A stretch of DNA of 64,000 nucleotides, taken from contig QPGO01000029.1 of the NCBI GenBank assembly GCA_008632985.1, positions 570,874 through 634,873 of the forward strand, in the 5' to 3' direction. The stretch is from Psammoneis japonica. Its lineage: Eukaryota. Position 1 is the stretch's first letter. Each line of letters starts with the position of its first letter. The notes under the pieces are model-generated. The model worked only from the letters and a program-made list of their open reading frames with translations. It ran no database searches and had not been told where the DNA came from. Position numbers and translations under genes: made by a program. This document shows positions 1 through 64,000 of this stretch, in pieces.

Positions 1-648
1 ATCGCAAGCGTTACGAGGAGCAGATGGCCAAATACCAGCCCCCGGATAAGCAGGCCAACCGCAAGCGTAACAAGACGGGGTACAACATGTTCTTCTCCGC
101 GCATGTCCTCAGGCTTAAGCAGACCGAGGCCGGCGTGCCCTCTGAGAGAGGTTCTGTTGCTCGTCTGGTCGGAAACGCTTGGAAGGTATGTTCTCGACTC
201 TCGCTTTCAGTACCGTACTCTCTTGTTGATGTCCATTCTAACATCACTTTGTTTTGCTATTCTTGTCATACAGCAACTCTCCGCCGAGGAGAAGCAGTAC
301 TACGAGCGGGAGGCCGACAAGCAGAACGGCATGAACCCTGTCGACAAGGACGACGATGAAGAGGACGACAACGACAAGAGGCCCATGGGCGAGTATGGTC
401 ATATGCCTCCTCATGGCGAGTACGGACACATGCCTCCCCCGCCAATGGCCGGCATGCATCCACAGCACGACCCCCGTCAGCATCCCGCCTACGCTTACCC
501 AACACACCACATGCCTTATGGACAGCCTCCCTACCAGGGTCAGGGAGAGTATGCTGGTCAGCCCCGCCACTACCAAGGACGTGGATACCAGAACTACCCT
601 CCTGCGGGACAGTCTCATCCGTATGACCAGAGGGGAATGGGCATGTAA
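1..648 (+). CDS. HMG-box protein, 3' part (exons <1-185 and 274-648, intron 186-273), with Pro/His/Tyr/Gln-rich tail
   Basis: Spliced product RNKTGYNMFFS...VARLVGNAWK|QLSAEEKQYYEREADK fits an HMG box. Upstream RKRYEEQMAKY looks like the end of a preceding box. GTATGT donor and CAG acceptor are in phase. Confidence 0.85.
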   Translation: MASVTRSRWPNTSPRISRPTASVTRRGTTCSSPRMSSGLSRPRPACPLREVLLLVWSETLGRYVLDSRFQYRTLLLMSILTSLCFAILVIQQLSAEEKQYYEREADKQNGMNPVDKDDDEEDDNDKRPMGEYGHMPPHGEYGHMPPPPMAGMHPQHDPRQHPAYAYPTHHMPYGQPPYQGQGEYAGQPRHYQGRGYQNYPPAGQSHPYDQRGMGM

Positions 649-1125
649 ACTGCTGGTGTTTGTGCCGTTCTCTCTCAAGGTTGAGATTTATTTGTACTTT
701 GCATATGACGATTGTGATGAATGTGAAATCATTGAGCTTGATTCCTTCTGTTCCGTATGAATGGCATCAATCTCGAATGATTGTAGTGTGACTCTTTGAA
801 GCGCGTCTCGTTGGACTCTTTATATTGGGATTACTAGATAGGAGGGCAACACGTTGCATTGAGTTCAGTAATAACTTACTATTTGTTCGAATTGTAGTCG
901 CTCAGTTCCGTGGTAGATCGGCGGATGGATGGACGGGCCGCCGCTGGCTAGAAGATCAAACACCGCGCGTACCACATACCGGTACAGGGATATCAGCGCA
1001 CTGATAGCTGTCTCTTTCTTGTCGACGTCGGCTACCGGTACTTCAGAGGACGAGCGACACCCATTCTTTTGTTGCATTCAAGAGCCAGCAAGTTATTGCA
1101 TCGAAGCATGTCCTAATTTGTGCCG

Positions 1126-2125
1126 ATGAAACAAAATATTGGAGAGCACCTGCAGAAGCCGGAGCAGGCTGCATGCTTCTCGAACTTGTTCCGTGATGAA
1201 ACCTTCTTTTCACAGCAAGTCGGACAGTTCCTTCACATTAATGATGTAAACACTTTGAGCATGGTCAGCAAGGGTACGCAAAAGGCCATTCAGAATTTAC
1301 CAAGACCAGTGATTCGGGAAGTTAGGGAGGAGACCATGTCGGGCTTTCTGCACACACATGACGGACGTTTCATGGATGAGCCAGATGTAGAAGACGCTTT
1401 TTATGTTGTGACTCAAATCCAACCCTTTACGTTTTATTTGAACATCACCCCGCCTGGTGAAGATGAATCGAGAAAGATAAAGGTTGGGATTAAGTTGGAG
1501 AACGACGTTTGGTATGAGTATCGAACCAAAAAGATTTCGTTTGGACCGCCAAGACGGACCCGAATGCGACTTCGGGTCGAGTATCCGGAACAGTCCAACC
1601 AAGCCGGGGGGGAATATTTTTTCTGCATATCACGTCGATACGATAGATTGCTGGTATCTCTATCTTGACAGGCCCCAAGAATGCACCATCTATGATGAAG
1701 ACTCGAGGATGGATAGAAGGTCTATCGACGGCCGACAGTGGTCCGCCCGTGAACAGAGGTGTTTGCGTCTTGCCATGGACTGTGTCTACAAGTGTGCCAA
1801 GCGGATTTCCCACTGGCACGAGCAAGACTTTGAAGGATTTTATCCTACGGCCGGGTATCTGATGCGATCCTTGCCGCAGTGGATGTGGCAGTTTTTCCCC
1901 GACGACTTTGAATGGAGCGAGGACAATACCCGCGACCGCAAAACCTTTGTCCATGAGTTTTTCTATCATCACACCCCCGACGACGACGAGTGGTACGCGT
2001 GCATGCCTGAGTTTTTTGATCCGCTCCATGTCACGTACAGTTTGGAGGAGCTATCGTGGTATGCATGGAGTGATCTTTATTCTTCCGACGATCACGATTC
2101 CGTCGATCAAGATTCTGACTCGTAA
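1126..2125 (+). CDS. Hypothetical protein with F-box-like N-terminus, apparently one gene split by a frameshift near 1606-1622
   Basis: FFSQQVGQFLHINDVNTLSMVSK resembles an F-box motif. ORFs 1120-1668 and 1484-2125 can be joined at the G/T homopolymer runs to give ...GGEYFF/SAYHVDTIDCWY... Confidence 0.45.
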
Positions 2126-2794
2126 GTTAGACATGTGTTGCTATCAGGGTGGCAGCTACGGTGACGATGGAAACGGAAATTAAGCCGCATCAGATGGTAG
2201 CATATTACTTGTGCGGGATGGAATAAATGGGATGGTGGTGGTCCTGGGACAAAATGATACAAAATCAAATGGATTTGATTCCAGGGGTTACATTTTGTCT
2301 GTAAACAATGGAATAGTGTTACGTACTGTCAATCCTCCGTCTGGCAACTGCATTTTCCCGAGTGCTTTAAAGCTAATGTTCATCGAGCTCCAACCCAACA
2401 TCGAAAGCTCATTGAAAACAGTGAAATTCTGCCGTATCTTTTCTTCGTTTGAATGTTCACAAGTGTCATGCTACAGTATGGGACGAAAGCATTTGTTACG
2501 TGACGCAAACTCCGACACCAACAAAGATCGCCGAAACGAGCTACTCGATCAGGGAACTGATTCTTTCTAAGAATGCTCTGTGACTGATGCGCTGCACACT
2601 AGATTATCTCTGGAATAGAGCCCATTGTCCCCAGTGAACAGCGAAACTCCGTGAGTGGGAAAGGACCGAGACGAAAATGAGATTTGGGCCCCGGACAGTC
2701 ACCATAGGCTGAGCAAGTGAGCTTGTCCATCCACTGTCCGATGCATTGTTGCATGCCAGTTGCAATGCTTGCTTACGTTCCGTAGCTTCAGGAC

Positions 2795-3075
2795 AGTAGC
2801 TACGGCGGATAGGTCTCTAGTTTTCACTTTCTGTAGTCGCACGGTAGGACTCTACAGTAAAGCTCCAGCCAACAACGCAAGTTTCTTTCTACGAATCTAG
2901 CTCTAGCTACTAGAGGATCCTAGTCTAGAGAGAGCCTCTCTGCGGTTACCGTACGTGCCTTAGACCTTTAGAGTAGCTAGTAGCAGAGGATGGTATGAAT
3001 AAGGTAGCTACTACTCTCTACTCTCTAGTAGCTAGCGCTACTCTCTACTCTACAGTAGAGCTAAGTTTGACTATT
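2795..3075. repeat. CTAG/CTAC/GTAG/AGAG-rich low-complexity intergenic element
   Basis: For example ctagctctagctactagaggatcctagtctagagagag and ctactctctactctctagtagctagcgctactctctactctacagtagag. Confidence 0.8.
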
Positions 3076-3624
3076 AGTTTCCGACGTTGTTCCTTCGTCC
3101 CGTGGTCCGTGTGACTTCACTCTTCCCGATACCCAAGTAATATTTCATTCCTTCATGAAGGCAATCAAACAAATGTTGTTAATTACGGACGACAGTTGAA
3201 GGCTAATTTTATGTGTCACATTGCTTTTCTACACGTCATCTCGTATTCTTTTACATTGACAAGTTCTCCAATTATTCGGGCAAGCATGTTTATTTAAAAT
3301 TCTGAAGTCTTTAGAATGTTTCTACTTTAATATAAAGCTTCGGCACTTAAAACGCATAATAAAATGATGCAAGCCGCGTTCACAAGATTCAACAAACCAC
3401 GCAACGCAACATTCACAGACGACGCGACGTGTTCAGATGATATGATGCAAACACTGTGCCAAAACAGTACAGCACGTGTGAGAGTAAGTTGGTTGAGATT
3501 GCGGGATGGCCGCACAAGTTAGCGATTTCTAGTGTTCTTGTCTTTTGCGATTTTTTCGTTAAAAATCTACACTTGACGACCAGACTTGATAACGACACAC
3601 AGGCATCGGGTAAAACAAAGTACA

Positions 3625-6600
3625 ATGTCGAACGCTCCCTCTACACCCCGGAATAAACAGGATCGAGATCGTCGGAGAGTTCAAAGCACAACACCAACCA
3701 AAAGATATGGAGCAGATAGAAGGAGGATGGATCGTCTTGCTGTGTCTCCTGGGGTTTCACATGCCAAGAACTCATTTCTTCTTCCACGAATTTCTGGCGG
3801 CAGCGGTAGTTCTGTTCCACCTCGACCAGTGACCCCTTCAAACGATTTTGGGGAAGTCTCAAAACCGCCATCAACGATGAGTATTATTGACCGAATGCCG
3901 TCAACTCCTCCTCGACGGTCTTACTCGTCCAACCGATCTGTAGTAAGCGAGAGTGCTGCGATTCCTTTTGATGAAGAAATGCCGGATGACGAGAAACTCG
4001 ACAGATTCGATCATCAACAATTGAAGCGAGGTTTGCAGCAACCGTTTCTCCCAGACAATTTTGACGAAAAACCAAGGCATATGCCTCGCAGAGAAACGCG
4101 GCCATCAAAGACAGAAGCGAATCGTCTCAGTTCTCTTTTGTCCCGAGCTCGCGGTCGTGATTCTACAAATATTAGCAATGATCAGCCTCAACAAGTAGCT
4201 CACAAAGTTGATGCCGCAGATCGTGGAGGTGGCGCAGGGATCCACCAACACGTCGCAGAACAGCAATTTCACGACGACGATGTGTCATCTTTGGGTGGTA
4301 TCGAAGACTATGCTTCGACTAGCTCATCAGTAAGTCGTCTTTCTCTGGTCCTCCGCTCTCGATTAGATCCGTCTGAATTGGGGCCCGAAGAAAAAGCCTT
4401 TTGGGACAAGCTTCAACTCAAAGTTGCGCAAATGAAGATTGAGAGTCGCAACAAGATAAGGAGCCTAGAGCACGATTTGCGGGTTGCGTCAGAGAAAAAG
4501 CAGGAAGCGCAGTATGCTAAAGAAGATTTGGAGAATAAACTGTTGGAACTTAAGAAAGACTTGCAATTGACAAAGGCGAAATTACACACTCACGGTGAAC
4601 AAGCTCGGGGAAAAGGTACAGACGAAGAAACAAAGAAAAAGATCAACGAGCTTGAGCGGAAGAACAAAGAAATTTACGCACAACTTGAGGCACAACAAGA
4701 GGAACACGAGAGTGCGATTCGAGCGATCCAACGCGTATTGGCTGATGTGACAACTCAACGTGATGCACTGGCAGAAAAGTTACAGGAACAAATTGCTGAC
4801 CTTGAGAAAGAGAACAGCGACTTGAAGAAGCTGCCTCGATCTGTACCGTCAAATGTGCCTGCTTCAGACCAAGACGTAGAGACTTTGAGATCACGTGCGC
4901 ATCGAGCATCGGAGCTTGAACGCGAGATGGAAGAGCTTAAAAGTTCGCTTTCGACATCCGAAACGACGCGGGTCGAGCTCAAACAAGAACTCGAACAAAA
5001 AGGAGGAAAAGTTGCAATACTTGAACAGGAGATAAACCTTGCCAAGTCGTCGCTTGCCTCGAGCAAGGAGCGAGAAGAAGAGCTTTCTCAAACGGTAACG
5101 ACAAAGACGGCGGAAGTGAAAGAGCTCAAGCGGACAATAGAATCGATATCTTCTGGCGGTCCTAAGTCATCCGTTAATAACGATGTTGGGGACAGCTCCA
5201 GCCATCCAGAAGTAGATGTGTTGCGGGAGGAACTGAATGAGAAGCGCATTTCATTGGAGACAGCCAAAAATATAATCGCATCTCTAGAAAATGCAAATGG
5301 CTCTCTAACGACGGACTTGCGAGGCAAACTCAAGGACAAGGACGAAGAAATCACAATGCTCAAGAAGGAGATGGCGTCCGGAAAGCGCACACTGGATAAC
5401 CTTGCGACGGATTTACGCGACTTGCAGCTTCAAAAGAAACAACTACACGAAACAAAAAAGCAAGCCAGTCATGTCGCTATTCAACAACGGGCTTTGCGAA
5501 AGGATTTAAAGCAGGCTTTGTCTGAGATTCGATCGGCTACAGCGGTTCATGAGGCTGGGTCCAATAGTGGCTATGTTGATGAAGGCATTGTTGATCAGGT
5601 CTCTGCAGTTTTGGGAAATGTACTGTCTTCGTTAGAGGCGTCAATGACTGGAACACGAGCTCTGGCTGTTTCCTCGCTTGATGTCGGATCAAAAACCAAA
5701 AGTTCCTCCGTCAGCGATACAAATTTAGATGATGAAGCATCTCAGGACAGTCCAGAGGATATGAGAGCCAGATTGAGCGCTCTTGAGGACGCCCTCCACG
5801 CCAAGACTACCGAAATGGAACAGCTCTTGAACGAGACAAGTGAGAAAAGATTGGGATGGAAGGAAGAGGAAGCAAAAATGAGGGACGAAATTCATAATCT
5901 AAAGGATCAGTGTATGACGAACATGCAGGTTCTTACCAAGAAAGAACGAGAACTTGAAGTACTGAGGGACAGTCTTGAAGTCAGCGACGGAGTAGGCTAC
6001 ATTTCAGATGATGGTTCTGACGGCGAAGACGAAGAGGAAGACGGAGTTGGCCCGCTTGTGATAAACAGGACCATGAGCATCGACTCAAGTCACTATTCCT
6101 GCTCACAAGCCGAGGCAGTGGCGACTTTGTTGGTTCAAGGAGGCACTGGAATCGAAGTTACCAGTGGTGTCTCTGCTGGGCAGTTTGAGAGTCTCAAAGA
6201 AGAGCTTAAGAAGGCAAAAAATGACAAGGAAAAAGCAGCAAAGGATTTGAAACATGAGCAGGAGGCACTGGCGAATGCTAAAATGATAATTTCGTCCCTG
6301 GAACGAGCGAATAAGACAATGCTGGAGGACTTGAGATCAAGGTTACAAGATAGTAACACTGCTATTGCGTCTTTGTTGGAGAAATCGTCAGAACAGGAGA
6401 AGAAGTCATCTGCTCTTCAAGGCGAGTTAGATACGTTAAAGGAGGAGAAAGAAAAGGAAACAGACGCCCACAAGAAAGAGACGCAGAAGTTGAATGATGA
6501 ACTAGTCATGTGTACATTGAAGCTTGCCGACAAGGATCGCGAAGTCCAGGAGCTCTTGCAGCGTTTACAAAAGCATGAAGCGAGTGGATCTGCAACCACA

Positions 6601-6720
6601 GCAGTAGACGGAGGATCGACAGAAGAAACCAAGGAAGAATCGGTAGAAGAAAGCAAGGATGGTGCATCGGTGGAAGAAAGCAAGGAAGGTGCATCAGAAG
6701 AAGGCAAGGATGATAAATAA
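3625..6720 (+). CDS. Large coiled-coil protein (~1030 aa) with disordered N-terminus
   Basis: Uninterrupted ORF with first ATG at 3625 and long E/K/L heptad-rich segments. The motif LxxAKxIIxSLExAN occurs twice. Confidence 0.85.
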   Translation: MSNAPSTPRNKQDRDRRRVQSTTPTKRYGADRRRMDRLAVSPGVSHAKNSFLLPRISGGSGSSVPPRPVTPSNDFGEVSKPPSTMSIIDRMPSTPPRRSYSSNRSVVSESAAIPFDEEMPDDEKLDRFDHQQLKRGLQQPFLPDNFDEKPRHMPRRETRPSKTEANRLSSLLSRARGRDSTNISNDQPQQVAHKVDAADRGGGAGIHQHVAEQQFHDDDVSSLGGIEDYASTSSSVSRLSLVLRSRLDPSELGPEEKAFWDKLQLKVAQMKIESRNKIRSLEHDLRVASEKKQEAQYAKEDLENKLLELKKDLQLTKAKLHTHGEQARGKGTDEETKKKINELERKNKEIYAQLEAQQEEHESAIRAIQRVLADVTTQRDALAEKLQEQIADLEKENSDLKKLPRSVPSNVPASDQDVETLRSRAHRASELEREMEELKSSLSTSETTRVELKQELEQKGGKVAILEQEINLAKSSLASSKEREEELSQTVTTKTAEVKELKRTIESISSGGPKSSVNNDVGDSSSHPEVDVLREELNEKRISLETAKNIIASLENANGSLTTDLRGKLKDKDEEITMLKKEMASGKRTLDNLATDLRDLQLQKKQLHETKKQASHVAIQQRALRKDLKQALSEIRSATAVHEAGSNSGYVDEGIVDQVSAVLGNVLSSLEASMTGTRALAVSSLDVGSKTKSSSVSDTNLDDEASQDSPEDMRARLSALEDALHAKTTEMEQLLNETSEKRLGWKEEEAKMRDEIHNLKDQCMTNMQVLTKKERELEVLRDSLEVSDGVGYISDDGSDGEDEEEDGVGPLVINRTMSIDSSHYSCSQAEAVATLLVQGGTGIEVTSGVSAGQFESLKEELKKAKNDKEKAAKDLKHEQEALANAKMIISSLERANKTMLEDLRSRLQDSNTAIASLLEKSSEQEKKSSALQGELDTLKEEKEKETDAHKKETQKLNDELVMCTLKLADKDREVQELLQRLQKHEASGSATTAVDGGSTEETKEESVEESKDGASVEESKEGASEEGKDDK
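6619..6717 (+). repeat. Coding 27-nt tandem repeat (EESKDGASV-like) at the C-terminus of the coiled-coil gene
   Basis: gaagaaagcaaggatggtgcatcggtg / gaagaaagcaaggaaggtgcatca / gaagaaggcaaggat. Confidence 0.75.
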
Positions 6721-6844
6721 GCTAATGGGCTTTCTTTTGCCGGACGATGAAACTGACGCATCTGACGACGCATGCACTCTGGTGTCTTGATGATTATACT
6801 ATGGTAGACCTGTACTCTCTTGAGAGCCTGAGTCGAGTATTCTT

Positions 6845-7025
6845 AAAAATTAGGGCCCTCTATACCTAGCTGCTCTAACTACTTTAGCTACTAGTCTGGA
6901 GAGCTACTTCTGGCTACTATCGGTAGCTACTCTCTACTACTGCTACTCCTAGTCTAGAGAGAAAGTAGAAGCTACAGTGGCTTTCATGACTACGTACTCT
7001 TGCTCTAGCTAGAGAGAGACTACAC
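6845..7025. repeat. CTAG/CTAC-rich low-complexity intergenic element
   Basis: tagggccctctatacctagctgctctaactactttagctactagtctggagagctac...ctagtctagagagaaagtagaagctac. Confidence 0.75.
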
Positions 7026-7454
7026 CGAAGGAAGAATAACTACTGACGTGACCCTCTCGCTCGATCTCGCGCAGTCTTACTTCTCTGCCCAATCGTGCCA
7101 GGAACTTTCATGATGAAATAAATAATGGCGGCGGTCGTGCCTTGCATTGGCATTCTGTATATTTGCATAAATATTTCTTGATAATATTATTAGAGTAACG
7201 TGTATTCAAGAGACATAATTATGTGATAGTAAAAATTCATCCTACTATTTAGTTTGAAAATAGTAATATTCGCTTAATCTCTAAGTGACTCCGATGTTTT
7301 GAATATATATGGTGTTGAATATATTTCAATAATTTGATTTTCCTCTGCTGTCTTGATGGCGATTTTGCTTTGATCTTTGCTAGTGTTGTTGTGGCTGCGG
7401 CTTTCATGCATTGCCATTGTGTATATCGTGTCAGCAATATCCAAGACGCAAGAC

Positions 7455-9341
7455 ATGTCAAGGACAGCGGCATTAAGTCAGTATCTTGGTACACTGGACG
7501 AGCCAAGTAGGTACGAAGTCTCCAAACAAGATTCGAACGAGAGCAGCTCGAAGGAAAACAAGCCGCAGCCAATGAAACACAACTCAGAGGCGGTGCCTTC
7601 TAGCGGCAGCATGACAAGTCACAAGGTTGTTGTAGCTCCCTCTTCGCTAGGTATGAGCGTTCGCGATATCGTTTCTTCACGTAATAAACTTCCTGATGGA
7701 CGCCCACGAAGCAGAAGTGCAGGCCGTGCCCCGATGCGTTCGTCGCGAGATATTGTTCAGGACGTTTATTCACGAATGGGTGTGGAATATCCCAATGCTA
7801 ACGACACAACTCTTAACGAAAGAAATAATACGTCAAGAGACAGAGAAAGCCGGTCGCATGCTCCACAGCGCTCTCGAGGTGGCGAAATTCCAGTACAAGA
7901 AAAGCCACAGCAGCAACAAACAACGCAGACGAGTGAACAACAAGCTTCAGGAACGCCTTCTTCGGGAGTCACCAAAAAAGCCGACGCGTTCCATGAGCGC
8001 TATCGTGCTGCAGCTGCTCTCTCCTCCTCTCGTGGACGCAATGGAGAAGCAGCAGTTCCTGAACGACGATCAAGGTCTCTTGGCAGGCAGTGGCCTCCAG
8101 GCCGACCCACCCAGTCGGCGGCAGAAACACCTTCAACTCCAGCAGCAGCAGCAGCAGCAGCAACGTTTGCAGAAGTCCAGCCTGTGTCAGCGGCAGAACT
8201 AATGGAAAAAACAAAGAGTACAGGACCGAAGCATGCTGCGCCCTCATCGCCGGCTAGAAATGATAGATACAGTAGTGGAAGAGTAAGTCCGAGCTACCCT
8301 TCTTGGAAAAAAGCTGCGCCAGTCCTTAGCGTCAATACAAATCTACCTCCAGAACCGGTAGAGAACAAGGATGACAAGAACGAGGAATCTGTTGATTCTA
8401 CGGAAAAGGAAGATCAGCTTCGTGATATGCCACCCCCTGGTTCTGTCCGGGATCGGCTCAGTGCATATTCAGGTGCAGCCAAGGGGAAGAACTCGAGACA
8501 CTTTCCGAAACCACACCCGTCTCACTACGCGTCGAAACGTGACTATCCTCCCAAAATCGACATTTACGAGGAGATTCGCAAAGTAGAGGAAGCAGAAAGT
8601 GAGCATCGTTTCACTGGGAAAGTTGAACAAGAGAGCCCGGCTGTCCCAGCTCCAGAAGTCAACAAAACTTCTCCTCCTGCCGCAGTTGAAAGCCGTGCCA
8701 ATGGTAGCTCGAATGTTGCTTCTGCGTACAACACCACCAAGCCTCAATCGGGGACTACTACTATGAAGTCTCCTCCGAGCCCTCGTAGTACCAAGCACTC
8801 GTCTTCTGGCGTTGCTGGCGCATTCCTAGCGGCCATCAACAACAGTTCGCAGTCGGTGACAAGTAAACCAAAGAAAACGTACAACAGTGTACCCGTTCCC
8901 GAGGTTGCCGCACCAGTGGATGCTCCACCAGATAACACTTCTGTTCTCTCCGCTCTTTCGGGAGACGAGTTTCTTCAGTCACCAAACCTTGGACGTGATG
9001 GCGGATTTACGCAGAAGACGGCTACAAAGCCTACAACATGGTCGGAAAGAAACAAGCTCGCTTCCTATCAAAAGTTGAATAGTCCAACCAACGGTCCCAG
9101 GAAGAGTCCAGTGAATGGTGGTAACATGTCGTCTGCTGACTTGCAGAAGCTTGTGGACGAGCGTGTCCAAGCGCAAGTACGAGTTTTGCAAACAAGAATT
9201 GAACAACTGGAAGCGAGTATGGAAGAACGAATGAAGAGTCATATGGAGCAAATGGAAGCAAAGATTGACGCGAGAACGGAGGAAATTCTCTCCACAATTA
9301 TCAATATGCTGAATGGCAAGAACCCACGCAACCATCGTTAA
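7455..9341 (+). CDS. Ser/Pro/Arg-rich disordered protein with C-terminal coiled coil
   Basis: Long ORF with first ATG at 7455, a (GCA)n poly-Ala run and a heptad C-terminus LQKLVDERVQAQVRVLQTRIEQLEASMEERM. Confidence 0.75.
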   Translation: MSRTAALSQYLGTLDEPSRYEVSKQDSNESSSKENKPQPMKHNSEAVPSSGSMTSHKVVVAPSSLGMSVRDIVSSRNKLPDGRPRSRSAGRAPMRSSRDIVQDVYSRMGVEYPNANDTTLNERNNTSRDRESRSHAPQRSRGGEIPVQEKPQQQQTTQTSEQQASGTPSSGVTKKADAFHERYRAAAALSSSRGRNGEAAVPERRSRSLGRQWPPGRPTQSAAETPSTPAAAAAAATFAEVQPVSAAELMEKTKSTGPKHAAPSSPARNDRYSSGRVSPSYPSWKKAAPVLSVNTNLPPEPVENKDDKNEESVDSTEKEDQLRDMPPPGSVRDRLSAYSGAAKGKNSRHFPKPHPSHYASKRDYPPKIDIYEEIRKVEEAESEHRFTGKVEQESPAVPAPEVNKTSPPAAVESRANGSSNVASAYNTTKPQSGTTTMKSPPSPRSTKHSSSGVAGAFLAAINNSSQSVTSKPKKTYNSVPVPEVAAPVDAPPDNTSVLSALSGDEFLQSPNLGRDGGFTQKTATKPTTWSERNKLASYQKLNSPTNGPRKSPVNGGNMSSADLQKLVDERVQAQVRVLQTRIEQLEASMEERMKSHMEQMEAKIDARTEEILSTIINMLNGKNPRNHR

Positions 9342-9576
9342 TGACGTTGTCATGTCGTGTTTAATTATGTGTAATCTTGAGTGTAACAGTGTTTTTATGT
9401 ACATAAAGGGGTCAGATTTGACTAATATACTTCACTCTACTACTTAGTGTATGTGTAGGGCCCTACTATACCGAGCAACGTTCGTGTCCTGAGTGCTACG
9501 AGTACACTTTTTGTTTGTGTTGGTTTCAACAGCTTCTTCACCCTACCGTGCTAGGCGGTTCACGACGGAGGCAACA

Positions 9577-11340
9577 TCATGATTTTCTCGCTCTTTTTTT
9601 GTTTGGTTTACCGTCATCGTCGTTTCGCTTCGCCACTGCCGCCGGCGCCGATCCAGTTGCGGCCGCTGTAGGCGTTTTTGATTCGCTCTTTTTCTTGCGT
9701 TTCGAGCTCCCCTTCTTGCCCCCTTTAGAATCAGAACCTCCTTCCGTTTTGCTACTGGAACCACTCTTGCTCTTGCTACTACTGCGGGGAGGCTTTGTTT
9801 TGCTTCCACTCCCACTCTTGTGGCGGCTGCTTGCAGTAGAGGCGCTTGCTGTTGTCCCTGCGGGAGGTGCCGGAGGAGCAATTCCCAATAGCTGCTCCTC
9901 ATCCATCACGCGGACACCACCTCCAGCCTTTGCCAACTTGACTCGTTTGCTTTGAAGCTGTGCTTCTTTTTGAAGCACCATTTTCTGCAAGGTAATCAGT
10001 GTAAGCGCATCTTTGCGAACCGAGTCGTACAAGTCGCAGACGCGCTTGGTCGGCAAAGGGCGCTCCGATACCTTGAGCTCTTTCAGCACATCCTTCATAC
10101 GATTCAACGTTGTCTTGTTGAGCCCAACCGGTCCACCAGTAGCTGGTGCAACCAGTCGTCCAGACTGTAGATACGGTGTCTGGGGCATTGGTGTTGGAGC
10201 TGTGGTTGCAAAACAGTGATCGAGAAGATCCGAATCGACCGTGGCAGCTCCTGCTGAAGCGGCCATTGGTATAGGAGTCACCGACCTTGAAGGATTCTGT
10301 GACGAAGCACCGCCTGCACTCGCCGCCAAAATGTGACCACCACTCTTTTTAAGCTTGCGTATTTGTGCTTCGACAAGACGCAACTCTTTCCGTAATTCAG
10401 CTTCTTCGAGCTCCTCTTCCTTGGTTCGATTCCAGAGAAGCTCCAAATGAGCGCGGCGTTCACGTTCTTTTGTCAAGTCAAACACATTCTTGTTGGATGC
10501 TCCGGTTCCTATTGTTGTAATAAGGGGCTGATAACTCGGTTCCGAGGTTGCAATGGCTCGGGCGGCAGCGGTTTCCATGAGAGTTTCCTCGTCGCCTGCT
10601 GCTGTCGTACTTTGAGTAGCTAGGGATGCAACCTCCAAGGCAGCCTCCTTGGCAACACGCGATTGATTGAGCAAGGCGGCGACACTGTAGTATCGATGCT
10701 GCATATCCTCAATCTTTCGTGATGGAGCCTGACACGCCTCTATCCACCCATCATAAATAACGGCCCATCTCAACTCGTATCGTCTCGCCAGTTCCATCAA
10801 AAGATCCGTTTCGCTTTTCGTCCATTCTGGACTCTGCAAATACTGCTGATATTCTCCTTCCGTGTAGACAACAGGGTCAAGATGAATATCAAAGCGAGCA
10901 TATGGATAGTCTGGGTATTCGACGTTCGCCCGAACCCAGTGTCGGAAACGAGCCCCATCCGTCCGTGCCGACGAAGAAAACGACGCCCACTCCCATTCAC
11001 GCGCTGCCTTGCCTGTTGATATCAGACGATTGCCGATCTTGATTGTGCCTTTGCTTGAGGAATCATCTTTATTGGAGCTACCAGGATCTGAAGATTTTCC
11101 ACCGCGTACGGAGAATGTCGGAACAATTGGAGGAAGAGACGCCGATTTTCTGTCTTCTTTGCTATCCTTCAACAAGTCCACCACCTCACGTGCCATGCCC
11201 GTCGCCCGCAAAGATCGTGAAGGATGATGGCTTGGTGGCGGAGGCGGTGGAGCACCCAACAGGGATGCAGACGAGTCTTTCTCAGAAGCAACGCTTGGAT
11301 GCGCCATGGCGCCAGACAAAATGTCCGCTGCGTCGCCCAT
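9577..11340 (-). CDS. DMAP1: DNA methyltransferase 1-associated protein / SWR1-NuA4 subunit Swc4 (SANT domain)
   Basis: WEWASFSSSARTDGARFRHWVR, YPYARFD, SANT WTKSETDLLMELARRYELRWAVIYD, FDLTKERERR and PTKRVCDLYDSVR. Confidence 0.92.
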   Translation of the reverse strand: MGDAADILSGAMAHPSVASEKDSSASLLGAPPPPPPSHHPSRSLRATGMAREVVDLLKDSKEDRKSASLPPIVPTFSVRGGKSSDPGSSNKDDSSSKGTIKIGNRLISTGKAAREWEWASFSSSARTDGARFRHWVRANVEYPDYPYARFDIHLDPVVYTEGEYQQYLQSPEWTKSETDLLMELARRYELRWAVIYDGWIEACQAPSRKIEDMQHRYYSVAALLNQSRVAKEAALEVASLATQSTTAAGDEETLMETAAARAIATSEPSYQPLITTIGTGASNKNVFDLTKERERRAHLELLWNRTKEEELEEAELRKELRLVEAQIRKLKKSGGHILAASAGGASSQNPSRSVTPIPMAASAGAATVDSDLLDHCFATTAPTPMPQTPYLQSGRLVAPATGGPVGLNKTTLNRMKDVLKELKVSERPLPTKRVCDLYDSVRKDALTLITLQKMVLQKEAQLQSKRVKLAKAGGGVRVMDEEQLLGIAPPAPPAGTTASASTASSRHKSGSGSKTKPPRSSSKSKSGSSSKTEGGSDSKGGKKGSSKRKKKSESKTPTAAATGSAPAAVAKRNDDDGKPNKKRARKS

Positions 11341-11514
11341 GGTCGACGCTTTTTTTTTCTTCTTTTTGTGTGTCGCGGGCTCGCGGGTCGCGGCGGGGGG
11401 GAATAAACGCTGACTGACGACAGACGGACATCACAAACGCGCTGCGCGCGCGCGCTGTGCGCTGATGTGCGTTGATTCATTCGATCCGACGACTGATGGT
11501 TTTCCAAGCCGCCG

Positions 11515-11560
11515 CATAGCTGCCTCTCTCTCTAGCTAGAGGGCCCTCTCTAGAGAGTAG
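11515..11560. repeat. Short CTAG-rich element containing the palindrome AGAGGGCCCTCT
   Basis: ctctctctctagctagagggccctctctagagagtag. Confidence 0.65.
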
Positions 11561-12405
11561 GAAACAAGTCTTCCATTACAGCATTTCTGTCCAAAAGGCA
11601 ACCCATTGCTGAGGACAATCCAAGACTTTGTGGGCAATGGAGCGCCTGCCACCATCAGAAAAGCGAGCTCAAGAGACAAGAGTTTGATGTTTTCTTGGCC
11701 AGTGAGCTTCTTTCAAGAGTTTGGCAATGCCAATGACGACGGCTGCCACGCAGAAATGAAACATTTGTCATGTTTCAGACATGTGATTAAAACTTGGCGA
11801 GACCGCCAAATCCTTGAGTTTAGGGCCTGCTGTGGAGTGTCCCTCTCCACTCTGCTCCAAAATTCGATCCAAATCCCTACGTCAATGCTTATTCTTCATG
11901 GTCGTAGTAACTATTTCTAAAATAATAGCCAGATGGTGACGTTTATAGATTATTCATTGTCAAATACAATAATTTAATGTTTTTATACGTGAAATACCCT
12001 TCCAATTCAACTCGAATGGTACCATTTCTACAAAATTCTACCTACCGGATCCATCTACCAAAACCGTGTAGAATGGATGTACGTTCAACGCTCGACTCCT
12101 CGCGTTGGGCGTCGCCGGTTGCTGAACTCCGCAGTTTTGGCGGGGTTTGGCGGCAGGTGGATGGAATACTTTGCTTCCACTTCCCATTGCAGCTACAGTA
12201 CTGCTTCGTGCCACACAACACCAAACCAAAACACGTTGGCGTTGGTCTTGTAACAATCACCGTGACCATCAATTTCGGGGTATATTTTGAACGGCAAAGC
12301 TAGCAAAAGGCTTTGTTTGATTGTTCGGCAATTCCATAGAAGCGCAGCGTTGTGTGGAAGGATTCAGTCGAAGTCGCCGTGTTGGAAGCAGTTTTTCTGA
12401 TTTGA

Positions 12406-14655
12406 ATGATACCCACTCAGCTATCAAACATGGGCCATGAATGCACCGCTGCAGATGCTCGTGCGATACCGTCCGGTGCCCCAATAACACCGTCTGATTC
12501 GTCTAAAAGAGAGTACGCGTCGCCTTCGCTGTCTACTGCTTCCCGCTCCAGCTGTATTGACGTTGCCATGTCCTCGGAAGCGTCTTCTGTGTCCTCCTGC
12601 CGATCCTCACGATCGTCGAGAAGTCAGCCTGTGCTTCCGTCTCCTTCTCGATCAAGATTGGATCCGCAGTACGCAGCAAGGCTTTCGCTCAACACGAGTA
12701 TACCCCCATGGAAATCGAGTTCTACGTCAAGGTCAATCATGCCTCCTCCTGGTATCAATCGGAGACGGTCGTCAAATTTCCGCCCTTCTTCGATTGTTGT
12801 TCCGAGTTTTGATGCTAGAATGTCTGCAACAGGCAGTGAAATTCAATACAGTACCCCCGATAGACGATGTCCTCCCGCTTTCTTTTCCTCCTCGCCGAGT
12901 CCCGTTGGTAGCTATGGAGGCAGATCCCCCGCAAGCTTTGGAAGTTTGAATAGCCCCGCTAGAACACCTCGACGATACAGCACAAAATACGGGAAAAAGC
13001 TTGGAAACTCTGATCGGTTTATTCCTTCCCGAGCAACATCAAACTTGAACTTTTCACTCTGGAACGATTCTTCTAGTGCTTCTGATCGATCAGAGACTGG
13101 TGCCGAAGAGAGCAACGCTCGTGCTGCCGGAGAAAGAGCAGACGCAGACGCCTCTGACGCAAATGCGGCCGCTCGAGCGGCTGAGAGCACTGTTCCGACT
13201 CAACAACCGCTATTCAACGTTCTCCTTCGTTCGGAACTTCTCGGCGAAAATCTCGACCCACTGTCACCGACGCCCGGAAACCACCCGGGCGAATCTTCCC
13301 AGAGAAGCAATTCTTCGGCACCACTGCGGGAAGGAGGAAACTTGCGCTTTCAGGGTCCACGCGAAGCGTACCTAAACAACGCGTTTCAATCGGTTTCGGG
13401 TCCGTCAGCCGTGGTGAACTCGTTTAGCTTGACGCCTGTCGGTAACTCTGCAAATCAACGCTTGTTGACCACGCCTCAGAAACTGAAGCGTAGAATCCAG
13501 AAAGTACCTTTCAAAGTACTAGATGCTCCTGCACTACAGGATGACTTTTATCTGAATTTGGTTGATTGGTACGTCCCATACTCTTGGTATCTATGCTTGA
13601 TTGTCTTGTTGTTTACGCGCTTGTCTGTCCTCCTGTTTCTCCTTTCCTTAGGTCGTCCCAAAATGTACTCGCCGTTGGACTTGGTGCTTGTGTATATTTG
13701 TGGAGTGCTTGCACATCAAAAGTTACAAAACTGTGTGATCTTTCGGCATCGGAGGATATCGTTACTTCGGTTTCGTGGGCGCAGCGCGGAACACATTTGG
13801 CAGTGGGTACGAATCGCGGTGACGTTCAGTTGTGGGATACCATAAAGTGCAAAAAGGTTCGAATCCTGGCGGGTCATTCGGCAAGAATTGGAGCACTGTC
13901 CTGGACTGGACCCACGCTTGCGAGTGGAAGCCGAGACCGTCTGATTTACCTGAGGGATGTTCGCATTCAACCAATGTATGTTGCAAGGCTTGCTTCTCAC
14001 AAACAAGAGGTTTGTGGCTTGAAATGGTCTTTTGACGAGCCTTCCAACCTGGCTTCTGGGGGTAATGATAACAAGCTATTTGTTTGGGATATCAAAAACA
14101 CCAGCGCACCGGTACATCGATTCGCGGAACACACTGCAGCCGTGAAAGCAATCGCCTGGTCTCCTCATCAACACGGTCTACTTGTGAGTGGCGGTGGAAC
14201 CGCGGACAGGTGTATTCGATTTTGGAATACACTTAGTGGTGCTGGATTGAGCTGTGTGGATACGGGTAGCCAGGTTTGCAATTTGGCATGGTCGCAAAAC
14301 TGCAACGAGCTTGTGAGCACTCATGGGTACTCGTTGAATCAGATTGTTGTTTGGAGATATCCTAGCATGAGCAAAGTTGCTACACTTACGGGACACACAT
14401 ATCGAGTTTTGTATCTGGCGATGTCCCCAGATGGATCAACAATTGTGACGTGAGTGTACTGCAACATTTTCCATATTCTATGCGAATCATTTCGCCTCAT
14501 TTTTGCTTCGTTTTACTTTTGACGTTTCTGTTTCCAGTGGAGCGGGGGACGAAACATTGCGGTTTTGGCAGGTATTTCCCGGACCACGATCGAATGACAA
14601 AAGCTCGGGCAACGGTCTGTTGTTTCCAAATATGCCTGGTTCAGTTGTGAGGTGA
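12406..14655 (+). CDS. FZR1: APC/C activator Cdh1/Fizzy-related (CCS52-like) WD40 protein; introns 13569-13651 and 14450-14537; start codon uncertain
   Basis: C-box DRFIPSR, FKVLDAPALQDDFYLNLVDW, HKQEVCGLKWS, SGGGTADRCIRFWNT and RVLYLAMSPDGSTIVT|GAGDETLRFW. Ends VR-stop (IR-tail variant). Confidence 0.93.
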
Positions 14656-15199
14656 GACATTGAAGGAAGACATCCTGAACGGTTCTTATTCATCAAGTTG
14701 AACAAACGCAACGATGTATGCGCGTTGGCGAAACCATTTTCGTGATATTCTTCTGAGAAACATTATCGCTAAATGCAAAATAGACTCTACGGTGACAAAA
14801 GGCTTCTGATTCTATTTTAGATGTTTGTGAATATAACTGCGTCCTCGTTCGTGTTAACAACGGGCCTGTAGAATTTGTGATAACTGGAAGGCCCTAAGAA
14901 TGCAGTTGTCCACGCAGAATCAAGGCTCACCAGGTGCAACCCATTGCTGCTTTTGATGCCAGTCCCAATACTCCTTCAGAAGCAGATCAACCGTACCAAT
15001 ATCACAGGCTGCTTGCACTTGTCGCCGAGCGGAAAGACGCATTGACTCTGCTTCTTCTAAATCAGGAGCCTTATTTTCCACATGCCAACCGTCCAGCTGC
15101 TGGAGTTTCTCCTCTTTATATGCCTCGAGTGGCACTTGCTGTGCTAATCTATGAGCCAGAGGAATGTCATCTTCATTGTCACTGTTCATTACTTGATCC

Positions 15200-17500
15200 T
15201 CATCGATGTCAGCACAAATGATTTTTCTGCAATGCTTTCTGGTGTGGGTGCTGCCTGCAGACAAATCTCTGCACACAATGTGCTGTCGCACAATCAGCAC
15301 TGAGTCTGCTGAGGAAGCTTGTGATGCATGCCCCATGAGGACTTGCATGCCAACAAAAAAAATGGATGAATGTTCACACTCTGGACACCCACAAAAGCAT
15401 GTCCTCTTGAGCATTTCATGTGCAAATGCTTCACACACGAGAGATGCACAATTCACACTCAAAGTTGATTGTCGTTTTGTGGATCACCTGGAGCTGGAAC
15501 ACGTCAATTGTTTTTGTCATCTGTCGCATGTTTTGCGCACACATTTCTGCATGTGATGTTCCACAAAATTGTCCCACACTCCCTGTTTTGCAAAGCCCCA
15601 GATGTTTTGTTCAACACATCTGTGGGAACAACAATGCACCCAGCACATTCTTTGATGTCTGAAGAGTGTGCTGGGCCAAGCAAAAAATGATGTGCTTCAA
15701 TGACAGGTCTGTGGAAAATCATGTTTTCAAGCAAAAAACAGAGAATCTGTGTGAGTTTCAACTGTTTGCAACACCAACAGTGCAGCCACAAGGGCTTTTT
15801 CTGTGTGATGAGCTCACGCGTTTTTGACACAACTTTGACACAACTTTTGACACAAATCAAAGTTGTGCCACAGTTTCGAAAATGCACACCCGGGTGTTTT
15901 TAGAATTCCTGCGAGACTTCCAGTGCAAATTTTGAAGAAAAAAAAATGCACAACCCAGGTGTGCATTTTGAATGTTGTGTCACACATTTTGAAAAATGCA
16001 CACACGGGTTCTTTTGCATGCAGAAGCCTGGCACATTCCTGCATGACACGAAAGTTGGGACATTTTTAATTGTGCACATCCGGGTCTTTGCACAACTTTT
16101 TTTGTCTCACACAGTTTTTTGTGTCAAAAGTTGTGTCTAAAAATGTCTTTTCTACGAGGTGGTGCAGGCAATGAATTTGTCTTGTCCAACAGATCTTGTG
16201 CTGGCAGGCACAATTCACATCAATTTTGACGTGCAGGTGGCAAAAATGGCGATTTCCTGCAGACCCGATGGATGAGTTTGTGCATTCACACAATTGCCTG
16301 CTCTTTTTCTGTTGGCGATCATTGACACATCAATTGCCTGACAATTTTGCTGCGGAGCTCGCACGTGGAATTCTGCGGGCCAAATGTCACATGGATTCCC
16401 ACCTGCATTGGGAGTGCATCAGCGTGCTTTGTCCAAACATGCTGCTTGTGCGGATGGCTGCCAACTGGCCAGAGAGCACAGCAGAGTTGAGGTGCAGCAA
16501 GGAGTGCATGAGGAGTGTCAGCTGGCTGCTCTGGTGTCCAGCCTGCCAAGCACCTCAATTGAGGCAAAAAACCCAATTGAGGTGGTTTTTTGACCCCCCT
16601 TGCCAGATTGCCAAAACCATCATGGCCCTTGAGTGACAGCAGAGTGTTGTTCTCCATGCTTTAAATCCTCTTGCAGGGGCAACAACTCAGCTCTTCATTT
16701 GCGCTCGACCACACATTTTCTTCTTCACCTTGTTGGCATGCAAACATGTGCACACACAAAATTTGCAAATTTTGGGACTTTGACAATGATGCGACCACCA
16801 TTTTTCAAACTCTGGGACTCTCTCAACAATCAAGCTTTGAACAAAATTGTGGAACACAACAAGGACGACCTTGTCATGGCAGCCTGAGTCTTGAAATCGA
16901 AGTGACAGCAGTTGAGAAAAGGAGGGTTCAAGCGAAAAACACAAAAAACGGCACCACAAAAATTCGGGTCTGCAACAATGGCAAACATGTGCTGCACACA
17001 CTGCAGGCTGTTTTCTCCATTGTGACAGAAGCTTGCTGTTGTGTGCAGAGCTTTCAAGGAGCAGTTTTTGTGATCACAGCATTGGAGTTGCTGCCACAAA
17101 ACAAGCGGCCGACACCGCCAATGATCTTTGTGTCGACTTGTGTCACCAAAACACAGCAATCAACAATGGCAAGCACATGATGTGTTGACATGCATTAAAT
17201 GCAGGAGACAACATGGTGGTTGAAATTGCGACAAACGGCTTTTTGTGAATGTGATGGGCAATTTTCGAATCCCACGTTCATGGCCAATTTGTGGATCTCA
17301 AAATTCAAATTTGGTGCAGGCAAGCACATTGTGCATGCAAAGCAAGGTGTTGTGAGTGTTGAAATGGCTTCATTGTTGTTGCAGAGACTGCTTTGTGCAA
17401 CATGATTGACGTCGTCATCTCCCAAAATGGCAGGCGAGCTTCGCCTCAAGCAACTGGCTGAGGCAAATTTCGCTGCTTCACAACTGAGGAAAGAAACCGG
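15200..17500. other. TpA-erased, CpG-depleted block A (decayed sequence)
   Basis: TA is nearly absent and TG/CA very frequent. ORFs lack Tyr and are rich in C/H/Q/M/W. Confidence 0.85.
15821..16143. mobile_element. Small inverted-repeat element (MITE-like, ~320 bp)
   Basis: Perfect 20-bp inverted repeat gacacaacttttgacacaaa (15837-15856) versus 16118-16137, plus internal repeated aaaatgcaca..cc(g/a)gg motifs. Confidence 0.5.
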
Positions 17501-17590
17501 CAGACTAGAAGTAGACACTGGCTGCTCCAGCAGAGAAGCAGCTGCTCTAGCTACTGCCAGCTAGAGAGAGCACTGCAGTGGCTACGAGTG
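17500..17590. repeat. Partially converted CTAG-family element at the right edge of block A
   Basis: gactagaagtag...ctgctccagcagagaagcagctgctctagctactgccagctagagagagcactgcagtggctac. Confidence 0.65.
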
Positions 17591-17957
17591 CTGGAAAGTG
17601 GCTGCGCGCTGTTGACGGAAACTTCCCATTGCGAGTTTGAAATTTTGAACGTCATCATTGCGTCATCAAATGTTTGTTGGTGGCGTCTGCTCGTCAACTC
17701 AACGACCGTCGTCTCACCACCAGCGAGCAACAGACAACATCAGACCAGCAGAAGTACTGTAAGGCCACCATCATCCATCACCATTACACACACCTCACTT
17801 GATCATACCGGTATTACCTTTGATCCTTCCATGGAATGTAGTATTGACCCTTCTACTCCTCTATCACAACAGAGAAAGTATCGCACGAGCGTTCTCCCTT
17901 CACATCCGTAGTTTGCATTGATAGTTAGTACGACTTATTACTTATTGAGGGAACAAA

Positions 17958-19958
17958 ATGATGTTTGCAGGCGCCAGCTCAAGTGCTGTACTCAGAATAC
18001 TTTGGGTCGCGGTGTGGTTATTCCCTAGTCAAGGGTTTGTTCGGAATATTGCACCGCCACGGCGAAATTTTGGTCATTATTCGTATCAAGAGACAGCTCT
18101 CTCGGCCAAATTGTGGGACCGTCTTCAGATTGAAGAAGATCCAGGTGAGTCTGTGTTCCTCTTGATCCACCTGTTTTCTTTTAGCCCCTGCAGCTTATCC
18201 TTCTTCTTCTCTTTCCCATGCTATGTAGAACCCTTTTGGTACCTGCTGAATTGTATCGCAGGGCTTGAAATTGATCTGATGCGACAATGTAGGGCAGTAT
18301 GCGAAGAAATGCCGGATGCGATCAAGTTTGTGGTTCCGACCGAAAGAAAGACTCGATCCCACGGTGCAAATAGGATGGTGACTGAAGATAAGGTCAAATA
18401 TCCAGGGTATGTTTTTGCGAAGCTGCGTTTGTGCCCCGAAGTGTACGAAGCCATTCAACAACTCGACCTTTGCAGATCATGGATGGGGACTGTCAATCGG
18501 AAAGGCTACAAGAAGCTTCCTCCATCACCCGTGGCATTGAATTATGACGAGGTGGAAAATTTTGGACTTGAAGATCTTGAGTTCATAGAAGAGGAGGAGG
18601 AAGAAGAAGATGATTCTGTGATTGTAGACACGGAAGATGACGATGAAGCGAGCCAGGACGATGCGATCGACCAGGAGGCCCTTAGCGCATACCTTGGTCT
18701 CAAGGTCGAAGATATGGTAAAGGTTACAAAGAAAGGAAACTTCGTCGGAGAAGATGGAACGATTCGTCGTCTGAAAGATGGGAAGATTCTTGTTCGTTTC
18801 TTCACGTACGGAACAATGTTTGAAGAGTGGATGGAGCCACAGGATGTTCGTCCTTTGACCAATGTGGAAGTATTGAGGGGGCTATCGGGACCATCTCAAC
18901 CAATAACGCAGCGTGACTTCGACGGTCCCGGTGATCGACGCGATTACAAGCGTAGTAGGCCTCTTCGAGGGGATCTCATGAGTGGCATCAAAGGCAATCG
19001 TGGTGTTCGGAACCGGAGGCAGGATCGCGCAGACCGTGGCGACAGGTTCAAACGGAGTGAATTTGAGCGACGACAAGAACGCGAGCGCGAGGAGCGAAAC
19101 TGGAAATGGTACCAAGAAAACCAAAGTCGACAGAAAAGTGATCAGCCATCCAGGCTAGGCCGGGCGAATTACAGTCCGGACAGCTTGCCGCCATCTCAGA
19201 GACAGATAAGAAAGGACAAGCGACAGCAAAAAGGACAACAAAGTAGGGAATTCGAGAACGCCATTGACGGAGACGAGGACTGGAGCGCTTTTGTGTCTCC
19301 AACCTCCTCAGAATCTTCAACCCCATCTCCTTCTGAAGAAGATTCTTTCTTCGCATCACTCATGTCTGATTTATCACAAGACTTAGGCTCAGGTACGGAC
19401 GAGAGCAGTAAAAGCGGTGAGCAAGGTGCTTCGTTGGATACTGAAGATGATTTCTTCAGCTCGCTCACGTCTCAGCTTTCAGAGGAGCTTGGAGGTGAGG
19501 AAGAGAGCTCAGAAGCACAAACCAAGGACGACAACAATTTCGGAGATGACGATTTCTTTTCCGCCCTTGAGGCAGAGTTGGCTGGACCGATAACCGAAGA
19601 TGAAGAAGTAACCAGCTCTACGGAAAGCATCTCTCAGTCGAGCCTTGACGATGATCTTGCTGACTTCATGGCTGAGTTGTTACCGTCAAATCCAAATCCA
19701 ACAAGTTCAACAGATTCCGCTGATACTGCAAGAATAGATACTGAACCTGAAACAACGGAGAGCCCCGAGCCGACAACAACACAGAATCAAAAGTCAGGTG
19801 GCACAGGGCAAATTCCTGCGGAGCAAGAAGAACCGATGCATACATCAACAGATTTCGAGAAGCTGACAGTTCCTGCATTGAAAGAAATACTCCGAGGACG
19901 TGGATTGAAAGTTTCTGGAAAGAAGGCCGAGCTTGTTGAACGGCTAAAACAGCAATAG
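17958..19958 (+). CDS. Putative plastid-targeted NusG-domain protein (NGN + KOW + acidic linker + C-terminal SAP domain); in-frame intron 18145-18228
   Basis: Signal peptide ending SQG-F; NGN WYLLNCIAGLE...VVPTERK...KVKYPGYVFAKL; KOW LKVEDMVKVTKKGNFVGEDGTI; SAP LTVPALKEILRGRGLKVSGKKAELVERL; 84-nt GTGAGT...TAG intron. Confidence 0.85.
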   Translation: MMFAGASSSAVLRILWVAVWLFPSQGFVRNIAPPRRNFGHYSYQETALSAKLWDRLQIEEDPGESVFLLIHLFSFSPCSLSFFFSFPCYVEPFWYLLNCIAGLEIDLMRQCRAVCEEMPDAIKFVVPTERKTRSHGANRMVTEDKVKYPGYVFAKLRLCPEVYEAIQQLDLCRSWMGTVNRKGYKKLPPSPVALNYDEVENFGLEDLEFIEEEEEEEDDSVIVDTEDDDEASQDDAIDQEALSAYLGLKVEDMVKVTKKGNFVGEDGTIRRLKDGKILVRFFTYGTMFEEWMEPQDVRPLTNVEVLRGLSGPSQPITQRDFDGPGDRRDYKRSRPLRGDLMSGIKGNRGVRNRRQDRADRGDRFKRSEFERRQEREREERNWKWYQENQSRQKSDQPSRLGRANYSPDSLPPSQRQIRKDKRQQKGQQSREFENAIDGDEDWSAFVSPTSSESSTPSPSEEDSFFASLMSDLSQDLGSGTDESSKSGEQGASLDTEDDFFSSLTSQLSEELGGEEESSEAQTKDDNNFGDDDFFSALEAELAGPITEDEEVTSSTESISQSSLDDDLADFMAELLPSNPNPTSSTDSADTARIDTEPETTESPEPTTTQNQKSGGTGQIPAEQEEPMHTSTDFEKLTVPALKEILRGRGLKVSGKKAELVERLKQQ

Positions 19959-22695
19959 CTGCTATCTAGTGAGAATCCTTGTGAGAGGTAAATAGTTTCA
20001 AGATGCGTGACCGTTTAAGTTTGTAACGACCATATCAAGCGTTTGTGAATCTGATTTAACACGGGAATTGCAAGTGCTCATCGCATTTAGAATGTACCCT
20101 CTCAATGTAATAGCAGCGAGGTCAATGGCAATCGTGAAACAAGACTTGTCTCTCCCATGCGGGAAGAATCCTTTCATCAATTCATCCGCAAGTTGGGAGG
20201 CTTGATCTTGATCTCGAGATTCTCGCTTTCGTACGAAACCTGTGCGGGGTGCTGATTTGCTTGGTTCTAAGGGTGAGTTTGGGCATCGGTGATCTTGAGA
20301 CACGATGAGTTGTCCTCATAGACAGCAAATGGAGGCAAGTTGCCAGGGATGGTGGCCACTGTCTTGGAAAGCCTTCAAGTGAGTGGACAGCTTGTTGTGC
20401 AGTGATTGGGTTGCTTGAAGAACACAGCCTGGACAGGGTGACTTGAGACTGCAGCGTGGCTGGACACCCAGAAAACCACGCATCCAGCACAGAGAAAACC
20501 AAACAACCAGCTCAGAACTTGACAGACATTGGGTTGTCATGCCTGTCTTCAACGCCAAAAAGTCAGGCAACTTCCAAATCCACATGGCAATCAACTTGTT
20601 GGTCCTTGGATGGGGGTGGAATGAGGCCTTGACCTGCAGCACCCTCAAGATGATGATGCAGAGTGTGCTTGGCTGCTGGAGCATGAGACAAGGCTTGTTG
20701 AGCACATGAGAGTCATGCAATGGCACACCAACTGCAGAGCAACATTTGATGTCTTTGTCAAAGAGAGAACCATCCGCATTTGCTCCAGCAGGTGCAGGCA
20801 CTCCATTGTTTTCTTCCATCTTGGTGGCACATCAGGGGACCTTCTCTCAAGCACACAAAACTTGTTCAACCTTCCTTGAGCACACCAGTCTTGAGGGAAG
20901 GTGAGTGGAGGACCCACTCATGGCAGGTGCAAGTGTCTTGAAATGACCAACGCCAAGTTGCTGCTGGAGAGGTTGCTGCAAGCACAATGACACCAGGCTT
21001 TCAGCAAGTTTGGCACACCATCAAGCAATCTTTTGAGCTTGACAGTCCTTGTGCCTGGCAATGCAGTCAAGTCAGGGGTGCAAGGTTCCACAGCCCAGGC
21101 TTGACAATGCAACAGAGCACCCACTTTGATTTCCATGGCCTTGACCCACTCATCTGCATCTCATCAAGAGTCAACCAACCACCCAGCAGCAGATTGGTCT
21201 TGTTCCAAAGGGACATGATTTGTGTCTCCTCCATTTTTCCTGCTCTTCCATTTTGACATCTGCATCAGATGGCCAATGCAGAAGCAGCGCATGAGCCTGC
21301 AAGAAGCACCATGTGAGCTGCAGCAAGCTCATTCCTTTCTTCAATCAATGTTGCACCACAGCACTGATGAGCTCAAGAGTGGGTTTTTGCTTGCAGCCTC
21401 TGTCCTGCCCATCACCCTTTGTGGCTCTCCGACCAGAGCTCCTCCAGATTGCCCCAGACTTGGCCAGCTCCAGCTCAAGGTCTGGTGCTTCTTGTGGCCA
21501 TGTAAAAACCCACCAGAGATGAGCTTGTTCAAGAGCATGTCAGTCACTGGAGGAGGACAGCAGAGGAGGTGAGAACAGCAGAGGGTGCAGTCAGCCCATT
21601 GATTGTGCTTGATCATGAACATGACAAATGCCAAAAATGAAAGTGGGTGGCATGAGACAGAGAACAGAGTTGTTGCTTTGCACTGAAATGGTGCTGCCTG
21701 TCTTTTGTCTGCCCACCACTTTCATCTTTTCAAAAAATGCTGCAAAACATGCTGCTGCATGGTGCTGCATGGCACCCAGTGCTTCTTTGCAACCCCTTCT
21801 ACCCTCCATCAGATCCCACCCACCCCTTCTGTGCTGCAGATTCCCACAATTGTTCCAAAGCAAATGTGAAGGAGGTTGATTGACAACAAAACCAATGACA
21901 AAAACAACAGCTGAGTGCAAGAAGATGAAGAACAACACAACCATGGCCACCTCATCATCCTCTTTTTTGACATCACATGTGGTTTGTTCTTGTGGTTTGT
22001 GTGGGCTGCGGTCTTCTTGACTCTTGTCAATCTGGCAGTCTTTGTGGAGGTGGGCTCCAGCAATTTTGGTGATTTTCTTTGTGGTGTCACCTTGTCAATG
22101 CCTTTTTTTGTGCAGTGGCCATTTTTGTCTGCCTGGTGCTTGCACTGTTGCACAGCCACAATCTTGGTGGGGGCAGTGTGGTGGGTCCAGGAAACATTGC
22201 CTGTGCTGGAGATGTGGAGCAGCAATGTGGCTTGAGAATGGCATTGGCAAAGATTGTGGCAGAGGAAGTTGCCAGCCATCACTTGGAGAAAATTTACCCC
22301 ATCACTGCAGCAACAATGAAGTTTTCATCCCAGCCAATGTGCTTCCAGGCAGCAGGCAAGATGACAGAGGGGCATGTCCTGGAAGAGGCCAACTGGGTGG
22401 TCGTCCCTGCATTTTGGGTGACAATTTGGGCAAATGTTGAACCAGGGGCTTTTGTGACAGTCCAAGTGGAAGCTGCTGCTGTGCTGTCCAGTCAAGCACT
22501 GGCACCAAAGGCACTTGCCAGGCTCGCCCACCCCAAGACACCAGCAAGTGAGGCAGCAGGTGTTTTGAACCAGGAACACTTCTGCGGAGGCTTCTGGTGG
22601 AGTTTTTGAACCATGCACTCTGGACCCTCCTGGACACAGCAGCTGGGGTTGAGGGTGTTGTTGTAATGCCATCACCAACATGTGCCAAGATGGCA

Positions 22696-22798
22696 CTCCA
22701 GTTCAAAGTTTTCTTGTTGTGACATTGTTGGTGTTTGCTCTCCTTGCTCCAGTTCAAAGTTTTTCTTGTTGTGATGTTGTTGGTGTTTGCTCTCCTTT
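22696..22798. repeat. Tandem duplication, ~51 bp x2
   Basis: ctccagttcaaagttttcttgttgtga(CA/TG)ttgttggtgtttgctctcctt occurs twice. Confidence 0.85.
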
Positions 22799-25700
22799 GA
22801 AGTGATGCAATTGAGGACCCTGCAACACTGTGGCGTGCTGTTGCAACATGTGCTCCTCCTTTTTGACAAAAGCCCACTTGGTGTGCATGTTTTGGGTTTG
22901 TTCAATCTTCAACCCTGTCACAGTGGCACCAGTTGGGGCTTGTCCCCTGTCAGGAAATCAAGGTGCACCCTGTGATGGACACAAGCTGTTGTGCCTCAAT
23001 GGAAGTTGCAATCCCAGCCAGAGGAGTGACGCCAATGCAATGGAGTGCTGCTGCAACAATGGCAGCAAGATGTGTGTTCCTGGCAGTGCCTTGGAGCTGG
23101 CTGGGTCACGGCACACCGGTTGGAGGCTTCTGTCCATCACCACTCAATGGTGTCCTGGGTTCACCCTGTGCCAACTGCCAATGGAACATGCCAGACAACC
23201 AGTTGCAACTCAGCTGTGGGAGGTGTGTGGTGGAGTGCTGCTGCAACAAAAGCACACAGGCCTCTTTGTGGCTAGTTTGGCACCCAAGAACTTGGCCAGG
23301 AGGGTGGCACATTCTCTGGGCTTGAGGGGATGGAAGGGGTGGAGAGACTCAGCCAGCCTGCACCATGATGGGTCTTTGTGCCTCTTGGTTGACTGTTGTT
23401 GCAACATGACCAATGCCACATGTGCACAAGGCCTGTCAGACCAGGAAGGTCATTGTGTTGCCAAACACCTCTTTGTCCCAAGTCCAAGATGAGCATGGCT
23501 GACAAGAGCAAAACAAAAACAAGGCATCATCAATTTGCTGCCACTGTGCTGTCTTCAATGATGGAGGCTTGTTGTTGACTGTGTGCAGACAACAGAGCTG
23601 GTGTCCTCCACAAGGCAGCAGCAGGACTCCTCCCTTTCATTTTGTTTGATGCATTGTGTTGTGACAAGTGACAAGCCCCTGCAAAACATCACAGTTGCTG
23701 TGGTGTTGCACAGACTCTCTGCTGTGACACACAGAGTGCATTGAAAAGAGAACAAATCTGTCATTGACCAAAGCAGTGACAGCTGATTCATGTGAGTTTC
23801 CAAGACCATTGTTCCTTGGTCTTCCTCCTCCTTCTCATTCATCCTTGTTTGTCATCATTGGCAGTGTGATCAAGAGAGAATCAGCAGCATCACCTGCAGC
23901 AAGACAAGGACTTCAGAGACCATTGCTTCAATGAATTGTTTTCATTGCAAATGTCATTGTCAACAGGGACCTTCTCTCATGGATGCTCCACTTGCACCAG
24001 CACCATTGCTGTTGGGAATTTTCCTTTTTCTCCAACTCATTGGCAATCCTTGAAAGATCACACTTGTCAGGCAGATCATGCTCCAATGAAGTCTGGCCAC
24101 CTGACAAGCAGTTGAGTCCTTTTGTGGCCACTGGAAAGTTTTGTGCCAAGACAAATGTTGGCCTCAGTGATTTGTTGCATGACCATGTTGGGTTTTAAGA
24201 TGCCACAAAGTCCACCAGTGCAGCCTGCAAATGCAAATGATCAAGATGTGCAGTGTGCTTGCTTTCTGTGCTCAGAGCCAAGCACATGGAGGTGCATCAG
24301 GGCTCTAAAAATTGGGTGCTGTTTGCAGCAGGAGAACAGAAGAAACAAAAGGGTCCAAGAGCAGTTCTGCACAGCAAACAATGAGCTGGGCACAATGCTG
24401 TCTTTGTGGCCATTGTTTCTGGGGTTGTTGGCAGGAAAATTTTCCCATTTGTCACAGTGCCATCTTCCTCTTGTCAGGCAGAAGAAACAGGAGCAGGGGG
24501 TGCATTCCAAAGGTGCCTGGGCCATCTTGACCAAATCATCATCACAGTCATTGTTGCCATCTGTTGAGGGTGGTGCCACCCTGTGCTTGGCAAGGCAAAC
24601 AGCTGCAATTTTTTTTTTGGCTGATGCCTGTTGCAACATCAGTGGTCCTGTTCTCTTCCTTGCTCAATGGCTGCTTGATGGTTGTTCCAGAGGTGGTTGT
24701 GAAAGACTTCCCTCTTCCCCTTCTTTTTGTTCTTCCTCTCTGATCCATCTTTGTGAGTGATGTCTTGTGCCAGAGCCAAAGCCAAATTCTGTCAGGGAAT
24801 CTTCCTGTGATGATGGACTTGGCCCAGCTGAAAACAGAGCAGAGATGCAGAGCTGCTGTTTTTCACATGGTGGCACAGCAGGGCCCACACCAGAAGATTG
24901 ACAGCTTGGTGCAAGACCAAAGAATCTCAAGAATTGACTTTGGGTCATTTTCAACAACCAGACAGTCTGCCTCATCAGCAGTCTTGGGATCACAGAAATC
25001 AAATCCATCCCAATGTGAACAGACAAAAAGGCAAGTTTTGATGCACACCTTCAAACTGTGCATTTTAAATTTCCACAAAAAAATGTCTTGTGCACTGCTG
25101 GGCAACATTGCCACATGACTCATGACAGCATCAAAGAAATCATTTGGGTTTTTGCAGAATTTTTGCAAAGTGCAGGCCAGAAATGACTTGACAGCAGCAG
25201 GAGCTTCAGCCTCAATGACATCAAAGGTCAAGCAGGGTGTCAGCCTGTTTTCCAAGTGGTCATCAGCTTCTGCAAAAGCAGCACTCTCCAACCAAGGTGT
25301 GAAAGTCTCCTTTTTTGACCACAGTTTGCTGCATGACCACACAAGTGAAAGTGACAGTGGCAGCCAGGTCAACATCAAAAGCATTGTCACATTTGGTGTG
25401 CCACATTCTGGCACATGATGCAAGAAGTTCACCAGCCCAGGATCCTCTGGCAGCTTGGTTGTTGGGCTGGTGTGCCAGGTGGAACACTGGCATCTAGATC
25501 AGCAACAGCTGAGTCAACAGATTGACAGAGGGGTTGTCATGATGATCTGGAGTGCAGCAACTCATTGTGTGGAGCTCAACTTTCTTGGCAGCTTTGCAGA
25601 TGCATTTGTTGTGTCATCTCCTTTTTTGACCATTTTCATCAGTGTGGGTGGCTTCCTTCTTGATGCACTGATCTGGGCTTGGGAGGCTTGAACTCTTGAA

Positions 25701-25849
25701 GCAAGGAACAAAACACACCTGCTCTCATCACATTGCAGAGTTGCGCTCCCCTGCTTTTTTGATGTGCATGGGCCCAAAGAGCTGGGCACACATTTTCTCA
25801 TCAACATGAGTTTGTGTGCCTGTGAGCTTTCATCAAGATTGCTGTTGCA

Positions 25850-26200
25850 GCATGCCCTTCCAGCATGAGTGCTGAAAAAGTGCAATTTGAAGGGGTGTCA
25901 TCCCTGTGGTCAAAGTCACTTTTAAACTTTCATTGGCATTGTGCTGCAGAGCAACAAGCAACACACATCTCTGTGCAACCCCACAGTGGCGCAGTGCAAG
26001 GCCAAAAACCCACGGCACACATGTTGTCAGTGACGTCAGTGGCACGTGTGTTGCTTGGAGGGGATTGAGGTGCCCACAGTGCACATCTTTGTCTGCATCA
26101 GCTCCTGACTCCAGCAACAGTTGCACCTTGCAGCCACAGTTCCTTGTTTTGCAGAGAACTGCAGGCAACAGAGGTGCTCCTCCTGAGCAGGCAGCAGGAC
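25850..26200 (-). pseudogene. Decayed ankyrin-repeat gene fragment
   Basis: PLLPAVLC...KVQLLLESGADADK...NPLQA and ALQHNAN...GMTPLQIAL resemble ankyrin repeats. Confidence 0.55.
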
Positions 26201-26602
26201 AGTTCATGCTCACGTTGGCTCCAGCGAGAAGAGCACAAAACAACAAACATCTTCTGGAGGATCCACCACAAACTGCACACCTCTGAGTCAAATGACCAAA
26301 TTCCTGAGTTCCCTGTCTAAATTTACAGCCAACAAATGATGCCAAACTCCAACTTCAACAAATGATGACTGCTCTGCTTGGCTGACAATGTGAGAGTGTT
26401 GAGAATTCCCGGTGCAGTGTGTTTGCAGGTGAGACCAGCCACTTCACAGTTGACAAATGAAGTTGAACCATGGGCTGTGGTGGCAGATGCTGCTGGTGCT
26501 GCAGCCTGCATTTTGGAGCTGCTGTGGCTGTGAAGTTCAGAAGTTTTGGGAGCAGCATGCCGAAAAGGCTGAACAAGTGGAGCGTGCTCTCGTCGATCCT
26601 GT

Positions 26603-26704
26603 GCCCCAAAACCACAGTGCGATGTGACACAGCTGCAGCAGTGTGGTGCAGTGCCCCCCAAAACCACAGTGTGATGACACAGCTGCAGCAGTGTGGTGCA
26701 GTGC
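26603..26704. repeat. Tandem duplication, ~50 bp x2
   Basis: ccccaaaaccacagtg(c/t)gatg..acacagctgcagcagtgtggtgcagtgc occurs twice. Confidence 0.85.
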
Positions 26705-27331
26705 TGTGACCTGGGGCACTTGGCTACTTGGGAAAGTGGTGGCGATGAAGACTGCAGTCATCTTGCCAAGCAACAGGTCCAAAGTTGCCATTGTGCGCAC
26801 AGCACTTCACACGCGCCACTTTTTCTCGGCCGTTTCCCCAGCCTGGGGCAACTGCTGAGCCCAGGCTGCCCATCCACCCTGCCAGAACATGCATCTCAGC
26901 TCCTCCCTCTTCACACAGTGCCTGCTTCTTTTGTTCACTTTTCTTCTCTGTGTTTCTTCAGTGTGACAAAGTGAGACTCTCACGTCGTCTCGTCATCATT
27001 GTGGCGATCTCCTTCGCTCTTCCGCGCGCTGGCCTCACGTTGTGCGCGTAAATATCTGGCGCATTTTCGTTATCAGTCTACGCAGTTTCTACATACACGC
27101 TTTACATACTGCATTTCACGTACATTCTAGCGACATGATGGACAAAACGAAGGCAAAGATCGAAGCACGCAGGAGCGGCCATGGCGAGCGCTGCCGCTTG
27201 TTCTGTGCATCAAGCATCAAAGTGAATTTGAAGAGGTCTGCCGAGAAGGATCATAAGTTCAGATCCCAAATCGCAATCGATATCAAACTTTCATACGACT
27301 CGATTGTTGGCGTCAACCAGATCAAAGTGCT

Positions 27332-30300
27332 ATGGCGTCATCGTTTGCGACCTCAACTTCTCATCCTTATGCGGCGAATCATCTCACTGCTCATACGTTG
27401 CCAATCCCTGGTCAGCAAGAACGACCAGCCGCCAATCGCAATGAAGGTCGCCCCGAAGAGCGTTCTCCCCCGTTCAATCCGTTGGCGCTCAGGGCGTCGG
27501 CTCTGCCTGACGGATTTCCTCCGGAATTGGCATACCGCGCCTTGGCAGCTTACTCCCTCCTTCGAACCTTGAGCTGCAAATTGCGCCTCTCGCCCTTTAC
27601 ACCCAACGTTTTCTTGCGAGCAATCTACTTACCATACCCGAACCGTTTGCTCGGCCATATACACGTGTGTCTGCTGCGTATACTGCTTCCGACTCTTGAT
27701 TTGGGCTATTCCTACCGCCAATGTGATCGCCACATGGTGAAACGAAAGCGGATCGAAGAACCCGACGGGGTTCGACAGATAACAGTTTTGTTGTCTGCAG
27801 GGGACAATCTTACCTATCTCGATGGACTGTCGTGGCCGCTTTTTCTCGACGACTATGCTCGTCTTACGGAATTTGATTTAAACAGGGCCATGAATGATCG
27901 TACACTGCATGTGGATTATCGAAGCATTGTTTTTCGATATGCTTTAGCGTCAGATACCGCCAATGACACGGACCAAGAGTCCGATGCAGAGCAGCCAATG
28001 GAAATCATTAACAAACCAACTTTAAATCCGGCTACCGATGATAGGAAAGCTGCGCCGAGAATAGGAAGAGGCAGGGGCCTCCCGACGCGTCAGAGGATCG
28101 CTTCCTCGAGAATGGCTTCCAGGAAGATTAAGCAAATTATTTCAGGCTTTGAATCTTCCGATAGTGAGAATGAGGCTGAAAGCGAGAGTGAAGTAAGTGA
28201 CTACGAAGACCAAGCCGGTAAAAGTCGCAATCGAAAACGGAAACGGGGTAAACAGCAGAAGGAACAAGAAGCTCGGGTACAAAAGAAGCGGCCACCTCCT
28301 CCTGCATCGTCACCAGGAAGCCGTGTGATTGATTTGACTGTGGCAAGTACTGAAGATTTTCCAAAAGCACTGTCAAGGGGGTTTGAACGTGCATCTCCGA
28401 GACCTGCTGTTGCTGCAACTCAATCAATGCCCGAAGAGCTAGCAAAAGCATTACAAATGGCAAAAGCTGCCACGAGCTTGCCGGGCAACGCACTTCCTGC
28501 GCCAGTGGCCGTTCTTCCTAGTGCAGGCACACCGTATAAACCAGCAGCACAACCGCGACCGACTGAGCTAGTTACGGGGAACGCTTTCAATCAGTATGGG
28601 TTGCCATCGACACCATATACTTTCAACGGACGTGCAAACTTACAACCGCATCTTGGGAACCCACTACCTAATAATCTCCAAAACGTCTTGCCATATTCAC
28701 TTGCGACTTTGGGTAATCAAAGCTGCGCGACGAGCAATCAACGACCGTTTGAAGGCACTCATGTGCCTCCTGCGCAAGCCGCCCAATTTATTTTGCCGCC
28801 GCTCCCGTCTCGAAGTGTCCCGAAACAGTCGTCACGAAAGTCACATTCGCTGGAGGCACCAAAGGCTGTTACGGATGAACTGCAGGATTTTCTGCAGGGA
28901 AAGACGAAAAAGGCTTCAAGCTCGGCTGCTCCCGCTGCAGCCCCGTCGCTTCCAATAATCACACCGAAACCTTTAGAAGAACGCAACGCGCCTCATGAAG
29001 ACAAGGAGAAGCCCAGTACTACAAGCGTGTCAACTATGGATGTGGTATCGATGCCTTCTACAAGTGAGCTACAAGTAAACAAGGCTGTCGAGGAAAGCAA
29101 GCCGCCTTCCGGCGAGGCGGATTCCGCAAAGGTTGTATCAAATGCGTCGCAGCACCAAAATGCTGGCACTCAGGCCGACACGACGGATAAGCAAGCTGCA
29201 CAAGCAAGCGAGCCAGGTGATATCCAATCCGTTGGCGAAGGCAACGATTCTACATCGTGGCCACACTTTGAGCCACTAGAAGAAATGAGAAAGGGTCGTC
29301 CCTATCACCGGTTATCAGTGGAACAAAAGTTGACTTTGTTGGAATTTCTTCTCGATGAAATCCTCACGGTAGACTTTATTGCCATTGAGTTGAATCGTCG
29401 GCAAGCTATCACGGACTGCTATGGATTCCCTTATGGGTCACTGCCTTCAACATCCGAGCTTAAATCGCTTGAAAACGAGGACAATTGCGGGATATGCGGT
29501 CTAGAAGGAGAGTTACTTTGCTGCGATGGGTGCACCGCCAGTTATCACCGACAATGCATTAATGTGGGCGCTGGTGTGCAAATGCCCGAGGGTATTTGGC
29601 TATGTCCCGAGTGCAAACTGAAAGACCCGGCACTTTTTGGACCGTTGCGTGCTGGACGCAAGGCTTCCCTTGATTGGTTCACCATGAAGGACTTGGTGAG
29701 TGCGTATGAGGAGCAGCGAGCAAAAACCGACGATACTAACCCACAGCAAGAAGCTGTCGGTCATTCAAAAGAGAAAGATTCTAGTGTTCCGGCTTTGGAC
29801 CCCACCAGGAACACTTGGCCAAATGGACAAGCTCTAAACAGCAGCTGTGATGTGACTGAGAGATCTGCCGATGGCCCGTCTATTGAGATGTTGCCTAGCG
29901 GTCAATCGGTCGAATCTACGGGAGAGGCGATTGCTGCAGGAGCGAATCAACACTTAAACGGGCTTCCGGGCCCGGGGCTTGCCCCCGTCGAGGATCGCAT
30001 CCCTCATCCCGTCGTCGACAAAGATTTCGAGGACTTGGAATTCCTCGTTGTCCATGGTTTTGTATTTAGTCGGAAGAAATCAAAGGATGAAACCGGCGAG
30101 GAAGGCATGCCCTTGGGTGTAAACTCGAACAATCAAAAGCGAAACGCAGCCTCTGTTGAAAACAAACCCTTAGTGCCCATGACCCCTAAGGATCTCAGCG
30201 CTTTTCTTGCGAAGCTTGACAGTCAGCTGAGCAAGAGTTGGCCATTGGTACAGATACCGATTCCCGTGAGGATTTCACTTTGTTCGCGGCACCAGGTCAG

Positions 30301-33300
30301 CTATGAACAATATTTTGCTTGGGCCGGGGATTTCGATCCGAATCTCTATTCAAGCAGGTATCGCCTCGCTCCTTATCCGCGGTCAGCACAACACAGATGT
30401 GTTGGCTCGCAGCTACAGCACCTCGTACAGTCAGAATACGAAACGGAGTGTGCCTACAATAACACACGTAAGCTGTCGTCGACGCTGTCGAGAGATATGT
30501 CCGCCGATTCTTTTATCGTAAAGCGGTTGTCTGCCAACACTGAACTCTACAACCCATATACTTTGCTTTCAAGTTATTTGTTAACGCTCGAAGAGCGATT
30601 GAAGATTTCCTACTTGATTCACGAGGCTTGGGACGTGAGTAGCAGAAGCAGAGGTGGCCTGACATGGTCGTCGAAAGTGACGAAATGTCGATCAGTAAAG
30701 CTTCTTGCGCGACTCCTTGTGCGACTTGTTGACTCGGCCAATTCTAGAGTATTTGTGAAGGATTGGTATAGAAATGCGACTTTTGCGTCAGTGAAAGGTG
30801 ACGAGGAGTCCGAAGATCGCACCTACATGCCGTTGCCATTTGATTGGACCCCTGAACGCGAAGTCACGAGAAGAAGCCTGGAACAATTAGTTTCGTTGGA
30901 TCGAATTTCTCTAAGCCGCCTTCGCACTCTACTTGGGGCTGATGAGTCCAGCAATTCTACTGGCGTTGGAGAGGCCAATCATGGAGCCGGGGTGTCAAAT
31001 ACAGGCAGCAGGAAACGTAAACACTCAAAGCCTCGAACGGGTCCTTCCAAACCAACTTATGTGGACAACCCGGAGTCCCTTCTCTCAAAAGCGACTCATC
31101 AATCGAAGGATAGCTCAGTGCCGAAACAGCAATCGATCCCAAAGTCTATTCCGACTGCTGCAGCAGTGCAAAGCGCAGCGCTGTCAGTGAGCAACGAAGG
31201 CTGCAAGTTAACGGAGCACTCGATTCCTTCGTCTAACCTGTCAGCCGCGCCAAGATCGGTCAATGAACCATGTCTATCTCTTGCCGAAAACCTTGGTCAG
31301 GCAGCGATTCAGGCGGTGTCATTGAAGGATAATGCAGAGGTGCATCTGAGCGAAAAAGTCGAGGACCCGTTTCCGCGACCAAGCATGTCAGCTATTCCAG
31401 TACCAGCTAGAAGCGATGCTGACGATTCTCTCCATGCTATAGTCGAACATGGAGACATGACTAACCAAGACCCACAGCAAGTCACACACCCTCCAACCGA
31501 TAAAGTTGATCTGGTTGTAGAACCGGAATCAACAGAAGCGACGGCCGCAACGAAAGCGATTGCAAATCGCCAGAAGGTTGAAGCCAAAGGAGACGGATCG
31601 CTTTCACGTACGCGTTCGCGACGATCAGGCCGGCTGAGAAGAAGCGTGGAACCTCTCGGACGAGGTCGATCAGCAACACAGAAAGCTCGACCAAGAGCAG
31701 ACAGTGCAGCCAATAGAGGGATTGGAATGGAAGCTTGGATTGCGTCGGAAAGATTGGCAAAGATGCAGATGCTTGAGGACATGGTGCTTCTTCCTTTTGA
31801 AAGGGAAGTACATTGGCCGCTTGCCGGGAGATCGTTGTTCGAACCGATTGGTAGCTTGCCGCCTCGTGAAATGAAGAGACTCGGAAGGAATGCAGGAATG
31901 GCTGTTGCTCCTTTCCTGACGTATAACGCTGCGTTCGAAGTAGGACAAGCGGCAGTCTGTCACGTCTGGCGAAAGAATACTCTTCAGTGTGACTCCTTTG
32001 AGAAGCTTCTAATGCAGATCCGAGTATTAGACTCCTTCATCGACAATTCGGTGAGTCATTTTACATTGCCAGCATTGCCTTGTGTGTAGTTCAATGTTAA
32101 TTCATTTCCCGTTGTCTGTTGCTTTCGGTCCCGCAGGTGATCAGCTCCTGCGAGTCTTTAGGTCGAAGGGGAACTGCCGCCAAATCGCATCAGCAGAAAG
32201 TAATTCGATGTACACTGCGGGACATGGCAACTGGCACCATTCAGTACTTTGTTGTGAACAAGGGAAAACAACGTGGATGCTGGGTTTCCGAGGAGTATGT
32301 GGATTTGTCTGCTCTCATCCTCGAGCGAGAGGCTCGTCGAAGGGAGGTGTTGGACCGCCTCAGGGAGAAATCGAAGGCTGGTTCACAGACTTCATCGGGC
32401 ACACACAACACCAAACCTAACGCACCGAAAGCTCCAAAGGAAACTAGCAATGTCGCAGCTCACGTGAAGCCTAACGAACCTGCACCAGCCCGCGTGAAGC
32501 CTTGCGAACAAGCGGCAGCTAATGTGAAGCCCTACCAACCTGCTGGCATCAATGAAACTCCCTCGCAGTCTGTCATGCAATCCATTGGTCAGCAGACTGC
32601 GACTCCGTACACGACCGAACAATTTGGGGTGGAAACTACGTTATTGTACCACGAAATGGAGACAGAAAAGTTGCTGATGAAATGTGCTGACCTTGGAATA
32701 GGCGTTCCGGACGCTGAAATGCAAGCCATGCGTGCCAAGCACATGAAACAACTGAAGGACTTTGCTGCAGTCGCTAAGGGAGCGGGTGCAGTGGATCGTA
32801 ACGAGCTTGTGGAGCTACTTATGAAAGCCGAAGAGACTGCAAACATTCGATATCAATCGGCCATGGCGAAGCGTCGAGCTCTTGAATATCAGCGACACGC
32901 AGAGAGACTGTATGCCGGTTCAAACATGATGCTGTCGAGCGCCAATGTGAATCAAGGTTTTCCAAGCAGTGGCCTGCCGCTTGCCAATAGCCAACTGGCG
33001 GGATTCCAACCTGCTCATTTGGGAGGGAATCTTCCCCTGCCATGGCAGCAACAGACGAATTCACAACTGGACACACAGAATACCAGCGCATTGCTCGCAG
33101 CAGCTTCTTCTTTGCCTACGCGAGATCAAAGTGCCTTCATAGGAGGCAACACACGAAGTTTGCATCAACCAACGCCTTCTGATCTGACGGCGGCCTACGC
33201 GGGCGGGCTTTCCGTCAATGCTGGAGCTCAAGAAAACCAATCTTTGCGTGGGACTGGGGGAGTCGAAAGCGAGCAGGCACTGCGTTCACTACAAGCTTAT

Positions 33301-33600
33301 AACTTGGGTCTGTCAACTTCTTATGATCGAGCGAACTTGTTGGCAGGAAACAGCAGTCTCGGCATCGTTACTGGGGCCATCCAGTCACAGAACAGTGGCT
33401 TACCAAATAGCTCGTACTTGCAGCAAGCCCTACTCGGCGGCAACCTGCAAGGGCATCTCGGGGGGAATATTCCGAATGGAACGATTTCAAACGTTGCGTC
33501 AGTAAATCCACCATCTAGTCAAACAAATGAATCATCGATGAGCGCAATGGATTGGGATCCACGTCCTTTGGAAGAGATGTCGAACGATCCACACGGGTAG
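27332..33600 (+). CDS. DDT-WHIM1-PHD chromatin protein (BPTF/PTM-like); intron 32051-32136
   Basis: DDT ALAAYSLLRTLSCKLRLSPFTPNVFL...LLGHIHVCLLRIL; LDGLSWPLFL; WHIM1 YHRLSVEQKLTLLEFLLDEIL; PHD CGICGLEGELLCCDGCTASYHRQC...WLCPEC; GTGAGT...CAG intron in phase. Confidence 0.88.
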
Positions 33601-33641
33601 ATAGTTAAGTTTAAATGCAACTGCCAGTGTCGAGTTACATC

Positions 33642-34964
33642 TTATTTGTTAGTGCGAAACATATTTGAGTTCGACAGTGCAGCAACTAGCTTCCCTTTTC
33701 CCTCTATTACTTCGTACCTGCCACGTAGAGTGGTCTGCTCCGATGATACTTCAATGCTGCTTGATGTTAAGGAATATGCAGAAGCTCTTCGTGCTCGGGC
33801 AATGTCAACGGCCCGCTTACACGCGTTCTCGTAACGCTTCTCGCCGAGATCCGCAAACAGCACCCTGGGTGGATCTAGTTCAATCGGGATAAGTCGATCT
33901 GCAAGCTGCTTACTTGAAATTGGGCGAGGAAGCGTTGAGAACCACTCATGCTCCAAACACGAAGAGGCACTTGAACGCTTCTTGGGATCCAGCGCCACCA
34001 TTGACGACAGAAATGATGAAAGCATCGGATACTCGCATGTACAGGGTACAATGTGAGCCCAAGGCTGCGGAGGCGTTGGAAGATATGCCATCTTTCCGTA
34101 ATCTGGCAAGTCACGTGCGTCTGGCCAATGTCCATCGTGAGGCGTCCCCAAAACCTCGAATGTTCTCCCCAGTTGATCTAGAACGGTGTTTCCGTTAAAC
34201 AATGGACTCATTAGCAATAACTCCGCAAAAATTAACCCAACACAGTAAATGTCCCCCGATGGATCACGAAATGAACCACCCAAAAGGATCTCTGGAGGGC
34301 GATACTGCAACGTGCACAGTCCTTTTGTTGAAGAAGCCCTGTATTCCTTTCCAGAATCTAGTGTTGCGGTATCGCCATCTACTATCCTAGGACACGGCTT
34401 TGCAAGGCCAAAGTCGCAAAGCTGAATTCTTCCTTCGGTAGAAATTAGCATGTTTCCCGGTTTAAGATCGCAGTGAACTACTCCATGCTCGTGGCAATGT
34501 TGTACCCCTAACAATATGTCTGAAATGATTCGCTTGACTACCGGGATCGGATACGGAGGGAGGGCTAGTTTTCGTCGTCGCTCCAATACTTCATGCAAGT
34601 CAATAGGGCTATAAGGAAACGCCAATGAAAGCTGCGAATGGTGGGATCCTTGATTTTCAAAAACCGCAAGCAACGGGACTATGCACGGGTGTGGGTTCAA
34701 AAGCCGCAACGCCGTCAACTCGTCAAATACTTCGGTCGAAAGTTTGTTAGGTTCAACTGCGGCGACGTACAAGGTTTTGACAGCCGCAAGCCTGCATAGC
34801 CTTTCGGATTTCAAACCGGTGTCAAGGGCAATGGATATCTCTCCAAAAGTACCGCGGGCCAACACGGCATTGCCACAGTGGGTGGGTATTGTTATGATTC
34901 GCTTATTGTCATTATCGAGCGAAAGGCAACTTTTAGGCAAAACTTCTCGCGTCTCTGCCTTCAT
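33642..34964 (-). CDS. CDK-like (CMGC) Ser/Thr protein kinase, non-PSTAIRE
   Basis: ARGTFGEI, AAVK, HCDLKPGN, DFGLAK, CTLQYRPPEILLG and PLFNGNTVLDQL. First ATG at 34964. Confidence 0.88.
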   Translation of the reverse strand: MKAETREVLPKSCLSLDNDNKRIITIPTHCGNAVLARGTFGEISIALDTGLKSERLCRLAAVKTLYVAAVEPNKLSTEVFDELTALRLLNPHPCIVPLLAVFENQGSHHSQLSLAFPYSPIDLHEVLERRRKLALPPYPIPVVKRIISDILLGVQHCHEHGVVHCDLKPGNMLISTEGRIQLCDFGLAKPCPRIVDGDTATLDSGKEYRASSTKGLCTLQYRPPEILLGGSFRDPSGDIYCVGLIFAELLLMSPLFNGNTVLDQLGRTFEVLGTPHDGHWPDARDLPDYGKMAYLPTPPQPWAHIVPCTCEYPMLSSFLSSMVALDPKKRSSASSCLEHEWFSTLPRPISSKQLADRLIPIELDPPRVLFADLGEKRYENACKRAVDIARARRASAYSLTSSSIEVSSEQTTLRGRYEVIEGKGKLVAALSNSNMFRTNK

Positions 34965-35203
34965 CGGCCAAGTGCTTTGTAAGTCCACTTGTGAGGAGCA
35001 CTTCAGGTTGTCGACAATCGACAAGCCCAAAGATGTTTTAGGTGTTGCTGTTTGCAGACTTCCGGACCCCACACACCGCACTCAATGAGTGTGCTCTTTG
35101 GATTGAAACGTGAAAGAGCTCGTGGCTGAAGTGTCACAAATGTTACTAAAAACATTAAATTCGAGCTCGTGGCTCGTGGCAATCTCATTTGCCATTATTT
35201 GCC

Positions 35204-35230
35204 AGATGCGGCGATGCGGCGATGCGGCGC
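35204..35230. repeat. 8-bp tandem repeat (GATGCGGC)x3
   Basis: gatgcggcgatgcggcgatgcggcg. Confidence 0.8.
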
Positions 35231-36199
35231 CCATGCTCATAGTGGACAATGGCGGCGGCTCGTCTTCTTGAAATGAGAGTGAGCCTGCTTTTAACTCACA
35301 GTTGGCGTTTCAGTGACAGTCCGAAAAATGTCTGCTCTGTCGACATGCTTCTAGTTTGCGGAACAATGCAGCGACAGGTGCTCCAATTGAGTTTGCAGCC
35401 GCTGCTCATTTTAGTTCATTGTGTTGATTGCTTGGTGCTGAATGCAGAGGTAAATGGCTCATTGGTTGTGCTCAAACAAAAAACGAGAGGGGATTGCTCT
35501 GCCCCTTTAGTGCAGTCCACCAATATTTACTCGGCGTCAAAAACAAGCTCAACAAGTCCGAGCCTCAAGAAGCACGCTACACATCGACGCTATGGGTTGT
35601 CAATCTCTTGGCTCACCCTGTGAAAAATCCGCTGATATAAGCCTGAATGTACGCAAGAGATCTTGATTCATACACACCTATGCCTATCAACGCGCAGAAC
35701 GTCTCGTCGTCTCTCGCGACGTGTGAGCAATGCATGGATCCTCGACATGGACGTATGTCGCTGAAGGAGGAAAGCACACTATATTTGCTTTTGAGTCGAC
35801 GCATCAATGCTGTAAACTGTTGCGAGGAAAAGTTCTGAGACTCAATAAATAAGAAATGGCGGCTGCGCTCAACGGCACCTTCTCTGCTAGTATAGTAGGT
35901 GCAACGACTCGATCGCGAAGCAATCACATGACGTTTAAGAAATTGACGCAACAGGAAAAGACGGCACTCATGCAATCCTTGAACAAGTCGTGGGGTGAAA
36001 AGAAGGTTGGAACTCGACGAAGAACGTCGCGAAGAGTGGTACAAGTCGGAAGAATGGCGAGAATAGGTTCAAGAGGGACGCGAAGGGGTACTCGAGACGC
36101 TGGGCGATTTGCGCGAGGCCGTTCCCCGCGCAACTTCTCTTGTTTTGGGCGCGCTTAAACACAACGTGTTGCCTCAGCAAGCCTAGATTCAACCCGGAT

Positions 36200-36480
36200 G
36201 GCACTATTTTGGAACTACGTTGCGATCCCGTGCAGTTCTACGTGTTTGACGAATTGGACCAAGCTTTGGATTCCACGCATCGCTTGATTGAACGCCAAAC
36301 CACTCTACTGTGGCGCCGAGATCCGACCCAATTCATTGTGAGTACCTTCCGTCAGGAGCTGTGTCATGGACCCTACGGTAGTAGCCATCGGAGCAAAGTG
36401 AGCAACATTCACCATTTGAGCAAGACGAACGCCTTGCACTTCATTGCCAACATGATGAGAGAGGAGGATGTGGGGGAACG
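36200..36480 (+). pseudogene. SMC3: Cohesin SMC3 C-terminal ATPase fragment (degraded; weaker relics may extend to ~35.4 kb)
   Basis: RCDPVQFYVFDELDQALDSTHR...TQFIVSTFRQEL...HRSKVSNIHHLSKTNALHFI matches the SMC3 Walker B/D-loop and C-terminus. The signature motif and coiled coil are missing, and there are internal deletions. Confidence 0.75.
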
Positions 36481-37264
36481 TGACGACTCTGGCGACCTCG
36501 CGAGTGTCCAGAAAGAACGGCTCGACATAAATGAAGCGCACGTCCATTACTCATTACGTCGCATAGGATGCGTCTTCTGTCTTCTGCCCAGGAAGAGGAG
36601 GAGGAGGAGGTACATGTGGAAGAAAGTGGCGCTTCACCGTAGATGATATCCTTCAAGACCAGTTTGAAGTGCGAGGTTGTTGTTTGTGATAGGGGCGACG
36701 GGAGGACTTGGCCTGGAGAGATTTGGGGTTTCGTACCGATGAGAAGTCGAGAGCCAGCAAGACTAGAGCGTGTTCTGTTGTTCATGTTGCACGAGAAAAG
36801 ACCACTCATTGTACTCTACTTGAGAGGATTCTGATTTTGTGATACTTACATCTCGTGTAGCGGAGCGCAACTTCGGAATATTCTCGGTCCCTACTGTACA
36901 ACCATTGAAGAAGTCACGAATGCCGTGAAAGCCAAAGTTGTTTCATAGTAGCATTAGTGTGGACGCTACTAGCTTGCTGTATTCATGATGTGTTGCGGTA
37001 GGTTTCGCAGCGTCCGTTTTCCGTTGAACAATTGAATCCTCGAACGGCGAATGGTCCAAAGAAATGAAAACTGGAAACGTCTACTATCGATTAACTCCCG
37101 CCATATAGGTGTTCCAGCGTTCTCAGTTGTGGAACTCGGTTTTTCTGTTTCGTTTGATTTCGCAAGCTTACATTCTTTTTGCCCCCTTCTTGTGTGGACT
37201 TTAAGGACTCCCTATCCTCAATGCATCGACCTTATCATTGCGTACATTTACCGAAAAAAAGCGA

Positions 37265-37440
37265 ACTCTCTAGCTAGATAGCTGGAGTATACAGTACAAA
37301 AGAGAGAATGTGTATTCTCTATACTATGAGCTCTTGCTGTTGTGCAATAGGTAGAAACTACTTCTACCAAGCTACTGAATTATCGTTCATCTATTTCTCG
37401 CAGCTATCGTTGAATTCAATTCGCGAAAGCCAACTAGAAC
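37265..37440. repeat. CTAG/CTAC-rich element at the left edge of block C
   Basis: ctctctagctagatagctggagtatacagtac...ggtagaaactacttctaccaagctac. Confidence 0.55.
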
Positions 37441-37579
37441 AGTGACGGTCATGTTGATTTTTACTATACTTTCCACTCGAAGCTGACTGCTGACATGTCA
37501 TATCCCCAAAATCCATACCAAGGCTCACTAACTCCTCGGCTACAATCTCCCCATCCATCTGTTATTTAACAACATTTTG

Positions 37580-40370
37580 AAAGTTGAGTCTGGTTTGTGG
37601 CACAACTTGAACGTGTGGGTGCGGGCACCTCAGCAGGTTTCTCGGAATCTTCACGGGGTTTCAAAAATGGCACAGAATCTTGAAGAACGTTCATCAATGC
37701 CTTGACTTGTCTAAAACTCTCGTTCCCCAATCTTTGGCCTTCCGCTCAATTGCAGAGTGACAGTCAGTCAGGCTTGGGTTCAGAAACAGCAAAACCTTTT
37801 CAAAAGGCAGGCTCGCCTGAGTCTTTGACAGCGTCGTCAAGCGCGTCGACATCTCCAAAACTCTCTTTCCCCAATGTCCAATGCTCAATTTCATCTTAGG
37901 GAGATGGTTGGACAAGATTGGGTTCTGAAGCAGCAAAAAATTACAGCGTTCCTGCAGAGCGCAAGCCTGAGTAAGGACTTGCGTGATGACGTCGTTCGAA
38001 ATTATGTCTGCAAGTTTCCACCAAAGCTGAAATGCTTCTGACTTTGACTCCAACAATGTGCTGTGCATTTCCAACAAGAAGGCTGACTGGATCTCCAAAA
38101 ATGTTGTGAACGCATCTTGCATCGGGAATCGGGACTGACTTGGTCTCAACCATGCTGTCGGGAGCAGTGTTGCAAAAAAGTTGCTGGATGCTGCCGTTGG
38201 AGTCGCCATTGTTGTCCTGCACAAAATGGCCAGAGACACAATGCTTGCTGGCATCTTTTTCTGGCACAATCATGGGCATGGCATTGTGCAGCAGTTCTTG
38301 GGCATGACTCAGAGACTTGTTGCCATCGTCAAAATGAGCGCAAAAGCTGGAAAGTGGCAGCGGCATTTTCGAAGGGTGCAGCACTGGGAGCAGTGTGTTG
38401 ATGATGATGTCCTGACAGCGGCTGAAGGCAGTTTTGATGCCAGAGAGCTTGGTTCTGTCAAAAAGCTTGCACAGGACATCTCATTTGATTGTGGTGATGC
38501 TGTCAGTTGCCGTGGTTGCCTTGATGGCCAAGGCGCTGCCACAGCACTTTGCCGAATCAACAAACAAGGCAGAGAGGCAGTGGGCTGGTGATGGCACCAG
38601 CATTCATGGCAGCAATGATGGCAAGGCCAAAGTTCATGATTTTCATGGCAAACAGTGAACTGAGGAGCAACCCAGATTCGAGTGAGAAAAGATTCTGTCT
38701 GCAAATTGAGGCGGCGACTTGGTGCAAAACCAGACTTGTTCCAGACCCAGGTGGTGCGTTCATGCCCGTTTTCGCACAAAAAAACGAATGTTTTGTGCTT
38801 TGTGCAACATCATCAACAATTTATTTAAATGATCACATTGATGGCTTTCAAGTGAAATGAACAGAGTAAATTCGAGCCAACAAACAGCCAAAATGGCACC
38901 ATGGCTTTCAGCGACCATGTCGGCCCACTTTTTTCAACCCCATGGAAAATTGAATGCCATGATGAAGACCGCAGCATTTGACATGGTCTGTGGCATCTGT
39001 CACAACAATGAAAATGCTTGATGCAGGCTGCAGCATGGCACAAGAAGACTCAATCTGTTGGCACCAACAATTGCGCCTCAATTCACTCACAATTTGCCTC
39101 CAAGGCACATTTCTTTTCCATTTCCATGCATGTTTCCTCAACAGCATGGATTCACACAAGTGTGTCAGTTGTTTGTGCCAATGAAACAGTGAAAAAGGGT
39201 CCAAAGTTGATGCCATTGCGTGCACTGAGCTTTGCTTCTTCTCATGCATTCGGAAACTCATCAATCAATGCATGTTTTGTTCAATCCGTTGAGACTGACT
39301 TGCATTCAAACAAATGGACAAAACATCATTTGTGTCACATTTGAGAGCACATTGTTTCATTGGAGTGACAATTGATGTTGTTTGTGAACACATGAGTGCA
39401 GTTGTAAATTGCTCATCGGAAAAAGAAGCTCTCATCTTAAGGCGCAATTTGGCGATCAACAACTTGGTCCATCCTCAGTTTCTTGTGCATGGGCACATGC
39501 ACGAGACCTTTCTGCATGTCAAAGCGACAAAGAAAAAAGACTCTGTGCAGATCTGCGCTGCATGATTCATCTTTAGAGGAGAAGAAGCTGTGACGCACTG
39601 TCTCTTGTCATTCCGAGAATGTTGAGAGGCGCTTTCATCAAATTCCCGTTGCATCCCGTGTTTTGTGCCTCTCGAGTCTACAAAGATGAGTCAGGTTCGG
39701 CTTCAATCACACCATTTCTCCACCTTGTCATTGAAGCCACTGCCACGGAGCTCAATGGTGGGACCCCCTGCTGCTGTCCACACAAAAGAATTTGCAAATG
39801 CATCGACCGCATGTCTGATGGCAACAAGATTCGAGACATTGCTGAACGAGATGGTTTGTTGTGTTCTCAGCACAATCCGATGAAGGAGAGGCAGACACAG
39901 AAAGCCAATGCTGCCTCTGAGCCCAATGCAACACGTCAAAAAGGAAAGGGAAAAAGAAAGAGGGGTGGAAAGTCAATTGAAAAACAACCCAAGAAAGCTT
40001 TTGCCGGCAAAAAGAAGTTTGCAGGAAAGAAAAAGCCGAGGCAACAACAAGAGAACACAAAACTTGCACAAGCAGCCAAGGACAAAAGTGGACAAAAATC
40101 AAGAAACTGGCGCTGAAGAAGTGGTGACAAGAAACAAAGAGAGCTGTCATTGCAGGATCTTTTTGAAGACGCCCGACTGCCATGCTCAAGAAAGATCTGC
40201 AAAGAACTGAGGCAGCTGACTGATGCCAAAATTGACCACTGAACAGCACCTCAAAACAATTCCAAAGAGCATGATCAATTGCTTGAATGGCACAGTGCGC
40301 TCACAAATTCTGCCCTCCAGCCCTGCTGAAGTGGCTGGTCGCTGTCTCCAAAGCACAAGAAGTCGAACCG
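37580..40370. other. Block C: TpA-erased but CpG only partly depleted; relic coding sequence
   Basis: 38041-38820 contains 0 TA and about 21 CG by hand count. Confidence 0.85.
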
Positions 40371-40530
40371 GTGCTCTTTGCTCTAGAGCAGCAGCTGTGG
40401 ATGCTCTGCTCTCTGCTCTAGCCCTCTTTAGAGCAGGCCTGGCAGCTGCTCTCTCTAGTTCTACCGGTGCCTGCTCTGCTCTCTCTACTAGCTACTCGAG
40501 CTACTAGCTAGCTAGAGCCTCTCTCTCCAT
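40370..40530. repeat. CTAG-family element with a conversion gradient at the right edge of block C
   Basis: Left part reads gcagcagctg/ctctgctctctgctc; right part reads ctctactagctactcgagctactagctagctagag. Confidence 0.75.
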
Positions 40531-40733
40531 TAGACAGCTTACCGTGTACGGCATGTGTTACGGTAGTCTACGCACGAGAAGGAGGAGGATAGTCGAGAGA
40601 GAACAACAGACAGGCAGACCGTGCGCAACGACTTTTTGCGTGCATTGTTTTTTTTTATTTTGCGTTGCGCTTCATTCTGTTGAAAAAGATCGTGTGAAGG
40701 GAGATGGTCGAAGTGTCAGGTAAACCATAAACC

Positions 40734-43700
40734 ATGGCAAACGCAGGAAACACCACCACCTCAACTCCATTGGTGATTTCACCGCTTTTTCAATACGAAA
40801 ATACCAGTAGCCCGTCAGATAAAGGACAAGCTTCGGGGCGGTATGTGACTTTACAGCGTGTCGTTTCAGCGGTTCCCAATCGTCCGACGGATCGAGTTGC
40901 ATTCGGTACTCTGGGTGAGGTGGAAACCTGTCTTGACGAGTATGTATCGCTCAACGGGGAATGCCTCTGGCGACGTCTGGTAGTATATGCCGGGCCAGGA
41001 AATGGGGCTTCGCGTTCGGTGCATGCTTCTTACACGCTCCCGAGTAGCGGTGGCAAAAGAGACGCCACTGCGAGTGATGTGCCCGCTCCAGACAATTCCT
41101 TATTCTGTTGGGCATCGTTTCCCGAAAGGAAGAATCATAAGTTGCTCTGCGTTCTGTCAAGCTCATCATTGCTGTGTATTTGGGATGTTTATCCCAACCA
41201 GGATGACAGTAGAGGTAGCGTTTCTGGCGGTGTTGGTGAAGGGCATTCAATTTCACTGCCTTTTGAAGCCAGAGCCGTATTTCCATTGTGCGAAAATCAG
41301 GGGTTAATTCTTCAGCGTCTTGATACTTTTGAAGATAGCCGTATCTATGAGTCCATGAATGGCTCGTCATGGGCGCATGACGATGAAGAAGGCGTTGTGC
41401 TCAGTGAACCACCAAAACCGCGGCGTCATGTTGGTGTTCTGGCATCTCCGCCTCCCACAGTCAACCATTCAAACGCGTCTGCCGAAAGTACAACCTCATT
41501 TGGAGGCCTTATTGCACAAGCTGTTCCGTCTCTCTTTTCCCTCCGCCACCCCCTAGACGAAGTTCTCCCAGTGTCGGCAACTGGAGGCATGGACGCAGAT
41601 GGAGATATCTCCGTCGTGTCTGACGTCTATGAAAAAGTTCTCTTCGTCGGAACTGCCCGTTGGACTAATGCGAATGTGGATCCCAACAAGAATACAGAGC
41701 GCATGCAGCTGATTTGTGTCACGTATCACTCGCGTCTCAAGAGGTAAGAGAAGAAGAAAGAGATCTCTAAGTTGTGTTTCGAAGCGTTTGCGCTAAGTAT
41801 GCCGCGACATTTGCGACTTCCGTTCCAGGCACGCAGTGTGGGCGTTCAAGAAGGCACCCAAGCCTCCACCATCGCCACCACTTTGGGAGGTTAGCAGGAA
41901 CCAACGGATCCATGAATCATCAAACGGGAGAAAGACCAATGGTGTGCTTGAGGATCCTTCTCACATTGCCGATGAAGAGGAGTTGCACAACATGATGGGT
42001 GTTACGGACTCGAACTCACCCCAAGGAGACGGAAATATTGCATTCAGTCAACAAGATGCGCTGGCGGACATTTTGGGGGTAAGGCCTTCGTTAAAAGTAG
42101 AAGATTCTGTTGCAAGTAGAACACGCAGCAAGAGAGCGAGACGCAAGAGTGGCAGTCTTTCAGCACAGCCTGCGCCTTTTCTGTCTCCGCAACCAGAACC
42201 AAAAAAGAACGACTTCACGGGAAGAGATCACTACGATGGTCCTCCGAACGCCCCACCACCAGCATCAGCAATGTCGCTCTCTTCATTCTCCCAGCTGTAC
42301 CCTGATGTTGCCATGAGCCTACTCTTTGAAGAAGACGCTTCGACAAGTTCCTCCTTTGGGGAGGCGACAAGTACTTTCTTGGCCTCCAATACAGAAGGTT
42401 CTGGGACGCTTTTGCTCTGTTTGGAGTGCCCCGTTCTGGGCAATACTGCTGGTACTGAGTTGCGTTGCTTCTCTCTTGACCTCGACCCGAGGAGGCGGAG
42501 CGTTAGCTCGGTGTCCATGCTTGCTGGCATCCCCTGTCTTTCGGCTCAGCCTATTCAGTGCATACCGACATGTCCGTACTTCCGTATAGGTGGCCAGCTT
42601 TGTGAATGCCCTCTTCAAGAACCAAGAACGACTGATATTCTAATTGTGAAAGACGCGGAGACACGTCGGTGGTTTCTGGGACTTTGATCTCGTTGTATCG
42701 CGGTAGTTTTGCCATTGTTGATTGTATACTTGCAGCACCTGAATACGAACGGATCAAGCACAAAAATGTCGTGAGACTCGGAAACAATGTCGCCGACAGA
42801 ATGGACTTTGTCTGTGTTGGAGAAGCAGGAGAGGACGTTGTTGTGCGCGGATCGCTCTCCTTAGCCCTTCCATGGGATTGCGAACGACTGATTGGGACAG
42901 TCGAGTCCGCACTCGTTGATAACTTGCTGCAATCGTCTCGGGATTGCGATACCTCGCATTTGCCGCTTGAGGTTGAACTCGGTTTGAAATTACGCGTGGA
43001 TTGCTTCGTGCGTCGTCAATCTATGGGGCGCTCCTGTACCATGGAAGAGATTGGATCGGAGAATAATGTCGCAGTCTCAAGTGTTTCTGCTGTTATCTTG
43101 TCCGTCCTTGACAATCTTATAATGTCGTATCTTGGAATATGTCCAAGTGAGTCAGAGCAAATGGATATGACTCCTGCACATGATGGTAATGCAGACTGGT
43201 TGGCGTTGCTTGATTCAGATTTTCACAATAGCTACGTCGCTGATTTCGGATCAACCTTGTTTTTGGGGTTCGACGGTGACGGCCACGCGCCATGCGGCCC
43301 AGTGTCACTGGATTCGTCTGCACTCCATTCTTGTGCATGTGTGCAAAACAAAGGGGTACAAACAAAATCTTTTCCGCAGATAATTTTTGACTCCATGCAC
43401 CTTCTGTACGAAGATCTGAAGCTTTCAAGAACCTACCGCAGCAGCTATTTGATGCGAGAGGTTAGCTCGATTGTCGTTTCCACTTGCACTCGCGTTGATG
43501 AAATCTGTTCACCTGCGTCAGTCATGGCCGACTTTCTGGATCACTACCGACGCGATCTCGGTGCCGGTGCCGTGGACCGGATATCTTCATCCGTTGCCGC
43601 TCTTAATCTTACTTCAAGATGGACGATGGAAGATTGCCGGAAATTCACCACTTCGTTCGAGAATCCGCCTTGCTTCTTGTCATGGTTTGACGGTCTTATG

Positions 43701-46700
43701 AGGGGAGACCCTATTCCTGGGAAGACTGCACTTTTTTCTGACCTAAATTCGAGGTTTAATGCATCGTGCAGTATGACTCGATCTCTTCACCAAGTTCTTT
43801 CTATTCTTTTTCCTTCGCAAGAAAAATCTGTTGAAGCTAAAGGTGCGCAATCACAAATAAGCAAGGATCGTTCTGTCGTCATTGCTATGATAGAGAACGG
43901 TATGCTAGATTCGACAGAGATACGAGATGATCTCCAAATTGGTCTTGCCCTGCCCATTTTAGAGACTCTGTCAAGATGCAGGGAACATTCCGCTACGACT
44001 TCAGGCTCACAATGGCCTCCTGTTGCATGGTCTTTGATTGGACGCGATGACTTGGCTCGATACAATAGACCGGACGCTGCTTCTCACGCCTCAACTAACC
44101 CACGCAGATTCAGTGCTTCGTGGCGTTCCGAACTTGCAGGCTTTCATTCAGGCGGAGACGACAAGGATGGCATCATTGATCTTGAAATTTCTGCCGCCAT
44201 GCGCTTTTCCGAAGACAACCGTGTCCGTGAGGCTGGAAGGCTTCTTCGTTCGTCGCGCCCATCGTATTTGAACGTTCCTCGAGCGGTGGAGATTTCCGAT
44301 CATGACTATGAGAGGCTTAAACAAGACAGGCTACAAATACTTTGTCAACGAATTCTAGCGTTACCGGTAGGGCGAGGAATGCTTACTCTTGGAACGCTAC
44401 AACCGGTTCCAGCAGAGCCTTTGGCTGTCCCTGAACTCTGTCTGTCTGGAAGGGTACCTCCAACCAATGCGACTCTTGCGCTTGATGTATCAGAGTGTCC
44501 CATTGATATGAAAGTCTGGCCTGAGTTCCATAACGGCGTCGCAGCAGGAATGCGTCTGCCGGTCGCAAGTTCCGAAGAAGATGCAGCTTATCAGATTACA
44601 CGAACATGGATTGCATACAACCGACGTCAACGACGCGACGCTCATAACGCTAACAACAGTGGAAATGCAAATAATGACAATGCCGAGGATCAGAATACTC
44701 AAGCAGACCACGTTTTTGGTGGACTTCTTTTGGCTTTAGGCCTTCGCGGCCACCTGTCTACGCTTTCGATGACTGACATGTATGAGTATCTCACCGAGGG
44801 CACAATGACTACGACAATCGGAATTTTACTAGGGGTGTCTGCGCAGAAAAGGGGAAGTTGTGATACTGCCATTTCAAAGATATTGTGCCTTCACATTCCC
44901 TCGCTACTGCCACAGTCGTTTTCGGCGATTGATGTTGCAAGCCCCGCACAGGCTGCAGCCGTGTCAGGAATTGGTCTTCTTTACCAAGGATCTTCGCATA
45001 GACTGATGACTGAATTCCTCCTCAACGAGATGGCGCGAGGTCCGTCAAATACCGGGAATGGATTCGACAGAGAGGCGTATTCTCTGTCATGCGGTTTGGC
45101 TTTAGGTATGGTGAACCTAAGCAGAGGAGACCAAGTCGATGGTTGGGCTCAAGATGGCGGTGGTTGCGCGGGCTTGGCTGATCTTCATATTGGAGAAAGA
45201 TTGCACCGTTTCATCGTTGGGGGTGCGGACGACGAAGATGTGCACAGAAGACGAGAATCGACTGAGCAAGCGAACCCGTTGTCTGTTACAGAGATCGAAC
45301 GAAACTCCGTGACGTACGAAGGGGGGGTTATCAATACGTCAATTACAGCCCCGGGAGCTATACTTGCGTTGGGCCTCATGTATCTACAGAGTGGGTGAGT
45401 AGACGATGCGGTACGATCTAGTGCTGTCAATTTTGTTCAACTTACTTTTCTCTTCCTGTTTTGGGCGCACAGCAACAAATCCGTAGCGTCTAGCCTCTCC
45501 CTCCCTGACACGCATTTTCTTCTCGAATATGTGAGGCCTGATTTGCTTCTTCTGAGGGTAATCGCACGCTCGCTTATTCTCTGGGATAACGTCGTCCCTG
45601 ATAGTCAGTGGATTGAAGATCAGATCCCCTCGGTAATCCGTACGAGCTACGGGCGCATCCGTGCGGCAGCTGCGAGACTCAATGATGCTTCAAGCGTGTC
45701 GGGATTGGAGTCCTCCAGGGCAGAGCCTCGTCCCGCTGGCGGACCGCGGTCACACCAGATGCGTCACTCCTTTGACGAAACAAAAGAGGATTCCGCTTGT
45801 GTTCTCGAGGACCACGAAGTCGACCGACAGGCAGTGCGTCAGATCTATGCACATGTTGTCGCTGGTGCATGTTTCGGTATTGGATTAAGGTTCGCAGGAA
45901 CTGGTGACAAACGGGCAGCGGCCGCAATTAGGGAGAGGTTGAAGTCTTTCCTCACATTACGTGATGATCCGAAGGCATTCGCTTTAAAGCCGGAATCATC
46001 TATTTTGGACACGTGCATGGGTTGTGCTGCCATAGCGCTTTCAATGGTGATGGCTGGTACCGGAGATCTTGAAACGTTGAGAGTTATGAAGCTTCTCCGC
46101 TGGCGTTGTGACGAGGGTGTAACATATGGAGGACACATGGCTTATGGCGCGGCCATTGGACTTCTGTTTTTGGGAGGCGGCAACTGTACATTGGGAAGGG
46201 AACCTGCAGACATTGCATATCTCGTTCTGTCATTCTTTCCTCGATTCCCGTCTTCAAGTTCCGACAACAAGTATCACCTCCAGGCTCTGCGCCATTGCTA
46301 TGCACTCGCTGTCAAGCCGATGGGTTTGCGCGCTTTTGATGTGGATACGTCAGAGGAAGTATTTATTCCAGTGGAGGTGAATCCGTTGTGGTCAAATCCT
46401 GCTGTCTCCAACGTTCACTCAACATTGCGTGATTCTAATGAACGCGGTCAGATTGACGTCCCAGATCAGCCAGCTGAAAATTTATCTCTCAAGACCCCGT
46501 GCCTCTTACATGGAGAAGTCAAGCAGCTGCACGTCAAATCACATAAGTACTTCCCACTTTCCCTCAGCGGGAAGGAAATTTCGGATTGTGATTTGTCTCT
46601 CTTTGTGAAGAAACGGAATGTTTTCCTTAGCAGCTTCAGCGAGACCCTTCCCGATAGCGCTACGATTGCACAAAGTGAGACTTGCCGCAAGCACTCCGCG

Positions 46701-47171
46701 CTCCAGCTGAACCAGTCACTTGCTGAAGACCCACAGCTGAATTCTTTTGTGAAGTATCTGTGCGATAGCGAAGAAGCAAAGCATGGTGGACGAGAGAGGT
46801 CGATAAACGGTCCCATTGACGTATTTTGCACCGACATGATTCGCGAGTGCCTAGCCTGCGACAAGGAGGAGGCGATGCCGCTCTACTTAACGCTCCGTGG
46901 AGCAACTGAATCGCTAGGAACCGACAGCGTCGTTGAAGCTAGTGCAACGGTATGGGACATTCGCCTGATTCGTACGTATTACGAAGCTTACGGCCGCTGT
47001 TTCGACGAGCGATTCACATACAAGAAGTTGCTTGATCCAGATTTTGTTTCTTTGCTAGTTGAAACGGTGAATGAATACGTTGTCGATCAACCAGCATCGC
47101 CACAACTTCTGTCTGATGATGCAAGGAGTGCATGCTTTCTTACGTGGTGCAGCATTCCCTTTCCCGCTTGA
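40734..47171 (+). CDS. ANAPC1: Anaphase-promoting complex subunit 1; introns 41744-41828, 45395-45472 and probably 46377-46451; apparent 1-nt frameshift at ~42649-42651
   Basis: RFSEDNRVREAGRLL, LALPVGRGMLTL, WPEFHNGVAAG, GLLLALGLRGH, GLLYQGSSHRLMTEFLL, TAPGAILALGLMYL, AIGLLFLGGG and DNKYHLQALRH. Confidence 0.93.
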
Positions 47172-47584
47172 AGCAGTAATTAACCCGTTGAAGCAGAGCA
47201 CTATCCCTAACGAGTAGGACTGATCGTGCCGTCAAAACGAAATAGTCGTAGAGAGTACCCGAACAATCTTTACTCTAGAGGAACTCCGTGTTGCCGTAGT
47301 CTAGGACTTGTACATGTTCACACATTGAAAGAATCGCTCCGACCGTGATACTCTTTCAAGAACAACAGTACGGGCCAAGCACTACTGGTAAACCATAAAC
47401 CACCACACCTTGCTTCTTATTTCAACGACAAAAGTGCTTATTCAAAGGTTTCTCCCAAGGCCTTATCTTGTTAACTTTATTAATAATAGCTTTGCATCAT
47501 CCCCAAGATCTTTCACAGTAATATAATGTAATATTGCGTCTCGTGCCTCGAAACGTAAATTGACGGCGATAGCATGGAACGCGG

Positions 47585-49061
47585 TTATATCTCAGAGTCA
47601 TCATCCCCATACTTCCCCAACAACAAATTCTCAAAGGACTCTGTAGCGGAAACTCCCTTTGACCACTCCTTTTCAGCACTTTTCATCTCATTGGGCTCAC
47701 CCTGAAACACGAGAGAAGAGTTTGCAGGAAATGAGAATATGCGCTGTAAAATTCCTTTGACAAGTAAGGCACTCGATCCCTTCTTTGGTACTCACGGTTC
47801 GACGTCTTGCTCCAAGAACAGGTGTCAAGGTAAAGTTTGAAGACGGAGACATGCTGTTGGCTTCGACTGAAGACTGTTCATCTTCTGTTGTCCATTCAGC
47901 TTCCGAAACGACTATAGCATCACTTGCCGTCATGGATGAATCATCTTCTTGGTGCTCCAGAATAACACTCATGCTATCTGTCACCTGATAAGCCGCCGGA
48001 AGCATGTTGCCCGGTGGAGAATACGGGGATGATGGGCCTTCGTCTGACGAGCTGTCCTCGGCGGTCGGAACGCGTTGCACATCATCGTCCTGCTTTGGGA
48101 GAGGCGTCCGTCTTGAACAATACTTCAAGTACAGAGCAACGCCTGCTGCACCAACAAAGGCGACTGCAGCGCAAGAAAAGATTAAAGTAGAGCGGGACGA
48201 TACGCTCCCGCCGCCTGATGATACCTGTGGGTTATCCTTGGGGGTATCGACATTTGGCGTAACAAGAGTGGCGTCCTCGAGACCATCGATGGATGTAGAG
48301 GCTGTTTTGAAAAAGTCGCGAATTATGGAAAGAGTATAATACCGTGCAAGGTTCGCGTTGTACGGATCTGTGAAAAACAGAGTCATTCCTCCGCTGACGA
48401 CGGTGCAAGTTAAAAGCGAAGCGACCGAATTGCACGTTCCTGTGTGTTGCAGAAATCAGAAGGAAAAATAAGGCATTGTAGTTGTAATATACGTCAAACC
48501 ATATTTGTTGGGTTCCTCTACACAACGCATACCTTTCGTAGAGGGCATATCGACTGGACGAGAGTCAACAGCAACAACTCCAGCTTCGCTCACAGGACCG
48601 TACGTAGTTGTATCATCAGCCAGCTTTCGATGTCGCACTCCCCGATTGCGACGACTACCGAGACCATCACATTCTGGCAGAAAGAAAGACGCAATTGCAT
48701 AGTTGAGGTCAGCTTCAAGAGTAGCCCGTACTTTGCCTTCGTCAACATTCGGCTCTGTCACCATGGCGTAGGTGTATTCAATCACGTCAAATTCAGAAAA
48801 CGAGTCTGTACAATGCAGGGTCGTTTCATCTTCAAACGTGAGTTTGCTCGGAATTGTATCACGATCTTGATCTGCTAGAATCTGAGCCTTTTCCAATAAA
48901 TCATCAAGACTCCCACTAAAGCTTTCATGCTTGACGTTGTTTCGTACAAGCCGACTGTCAGCCGACGAACCGGATGCGAGGAGTGTCACGACGCCGATTG
49001 AAAGAATTGTGGATCGTCTCCGTCCAGACCGGACTATACATTGTTTTGAGCCGCTTCTCAT
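47585..49061 (-). CDS. Putative type I single-pass membrane protein; introns 48440-48532 and 47702-47795
   Basis: Signal-like ILSIGVVTLLASGSSA, Cys-containing ectodomain, TM LIFSCAAVAFVGAAGVALYL and acidic cytoplasmic tail. GT-AG splice joins keep the frame (STK|GTCNSVASLLTCTVVSGGMTLF; RRT|GEPNE...DSEI-stop). Confidence 0.7.
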
Positions 49062-49686
49062 GTCACTCCACTTGTTGCTATTGACGTCTAGCTCTCTTTG
49101 CCACTCGCTATGAATATCATACACCCTTTGTCTTGGCCTGCCTTTTGCTTTTTGTTGTCCCTTGTATGTCGTGTCAAAGTTTCAAAATCGGCGGCAGTGT
49201 GGCTGTGTGAATTCAAACTCAACCGTCCTTTCATCAACGATATACATAGCCAAATTGTTATATTCTCGAATATTTAGGTATGACTATTTGCATTCGTGAA
49301 TAAACTTATATTTGAATTGCGCATTCGAAGAATAGCGTGACCGTTTGATAATATCATAAAGACTTTAATAAATAATATGTTCTCCAAAGTCATAGATATA
49401 AATTATTTATTGTTGATGTTAAAATTAAAAAATTACAATTCAAATGTGTTTTATCCGGCCGGCTGAATATATACCGGATCTTCGTGGCATAAGTTTGTGA
49501 AAGTCACGCCCGGCCGTCGTCGGTCGTCGGCTTTCAGCTTGCGTTTTCTTCGTCGTCGCGTTGTGTTTGTGTTGCGTTGCGCGTTTGCATGTTGCATGTT
49601 CGTCTCAACCATCTCAACGTGTTTTGCTGTTTCGCTCAGAAGGTTGTTTCGTGCCAAAGGCTAGACCATACACATTGCTATTGAAC

Positions 49687-50377
49687 ATGGCTCACTCTCG
49701 ACTTGAAAAGGAAGTTGCGGATATATCCAAGGGCGATGATACGGCTGGTGTTATGGCGAAGAAAGCCGGCAAAGATCTGAATCATCTAAAGGGAACAATA
49801 AAGGGATCGTCGGGAACTCCTTATGAAGGAGGAGTGTTTGTTGTCGACATTGTCATTCCAAAGCAGTATCCGTTCGAGCCTCCCAAGATGAAGTTTGATA
49901 CGAAAATCTGGCATCCAAACATATCGTCTCAGACGGGTGCTATATGCTTGGTAAGAGCAGAGTCGGGTTGCTGCATCAGTCATTGTGACTGTTTCTGATC
50001 GTGACTGTGTTTTACTGGCAACCGATTGCTTATTATGCGCTTTTTTCATTTTTGCGTCAATAGGATATTCTGAAAGACCAATGGAGCCCAGCCTTGACGA
50101 TAAAAACGGCGCTTCTCTCGTTGCAGGCACTCTTGTGCTCACCCGAGCCCAGCGATCCTCAAGATGCCGAGGTGGCGAAAATGTATCTGTCGGACCGCGA
50201 GAATTTGACCGGACCGCAAAGTTCTGGACAGAAACATATGCGCAGGAAACAAATACAGACGATGCTATTGCTCGCGTGTGTGACATGGGATTTGACAAAA
50301 AGAGTGCAAAGAAAGCCTTGGAGAAACACAACTGGAGTGTAGACGATGCGGTTGCCGATTTGCTTGGAGGTTTGTGA
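49687..50377 (+). CDS. UBE2K: Ubiquitin-conjugating enzyme E2 with C-terminal UBA (Ubc1/UBE2K); intron 49951-50063; apparent 1-nt frameshift at ~50202
   Basis: [68 protein letters not shown] and [26 protein letters not shown]. Confidence 0.93.
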
Positions 50378-50650
50378 AGATGGATTGCGAATCAAATACC
50401 TGTAACACGTACTTCTTTAAGCCAACAATGTCACGTTGGTTTGGAGTAGGTTACTTTGGCTTGTCTGCGTGTTTGGATTATCGTTGCTCGAGAAATACTG
50501 TTTTGGATCTGATTTTGGGCAAGCTCTTGCTCTAGTAGGTATCTCTCTTCAAAGGTAATTGTAATGATGTAGACGCAAGCTTTGAGAATATTTCCATGAA
50601 TTATATGGATGCCATTTTGTTCTGTACAGTATCGACATGTAATGGGTGCT

Positions 50651-51722
50651 TCAGTTGCTCAGGTTGATGAGTGTTGGCATGTTGCTGACTCTGGAATAAA
50701 CGTGCTCTCGATCGTCTACACGTTTGGAGCAACTAACTTCAAATTCATACATTACCGGGGGAACATGGTCGATAGCACCCCCAGCGATTTCAAATATCTT
50801 TAGCAAAACCGATCGGAGCATGCCTTCTGCCGTGTCCTGGAGGGTTAAAAGCAGATAACATTTAACTTAGGAGCTCGCCAAGAATCTGACGAAAATACTC
50901 TTCAGCCCTGGCTTTGAACTTACCTGAATTCTTTGTCGCTCAATTACCGCAGCTGAGTCATCGCCAACGGGTCTTGGCGTGTTGTTGACGACAACCCGTA
51001 TTATCCATTGCTCCCACCTAAGGTACAGAACATATCAATTGCGGAAGGAAAACGACAACATAATAACGGTGAGAATGGACGAAGAAGATTGGAGCGGAAA
51101 TATTGAAACTACCTGGGGAGAATTGAAACTCACACGACGTGCTCTTCGTGTGAGACGAGTCCAAACAGTTGCCTCGATGCACGACGTTCGAAAAAGCTCA
51201 ATGTTAAACAACCCTATAAATCAAGTCGTGTGCAAAAGCAGAAACAAGAATGAGTACCAGGTACTTCTACTTCACAAATAATAAAGCGAAGAAACAAAAA
51301 CACGCATAATTCGATACATACACTCAGAAGCTCCGGTCCGATCTGAGTAAGAGACCGCAGCAAGGATTCAATTGCCCCATCTACTTTTCTGTCAACGTCA
51401 CTTTCGAGAGAGGAGGGAAGAGACGGAGCACCCAGCTTGTGCGAGTCACCACTGGCTATTCGAGTGTACGTCAAATCAAATCCTTCACAATCAACATCAC
51501 GAGGGGCAACCGGACCAGGAGACCGGATACTGATGAATGGAATAACAAGTAAGAAAAAGAACAGGTGGTCAGATGTGGACGTCACTGAATATTCAGCCCT
51601 GCTCTACCCTTTACCGCAGAACAAACTTACAAGAGGATGGTGTGGAGGATACTTTGAAGAGCTTCGCGCACCTGCCCCGTCGCCAGTTCCAGCTCTGGTA
51701 GATGGTGCTCTTTACAGTTCAT
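50651..51722 (-). CDS. ATG101: Autophagy-related protein 101 (HORMA), 219 aa; exons 51722-51631, 51529-51322, 51213-51134, 51017-50924 and 50836-50651
   Basis: Manual splicing gives MNCKEHHLPELEL...ILHTILFIRSPGPVAPRDVDCEGFDLTYTRI...GCLTLSFFERR...VWEQWII...IDHVPPVMYEFEV. All four introns are GT-AG, and the exons total 660 nt. Confidence 0.9.
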
Positions 51723-51929
51723 TGCGATGGCAAGTTGTGATCAGCAAGCCAACTGCTGTTCTTCAATGGGAATCGAGACTAAATCCACCGCTAGAAGAAC
51801 GAGTTTGTGTCATCGCGGTGGCCGGTGGGTCGCCGCGCGGTGGGTCCAGGTCCGTCTCTCGTCGTTTCTATCTGGGTTGGGGGTGCGGGCTGAGCTCACC
51901 TTGGTTCCGTCCATCCATCCATCCGATCC

Positions 51930-54230
51930 ATTGTGATGACAAGGACAAAGGACAACACCCCACATCATGAGATTCAATTCTTTGGAATGAAGACAGCCTT
52001 TGCATGCCTGCTTGTTCAAAAATTGTGTGCCAAACATGAGCTTTCTCTTCAAAATGATTGCGCCAATGAACCATGAATCACAGGACAAAACAACAGCACA
52101 GCAGCTTGGCTGGCAAAATGTTCAACCAGAATGAAAGCAATGCAGCAATGTCAGATCTCTCGTCCTTGAACAGTGGTTGAAAGCAAAATCAGACTGAGTC
52201 TGTCCATGCAAAACTTGCTTTCCACTTCCACAACAACCAGCCTCTCAAATCTTAAAAGATGGCTGCACAACAAGCACGACACTCCATTGAGCTGTCAGGC
52301 TGGATGTTCTGACCTGACACCAATTAAACCCAGAGCTTTGAAAATGTGGTGATGTGCCCACCTGAGTGGAATTGGCTGGCAAAGCACTTCAGAGACTTCT
52401 TCAGACAATTGTTTTTGCTGTTGGCTGGCATGCAGCAAGAAGTTGCCGCCATGACTTGCACAACTGAGATGGTTGGCGATGATGCTGCCACACCTTTCCT
52501 TGTGCAAGACAAATCATCTGAGGTGCAAGGTCAAATGCAGAAATCATGCAGGAGCACACTTTGAAGTTGAAGGGAGTCCAAGAAGACCCATCACACTGAC
52601 ATGTTGTCTCTTTTGCAGGTTGACACTGGTGCTGTTTGCAACAAATGGAGAAGAGTGCAAACAGCATTGTCTCCAAACAAGGAATGTGAAAAACATTGCT
52701 GCCTCTCAACACCTTGCAATTGTTTGCAAACAAGCCAACAACCCAAGGCAGGCATCATGATGGATTCTTGTTTGCCACACTTGAAAGCAATGAATCTTTT
52801 CTTGCTGTTTGCTGATTCTTGTTTGCTGCATTTGAAAGTGACAAATCATTTGCTGTTTGTTGCTGTGTTTGACCCATGCATGGACTGTTTGTTGTTGGCA
52901 TTTTTTGCAGAGAACAATGTGTCACATTGCACTCCACATGAGGCAACAACTTGACTTGCAACATGTGGCTGTGTGACAGCTTTGTTGCTTGTTGTTGTCT
53001 TTGACTCTCTTTCACCCCCTTGGTTGCCTTTGTTTTTGCAGATCATGTGAGACTGTTGTTGCGCTCCTTTTTGTTGTTGTGCTGCTGCTGCAATCTGTGG
53101 TGACCAGCATCATCATGCGCATTGATGAGAGTGAGAGAGCTGCATCCTGTGGGTGTGTCTTTCCTTGCAATGCAATGCATTCTCACACATGCATCCCTCC
53201 TCACAATCCAACACATTTTTTTCAACTTGCTGGCAGCAGCAGAAGGTGGCCAAGGCAGTCAGTTGCCAACAACTCCTCTGTGCACCATTTCATTGGGCAC
53301 ATGTCAAATGTCCAACAATCAAGTGGACTTCATTCACACACATGGCAGCAAGCACCTTGGGCATTTGAGGATGCTGACTCCACAAATTGCACCAACAACA
53401 ATGATGTCAGCTCTTTCCACATCTCCTCAAGCTGAGAAATGCCAGCCAACTGAGTGTGGGCACATGTTGTGCTCAAAATGTGTCCAAACTGCAGGTGCCA
53501 TGAAAATTGTTTTGTGTGTCACTGCTCACTTAAATCTTTTGCCAATCATTGCTGGAAGCAACAACACAACCTTGTCCATTCTTTCCACAGAATCAGCTTG
53601 GCTGCCAACAAAACTTGTTCAAACAAGGCACTCATCTGGAATTGGCAAAGCAACCAAGAGCTGCAGTGCACTCACAAGCCTGCCATCTTCAACTTCTTGC
53701 CTTGCCTTCACTTCAACTCCCTTTCTTTGCATTCTTCTTCCTCTGCCATCAGCAATTTGATTGGCACCTTTCTCTTGATCTTCTCCTCTGCTCTCCCATC
53801 ACCGTGTCTCTCTGCTGGAACAACTGTCAAATGATCGCAATGTCCTCTCTCTCCACAAACTCAAATCAACAAAAGCCAACTTCAGAAGTTGTGGGTGTCA
53901 GTTTCAATGACTTCAACAAATTGCTGAGGAAGACTTTGGTTGCTCAAGTGGATGTGTGCACAATGTGCTTTCATCACATTTGATGGAACCCACACTGAGT
54001 GCCCCATTCTCACCACCAAGGTTGGCCAGTTTGTCGTCAACAGGAGTTGATGCATCTCTGTCACCATCAGGAAAATCTCTGCAACACACAAGCCAGAAAT
54101 GGTTCTTAGTTCTCAACATCATCATCAAGCAATGAATGCTGGGCAACTTCTTTTTATGGGATTGCTGTCATGCTGTGGGCTGATTGTGCATTGGACAACC
54201 CTGAAAACATTGCACACTGGACAACTCTTT
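51930..54230. other. TpA-erased, CpG-depleted block D
   Basis: TA and CG rare, TG/CA saturated, ORFs Tyr-free. Confidence 0.85.
52763..52859. repeat. Tandem duplication (~50 bp) with reciprocal CA/TG differences
   Basis: gattcttgtttgcCAcacttgaaagCAaTGaatc versus gattcttgtttgcTGcatttgaaagTGaCAaatc. Confidence 0.85.
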
Positions 54231-54300
54231 TAAAACAGGATTGCTGTCACGCTACCGGTGCGCGGGCTGATTGCACATTAGATGACCCCGAAAACAGTGC
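54140..54300. repeat. Tandem duplication (~80 bp) straddling the right edge of block D
   Basis: ggattgctgtca...gggctgattg..catt.ga..accc.gaaaaca starts at 54159 and again at 54238. Confidence 0.8.
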
Positions 54301-54567
54301 TCCGTCAGTGACGCAAACGAACGCATAAGTTCTTCATATTCACACATGCAGAACAACAGTCATCGTGCGGCTTTCTCCCGAGGCGAAAGCGCTTCCGTAA
54401 TCTCTTTTCTTCCTGATGTCTGATTCAGCAAAACTCTACAGTAGGTACACAAAATCAAAGCATAGAGATTGCTAAATCTCCACCAGAGTATGTGTTTAAA
54501 TGAAGATACGTCTTCTTGTAGCATAGATGATTCAGTCAGTAAATCGTGGCTCTTCCGCATTCTCAAG

Positions 54568-55734
54568 CTAGTCCTTCTTCTTTGCGACTGCAGCTGCGGA
54601 ATGAAAGACGCATCCTGTGACCATCCCCACAGTCACCAGGACGCCTCCAACAATGCTTACGAGTGAGCTCAGAAATACAAAAAAGTTGTCTCGATATTCC
54701 ACATGATGAACGGTCAAGGGTGTAAAATCATACGCAAGAGCCAAGCCTGGTAGTATCTGGCTATTCTGACTCACAAGGTACTCGGGCTGCACCATGTGCT
54801 CTGTCACAGAGGCCTGGTACATTTCTCTCTCGGAAAAAAAGCGCTTGTACCGTGTCGGGACTAGCCTTACATTGATGTTTGCAAGGCCAACACCCCCTGC
54901 ATCATTCTCGACAATGTGGGCGGTATTTTTCAAAGGGTCGTGAGTCAAAGGAAACGGGGCACCAAAGTGAATTGAGTGAACATAGTGGCTGCAACCAAGA
55001 GCACGTGTGAGAACGAAATGGAGCTCCTTGACATATATGGGAGATGAAAAGCAAATAAAAGCAGTCCATTCTCACCTTATGTTGAAAAGCTGGATTCTTC
55101 CTTGTAAACGACCGTCCGGTCCAGCCATATGCAAGTTTCCAGTTGCGAGCCTCCAAGCACGATGAGATACCGTAGCCGTAAATGTGCCTCCTACCTTGGC
55201 AATATCAATCATTCCTTTAATTGTGCACCCCCCATGCGAGTACCGTTCTGGGTCTTTGAATAGTGCTCCAAGTTCACGAAGCGTGGGCTTTCTCAGTCGC
55301 AGTGCGTTGTTGCCGTGAATCTGTTGGAACTTCCCCGTAGAAAGGTATGCGTTATCGTGAGCGCAGTCCATGTCTGCACAAGACATATGAGGAAAGGTTA
55401 CATGTACATGCAAGAAAATGCGACCTTCTCGTTCGTTTGGCTGGGCTAAGTGTTGTGCACTCGGGAGAATGGATATAGGCGAGGAATCAGAGAGACGTAA
55501 GGAGTGCCGAGTTGTACCAGCGACGTAAAGATAAACTTGAGCGAGGAAGAGAAGCCCGGCCGTACCAGCAGCAATGACAGTGATTAAGCCTCCTGTTTAC
55601 AGGAAAGATACGTAATGCATCAGTTACACACAAAAGTTGAACGACAGCAACAATTTGAACGAAGCTGTACCTAGTGTTGAACGAGTCTGAACATCATTCC
55701 TCGGTTTGGTAAACGTATCCATTGGACTTATCAT
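54568..55734 (-). CDS. ER-Golgi vesicle protein of the ERGIC3/Erv46 family; introns 55593-55670 and 54989-55075
   Basis: DTFTKPRNDVQTRSTLGGLIT, VTFPHMSC, GCTIKGMIDIAKVGGTF, FNISHYVHSIHFG, PGLALAYDFTPL, FLSSLVSIVGGV and a C-terminal dilysine KKKD. Confidence 0.88.
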
Positions 55735-57343
55735 CTTCACAGTTCCCTCCAATGGTCGCGACGCAGGTTAATGGTATGGAAAACTACTTGTAGGCGAGAC
55801 AATGACGGTGACTTCAGCCCGTGCTGTCATTGTGGGGGCGTGCCGGTCGGAAGTCGGCGGCGCAGTCGGCCGAAATTCTACTCTTTTGCCACCGTTTTCG
55901 AAAAACACAGAAAACGCAGAAAAGGGACGTCTTTTATCAAAAAATCAATCTCGAGCACGACGCATGACAGGCTGAGGTCCATCTGTCAATCTATCTTGCC
56001 ATCTTGCTTTGTTGGTTCGCTCTGCCTCTGGCACAGCACTTTGGAGGAAGTCTAGCTGCTGCTGCAGTGCTCGAGAGCAAGTGGACGGAAATGGAAGCTT
56101 CGTGCTTGGTCGTGTCAATGAGCAGCGCCACGACCTCACAACACCACCACATCTCCTGACTTTTTTTGCACCTGCCAGCTTGCTGCTCCGATCTCCAATG
56201 CTTTGTCACCATTGCTGGAACTTTCATTGCCAAACAGAGGTGCGGGTCCATTTGAGCCTCTTTGCCATTTTCTCTTCTCCCTCTCCTCTTTTTGTGTGCT
56301 CTGGTGCGTGCCTGACCTTGACAGAGAGAAGCCCCCATTTTCAGCCTTGCTCACATCACTCACTGTGCCCTCAGCTGCTTTTTCCATTCTCCTTTGTTCT
56401 TGTCATCAACTCCAAGGCATGCCTGACATCTTGTCTGTGAAAGAGTTGACTGCACTTGTTTTCTTCTTTGGATGGCTGTGCAGCAGCTTGGTTGATGCGG
56501 CACATCTTTCTCTGCGAAGAACAAAAGAAGACACCAAGTCACCTCAGTCATCCCACACCATTTCCACACATCTCTCAAAGGGAAACCTGCACCCACCTTG
56601 GGAGCATCAGGGTCATCAACTTGAGTGCCAGTGGGGAAGTTCTTGCCAGGAGACAGAGGGAAAAAGAGAGCGGGAGGACTGCAGCCCCTGCATGCAGTCT
56701 TCTGGAGACGCTCTGAGCAGAGCAACATGCAATCACACCATGGAACCCTGTTGTGGAACAGCTGCAACTGCACCATGAAGTCACACAGCCATCTCCCAGA
56801 GGCCTTGTTGGGCCATTCACAGCATCAGGTGCCTGGGGCAACTTGGGATGAAAATGCTCATCAAGCTCAAGCAAGGTTCTTGTCTTGCAAAAGACCTGAA
56901 GACAGCAAGGCCAGTTGAGGCTGGGGGGGTGCAATTCCCAGCCTCTTTTGACAAACACCCACAAGAGATGTTGTGCCATCAGCTGGCATCATCACAAGCC
57001 CAGCATGAATGGAGGTGCAAGCTGGGTCACTTTTGTGTGATCCAAAAGGTCCCCTGACAGATCTCATGGTTGCTTGGTGCCAGGCCACCAAAACATGGAA
57101 GCCAGCAAGGCTGCATTGTTGTCCAAGAAAGGGGAAGCTGTGACCAACAAGACTCTGCACAAGCAACCACAAGCTCAAAAATTGTGAGCAGCCTCTGCCA
57201 ACACCCACACTGGTGGAGCTGTGCAGCAGCCTGTCAACAACCATCAACGTGCTTGAGCTCTGGGTGGGGCCTCACAGCTCTGGACTGCAACACAAGTGTT
57301 TTTTGATCATGTGCCACATGTGCATTGCTCAAGCACATTTCCA

Positions 57344-57368
57344 TGTGTGTGTGGTGTGTGTGTGTGTG
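57344..57368. repeat. (TG)n microsatellite
   Basis: tgtgtgtgtggtgtgtgtgtgtgtg. Confidence 0.8.
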
Positions 57369-58779
57369 CTCTTTTACAAAAAATTGCACTGACTTTGTGT
57401 TTTGCAAGACAGCAAGTGCTTTGGTTTTGCTGTTTCTGGGAACAAAAACAAGCTGGTGGCTGCACTTTTCAATGTCTGCAAAATGCAGCTGAGCACACCA
57501 GAAACAATGCACTCAATGCATGAACGATCATTGTCATTCACAAATTTGCCACTTTTTGTGGTGGTGTGGTGGTTGGCGTGCCCACTCAATTCTGCACATG
57601 AGCCACGCAACAGCAGAGTTGTCATGGGGTCAACAAACTGGGCATGCCAAAAGGACAAAAAGGGGCAAATCTGTGAGCCATCACAGTCATCTGCACTTGG
57701 GGCACATTGGCATTTCTGGCTTGCCATGGTGCACTCTTCAGACTTTGAAGAATGTGCCTGGTTTGATTTTGCTCTCAGCAGTCATCAGAAATGATGGAGA
57801 ACAAAATGCTGACAGCTTCACAAAACAGGATTTGTCACAGCCCAGTGCTGCAATGCAAAATCCCACCCAGAGCTGGAAAACACACTGATGGCTGTTGACA
57901 GGCTGCTGCAGCAGCACTGCAGGCAAAGGCAACAGCTGCCAACAATTTCTGAGTTTGGCTGCTCTTGACAAGTCTGTAAAATTGCTTCTTTGTGACTGCT
58001 GTTCTTTCCCCACTCTCCCACTTCTGCCACCCAACATGGTCACAGCACTGCTGTCCAGTGGTCCAGCAGCATGCTGCAGCTTTCCTTTTCTTGCCAAAAT
58101 GCAGCCTCAGTGGCTTTCACTTCTTGGCCTGGCAGCAACAACTGCGAGGTCCACCGGGCAACCCATTTTGATCATGAGAAAGTGTGGCCCAGTTCATGCT
58201 CATTTGTGCTGGTTTTCTGACAATGCTTGCTCACCCTTGCCTTTTTGCTGAGTGTGAAATCTTTTTGCAAGAAAGTGTGCATGGAAAATGCATGCTCAGC
58301 ATGTGGTGCACAATCAAAAAACATTCATGTTGCACCCCATTTCTTTGCGGTCCCACCCACAGAGCTCAAGTGCTCTCCACAATGGAGAAACAACACACTG
58401 TGACCATTGCAGCAGGATCCATCACACCAACAGTCACAAACAAAGGGAGCAGTGATGACATCATGTGCTGTCACTGGCAGGCAAACACAGCACATTTGAG
58501 AAAACATGGGGAGAAGCAGGCGGGACACAACACACTCCAACCAAGCCCAGTTTGGTGTGTCCAGCTGTGCACAGACATGACATGTTTGTGGAAGTGCAGC
58601 ATGATGAAATTTGAACAAAATCAACTCATGAGTTCAGTGTGCATGTTAGAATGACATTGTCAAATCCACACCCATTTTCAGCCCCAGTTCCACGCCAGCC
58701 AGGGGCATGGCTTGCCGGGAGCACAAACAGAGAGGGGGGTTGTTTCACAGCATGGAGGAGACCATTCTCATGAGAAAGA

Positions 58780-58802
58780 GGAGAGAGAGAGAGAGAGAGA
58801 GA
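58780..58802. repeat. (GA)n microsatellite
   Basis: gagagagagagagagagagaga. Confidence 0.85.
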
Positions 58803-61800
58803 CAACACCACATGGGTGCTGGAGTGATGAGAGTCAGAAAGAGCAGAGCAGACAAAACCCTCCTCCTCCCCAGTCACACAGCAAGCAGCAGATGTTGCAC
58901 CCAAGAAACAGGAAACCCAAAGAAGCCACCGGGGCAACAATTTTGCAACAAAGCTGGTTGGTGCTGCAGTGGACAAAGGCTGCAACTCCTGACATGCTGG
59001 CTGTCAAGGAAACAATGTGGACAGGTTTGGTCAGGCCTGCCTCCTGGTGGGTGGGATTGTTTGGCATCTGCATGTCCTTCAGGAAGTGCTGCACCGGTGC
59101 CCTCTGCTCTCTGGATGCTCTGCAGTGGCAGAGCCCTGTGGCTGGAGCAAAGAGTGGCATCCTCTCATTGCTTGGCACTCAGAGTCTGCTTCAGAGGGCT
59201 GAAAGCTCATGTGTGTGAGTGATTGAGCACATGGGGTTTTAACACGCTGTGTGCGATGGACAAAATTTTGCTGTGCATGCACACTGAACTTGTTTTGGCT
59301 GACATCCACCCACATTCCCAGCCACCACTCTAGTGAGACACTGCAGACCCTGCAAATGTTTTTCCTTCTAGCACATTTTGAGTTGCACACATTGAAATTT
59401 TAATCAGAAGGATCTTGACAGAGCACTCAATTAAAAAAGAACTGGCTTCAACTCTGTCTTTGGCAAATGCCATGTTCCATCACTCCACGCCAGCTCTTTG
59501 ATCACATTGACATGCCAACAAAACAATTTCTTTGTCCTCACAGAAACATGCTCCTGCCTGTGGCTCCTCATCCCAGTGTCAACCAGATTTGTGTGGCTTT
59601 GTGACAGTTCCAGCAAAGTCTCTTTTCCAGCATTTCAAAAGATTGTGAGGGCAACAGGACCAGCAGCAATCACACAGATCAGTCATTCCAGGGGTTTTTG
59701 TGAGACAAGTTCTCATGGTGTGTTTGTTGCATTTTGTTCATTTTCCACCACCAGCTTGACTTGTCTGTTTTTGGGAGGAACAAACAAACATCAGCCCCGC
59801 TGCAGTGTCCTGGGCTCATTCTTGTTCCTGTGGAGCTTGGCATGATTTTTGAATTGTTCTGACATGCACTCGGCTTTTTTGTTGTCATTCAGGACCAACT
59901 CCAGTGGCATTTTGAAGCAATCTGCATCATCAGTGCATGCAATGGAATGGCTGGCAAGCTTTTCCAAAGGTCTGACAGCAAATGTCTGGACTCTTTCTTG
60001 ATGTTTGCCACTCTTGTTTGGTCAGCTGCATCAAAATTCAAACACAAGCCTCTGCTCCAGCACAGCAAGTGTTGCACAAGTGTGTTGAATGGTTTGTCAT
60101 TGAGCCATTCACACAGCCCCACACAAACTGATGCAACATTTCAATGCTTTGGCATGAAAAGACTTCATCATGTCTTGATGACATGGTTGCATCAATGGCA
60201 ACATCTTCCTCATTGTCAACAAATTTTCAAAAACAATGTTGATCACACGTGCAAATCTGGAACCTCGCTGACATCCCCAGAATCACGCAGAGCATGGCAC
60301 AACAAGAGAATCTTGCTTTTGGGAGTGATTGCATGGGGAGTGACAGGGGCAATTGGCGGAGCACCTGTCAAGTAGTGTCCTCCTCATCACTCTGTGCAGA
60401 AGCACAACATCCCCCTGCTCTGCTTCAAGCAGTTGCCAATGTTGTTGAGAAAGTCAGCTGCCATGTTGAGAGACTGGAGCATGATGATGGAGAATTTCAA
60501 AATGCTGTTTTTTTCTGGGGGGAGTATCTCAGCAACAAAAAGGTCTCAAAAGCAGTGTTGGCATTGAATCCCTGAGGACACAGTCCATCAGCAGATGCAA
60601 ATTGAGTGAGGTTTTGTTGAATGAGCACCTGTGCAACTGCTGCATTGAGAAATGGCCCCTGCAACTTGGTGAAATGAGTCATCTCATTGCTGCTGCTGCT
60701 TGTTCACAACTGGATTTAAGAGTGGACTTAAGATTGAGAATCAAACTTGAGTCAATGTTTGACCTGCACCCTGTGCTGAGCCCCCCCCCCTTGAACAACA
60801 TCTTCAATTGCCATCTTGCTGCCACTGCTGTGGACCAAGTGTGTGCTTGATGCCATCCTGAAGTGACTCAAAGTCATTCACACAAAATCCATCTTTCTCA
60901 TGAACAAGAAAAGAAGCTCTGAATCTCTTCAGCACACTGCTGTTGCACCCTGCATGGCTCTGCCAATCACCTCAGTGCTCTCACCACCATTCACACCTGC
61001 AACTGTGGCTTTTTCATCATTGTGAGAAAGCAAAAAAAAAACAGAAATGACAGCAGCATGTGGCAGCAGCAAAAGTCATGTTGGTTGCAAGCAACCATCA
61101 ACAATTGTCAATGGCACAAGTGCAGTTGAAAAAACATCAATGACAAAACAATGCAGGCCCCAATGCAGCCACAGCTGCATGAGGTGGCCACCTGAGCTTT
61201 GCTGACTTCATCATGGTGCATGACCATGATTGGCCAAAAGTGGTGGGCAGGGGAAAACATGCTCAATGCACTCATCATGCCAACCGCCCACATTGAAGCT
61301 CTTTGCTCAGTTTAAACAAAGATCTTGTTTCCAAATGGCAGATTTTGTCACATGCTCAAATTGTGACATTTGACAGTTTTGTTGTGTTCTTTGCTCTCTT
61401 GTTCAAGGTTTCTGTGGCCTGTGTGTGCTGGCATGGCCTGGGAGAGATTTGATTCAGTTTGGTTTTCATTTTGGTGCACATGACACATCTGTTCATTGGA
61501 GTTCTGCAGTCATGCCAAAATTTGGCATGCTTGATGAGCTCCATTTCTTCTCCTGGGCTCTGTTGTTTGCTCTGTTTCAGGGGTTTCAATGGGTGGCACA
61601 TGCCCTGAGAAGCAAGTTTGATTGAGTTTGCTTCTCACCCATTTGTCAGAGCCTTGTTGTCAATGTCACCCATCCAATGCTTGAGCTCTGTTTCTTCTCC
61701 TTGGGCCAAGCTGTTTGTTTTTCTTGTGTTCAAGGTTCTTGTGGCACACCCCAAGAAGCAACTTTCATTGAACCCCCACTTGTTCAATTCTGGCACATGT

Positions 61801-63654
61801 GATTTGTGCCTGTTTGTTTGAGTCTTGCAATCAATGCCACTCATTTTAAACTCCAGCACTTGAGTTCTCTTTCTTTTCTTTTGCATTTGGCTTCACCACA
61901 GCCTTCACTTTTCCCTTCAGCTATTGTCCAGGCCAAAAGCTGTGGAGAGTTTTTTTTTGCCTCATCACTGGAAATTGGGGCAAGGGAGTGGCGCCACTTG
62001 AGGGCAAAACAATTTGAGCTGGAACTGACATCACAGCCAACTGCTTCAGTGTTGACTCACAGTTTTTTCATGTGCTTCTGCTTCAGTGAGTTGCTGAAGG
62101 ATTGCAGCCCATCATGGCATGTCAGCCATTGCATGTTTTCTTGTTTCTTGGCAACTGCATTTTGCTTTTCTGAAACTGCTCACTTGTTGTTGAGTGCAAC
62201 AAAGTTGCCCTTTGTTGATGCAGCAATTTTTTGTGCAGTTGCATCTTTTCTTGTGCATCTTGTCACTCATGATGCCCTTCTCCATTGCACTCATTTGGAG
62301 CTGAAAATCTGGCTTTGAGATGGTGCTCTGCATGCTCTCTCCATCATTGAAACCCTTTTGTCTGCCTGGTTGTCATTGCAGTGCTTTGACTTCATGTGTT
62401 GCAAAAAGGGCTCCCTGTGCCAATCTGTTGTGAAATGTTTGCAGCTGTGTCAGGAGGATGCTGGTCCCCTCTTGATGACCTGTCAGCCAAGCTGTTTTGG
62501 AAAATCAAAAGACTTTGGAATCTGTTTGTCAAGCATGCACTGAGCATGCAATTGAAACAAAAAAGATTTGAGTGTCCACCATGGCAACTTGTTGGCTAAA
62601 TCTGCAACAGAATGGCTGCTGCCATGCTCCTGCCAAACATGGCACCAGAAGTTCTTGTGACAAGAGCTTTGCTTTGCAGAGCCAGAAGAGATGTCAAGCA
62701 TGACAAACACAAGCTCTGTCATGTTCATGCATTGCCCCCACTGGTCAAATTCTCCTGCTCCTTTGTGCAAGTTCTGAAAGCATCTTTCTAAATCTGGCTG
62801 CACTGACTGAAAGGACTGAGAGTTCAAGAAATGTGCTGTTGTCCTCTAAAAGTTCATTCAACAATGACCCAGCATTTTTCAATGCCTTTTCTTCAAGAGT
62901 GCATGCAACTGCTTGGCAAATGATGCTCTTCCTCTGCACACCCCTGCTCTCAATCACTTTTTGTGGCCAACAAGATGACAAAATGGGCATGTCCAACCAC
63001 TGCTGGAACTTTGAGGCAAGAGGCAGTTTTCACAGGACAGACAATGTTGCAGTGAAGGACACACTGATGATTGTCAATGATGTGGTGAATTTGCATTTCT
63101 GGCTCAGGTTGAGTTGTGGGTCTTGTGATCACTGTTTGGCTTCTGCACCCAGCCAACATGGCAGTGGTGGTCAATGGCATCAGGAATGTGTTTGCAAGCC
63201 ATGTGGTGAGGTTGGGGTTGGTGAGACCAAACGTGTGCCAGTCCTCAAGCCTTGACACTCCAACACAGCAGCCAAAAAGGCACAGCACAAAACTCAAAGA
63301 AGCAGCATCATTCAAAGGAAAGGCTGCCTGGGAAGTCATCGGGGAATCCAAAGGCACAGGCTGGAAAGTCATCAGGAACCCAAAGGGGCAACTCATGTTG
63401 GCAGATTGTGGCAAACAAGCTGGCTGAACAAGGGCAAAGAAACAGTCTCTGGATGGCTTTGCTGTGAGAAAGCTGTCAAGGGTCCTCTGCTGAAAGAGGG
63501 TGCAGCACGGTTGCAATGGGCTGGAACAACATGGGCAAGGATGCAGCTGAGTGTGGAAGCACAAGAGGCTCAAATGCTGAGTCAGCTCATCAGGCAGATG
63601 GTTGCACAGCACCACAAGGAAAATTGGTGAGTGTGTCAGAAGAAAGTTTGGCCC

Positions 63655-63737
63655 AGAGATGCATGCACTGGCATCTCTGAGGCAGGAGAGCATGCCAAGA
63701 GATGCACGGACTGGCATCTCTGAGGCAGGAGAGCATG
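63655..63737. repeat. Tandem duplication, ~43 bp x2
   Basis: agagatgca(tgc/cgg)actggcatctctgaggcaggagagcatg occurs twice. Confidence 0.85.
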
Positions 63738-64000
63738 TCAAAAGAGCTGGAGCATCTGTTGGGAGATGCCACATCAGAGAAGGACAAGGCAACCTGGGGC
63801 AAGCATCAATGCAGTCACCATGTGAAACAGAGTGTGATCCACAAGACACAGAAGGTGAAAGGCATTTAACACAATTGTGGGACAGTGCACAAATGCTGTC
63901 CACCACAAGGTTGAAGGAGTGACAGAGTTGCAAAGGAGTGGGATGTGATGACAGCACTGTTGGAAATTCTCATGCAGATCTTGTTTGGTGCAAATGAGAA

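Follow-up and report, generated by a model that had tools for sequence, protein, structure and literature searches.

The closest described system to the one considered here is that of the chlorarachniophyte Bigelowiella natans, for which a 2026 preprint reports, in the text available, hypermutation of TpA to TpG or CpA: in two regions of its mutation-accumulation lines, 230 of 231 de novo mutations were A>G or T>C, all of them at TpA, the rate in the hypermutated regions, which are integrated viral DNA, was about 1000 times background, and de novo mutations appeared in only some of the lines (Mettrop et al., bioRxiv 10.64898/2026.01.13.699255). A second known system is the repeat-induced point mutation (RIP) of fungi, where C>T changes fall mainly at CpA, creating TpA and lowering GC (PMC2621366), with a CpG- or TCG-directed form of hypermutation in basidiomycetes (PMC3318451). 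Genes for DNMT4, which is related to the RIP-associated protein RID and is of unknown function, have been recorded in 31 of 60 diatom species. In the full-text literature, we found targeted TpA hypermutation reported once, in the B. natans preprint, with no report for diatoms or other groups; the statement in an initial annotation of the present DNA that no such process had been described is thus superseded. Here, we describe what is, on our best reading, a new occurrence of a B. natans-type footprint, in a diatom, near saturation and across a third of the window, by which we mean the whole stretch of 64,000 nt that was analysed.

Five blocks, with limits drawn from gaps in TA (Table 1), occupy 22,016 of the 64,000 nt (34.4%) and lie where the initial annotation had put them, namely over about a third of the window. 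Its figure of about 12 TA in 6.5 kb compares with 13 counted in 6,730 nt. Across the blocks, the observed/expected (o/e) ratio is 0.02-0.06 for TA, 0.09-0.51 for CG and 1.60-2.00 for CA and TG, as against 0.60 for TA (1654 occurrences), 1.00 for CG, 1.10 for CA and 1.15 for TG in the 41,984 nt of non-block DNA. TA is thereby 94-98% under the non-block level in all five blocks (Poisson log10 P from -30.6 to -105.3), and the longest TA-free gap is 241 nt outside the blocks compared with up to 1,322 nt inside. The saturating TG and CA on both strands and the sharp edges beside normal genes that had been noted were both borne out, the latter by a return to the usual TA density within tens to a few hundred nucleotides. 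The accompanying description of few CG fits three blocks strongly (o/e 0.09-0.11) and the other two only moderately (0.40 and 0.51). GC content is nearly the same inside and outside (47.9% and 48.6%), and AA shows no deficit (o/e 1.25 inside the blocks, 1.14 outside); with TA alone of such sites being lost, the polymerase-eta WA-motif process once offered as a candidate is disfavoured.

Table 1. Coordinates of the blocks and of the features within them
Feature	Position	Strand	Description
Block 1	15191..17506	.	6 TA (o/e 0.03), 48 CG (0.40), CA/TG o/e 1.89/1.86; CG half retained; high-copy repeats
Block 2	20320..27049	.	13 TA (o/e 0.03), 45 CG (0.11), CA/TG o/e 1.95/1.78; CG-poor; single copy
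Block 3	37600..40384	.	12 TA (o/e 0.06), 77 CG (0.51), CA/TG o/e 1.60/1.69; CG half retained
Block 4	51870..54107	.	3 TA (o/e 0.02), 13 CG (0.11), CA/TG o/e 1.84/2.00; CG-poor
Block 5	56054..64000	.	19 TA (o/e 0.04), 40 CG (0.09), CA/TG o/e 1.90/1.81; CG-poor; continues past window end
TA-free, CG-keeping edge zone of block 2	26560..27048	.	489 nt, 1 TA (o/e 0.04), 22 CG (o/e 0.57)
TA-free, CG-keeping edge zone of block 5	56054..56320	.	267 nt, 0 TA, 9 CG (o/e 0.49)
Inverted repeat, left arm (block 5)	56985..57321	+	Purine/pyrimidine-letter self-comparison of the window, 119 bits; maxima of 5 nulls 70-96
Inverted repeat, right arm	57854..58373	-	Aligned to left arm over 348 positions
TA-reading site of a very high-copy repeat family	16367..16367	.	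G>A vs window in 95 contigs, depth 194,811/206,090 (94.5%); window TG, family TA
CA<->TG double difference, allelic or strain	21357..21358	.	Window CA, X1 contig TG
CA<->TG double difference, allelic or strain	21926-21927	.	Window TG, X1 contig CA

The dinucleotides lost and gained balance one another: in every block the surplus of TG+CA is as large as the shortfalls of TA and CG added together. In block 2 an excess of 619 TG+CA stands against deficits of 252 TA and 350 CG (602), in block 3 the excess is 176 against 98 and 87 (185), in block 4 it is 216 against 85 and 119 (204) and in block 5 it is 726 against 294 and 427 (721); for block 1 the figures are 213 and 173. The total of pyrimidine-purine dinucleotides (YpR) is conserved, making up 0.236-0.256 of positions in the blocks and 0.238 outside. 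When conversion of TA (97%) and CG (90%) was simulated on the normal DNA of the window, the o/e values came to 1.84 for CA and 1.88 for TG, the blocks having 1.86 and 1.81. Depletion of CG with a matching gain in TG/CA, the signature of decay through 5-methylcytosine (5mC), is present in the blocks and reaches 0 CG in 2 kb of block 2 (23501-25500), a state beyond the usual equilibrium of CpG decay, which is weaker. Loss of CG alone is nonetheless insufficient, since the CG deficit in block 1 is 88 and its TG+CA excess is 213.

The loss of TA and the loss of CG are separable processes. Blocks 1 and 3, together with three edge zones, are free of TA while retaining CG at an o/e of 0.4-0.65, and at the edges that face genes the TA-free zones reach 270-490 nt beyond the CG-poor zones. 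The edge zone of block 2 stops 120 nt short of the RNA-like contig of the next gene, the first letter of which is at 27169. The TA-free domains are set off from transcripts by margins of 120-400 nt.

The footprint is even between the strands and depends on the neighbouring bases. Block 2 holds 777 CA and 786 TG, a further example being 911 TG and 930 CA, and the two are interspersed much as they are outside the blocks (runs-test z from -2.7 to +0.8). There are no strand-coordinated clusters of TG or CA in the blocks. The 53 TA that survive there are preceded by A in none, by C in 16, by G in 8 and by T in 29, and are followed by A in 32, C in 8, G in 9 and T in 4, compared with 452/409/457/341 (A/C/G/T) before and 336/518/350/455 after TA outside the blocks. 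This difference in context is highly significant (p about 1e-10) and its two sides mirror each other, so the rule for survival is strand-symmetric: TTAA is largely spared and ATA never is.

Duplicated and allelic copies allow the direction of change to be considered. Only one repeat, the inverted one within block 5, is significant in the purine/pyrimidine comparison of the window, and its arms, over the aligned positions, have 230 identities, 65 transitions and 53 transversions. Both arms carry YpR in 66 columns, of which 51 agree, 12 are TG<->CA swaps, 3 involve CG and none involves TA. Swaps thus account for 12 of the 63 aligned TG/CA columns, as against 8 swaps by double transition in the remaining three classes of dinucleotide. 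With 53 transversions the arms are old, yet TA is still absent from them. Comparison of the window with contigs of a public DNA run (X1, in its Logan assembly) gave two TG<->CA swaps in block 2 and two more in block 1, where 0.02 adjacent pairs would be expected by chance (18 differences in 16,632 nt), the compared alleles diverging by about 0.17% in neighbouring genes. Arms and alleles alike appear, from these patterns, to have been converted independently, though the swaps could stem from ancestral CG instead of TA. Copies that read TA do exist for block 1, where most of the depth of the repeat family has TA at 16367 and where at site 16165 ten contigs have TA in place of the CA of the window copy. 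The earlier proposal of a regional A:T>G:C process at TpA, one that is separate from the decay of CpG and the reverse of fungal RIP, is upheld by the bookkeeping, by the erasure of TA where half of CG is kept, by the swaps and by site 16367.

Blocks 1 and 2 differ in copy number. Over a 20-kb stretch that includes block 1, 1,087 contigs could be aligned, most of them 85-95% alike, and their summed depth over the block rises to 13,028, single-copy DNA being at about 63; block 1 is thus repeated. Block 2 is single copy at a likeness of at least 85%: a single X1 contig of 17,811 nt covers 17368-33999, including all of it, with 18 differing letters, six of them inside the block, and has a word depth there of 62.9, the same as over the flanking genes, which are normal in composition in this contig. 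This excludes an artefact of the assembler, although some artefacts of the sample may remain given that the X1 run is possibly from the source sample of the genome assembly itself. None of the runs listed as containing the stretch is an RNA run. A further run (X2) is transcriptome-like, with contigs that skip 84-88 nt, one listed joint having GT..AG ends, and one poly(A) loose end. No X2 contig lies on 20670-26672 or 15334-17334, an absence of cover that is not evidence of silence.

Searches of the blocks brought up neither coding nor viral content. A Pfam scan of their 223 open reading frames (ORFs) of at least 60 aa gave no credible family and no domain of a retroelement, reverse transcriptase included, and the longest ORF (339 aa) had no match among 1.84 billion protein representatives. 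The best Pfam score, for a Mob1/phocein piece at 52328-52561 (E 1.4e-4), was 22.4 bits, under the cut-off of 27, and the piece was rejected, with no phmmer match to PDB chains at E up to 1. The only stop codon left in the blocks is TGA, which gives rise to long chance ORFs; ORF lengths fit chance, and a second-order Markov null gives the longest a P of 0.025 before any correction for the five blocks. Scanning the window for Rfam families and tRNAs gave no matches. On the best reading, the blocks consist of non-coding DNA that derives at least in part from repeats and lies between genes of a diatom nuclear genome, and the earlier description of them as silenced or dispensable is plausible in that they give no coding signal. 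As a chance control, 80 metagenome loci (503,493 nt, mostly short or transcript-like contigs) that carry relatives of CDC20, a neighbouring gene, were scanned for any 600-nt window with a TA o/e below 0.15 and a TG/CA o/e above 1.5, and none had the signature; the set is a control for chance and does not speak to other diatoms.

Our preferred explanation, which we regard as probable, is a targeted hypermutation of TpA to TpG/CpA of the B. natans kind combined with a separate decay of CpG, the direction of change being read off the composition and a small number of polymorphic sites. The blocks would have been driven near completion by transitions at both of the self-complementary pyrimidine-purine dinucleotides. 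One step would be the conversion of TpA by a regionally targeted and strand-symmetric process that is fast, still or recently active and dependent on context, with the outer flanking base pair deciding between conversion (ATA/TAT) and a large measure of protection (TTAA). The steady state in block 2, with 13 TA to 1,563 TG+CA, would need TA to be removed roughly 100 times faster than transitions recreate it. The other step, from CpG to TpG/CpA, would be slower or less extensive, and most simply the deamination of 5mC in methylated repeats, or an activity of the RID/DNMT4 type. The TpA step is presumably enzymatic, the leading candidate being an adenine deaminase with DNA as its substrate and 5'-TA-3' as its site, and its targeting may follow chromatin state or repeat identity. 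An ADAT/TadA-like deaminase is a candidate in the available text of the B. natans preprint too (bioRxiv 10.64898/2026.01.13.699255). More tentatively, and as a possibility that we would not yet call probable, diatoms may defend their genomes with an enzyme that deaminates adenine at 5'-TA-3' in the DNA of the nucleus, in effect an adenine editor of DNA that occurs in nature. It would be directed to repeats and other non-genic sequence and act alongside the deamination of CpG until all YpR has become TG or CA.

Other routes to the same footprint have to be weighed against this combination. A single deaminase with activity on both A and C in DNA, acting on the C of CpG and the A of TpA, would yield TG on the deaminated strand in either case, in keeping with two losses that occur in the same blocks and end in TG/CA with exact bookkeeping; there is precedent in ADAT2, that of amphioxus editing A and C in DNA and that of trypanosomes deaminating C in DNA, both as cited in the B. 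natans preprint (bioRxiv 10.64898/2026.01.13.699255). What makes such an enzyme unlikely is that the two losses are uncoupled both in degree, TA having an o/e of 0.02-0.06 everywhere and CG one of 0.09-0.51, and in extent, with the overrun of TA-free over CG-poor zones by 270-490 nt; the CG part also has an ordinary route open to it, in the methylation of CG in diatom repeats by DNMT5a, and the B. natans mutations fall at TpA only, with CpG not mentioned in the preprint text available (bioRxiv 10.64898/2026.01.13.699255). The TpA step itself might instead centre on thymine, a modified T of the 5-hydroxymethyluracil (5hmU) type at TpA mispairing with G to give T>C. Because TpA is self-complementary, A>G and T>C on opposite strands are inseparable by sequence, and the context rule can just as well be put in terms of T, which is hit after A and spared after T. 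In dinoflagellates, 5hmU prefers TpA. Nothing in the window bears on such a base, however, and we consider this route quite improbable.

The remaining explanations would dispense with mutation of DNA in place, and each meets evidence that makes it very doubtful. ADAR-like A-to-I hyperediting of retroelement RNA, followed by reverse transcription and insertion, would benefit from the preference of ADAR for U before the edited A (bioRxiv 10.64898/2026.01.13.699255, Discussion, in the text available), and one-strand A>G clusters in retroelements, as ADAR would leave, were a candidate that we rejected on the balance of TG and CA and the lack of retroelement domains. Editing of one strand predicts a large excess of TG over CA, or the reverse, in each element, not the even counts observed (786 vs 777, 911 vs 930); the 223 block ORFs include no retroelement domain, and alleles and inverted-repeat arms seemingly went on changing in place, so that we give this route very little weight. 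An intrinsic or selected composition, whereby the elements are free of TA and CG by design or through avoidance of nucleases, is to our minds just as remote: for blocks 2-5 no TA-holding ancestor is in hand, but the reading is weakened by the blocks being mutually unrelated in nucleotide comparison, with weak compositional matches only, while the signature is common to all of them, and it sits poorly with the exact bookkeeping into TG+CA, with the TG<->CA swaps between arms and between alleles, and with the TA that makes up most of the family's depth at 16367. Least probable of all is an artefact of sequencing or assembly, for instance a modified base misread by sequencer or polisher. The DNA run that was found, the sole one, is possibly the run behind the assembly itself, but the separately built 17,811-nt contig holds block 2 at even depth with six letters differing inside and has normal flanking genes, and misreads discordant between strands would be expected to mix TG and CA calls at each site and so break contigs.

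If targeted TpA hypermutation with separate CpG decay is the correct explanation, the process is able to remodel much of a genome and is not confined to inserts recognisable as viral. The flanking-base preference is a constraint that any candidate enzyme must reproduce, and the loss of TpA can be treated apart from CpG decay. Among diatoms, which are primary producers of major importance, some species are genetically tractable, so the enzyme and its targeting could be found by knock-outs and reporter inserts, and a natural A-to-G enzyme acting on nuclear DNA would be of interest for base-editing work. Blocks of this kind also mislead repeat finders, gene predictors (through TGA-only stops) and the dating of divergence. 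If real, a defence shared by a stramenopile and a rhizarian would amount to an old, SAR-wide counterpart of fungal RIP.

Set beside the known systems, the blocks recall in part the ADAR and APOBEC enzymes of animals, which produce clustered, deaminase-driven transitions against foreign nucleic acid. Those act, however, on RNA or single-stranded DNA and leave clusters on one strand, whereas both strands are even here, without clustering. ADAR also prefers G after the edited A, and the order of preference at that position in the blocks is T>C>G>A. Decay through 5mC, a repeat-confined conversion of CG to TG/CA, would cover the CG half of the signature, and the blocks depart from it, and from the CpG- or TCG-directed hypermutation of basidiomycetes, in the removal of TA, for which such decay cannot account. 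The likeness to fungal RIP lies in sharply bounded regions of non-genic or repeated DNA that have been heavily rewritten by transitions alone. RIP was nevertheless rejected as an explanation, with TpA at an o/e of 0.02-0.06: TpA is destroyed here rather than created, there is more CpA than expected (o/e 1.6-1.95) and GC has not shifted (47.9% vs 48.6%). RIP acts on duplicated sequence, and on that point the blocks give a mixed picture, block 1 being repeated, block 2 single copy at a likeness of at least 85%, and no block a copy of another. From B. natans, a member of the Rhizaria, the present case differs in its host, a diatom and thus a member of the Stramenopila; in a footprint near saturation over a third of the window (TA o/e 0.02-0.06), the nucleocytoplasmic large DNA virus (NCLDV) region of B. 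natans having a Rho of 0.45; in blocks without detected viral content, one of which is a high-copy repeat; and in a strong loss of CpG and a flanking-base rule, the terms 'CpG', 'trinucleotide' and 'TTAA' having no occurrence in the preprint text available. The rate in B. natans was measured in lines, and the signature of the blocks is known from its footprint in the sequence. What the two have in common is the conversion of TpA to TpG or CpA on both strands, in discrete regions beside a normal genome, and a lasting footprint of clusters that are poor in TpA, rich in CpA and TpG and mostly without annotation.

Viewed in 1-kb windows, the DNA alternates between two sequence states, one of which has almost no TA. 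With limits set from the gaps between successive TA dinucleotides, five sharply bounded blocks are obtained, totalling 22,016 nt or 34.4% of the window, and the TA-poor, TG/CA-rich blocks of the initial annotation are thus borne out, at observed/expected (o/e) TA ratios of 0.02-0.06 as against 0.60 outside. The TA deficits correspond to Poisson log10 P values of -30.6 to -105.3, TA-free gaps reach 1,322 nt within blocks (longest outside, 241 nt), and CA and TG are raised to a similar degree (o/e 1.60-2.00; outside, 1.10 for CA and 1.15 for TG). The most extreme part of block 2, 23501-25500, holds zero CG and 4 TA in two kilobases. As a control for chance, 80 metagenome loci (503,493 nt) encoding relatives of the CDC20 gene that neighbours the blocks, mostly short or transcript-like contigs, contained no 600-nt window combining TA o/e <0.15 with TG/CA >1.5.

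Features of the window, with dinucleotide counts, o/e ratios and the bookkeeping of excess and deficit
Feature	Coordinates	Strand	TA (n)	CG (n)	TA o/e	CG o/e	TG+CA excess	TA deficit	CG deficit
Block 1	15191-17506		6		0.03	0.40	213	85	88
Block 2	20320-27049		13		0.03	0.11	619	252	350
Block 3	37600-40384		12		0.06	0.51	176	98	87
Block 4	51870-54107		3		0.02	0.11	216	85	119
Block 5	56054-64000		19		0.04	0.09	726	294	427
Outside blocks			1654		0.60	1.00
Edge zone	17100-17505		1	14
Edge zone	26560-27048		1	22
Edge zone	56054-56320		0	9
Inverted-repeat arms, block 5	56985-57321; 57854-58373
Tandem duplications	22694-22797; 26601-26700; 52763-52864; 63651-63736
Mob1-like stop-free stretch, 78 aa, block 4	52328-52561	+
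Anaphase-promoting-complex pathway genes	13566-14450; 40731-47171; 49501-49995

The window is eukaryotic and dense in genes, namely DMAP1-like, CDC20/Fizzy, SAP-domain, PHD-DDT, CDK-like kinase, APC1 (four ORFs), E2 enzyme and ERGIC/ERV. The best named matches of the CDC20 ORF are Pseudo-nitzschia multiseries (83%), Nitzschia sp. (79%), Triparma (79%) and Ectocarpus (75%), those of the kinase are diatoms, and the host is, as judged by such matches, a diatom. Three genes of the anaphase-promoting-complex pathway, the CDC20/Fizzy activator, APC1 and the ubiquitin-conjugating E2, lie within 36 kb, a closeness that may be coincidence. Contigs of the public sequencing run X2 skip 84-88 nt, one such skip being listed as a joint with GT..AG ends, and one contig terminates in a poly(A) run, which together mark X2 as transcriptome-like; RNA-like contigs show three introns of 84-88 nt at 28738-32876. 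Because cover by X2 contigs stops at 14796 and resumes at 17804, and stops again at 20018 to resume at 27169, blocks 1 and 2 occupy the space between transcription units, with margins of 120-400 nt.

A second public run, X1, possibly the assembly's own source, contains 0.98 of sampled window words. An independently built X1 contig of 17,811 nt spans 17368-33999 with the whole of block 2, differs from the window at 18 letters and has a word depth of 62.9, equal to that of the flanking genes; the block is on this evidence genuine and single copy (at a likeness of at least 85%), and assembly artefact is ruled out for it. Block 1 is made up of high-copy repeats, with a summed contig depth of up to 13,028 (~206,000 at 16367), and 1,087 contigs, most of them 85-95% alike, were placed on a 20-kb stretch. 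The locally CG-rich interval 16300-16420, at a summed depth of ~206,000 versus ~63 for single-copy DNA, indicates a short repeat present in thousands of copies, for which neither an Rfam nor a tRNA match was found. Between window and X1 contig, 12 single letters differ at 28738-32876, 8 by transition and 4 by transversion; the difference there, ~0.17% over ~7 kb of genes, points to heterozygosity or to the presence of a second strain in the sample.

Several independent lines, from sequence and from reads, indicate that the blocks are altered by mutation rather than built TA-poor, and support the regional A:T>G:C change at TpA first proposed from sequence alone. The share of pyrimidine-purine (YpR) steps is unchanged (0.236-0.256 in blocks, 0.238 outside), and block by block the TG+CA excess matches the summed TA and CG deficits. 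When 97% of TA and 90% of CG in the window's own normal DNA were converted to TG or CA in simulation, the block values were reproduced (CA 1.84 vs 1.86, TG 1.88 vs 1.81), with similar base composition. A repeat search in a purine/pyrimidine alphabet, to which transitions are invisible, gave one significant repeat in the window, an inverted repeat with 118 mismatches between its arms (65 transitions, 53 transversions) over 348 aligned positions. Among 66 YpR/YpR columns, 12 are double swaps between TG and CA and 3 are with CG, the remaining double-transition swaps numbering 8 across three other dinucleotide classes; such TG/CA swaps would be expected if one ancestral TA or CG had been converted independently in each arm. 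Swaps of this type also distinguish the window from X1 contigs at 21357-8 and 21926-7 (block 2) and at 16172-3 and 16438-9 (block 1), where 18 differences in 16,632 nt would give 0.02 adjacent pairs by chance. At 16367, 95 contigs (94.5% of depth) carry TA where the window has TG, and at 16165 10 contigs carry TA where it has CA. The blocks also contain tandem duplications of 43-53 nt, with copies differing mainly at TG/CA positions.

The losses of TA and CG are two separate things. TA erasure is uniform across blocks, yet CG o/e spans 0.09-0.51, and gene-side edge zones are TA-free with about half of their CG kept. In block 1, CG loss is insufficient as a source, since a deficit of 88 faces an excess of 213. 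This block, with many copies still 85-95% alike, is among those keeping CG, which would fit TA erasure being the faster process. For the CG half of the signature, ordinary candidates are DNMT5a, through which repeat CG is methylated in diatoms, and the RID-related DNMT4, genes of unassigned function reported in 31 of 60 diatom species (PMC9998398 for both).

As for the TA process, the two strands are hit evenly and strand-coordinated runs are absent (runs z -2.7 to +0.8, similar to the rest of the window), which speaks against a process that edits just one strand of RNA or DNA. The process is specific to TA: AA is undepleted in blocks (o/e 1.25), and polymerase-eta-type error at WA motifs, an early candidate, is thereby disfavoured. 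The blocks are not a product of fungal RIP, which creates the TpA that they lose. The 53 surviving TA are preceded by A, C, G and T in 0, 16, 8 and 29 cases and followed by them in 32, 8, 9 and 4, versus 452/409/457/341 and 336/518/350/455 outside (p about 1e-10 per side, the sides being mirror-symmetric); the bias is also significant against TG+CA contexts in blocks. With strands collapsed, survival relative to outside is 0.090 for TAA, 0.033 for TAG, 0.016 for TAC and 0.0044 for TAT; 19 TTAA survive versus 76 outside, and no ATA-N versus 452. TA being self-complementary, this rule is compatible with change of A on one strand or of T on its complement. The process appears to persist: the inverted-repeat arms carry 15% transversions, yet zero TA has re-accumulated, and in block 2, with 13 TA versus 1,563 TG+CA, a steady state would need TA removal ~100 times faster than re-creation. 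Its enzyme, targeting signal and timing we infer.

Of the former content of the blocks little is recognisable. None of 223 stop-free block ORFs of at least 60 aa reached the Pfam cut-off, the best match being Mob1/phocein (E 1.4e-4, 22.4 bits vs cut-off 27); this Mob1-like stretch, without a PDB sequence match, may descend from a host-type gene that was hypermutated. The lengths of the block ORFs agree with a compositional null because TGA is the sole stop remaining, a 339-aa block ORF had zero relatives among 1.84 billion proteins, and similarity comparisons in the window found no copies of one block among the others.

The initial annotation held that nothing like this had been described, a claim overtaken by one preprint, the sole matching report found in full-text searches of the literature (Mettrop et al., bioRxiv 10.64898/2026.01.13.699255). 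There, in mutation-accumulation lines of Bigelowiella natans, an integrated giant-virus region and a virophage region together received 231 of the 302 nuclear mutations. Of these 231, 230 were A>G or T>C changes, every one at TpA; they arose in some lines only, and their rate of ~6e-7 per site per generation is 1000 times background. TpA-poor, CpA+TpG-rich clusters, 124 in number, are present in that genome as well, and an ADAT2-like adenine deaminase is proposed. Dinucleotide, direction, strand symmetry and regional confinement are common to both systems, and by this shared signature the diatom blocks would be filed with the newly described B. natans kind. They differ in host and near saturation, in lacking recognisable viral content, in the membership of one block in a repeat family, and in the accompanying CpG loss and flanking-base rule, features of which no mention is made in the text of the preprint and which sharpen the question of mechanism.

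What the first reader, a model, noticed from the sequence alone, without database searches (positions are those of the whole stretch)
38041..38820. TA loss is uncoupled from, and can exceed, CpG loss
Seen: 0 TA but about 21 CG in 780 bp of block C, while blocks B and E have lost both. Inference: TA conversion is faster than or independent of CpG deamination, and blocks differ in age or methylation, giving a relative clock.
Basis: partly seen in the sequence, partly recalled or inferred. Interest (0 to 1): 0.72.

Follow-up and report, generated by a model that had tools for sequence, protein, structure and literature searches.

The report
TA erasure outruns CpG decay
In this diatom, silenced repeat DNA loses its TA steps (to TG or CA) roughly ten times faster than it loses CG steps, so a stretch with no TA but some CG left is a half-way stage of a little-known DNA-rewriting process, and the remaining CG gives a rough age.

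Summary
Observation confirmed: 38041-38820 has 0 TA and 21 CG. It is not CG-spared: it is a dead copy of a diatom host gene family that has lost all 22-25 TA sites and about 70% of the CG sites of intact copies. Three repeat families with intact and converted copies show TA changing to TG/CA by pure A:T>G:C transitions on both strands, site by site, preferring 5'-TAYY. In lightly diverged copies TA loss runs about 8-10 times faster than CG loss (range 3-60). Among 777 sampled 500-bp windows, 49 lost TA but kept CG, and none of 243 CG-depleted windows kept TA. CG retention falls with transversion distance (rho -0.81), so CG works as a slow clock while TA saturates early. 'Faster' and 'clock' are supported. 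'Independent' holds for chemistry, not location: both act in the same domains, about half the sampled genome. The process works like the TpA hypermutation measured in Bigelowiella natans (bioRxiv 2026), which does not address CpG. The enzyme is unidentified; a DNA adenine deaminase is most likely. The scan noted this process before, many times, elsewhere in this genome.

The parts
38041..38820 (.). The finding: 0 TA, 21 CG; 5' part of a dead host-gene copy, a short spacer and the left end of a MITE
37568..40383 (.). Block C, a TA-erased domain (TA o/e 0.06, CG o/e 0.50); intermediate stage
   Evidence: two-state segmentation
37569..38650 (-). Frame-broken copy of a host multigene family (about 380-430 aa, N-terminal hydrophobic stretch, no Pfam or Atlas match); at least 25 copies in the genome, 18 with TA intact
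37200..37600 (.). Edge gradient inside the same homologous sequence: TA partly converted here and almost fully from 37600; CG loss rises from about 15-30% to about 70% towards 38200-38700
   Evidence: pairwise against L003, L026, L014
38733..39520 (+). Left 790 bp of a about 911-bp MITE (terminal inverted repeat, 4-bp target duplication in full copies); older subfamily, TA erased, CG about half lost
39521..40383 (.). Rest of block C, TA-erased; no second copy among the 40 candidates scored
15191..17505 (.). Block A, same intermediate state (TA 0.03, CG 0.40)
20320..27048 (.). Block B, late state (TA 0.03, CG 0.11), CG higher at its right edge
51793..54106 (.). Block D, late state (TA 0.02, CG 0.19 including edges)
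56054..64000 (.). Block E, late state (TA 0.04, CG 0.09), CG higher at its left edge

Best explanation
Repeat-rich (presumably silenced) domains of this diatom genome undergo two separate transition processes. (1) A fast, sequence-specific one turns TpA into TpG or CpA in chromosomal DNA, one site at a time on either strand, fastest at 5'-TAYY, spilling weakly onto other A-pyrimidine steps. (2) A slower one turns CpG into TpG/CpA, most simply 5-methylcytosine deamination. Both are confined to the same domains and fade together at edges, but (1) runs about 8-10 times faster, so any sequence entering a domain passes from intact, to TA-erased/CG-kept, to both lost. Block C is at the middle-to-late stage and B, D, E at the late stage. 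Shown: direction, spectrum, context, order, nesting, CG-age correlation. Inferred: methylation as the cause of CG loss (about 85%); chromatin-guided enzymatic deamination of DNA adenine to hypoxanthine as the cause of TA loss (about 55%), with an ADAT2/TadA-fold enzyme as the leading but unproven candidate; a defence role.
For: Gene family: in five TA-only copies A>G is 0.41 after T against 0.01-0.03 after A, C, G, and A>C/A>T at TA is at most 0.01. Against the nearest intact copy, TA>TG/CA is 115 of 137 and CG>TG/CA 47 of 286; converted copies are scattered over the masked tree and disagree in TG versus CA in 132 of 382 pair-sites. MITE, 32 copies: 26 near-intact (TA lost 33/1668, CG 3/954), most inside TA-free flanks; 6 converted (287/346 versus 46/220); one has 48/61 TA, 1/39 CG and 0/595 transversions. 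Copia copies: 144-164 of about 188 TA versus 55-66 of 303 CG; paired LTRs differ mostly at these steps. Genome sample is L-shaped. Context rates TAC 1.64, TAT 1.28, TAG 0.62, TAA 0.46; TACC 2.4 versus TAAA 0.2; surviving TA are YTAR, RTAY is near zero. No strand runs in 15 tests; 187 same-strand versus 203 opposite-strand with nearby lost CG. C5 DNA methylase genes are present. The laboratory TadA editor ABE7.10 favours YAY and disfavours AAA (PMC10188366, passages). No MPG-type glycosylase match (control rang in 4 of 14).
Against: No methylation or damage data. A>G on one strand equals T>C on the other, so a thymine or methyl-adenine route cannot be excluded from sequence. Only ordinary-looking deaminases were found, none with a chromatin-reading domain in the stretches read. 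The hazard ratio is not constant (3-60), and the heterogeneity test ignores site-rate variation and shared ancestry. One Copia copy keeps most TA (o/e 0.53) yet lost about 10% of CG since its split from a sister. Whether TA loss is continuous or comes in bursts is unresolved. Searches score only 40 candidates and favour look-alikes of the query.
Confidence: 0.8

Rival explanations
1. TA loss comes from a base modification rather than direct deamination: an oxidised thymine (5hmU/5fU) at RTA read as C, or N6-methyladenine at TpA that later deaminates.
For: Same symmetric TA>TG/CA outcome; a palindromic mark would explain domain confinement and edges. Sequence alone cannot say which strand is hit.
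Against: No match to Tet_JBP or MT-A70 in the genome, but both controls were silent, so this is weak. The weak spill-over at other A-pyrimidine steps (RAY 32/2612 versus AAR/GAR 6/2756) fits one enzyme with relaxed 5' preference.
Confidence: 0.25
2. TA loss is a by-product of methyl-CpG repair: error-prone patch synthesis (polymerase-eta-like WA>WG, recalled) around T:G mismatches.
For: Strict nesting of CG loss inside TA-erased domains and parallel edge gradients; in MITE and gene copies TA near a lost CG was converted a little more often (104/111 versus 171/201; 46/47 versus 75/90, confounded by copy age).
Against: AA is not hit (0.02 versus 0.41) and there are almost no transversions; no strand runs and no same-strand coupling; the Copia trend is opposite (168/215 versus 251/292); one MITE has 48/61 TA converted with 1/39 CG lost; two metagenomic Copia relatives show CG decay with TA normal.
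Confidence: 0.1
3. Blocks differ in CG mainly because they differ in methylation level, not age; CG content is then no clock.
For: CG o/e is 0.52 in the outer 250 bp of domains against about 0.3 deeper; ratios differ among copies of similar divergence; the extreme MITE sits in normal flanks.
Against: CG kept falls with transversions (rho -0.81) and indels (rho -0.81) over 21 Copia alignments, -0.71 without the three close copies (two rows cover the same stretch), and over the 10 closest gene and MITE copies (rho 0.94 for loss). Distance to the reference includes pre-insertion divergence.
Confidence: 0.2
4. Editing at the RNA or cDNA stage of mobile elements, later fixed by reverse transcription.
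For: Two ADAT1/ADAR-type editase genes exist; many converted stretches are retrotransposons.
Against: TG and CA both arise in every converted copy; host genes and a DNA MITE are hit; the two LTRs of one element disagree (TG|CA 10, 9 and 6 sites in three pairs), so change followed insertion.
Confidence: 0.02
5. Reverse direction, inherited TA-poor composition, or assembly artefact.
For: None found.
Against: TA-rich copies are the majority and most keep long frames, converted ones are polyphyletic and discordant; TA-rich MITEs with target duplications sit in TA-free flanks; public contigs match.
Confidence: 0.01

Closest known systems
TpA hypermutation of integrated NCLDV and virophage DNA in Bigelowiella natans (Mettrop et al., bioRxiv 10.64898/2026.01.13.699255; read: abstract, introduction, results, discussion; supplements closed)
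   Same: A:T>G:C transitions restricted to TpA giving TpG/CpA; local domains; TpA-poor sequences enriched for transposon domains; ADAT2 proposed, unproven.
   Different: Different supergroup branch (diatom versus chlorarachniophyte). There 124 clusters and two regions with TpA still plentiful; here about 55% of sampled bases are near-fully erased, including host gene copies. The paper's main text has no occurrence of 'CpG', 'diatom' or 'trinucleotide', so the order against CpG decay, the TAYY preference and the lack of strand runs are not covered. There the rate was measured directly; here it is read from copies.
5-methyl-CpG decay in diatom transposons (DNMT5a-dependent methylation of TEs in Phaeodactylum tricornutum, PMC9998398; abstract and passages read)
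   Same: CG>TG/CA transitions confined to repeat domains, accumulating with age.
   Different: Accounts only for the slower half; methylation was not measured here and a DNMT5 gene was not specifically identified.
Repeat-induced point mutation (RIP) of ascomycetes (search-listing abstracts; details recalled)
   Same: Dinucleotide-specific transitions that ruin repeats and leak into neighbours.
   Different: RIP is C>T and creates TpA; this destroys TpA by A>G. Near-identical multicopy MITEs and gene copies stay intact, so repetition alone is not the trigger.
TadA-derived adenine base editor ABE7.10 (PMC10188366, passages)
   Same: A>G in DNA, YAY favoured, AAA disfavoured.
   Different: Engineered, not natural. 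Here CA is barely hit, and TACG (the tRNA motif of TadA, recalled) is not the hottest context (1.1 versus TACC 2.4).

Membership tests
Bigelowiella-type TpA hypermutation | Changes are almost only A:T>G:C transitions | tested here: met
   A>G 0.41, A>C 0.00, A>T 0.01 at TA
Bigelowiella-type TpA hypermutation | Restricted to TpA, both strands | tested here: met
   0.41 versus 0.01-0.03 in other 5' contexts; TG and CA both frequent; weak spill-over at RAY
Bigelowiella-type TpA hypermutation | Confined to local domains of foreign or mobile DNA | tested here: met
   Domains hold Copia elements and MITEs but also host gene copies; viral origin not shown for any
Bigelowiella-type TpA hypermutation | About 1000-fold raised rate per generation, active in only some lines | not testable with these tools
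   Needs mutation-accumulation lines; MITE copies are bimodal (0-9% or 79-89%) but age structure could explain it
Bigelowiella-type TpA hypermutation | Same enzyme (ADAT2 proposed) | tested here: inconclusive
   An ADAT2-like and a TadA-like gene exist; such genes are general tRNA-editing genes
Methyl-CpG decay | CG>TG/CA transitions in repeats that grow with age | tested here: met
Methyl-CpG decay | 5mC present at these CG | not testable with these tools
   C5 methylase genes present; no methylome
Fungal RIP | C>T at CpA that raises TpA | tested here: not met
   C>T at CA 0.01; TpA falls to o/e 0.02-0.06
Fungal RIP | Triggered by duplication itself | tested here: not met
   26 of 32 MITE copies and 18 of 25 gene copies are near-intact despite high identity; very recent copies might not yet have met a trigger
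APOBEC-like processive single-strand deamination | Strand-coordinated runs | tested here: not met
   within-copy concordance 0.46-0.56 versus cross-copy 0.47-0.58, all 15 p at least 0.09; many superimposed tracts could blur runs in saturated copies

The most novel reading that the evidence does not exclude
A natural chromatin-guided DNA adenine deaminase, shared by stramenopiles and rhizarians, acts as a genome defence that needs no cytosine methylation, strikes silenced DNA before CpG decay does, and has rewritten about half of this diatom genome; its TAYY preference would be the fingerprint of the first natural adenine base editor of chromosomal DNA.
Probability: 0.3. Interest if true: 0.9.

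Novelty: new variant of a known kind. Interest (0 to 1): 0.66.

Why it matters
It turns a compositional oddity into a measured sequence of events. A TpA mutator about ten times faster than CpG decay means repeats in this genome are inactivated mainly by A>G, not by the textbook methyl-C route. It gives a two-hand clock for insertions (TA for the very young, CG for the old) and warns that identity-based repeat dating and annotation here are badly inflated. With the Bigelowiella report it suggests an under-described mutational defence in microalgae, and diatoms have the genetics to find the enzyme. A natural DNA adenine editor would also interest the base-editing field.

Tried and rejected
Pfam found no family for block C frames or the intact gene-family protein; the Atlas gave no usable hit. 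Deaminase searches gave 9, 4 and 5 matches, all resembling dCMP deaminase, TadA, ADAT2, guanine-deaminase-like, RibD and ADAT1-type genes (labels partly recalled). Tet_JBP and MT-A70 searches were blank with silent controls, so uninformative. Endonuclease V was not searched. Spread to other organisms: 0 of 13 metagenomic Copia relatives show TA erasure (lowest o/e 0.48), but exact peptide patterns disfavour converted copies. No RNA holder was listed. I first read the bimodal MITE copies as proof of bursts and dropped it: in young copies transversions outnumber other transitions 25 to 11, as assembly errors would, so their age is unreliable and a constant ratio near 10 fits. I first read Copia copy L100 as 'TA intact, CG lost' and dropped it: 67 further sites with TA-like hot flanks are converted in all four copies. 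The TA-erased, methylase-rich contigs C297/C301 were not examined beyond the loci in hand. Literature searches that found nothing on this in diatoms; the library lacks most subscription papers. Rows dropped: L013 (near-identical to L012) from the gene family; L100 (reference), L109, L115 (LTRs) and L114 (apparent duplicate of L112); one requested stretch did not exist; 3 of 780 windows held N.

Full report
Observation. The stretch 38041-38820 holds 0 TA and 21 CG, inside a TA-free gap from 38003 to 38822. About 29.5 TA are expected at the window's background rate (P about 2e-13). The window has five TA-erased blocks: TA/CG o/e is 0.04/0.40 (A), 0.03/0.08 (B), 0.06/0.47 (C), 0.02/0.09 (D) and 0.04/0.10 (E), against 0.59/0.99 elsewhere, with TG/CA raised to 1.7-1.9. 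Contigs of one public DNA run, which may be the source sample, match most of the stretch with 0-3 other letters. The genome is 91 Mb in 597 contigs. The three homologues of a neighbouring kinase that carry an organism name are from diatoms, so I treat it as a diatom.

What the stretch is. It is the 5' part of a frame-broken copy of a host multigene family (minus strand, about 37569-38650), followed by the left end of a 911-bp MITE with terminal inverted repeats and 4-bp target duplications (from 38733). Both have other copies in the genome, which allows before-and-after comparison. Against four intact gene copies, 0 of 22-25 TA sites and only 9-10 of 36-40 CG sites survive in 38041-38676. So block C is not CG-spared; it is at a middle-to-late stage.

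Direction and spectrum. Of 25 gene copies aligned (L013 dropped as near-identical to L012), 18 keep TA and CG, 5 have lost TA and kept CG, and 2, including the window's, have lost both. In the five, A>G is 0.41 per strand after T and 0.01-0.03 after other bases, with A>C and A>T at most 0.01; C>T at CG is 0.08 against 0.03 in intact copies. With TA and CG columns masked, converted copies fall at separate places on the tree, four of the five next to or nearest an intact copy, and they disagree on TG versus CA in 132 of 382 pair-sites. TA is therefore ancestral and conversion happened repeatedly. The two LTRs of single elements differ mostly at these steps (TG|CA at 10, 9 and 6 sites in three pairs), so the change follows insertion and occurs in chromosomal DNA.

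Order and speed. Gene family, nearest intact copy: TA lost 115 of 137, CG 47 of 286. MITE, 32 copies: 26 near-intact (TA 33/1668, CG 3/954), most sitting in TA-free flanks, and 6 converted (287/346 and 46/220), with none between 9% and 79%; one copy shows 48/61 TA, 1/39 CG and 0/595 transversions. Copia: 144-164 of 187-189 TA and 55-66 of 302-303 CG against the least converted copy. A common hazard ratio over 15 copies is 8.5, but it is not constant (3.0 to 59.5; G=45.9, df 14, p=3e-5). That test ignores site-rate variation and shared ancestry. The low end is a Copia copy that keeps TA o/e 0.53 yet lost about 10% of CG since its split from a sister; 67 extra sites with hot TA-like flanks suggest it too is partly converted.

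Genome-wide test. I took 39 stretches of 10 kb at round coordinates of large contigs (not a strictly random sample). Of 777 windows of 500 bp, 394 have TA o/e under 0.2, and 49 of these keep CG at 0.7 or more; all 243 windows with CG under 0.3 have TA under 0.2; 4 windows with CG under 0.5 and TA at least 0.3 straddle domain edges. TA-erased domains cover 216,148 of 390,000 bases. The nesting also shows that the two losses share their location. CG o/e is 0.52 in the outer 250 bp of domains and about 0.3 deeper, and at the left edge of block C both fade, TA staying saturated further out.

Clock. Over 21 Copia alignments (two cover the same stretch), the share of CG kept falls with transversion distance (rho -0.81) and indel load (rho -0.81), and -0.71 without the three close copies, while TA is near zero in all distant copies. 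For the 10 closest gene and MITE copies CG loss rises with transversions (rho 0.94; 0.74 for all 16). Distance includes pre-insertion divergence, so the clock is relative and rough. Methylation differences probably add noise and were not testable.

Mechanism. Fitted rates over 1053 site-copy observations are TAC 1.64, TAT 1.28, TAG 0.62, TAA 0.46, and with the next base TACC 2.4, TACT 2.0, TATC 1.9, TAAA 0.2. Surviving TA in old domains are TTAA, CTAA/TTAG and CTAG, while GTAC, ATAC/GTAT and ATAT are near zero. A weak spill-over of A>G at AAY/GAY (32/2612) over AAR/GAR (6/2756) has the same 3' preference. Neighbouring conversions show no strand runs in 15 tests, and no strand link to nearby lost CG (187 same, 203 opposite). 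This fits a distributive, sequence-reading enzyme and not a repair patch around methyl-CpG. Deamination of adenine is the simplest chemistry; the engineered TadA editor ABE7.10 favours YAY and disfavours AAA (PMC10188366, passages). A thymine or methyl-adenine route gives the same footprint and stays open. The genome has ordinary-looking TadA-like, ADAT2-like and two ADAT1-type genes, many C5 methylase matches and no MPG match. None of this identifies the enzyme. Two of 13 metagenomic Copia relatives show CG decay with normal TA (o/e 0.61/0.39 and 0.66/0.24), and none shows TA erasure, though the search disfavours converted copies.

Comparison with what is known. Mettrop et al. (bioRxiv 10.64898/2026.01.13.699255; abstract to conclusion read, supplements closed) measured TpA>TpG/CpA mutation about 1000 times above background in two virus-derived regions of Bigelowiella natans and proposed ADAT2. 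The diatom process works like it and meets its spectrum and context features; rate and enzyme could not be tested. Its main text has no occurrence of CpG, diatom or trinucleotide. CG loss fits known DNMT5a-dependent transposon methylation in Phaeodactylum (PMC9998398, abstract and passages). RIP membership fails on polarity and trigger. Seven other searches found no description in diatoms; the library is incomplete. Earlier scan notes report the same process, TA outrunning CpG and the TAY motif elsewhere in this genome; they gave me the paper, and I tested the claims independently.

Verdict. Real, and a new variant of a recently described kind. TA loss is faster, comes first and looks chemically separate from CpG decay, but shares its domains. 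CG content serves as a rough relative clock. Interest 0.66.

Noticed in passing
L088, L089, L090, L094 (G000:C301:34166-37723; C297:3633-7190 and 35710-40930): Several C5 DNA-methylase genes clustered on two contigs in TA-erased, CG-kept DNA; possibly recently converted foreign DNA (giant virus or methylase-carrying element), which would parallel the Bigelowiella case.
   Followed up: partly
L125-L178; window 38733-39520: A young, about 911-bp MITE family with terminal inverted repeats and 4-bp target duplications of varied sequence; most near-identical copies lie inside TA-free domains, suggesting insertion bias or purging elsewhere.
   Followed up: partly
L003-L030; window 37569-38650: Host multigene family of at least 25 copies, about 380-430 aa with an N-terminal hydrophobic stretch and no Pfam or Atlas match, very often abutting TA-erased domains and clustered on a few contigs (C8, C17, C43).
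   Followed up: partly
old domains in L031-L069: Residual CG in the oldest domains is enriched in GCGC, CCGC/GCGG and ACGT and poor in TCGA; GC steps rise to o/e 1.27 and AT falls to 0.80, as secondary A>G would produce.
   Followed up: partly
L079 (G000:C40) and L080/L081 (G000:C79): Two separate adenosine-editase (PF02137) genes with HAE motifs; only one ADAT1 would be needed for tRNA editing (recalled).
   Followed up: no
L074:313-1785 (minus): A deaminase domain and a 2-oxoglutarate/Fe-oxygenase-like domain (label recalled from the sequence) lie in one 491-codon open frame.
   Followed up: no
L049:3227-4591 (minus): An alpha/beta-hydrolase host gene with 0 tyrosines in 455 aa inside a TA-erased, CG-kept domain: host genes are also caught.
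   Followed up: no
window 35794-36770: Contigs of both laid runs join across a 975-bp skip, suggesting an insertion/deletion allele next to block C.
   Followed up: no
L097 (G000:C28:649004-652429): A broken C5 methylase copy lies in fully TA- and CG-erased DNA.
   Followed up: no

Follow-up and report, generated by a model that had tools for sequence, protein, structure and literature searches.

What removes nearly every TpA step from intergenic stretches of a diatom genome, and why do the few that survive share the same flanks? The question is raised by a 64 kb window (the whole stretch of DNA analysed here) from the pennate diatom Psammoneis japonica, a stramenopile, in which five intergenic TA-poor blocks take up ~22 kb.

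TA-poor blocks in the window

Block limits were set by a two-state HMM run on TA and on CG, together with counts in 500-nt intervals (Table 1). In the pooled block cores (20,555 nt), the observed/expected ratio is 0.03 for TA (48 sites) and 0.15 for CG (171 sites), CA and TG reach 1.90 and 1.83, and base composition is unchanged. The depletion is confined to five HMM segments lying beside normally evolving DNA. The sharpness of the block edges is seen at a normal spliced gene between blocks D and E, 380 nt from the former and 231 nt from the latter (intron 54989-55075 in the run X2 contigs). Block E continues past the end of the window. No CG-poor state was called by the HMM in block C, and a purine/pyrimidine 3-nt periodicity of 7.9 was recorded at 37801-38700 in this block.

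Table 1. Positions of the blocks and of the features discussed in the text, in window coordinates.
Feature	Positions	Strand	Remarks
Block A	15191..17505		TA-poor, 6 TA; CG partly lost, 48 CG = 20.7 per kb
Block B	20320..27048		TA-poor (13 TA), CG-poor (45 CG)
Block C	37568..40383		TA-poor, 12 TA; about half of CpG kept, 77 CG = 27 per kb
Block D	51793..54106		TA-poor (4 TA), CG-poor (24 CG)
Block E	56054..64000		TA-poor and CG-poor; 19 TA, 40 CG in 7947 nt
Gene between blocks D and E	54486..55823	-	TA-normal, CG-normal; spliced contigs, run X2
Inverted repeat arm 1, block E	56981..57276	+	diverged; purine/pyrimidine-space search
Inverted repeat arm 2, block E	57854..58231	-	pairs with arm 1
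51-nt tandem duplicate, block D	52763..52865	+	three same-step CA/TG doublets in 51 nt
52-nt tandem duplicate, block B	22696..22797	+	one CA/TG doublet, GACATTG vs GATGTTG
Multi-copy part of block E	62677..64000		summed contig depth 433-628 vs ~60-70 elsewhere
Example survivor TTAA	59240..59243		within GGTTTTAACACG
Survivor GTAG (TA 60373-60374)	60372..60375		GCAG in DNA-run contig; TA/CA polymorphic

The 114 ORFs in the blocks gave no Pfam match at the curated cut-off and included no recognisable transposon or virus genes, a homologue search with a 339-aa ORF found none, and no coding periodicity was detected in the blocks in transition-blind purine/pyrimidine space. Given the Pfam and periodicity results, 'genome defence' is a putative label for the blocks. 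Blocks of this kind amount to about a third of the window, and none of their genes can be recognised; repeat and transposon annotation of such genomes will therefore miss them unless it is transition-blind.

The blocks are not a quirk of the assembly. K-mer contigs from a DNA run, which may be the assembly's own source, carry them at ~60-70 depth, equal to that of the flanking genes, with ~0.3% differences. Blocks D and E are mostly at single-copy depth; only the terminal part of block E is multi-copy, and its depth comes from many diverged contigs. The inverted repeat within block E scored 60, where five simulations reached 38 at most, and its alignment contains 206 matches, 56 transitions, 18 transversions, and eight CA/TG doublets. 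Copies of this repeat and of the two tandem duplicates resolve the same step to CA in one copy and TG in the other, which points to a mutational origin. Read as a footprint, from composition and from the duplicate doublets, the A:T to G:C change is confined to TpA and gives TpG or CpA.

Context of the surviving sites and of their products

The sequence-only reading had claimed that the TA sites left in block E are mostly YTAR, and counting bears this out: 15 of the 21 TA in 55950-64000 are TTAA, CTAA, TTAG, or CTAG, and the six sites that it named (59241, 59332, 60718, 61314, 62790, and 63868) are all TA in YTAR. The most generous null, from block E's own flank composition, gives an expected YTAR share of 0.34; the others give 0.175 (TA in all non-block DNA), 0.20 (TA in non-ORF non-block DNA), and 0.22 (survivors newly arrived from TG/CA steps). 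Block E alone departs from the 0.34 null with p = 5e-4. The skew recurs in the cores of blocks A-D, which had played no part in the claim (18/29, p = 0.002 vs 0.34; A 5/6, B 7/13, C 3/7, D 3/3), with blocks B and C not significant against this null when taken singly. Over all cores, 32 of 48 sites (67%) are YTAR (p = 4e-6 vs 0.34 and 7e-14 vs 0.175), and RTAY, which presents TAY on both strands, occurs once in 48 against an expected share of 0.27 (p = 6e-6). The YTAR skew of the survivors is thus confirmed as real. TTAA accounts for 19 of the 48, and the majority of survivors lie at junctions of T-runs and A-runs; against the scaled baseline, TTAA is found 19 times where 37 are expected, and ATAN not once where 222 are expected.

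With non-block DNA of the same window standing in for the ancestral composition of the blocks, survival is ~23% at YTAR, 3.6% at sites presenting TAY on one strand, and 0.4% at RTAY. A two-rate model in which the strands are independent and the rate is set by the 3' neighbour of the A (kY = 2.6, kR = 0.74) predicts 1.3, 14.3, and 32.3 RTAY, one-sided, and YTAR survivors, compared with 1, 15, and 32 observed, and is strongly preferred to a single rate (likelihood-ratio chi2 = 65, p = 7e-16). Loss rates at the +1 position follow the order T>C>G>A, with G near neutral and A strongly protective. A at +2 is also protective, and survival is best at TAAA/TTTA junctions: a half-site of this type occurs in 33 of the 48 survivors, compared with a baseline of 12.6%. 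The lowest AIC (70) belongs to a five-parameter model, picked after inspection of the data and resting on 48 survivors, that combines four +1 rates with an A(+2) term; Y/R alone scores 129 and a single rate 193, and the ranking is unchanged under a non-ORF baseline. The fitted rate of the TAAA term is about zero or slightly negative. The context rule requires both the +1 and the +2 effect.

The products tell the same story from the other side. In each context class the gain of TG+CA per kb approximates the loss of TA+CG (50.5/47.1, 27.9/23.3, and 14.3/17.6). The gain was 33.7 per kb for YTGY+RCAR and 16.9 per kb for YCAY+RTGR, the shift predicted by a TAY-preferring model with independent strands. 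When the same non-block stand-in is used, the difference between TG and CA gains in the six non-palindromic context classes follows the prediction from survivor-derived rates (r = 0.93), and the squared error of the product prediction drops from 35,270 for a context-free process to 7,310 with these rates. The YTGY+RCAR share exceeds the non-block value in all five blocks (pooled p = 2e-4), with no significance in block E (p = 0.12) or block C (p = 0.42) taken singly; as a proportion, the pooled shift is modest (0.615 vs 0.580). The earlier proposal of a TAY-preferring mutator therefore stands in its direction, as judged by survival and by the product shift, and its YTAR/TAY division proved too coarse, since the +1 effect is graded and +2 matters. 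Both strands are struck equally: TG and CA balance in every block (268/270, 786/777, 281/293, 266/271, and 911/930), and the autocorrelation of neighbouring steps within blocks has an absolute value of at most 0.12 (at most 0.08 at lag 1).

CpG loss takes a different course. The 171 surviving CpG are split 41/80/50 among context classes, compared with baseline shares of 0.20/0.54/0.26, showing no context dependence; CG has turned into TG/CA whatever its flanks, a feature of 5-methylcytosine decay that the blocks display. The blocks retain anywhere from 8.5% to 46% of their CG, and TA survival is ~4-11% in all of them (by arithmetic against a composition baseline), and the two losses are therefore separable. 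CpG loss lags TA loss; being both slower and context-free, it is a separate process. Most simply, CpG in the blocks would decay by 5-methylcytosine deamination in silenced DNA.

A proposed process and its alternatives

We consider it probable that a mutation process acting on TpA within local limits has run its course in the five blocks, leaving survivors in slow contexts. Such a process would make A:T to G:C changes on either strand of TpA, yielding TpG or CpA, at a rate per A set by its 3' bases (+1 T>C>G>A, and lower still where +2 is A), and the leftover TpA would be the slow-context sites. Because the strands would act independently, RTAY would be erased, one-sided sites nearly erased, and YTAR would persist, above all at TTTAAA-type junctions. 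Composition, mass balance, context dependence, strand symmetry, and sharp edges are direct observations; we infer an enzymatic process, an attack on A and not T, and whatever directs it to the blocks. As agent, an adenine deaminase that works on DNA would be most likely; it would read T-A-Y-(not A) and reach the two strands of a marked chromatin domain equally.

The alternative that survives best, though we think it unlikely, is that DNA shape rather than base reading governs survival, such that TpA flanked by A- or T-tracts (TTTA/TAAA) is shielded and the +1 Y/R effect is a by-product. AA at +1,+2 is the strongest single feature (39 of 96 half-sites, 6.2-fold enriched), an 'AA only' model has a lower AIC (106) than Y/R only (129), most GTAA survivors read GTAAA(A), and the excess of TAAA/TTTA half-sites given above fits equally; the TAAA effect may reflect shape, or T/A-tract junctions that were commoner in ancestral non-coding DNA. 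However, the AA-only model gains strongly in fit once Y/R at +1 is included (p = 1e-6; 8e-6 under the non-ORF baseline), half-sites other than AA keep the order T<C<G (TT/TC/TG/TA 3/890 vs GA/GC/GT/GG 23/734), and the protection by A at +2 extends to sites with G or C at +1, where no A-tract is present. The YTAR preference claimed from the letters alone thus outlives the modelling of A-tracts (Y/R at +1, p from 1e-6 to 1e-11).

A second possibility, which we regard as improbable, is that the T of R-T-A is attacked, by TET/JBP-like thymine oxidation or hypermodification, and then read or repaired as C. By strand symmetry, as the sequence-only reading had also remarked, all counts fit 'T after R' as well as 'A before Y', and 5-hydroxymethyluracil is enriched at TpA in dinoflagellates. 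We know of no pathway that turns modified T into C in high yield, whereas adenine deamination yields A to G directly; a deaminase is likewise favoured by the authors of the Bigelowiella natans preprint considered below.

It is very improbable that the survivors are recent arrivals, generated by ordinary mutation from TG/CA or at run junctions, and that removal itself is context-free. Blocks that differ in CpG age do share the low TA floor, suggesting a steady state, and one TG/TA difference separates the window from the run contigs, at 63576. Recent arrival, however, predicts 22% YTAR (from TG/CA) or 34% (from flank composition) compared with the share observed, and ~25% RTAY compared with a single site; even at steady state, the skew therefore needs context-dependent removal. 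Selection against TA and CG words, which are avoided in some viral and host RNAs, or a base-calling or assembly artefact at modified bases, dense modification being able to mislead some sequencing chemistries, scarcely merits belief, given that the blocks are non-coding by Pfam and purine/pyrimidine periodicity, that duplicate copies carry TG and CA at the same step, that TG+CA gains match losses class by class, and that contigs of the run (possibly the assembly's source) reproduce the blocks at gene-level depth.

Comparison with known systems

The one report to date of hypermutation directed at TpA is a 2026 preprint on a chlorarachniophyte, and its main text gives neither an enzyme nor a flanking rule. 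This is the closest known case (Mettrop et al., bioRxiv 10.64898/2026.01.13.699255): in mutation-accumulation lines of B. natans, integrated viral DNA was hypermutated at TpA alone, which became TpG or CpA. Both systems have A:T to G:C transitions at TpA only, in discrete regions beside normally mutating DNA. They differ in host, here a diatom, and in extent, since TA loss is near-total here (o/e 0.03), whereas rho is 0.45 in the B. natans NCLDV region and TpA in its virophage region is above the genome-wide frequency (9.2% vs 6.0%). CpG is lost in the diatom blocks, while a word count of the preprint's main text gave 0 for CpG, context, trinucleotide, and flanking; viral or transposon genes are not recognisable in the diatom blocks, unlike the integrated viral DNA of B. 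natans. A literature search found no report of TpA hypermutation in diatoms. The window thus places the same footprint, at saturation, in a second and ecologically major lineage, and CpG decay can be told apart from TA loss within the same blocks.

Repeat-induced point mutation (RIP) of ascomycetes is similar in its irreversible transitions at one dinucleotide on both strands, its bounded silenced tracts, and its dinucleotide signature. To our knowledge RIP occurs in fungi only, and it requires duplicated DNA, whereas blocks D and E are mostly at single-copy depth. As an explanation it was rejected, because it runs in the opposite direction: C to T at CpA enriches TpA and depletes CpA/TpG, compared with TpA 0.03, CpA 1.90, and TpG 1.83 here.

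ADAR hyper-editing of double-stranded RNA also changes A to G with a 5' U preference. The 3' preference of ADARs is for G, opposite to the diatom +1 order. ADAR-type editing fixed through an RNA intermediate was rejected on this order and on the balanced, uncorrelated TG and CA; an RNA intermediate would leave strand-coordinated runs, and there are none. The parallel with ADARs, which are metazoan, is drawn by the B. natans authors (bioRxiv 10.64898/2026.01.13.699255).

Native TadA depends on UACG, and TadA-8e prefers UA (PMC12296453). On this basis the tRNA adenosine deaminases TadA/ADAT2 and the adenine base editors derived from TadA resemble the diatom rule in having T/U 5' of the edited A and a pyrimidine 3' of it; the diatom rule likewise extends as far as +2. 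The TadA parallel that the sequence-only reading had drawn holds as a likeness of motif (5' T, +1 pyrimidine, kY 2.6 vs kR 0.74) and goes no further than resemblance: the substrates of these enzymes are RNA loops or single strands left exposed, whereas both strands of long genomic tracts are affected here, with no strand runs, and compared with UACG the diatom rule has T>C at +1 and 'not A' rather than G at +2.

Decay of CpG in methylated transposons likewise turns CG into TG/CA in silenced DNA. In the pennate diatom Phaeodactylum, loss of DNMT5a abolished methylation and de-repressed young transposons (PMC9998398). Deamination of 5-methylcytosine accounts for the CpG half of the signature only and cannot remove TpA.

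The blocks supply a quantitative fingerprint (+1 T>C>G>A, a protective A at +2, independent strands, no strand runs, and sharp edges) that any candidate deaminase or thymine-modifying enzyme must match, and the identity of the enzyme therefore becomes testable on oligonucleotides. A natural adenine deaminase acting on both strands of genomic DNA would interest base-editing research. We raise, tentatively and as rather less than an even prospect, the idea that diatoms possess a chromatin-domain-targeted DNA adenine deaminase of this kind, an 'A-to-G RIP' reading T-A-Y-(not A), which alongside CpG methylation decay would erase the TpA of silenced intergenic or foreign DNA beyond recognition, and that the same or a convergent system operates in Rhizaria (Bigelowiella). 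If so, genome defence by adenine deamination would be a widespread trait of SAR algae. A Pfam scan of 15 ORFs of the window found no deaminase domain, and 427 kb of related metagenome contigs contained no such TA-free block. A hint of a raised local mutation rate comes from block E, where three of the 19 TA differ in the DNA-run contigs: the GTAG site of Table 1, 62597-62598 (CTAA to CTGA), and 60525-60526.

TA-poor blocks and their contents

Five intergenic stretches, blocks A-E, are nearly without TA and CG and have TG+CA almost doubled in 500-nt step counts. The block cores (20,555 nt) have observed/expected ratios of 0.03 for TA (48 sites), 0.15 for CG (171 sites), 1.90 for CA and 1.83 for TG; the rest of the window, with the same base composition, has 0.60 for TA and 1.00 for CG. 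Block edges are sharp: a TA-normal spliced gene (54486-55823), resolved by the contigs of sequencing run X2, is separated from blocks D and E by 380 and 231 nt.

Positions of the TA-poor blocks and other features, with TG/CA counts for the blocks.
Feature	Position	TG/CA	Remarks
Block A	15191-17505	268/270	TA-poor, two-state HMM
Block B	20320-27048	786/777	TA-poor, two-state HMM
Block C	37568-40383	281/293	TA-poor, two-state HMM
Block D	51793-54106	266/271	TA-poor, two-state HMM
Block E	56054-64000	911/930	TA-poor, two-state HMM; continues past window end
Intron	45394-45471		skipped by X2 contigs
Intron	49950-50062		skipped by X2 contigs; GT..AG
Intron	54989-55075		skipped by X2 contigs
ORF	3586-6720		no Pfam family above cut-off
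ORF	7377-9341		no Pfam family above cut-off
ORF	12406-13845		no Pfam family above cut-off
ORF	32119-33600		no Pfam family above cut-off
Inverted repeat	56981-57276 / 57854-58231		block E; diverged
Microsatellite	57344-57368		block E; (TG)13
Microsatellite	58772-58802		block E; (GA)16

Outside the flagged region, long ORFs have ordinary eukaryotic products: DMAP1 and APC1, together with a SAP-domain protein, a PHD/DDT protein and a protein kinase. The best named relatives of the DMAP1 protein are from pennate diatoms, with 44-70% identity among the matches listed (Phaeodactylum at 58%, Fragilaria, Nitzschia, Cylindrotheca, Mayamaea, Fistulifera and Pseudo-nitzschia), which identifies the window as nuclear DNA from a pennate diatom that lacks a close relative among named entries. 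Four further long ORFs outside the blocks (479-1044 aa) matched no Pfam family above the cut-off, that at 3586-6720 giving just a weak coiled-coil-like EzrA match. Run X2, entered as 'DNA?', acts like cDNA over 44001-56006; its contigs confirm three short introns in APC1 and two neighbour genes, and have zero cover over 52005-54005 and 56007-64000.

None of 114 block ORFs (29 in E, 85 in A-D) had a Pfam match at the curated cut-off. Six more ORFs, five of them in block C, were scanned with E up to 1, again with none above the cut-off and the best match on the lone non-block ORF. One RING-like match in a block ORF was weak (E = 0.0017, 18.8 bits against a cut-off of 27.9); it fits Cys-rich TGY codons. 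The longest ORF, 62950-63969(-) with 339 aa, had no homologue among 859 candidates, and the RNA-gene search returned 0 tRNAs and 0 Rfam families. Coding DNA typically has a 3-nt periodicity, which in purine/pyrimidine space is immune to transitions. In that space, where the null is 1, it averages 1.10 in the blocks (1 of 60 windows exceeding 6) and 3.7 elsewhere (18.5% of 124 windows exceeding 6). The missing periodicity and the ORF results together indicate that the blocks are non-coding now, and are not recently intact coding DNA altered by transitions alone. The exception is block C, where periodicity reaches 7.9 at 37801-38700. The left part of this block (37568-38700) is TA-poor and keeps about half of its CpG; it may be a coding gene trapped in a hypermutated zone. 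Its ORFs 37694-38269(-) and 38309-38779(-) gave no Pfam match, and the Atlas lead for the former, gamma-tubulin complex C-terminal domains, stands at just 0.79.

Contigs assembled from k-mers of a DNA run cover blocks and genes at equal depth (~60-70), showing that the reads contain the block sequence. In these contigs, block DNA is mostly single-copy at 88% likeness or more. The sole clearly repetitive part of the block DNA compared is the last 1.3 kb of E (62677-64000), a multi-copy family with a summed contig depth of 433-628 versus ~60-70, numerous contigs of 88-95% likeness and frequent internal joints. The DNA-run contigs break at both microsatellites of block E. Around the 49950-50062 intron, the window differs from the contigs of both runs by clustered substitutions and seven 1-2-nt insertions (49973-50704), which may reflect a paralogue, a second allele or an error of local assembly.

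Flanking bases of the surviving TA steps

The sequence-only reading had reported that the TA steps left in block E are mostly YTAR, the context in which neither strand presents TAY. Recounting bears this out: 15 of the 21 TA in 55950-64000 are YTAR, and all six places it named are correct. The block's own flanking composition gives an expected YTAR share of 0.34; non-block TA sites give 0.175 (0.20 from non-ORF DNA only), and new arrivals from TG/CA steps would give 0.22. Block E by itself exceeds the most generous of these nulls (p = 5e-4), and blocks A-D, which the earlier reading had not used, replicate the excess (18/29, p = 0.002 versus 0.34), B (7/13) and C (3/7) being singly without significance against 0.34. 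Over all block cores 32 of 48 survivors are YTAR (p = 4e-6 versus 0.34), and RTAY, in which both strands present TAY, occurs once versus an expected share of 0.27 (p = 6e-6). The YTAR skew is thus real and replicated within the window.

With the non-block TA sites taken as the starting distribution, ~23% of YTAR sites survive, compared with 3.6% of sites presenting TAY on a single strand and 0.4% of RTAY sites. In a two-rate model each strand's A is lost independently, at a rate fixed by its 3' neighbour. The fit (kY = 2.62, kR = 0.74) predicts 1.3, 14.3 and 32.3 survivors for RTAY, mixed and YTAR sites versus 1, 15 and 32 observed, and is strongly preferred to a single rate (chi2 = 65, p = 7e-16). 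Four separate +1 rates improve the fit further (p = 8e-6), in the order T (3.6), C (2.1), G (1.3) and A (0.4). No ATAN site survives versus ~222 expected without loss; TTAA retains 19 versus 37.

A second effect lies at +2, where A occupies 61 of 96 strand-symmetrised survivor half-sites versus 26% in the background. The half-site TAAA is 6.2-fold enriched, being present in 33 of 48 survivors versus 12.6% of baseline sites, and junctions of poly-T and poly-A are the largest single component of the survivor context effect. A skew produced by such junctions would leave survivors at background context once they were modelled; survivors remained off background, with Y/R at +1 still highly significant when added to either A-tract model (p from 1e-6 to 3e-12). 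A non-ORF baseline leaves the model ranking unchanged.

Fit of models of TA survival.
Survivor model	AIC
One rate	193
A at +2 only	133
Y/R at +1 only	129
AA only	106
Y/R + A(+2)	86
Y/R/AA	84
Four +1 rates + A(+2)	70

Products of TA loss and CpG decay

If it is the A before Y that changes, YTAY should yield YTGY, and RTAR should yield RCAR. On the assumption that the blocks formerly resembled the rest of the window, YTGY+RCAR gained 33.7 per kb and YCAY+RTGR 16.9 per kb. The predicted values are 33.3 and 13.9 per kb under a TAY-only rule combined with context-free CpG decay, and 23.6 per kb for each class under a context-free rule. Across six non-palindromic context classes, TG-minus-CA gains correlate with those predicted from survivor-derived rates (r = 0.93), and these rates reduce the squared error of the prediction from 35,270 to 7,310. 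The shift in the YTGY+RCAR proportion itself is modest (0.615 in blocks versus 0.580 outside, p = 2e-4); it has the same direction in all five blocks and is singly not significant in E (p = 0.12) and C (p = 0.42). Survivors and products thus both support, in direction, the enzyme-like flanking preference proposed from the sequence. The base attacked may be A or T, and the proposed TAY target should be refined as T-A-(T>C>G>A)-(not A).

A mutational origin of the depletion is supported by gains of TG+CA and losses of TA+CG, relative to non-block DNA, that are roughly equal per kb within context classes (50.5/47.1, 27.9/23.3 and 14.3/17.6). Tandem duplicates within blocks have one copy reading CA and its partner TG at the same step, as at 22696 in block B (GACATTG versus GATGTTG) and at 52763 in block D, with three CA/TG doublets within 51 nt. 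A gapped purine/pyrimidine search, which is blind to transitions, also recovered the tandem copies and detected the inverted repeat in block E (score 60 versus a maximum of 38 over five simulations). The two arms align with 206 matches, 56 transitions and 18 transversions, and with 8 CA/TG doublets. Such doublets would be most simply explained by ancestral TA or CG steps resolved independently in each copy. Between blocks, matches in the gapped search scored 31-35, not exceeding the 38 reached in simulation. An exact-seed version in purine/pyrimidine space yielded none between blocks, and the one short match from blastn among the five blocks was inverted and lay within E. In block E, a 43-nt tandem duplicate (63651-63745) has CATGCAC in one copy and CACGGAC in the other, a TG/CG difference between young copies.

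In the DNA-run contigs, 3 of the 19 TA left in block E read differently (GTAG to GCAG, CTAA to CTGA, plus a transversion). This is a hint of survivors that are still hot, with the caveat that the run may be the assembly's own source; the window-contig differences, 40 of 70 of them listed and from one sample's contigs, are too few to resolve context.

The 171 surviving CG steps are distributed over YCGR, mixed and RCGY contexts as 41/80/50, near the baseline of 0.20/0.54/0.26, and NCG trinucleotides are at 0.91-1.10 of expectation in the blocks. TA density is 1.7-4.3 per kb in every block, ~4-11% of the 39 per kb of non-block DNA; CG density ranges from 5.0 per kb in E to 27.3 per kb in C, versus 59 per kb outside. 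TA has thus been lost faster, to saturation, and CG in a graded and context-free manner. CpG loss is a process separate from TA loss, and is compatible with ordinary decay of putatively methylated CpG. Loss of DNMT5a in the pennate diatom Phaeodactylum is reported to abolish methylation and de-repress young transposons (PMC9998398).

Strand pattern and relation to known systems

TG and CA are balanced in each block, and the autocorrelation of neighbouring steps is at most 0.12 in absolute value across the tested lags and at most 0.08 at lag 1. Both strands have therefore been struck equally, site by site, evidence against both a transcription-strand bias and the editing of a single-stranded intermediate, RNA or cDNA. 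RIP involves the reaction opposite to that in the blocks. ADAR differs from the blocks in strand pattern, and its 3' preference is also mismatched with their +1 order. The parallel to TadA drawn by the sequence-only reading holds as a resemblance: in one study, native TadA depends on UACG and TadA-8e on UA (PMC12296453).

A literature search found no diatom report of TpA loss or A-to-G hypermutation, and a single report of TpA-restricted hypermutation, a 2026 preprint on Bigelowiella natans. The preprint describes such hypermutation in two integrated viral regions, with A-to-G or T-to-C changes, each at TpA, making up 230 of 231 new mutations, and 124 genomic clusters depleted of TpA and enriched in CpA+TpG; an ADAT2 homologue is the proposed agent (10.64898/2026.01.13.699255). 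The words CpG, context, trinucleotide and flanking are absent from its main text; its Table S2, a list of 231 mutated TpA sites, may hold flanking contexts. The process in the window would be a variant of this kind, which was described very recently; in this diatom it has reached saturation and runs alongside a separate CpG decay. Among 62 metagenome loci around DMAP1 homologues (426,620 nt of other diatom/stramenopile DNA), no window had a TA rho below 0.2; the process is thus not obviously universal in diatoms, a small and gene-centred sample saying little on its spread. Three metagenome windows have a TA rho of 0.21, all of them CpG-normal.
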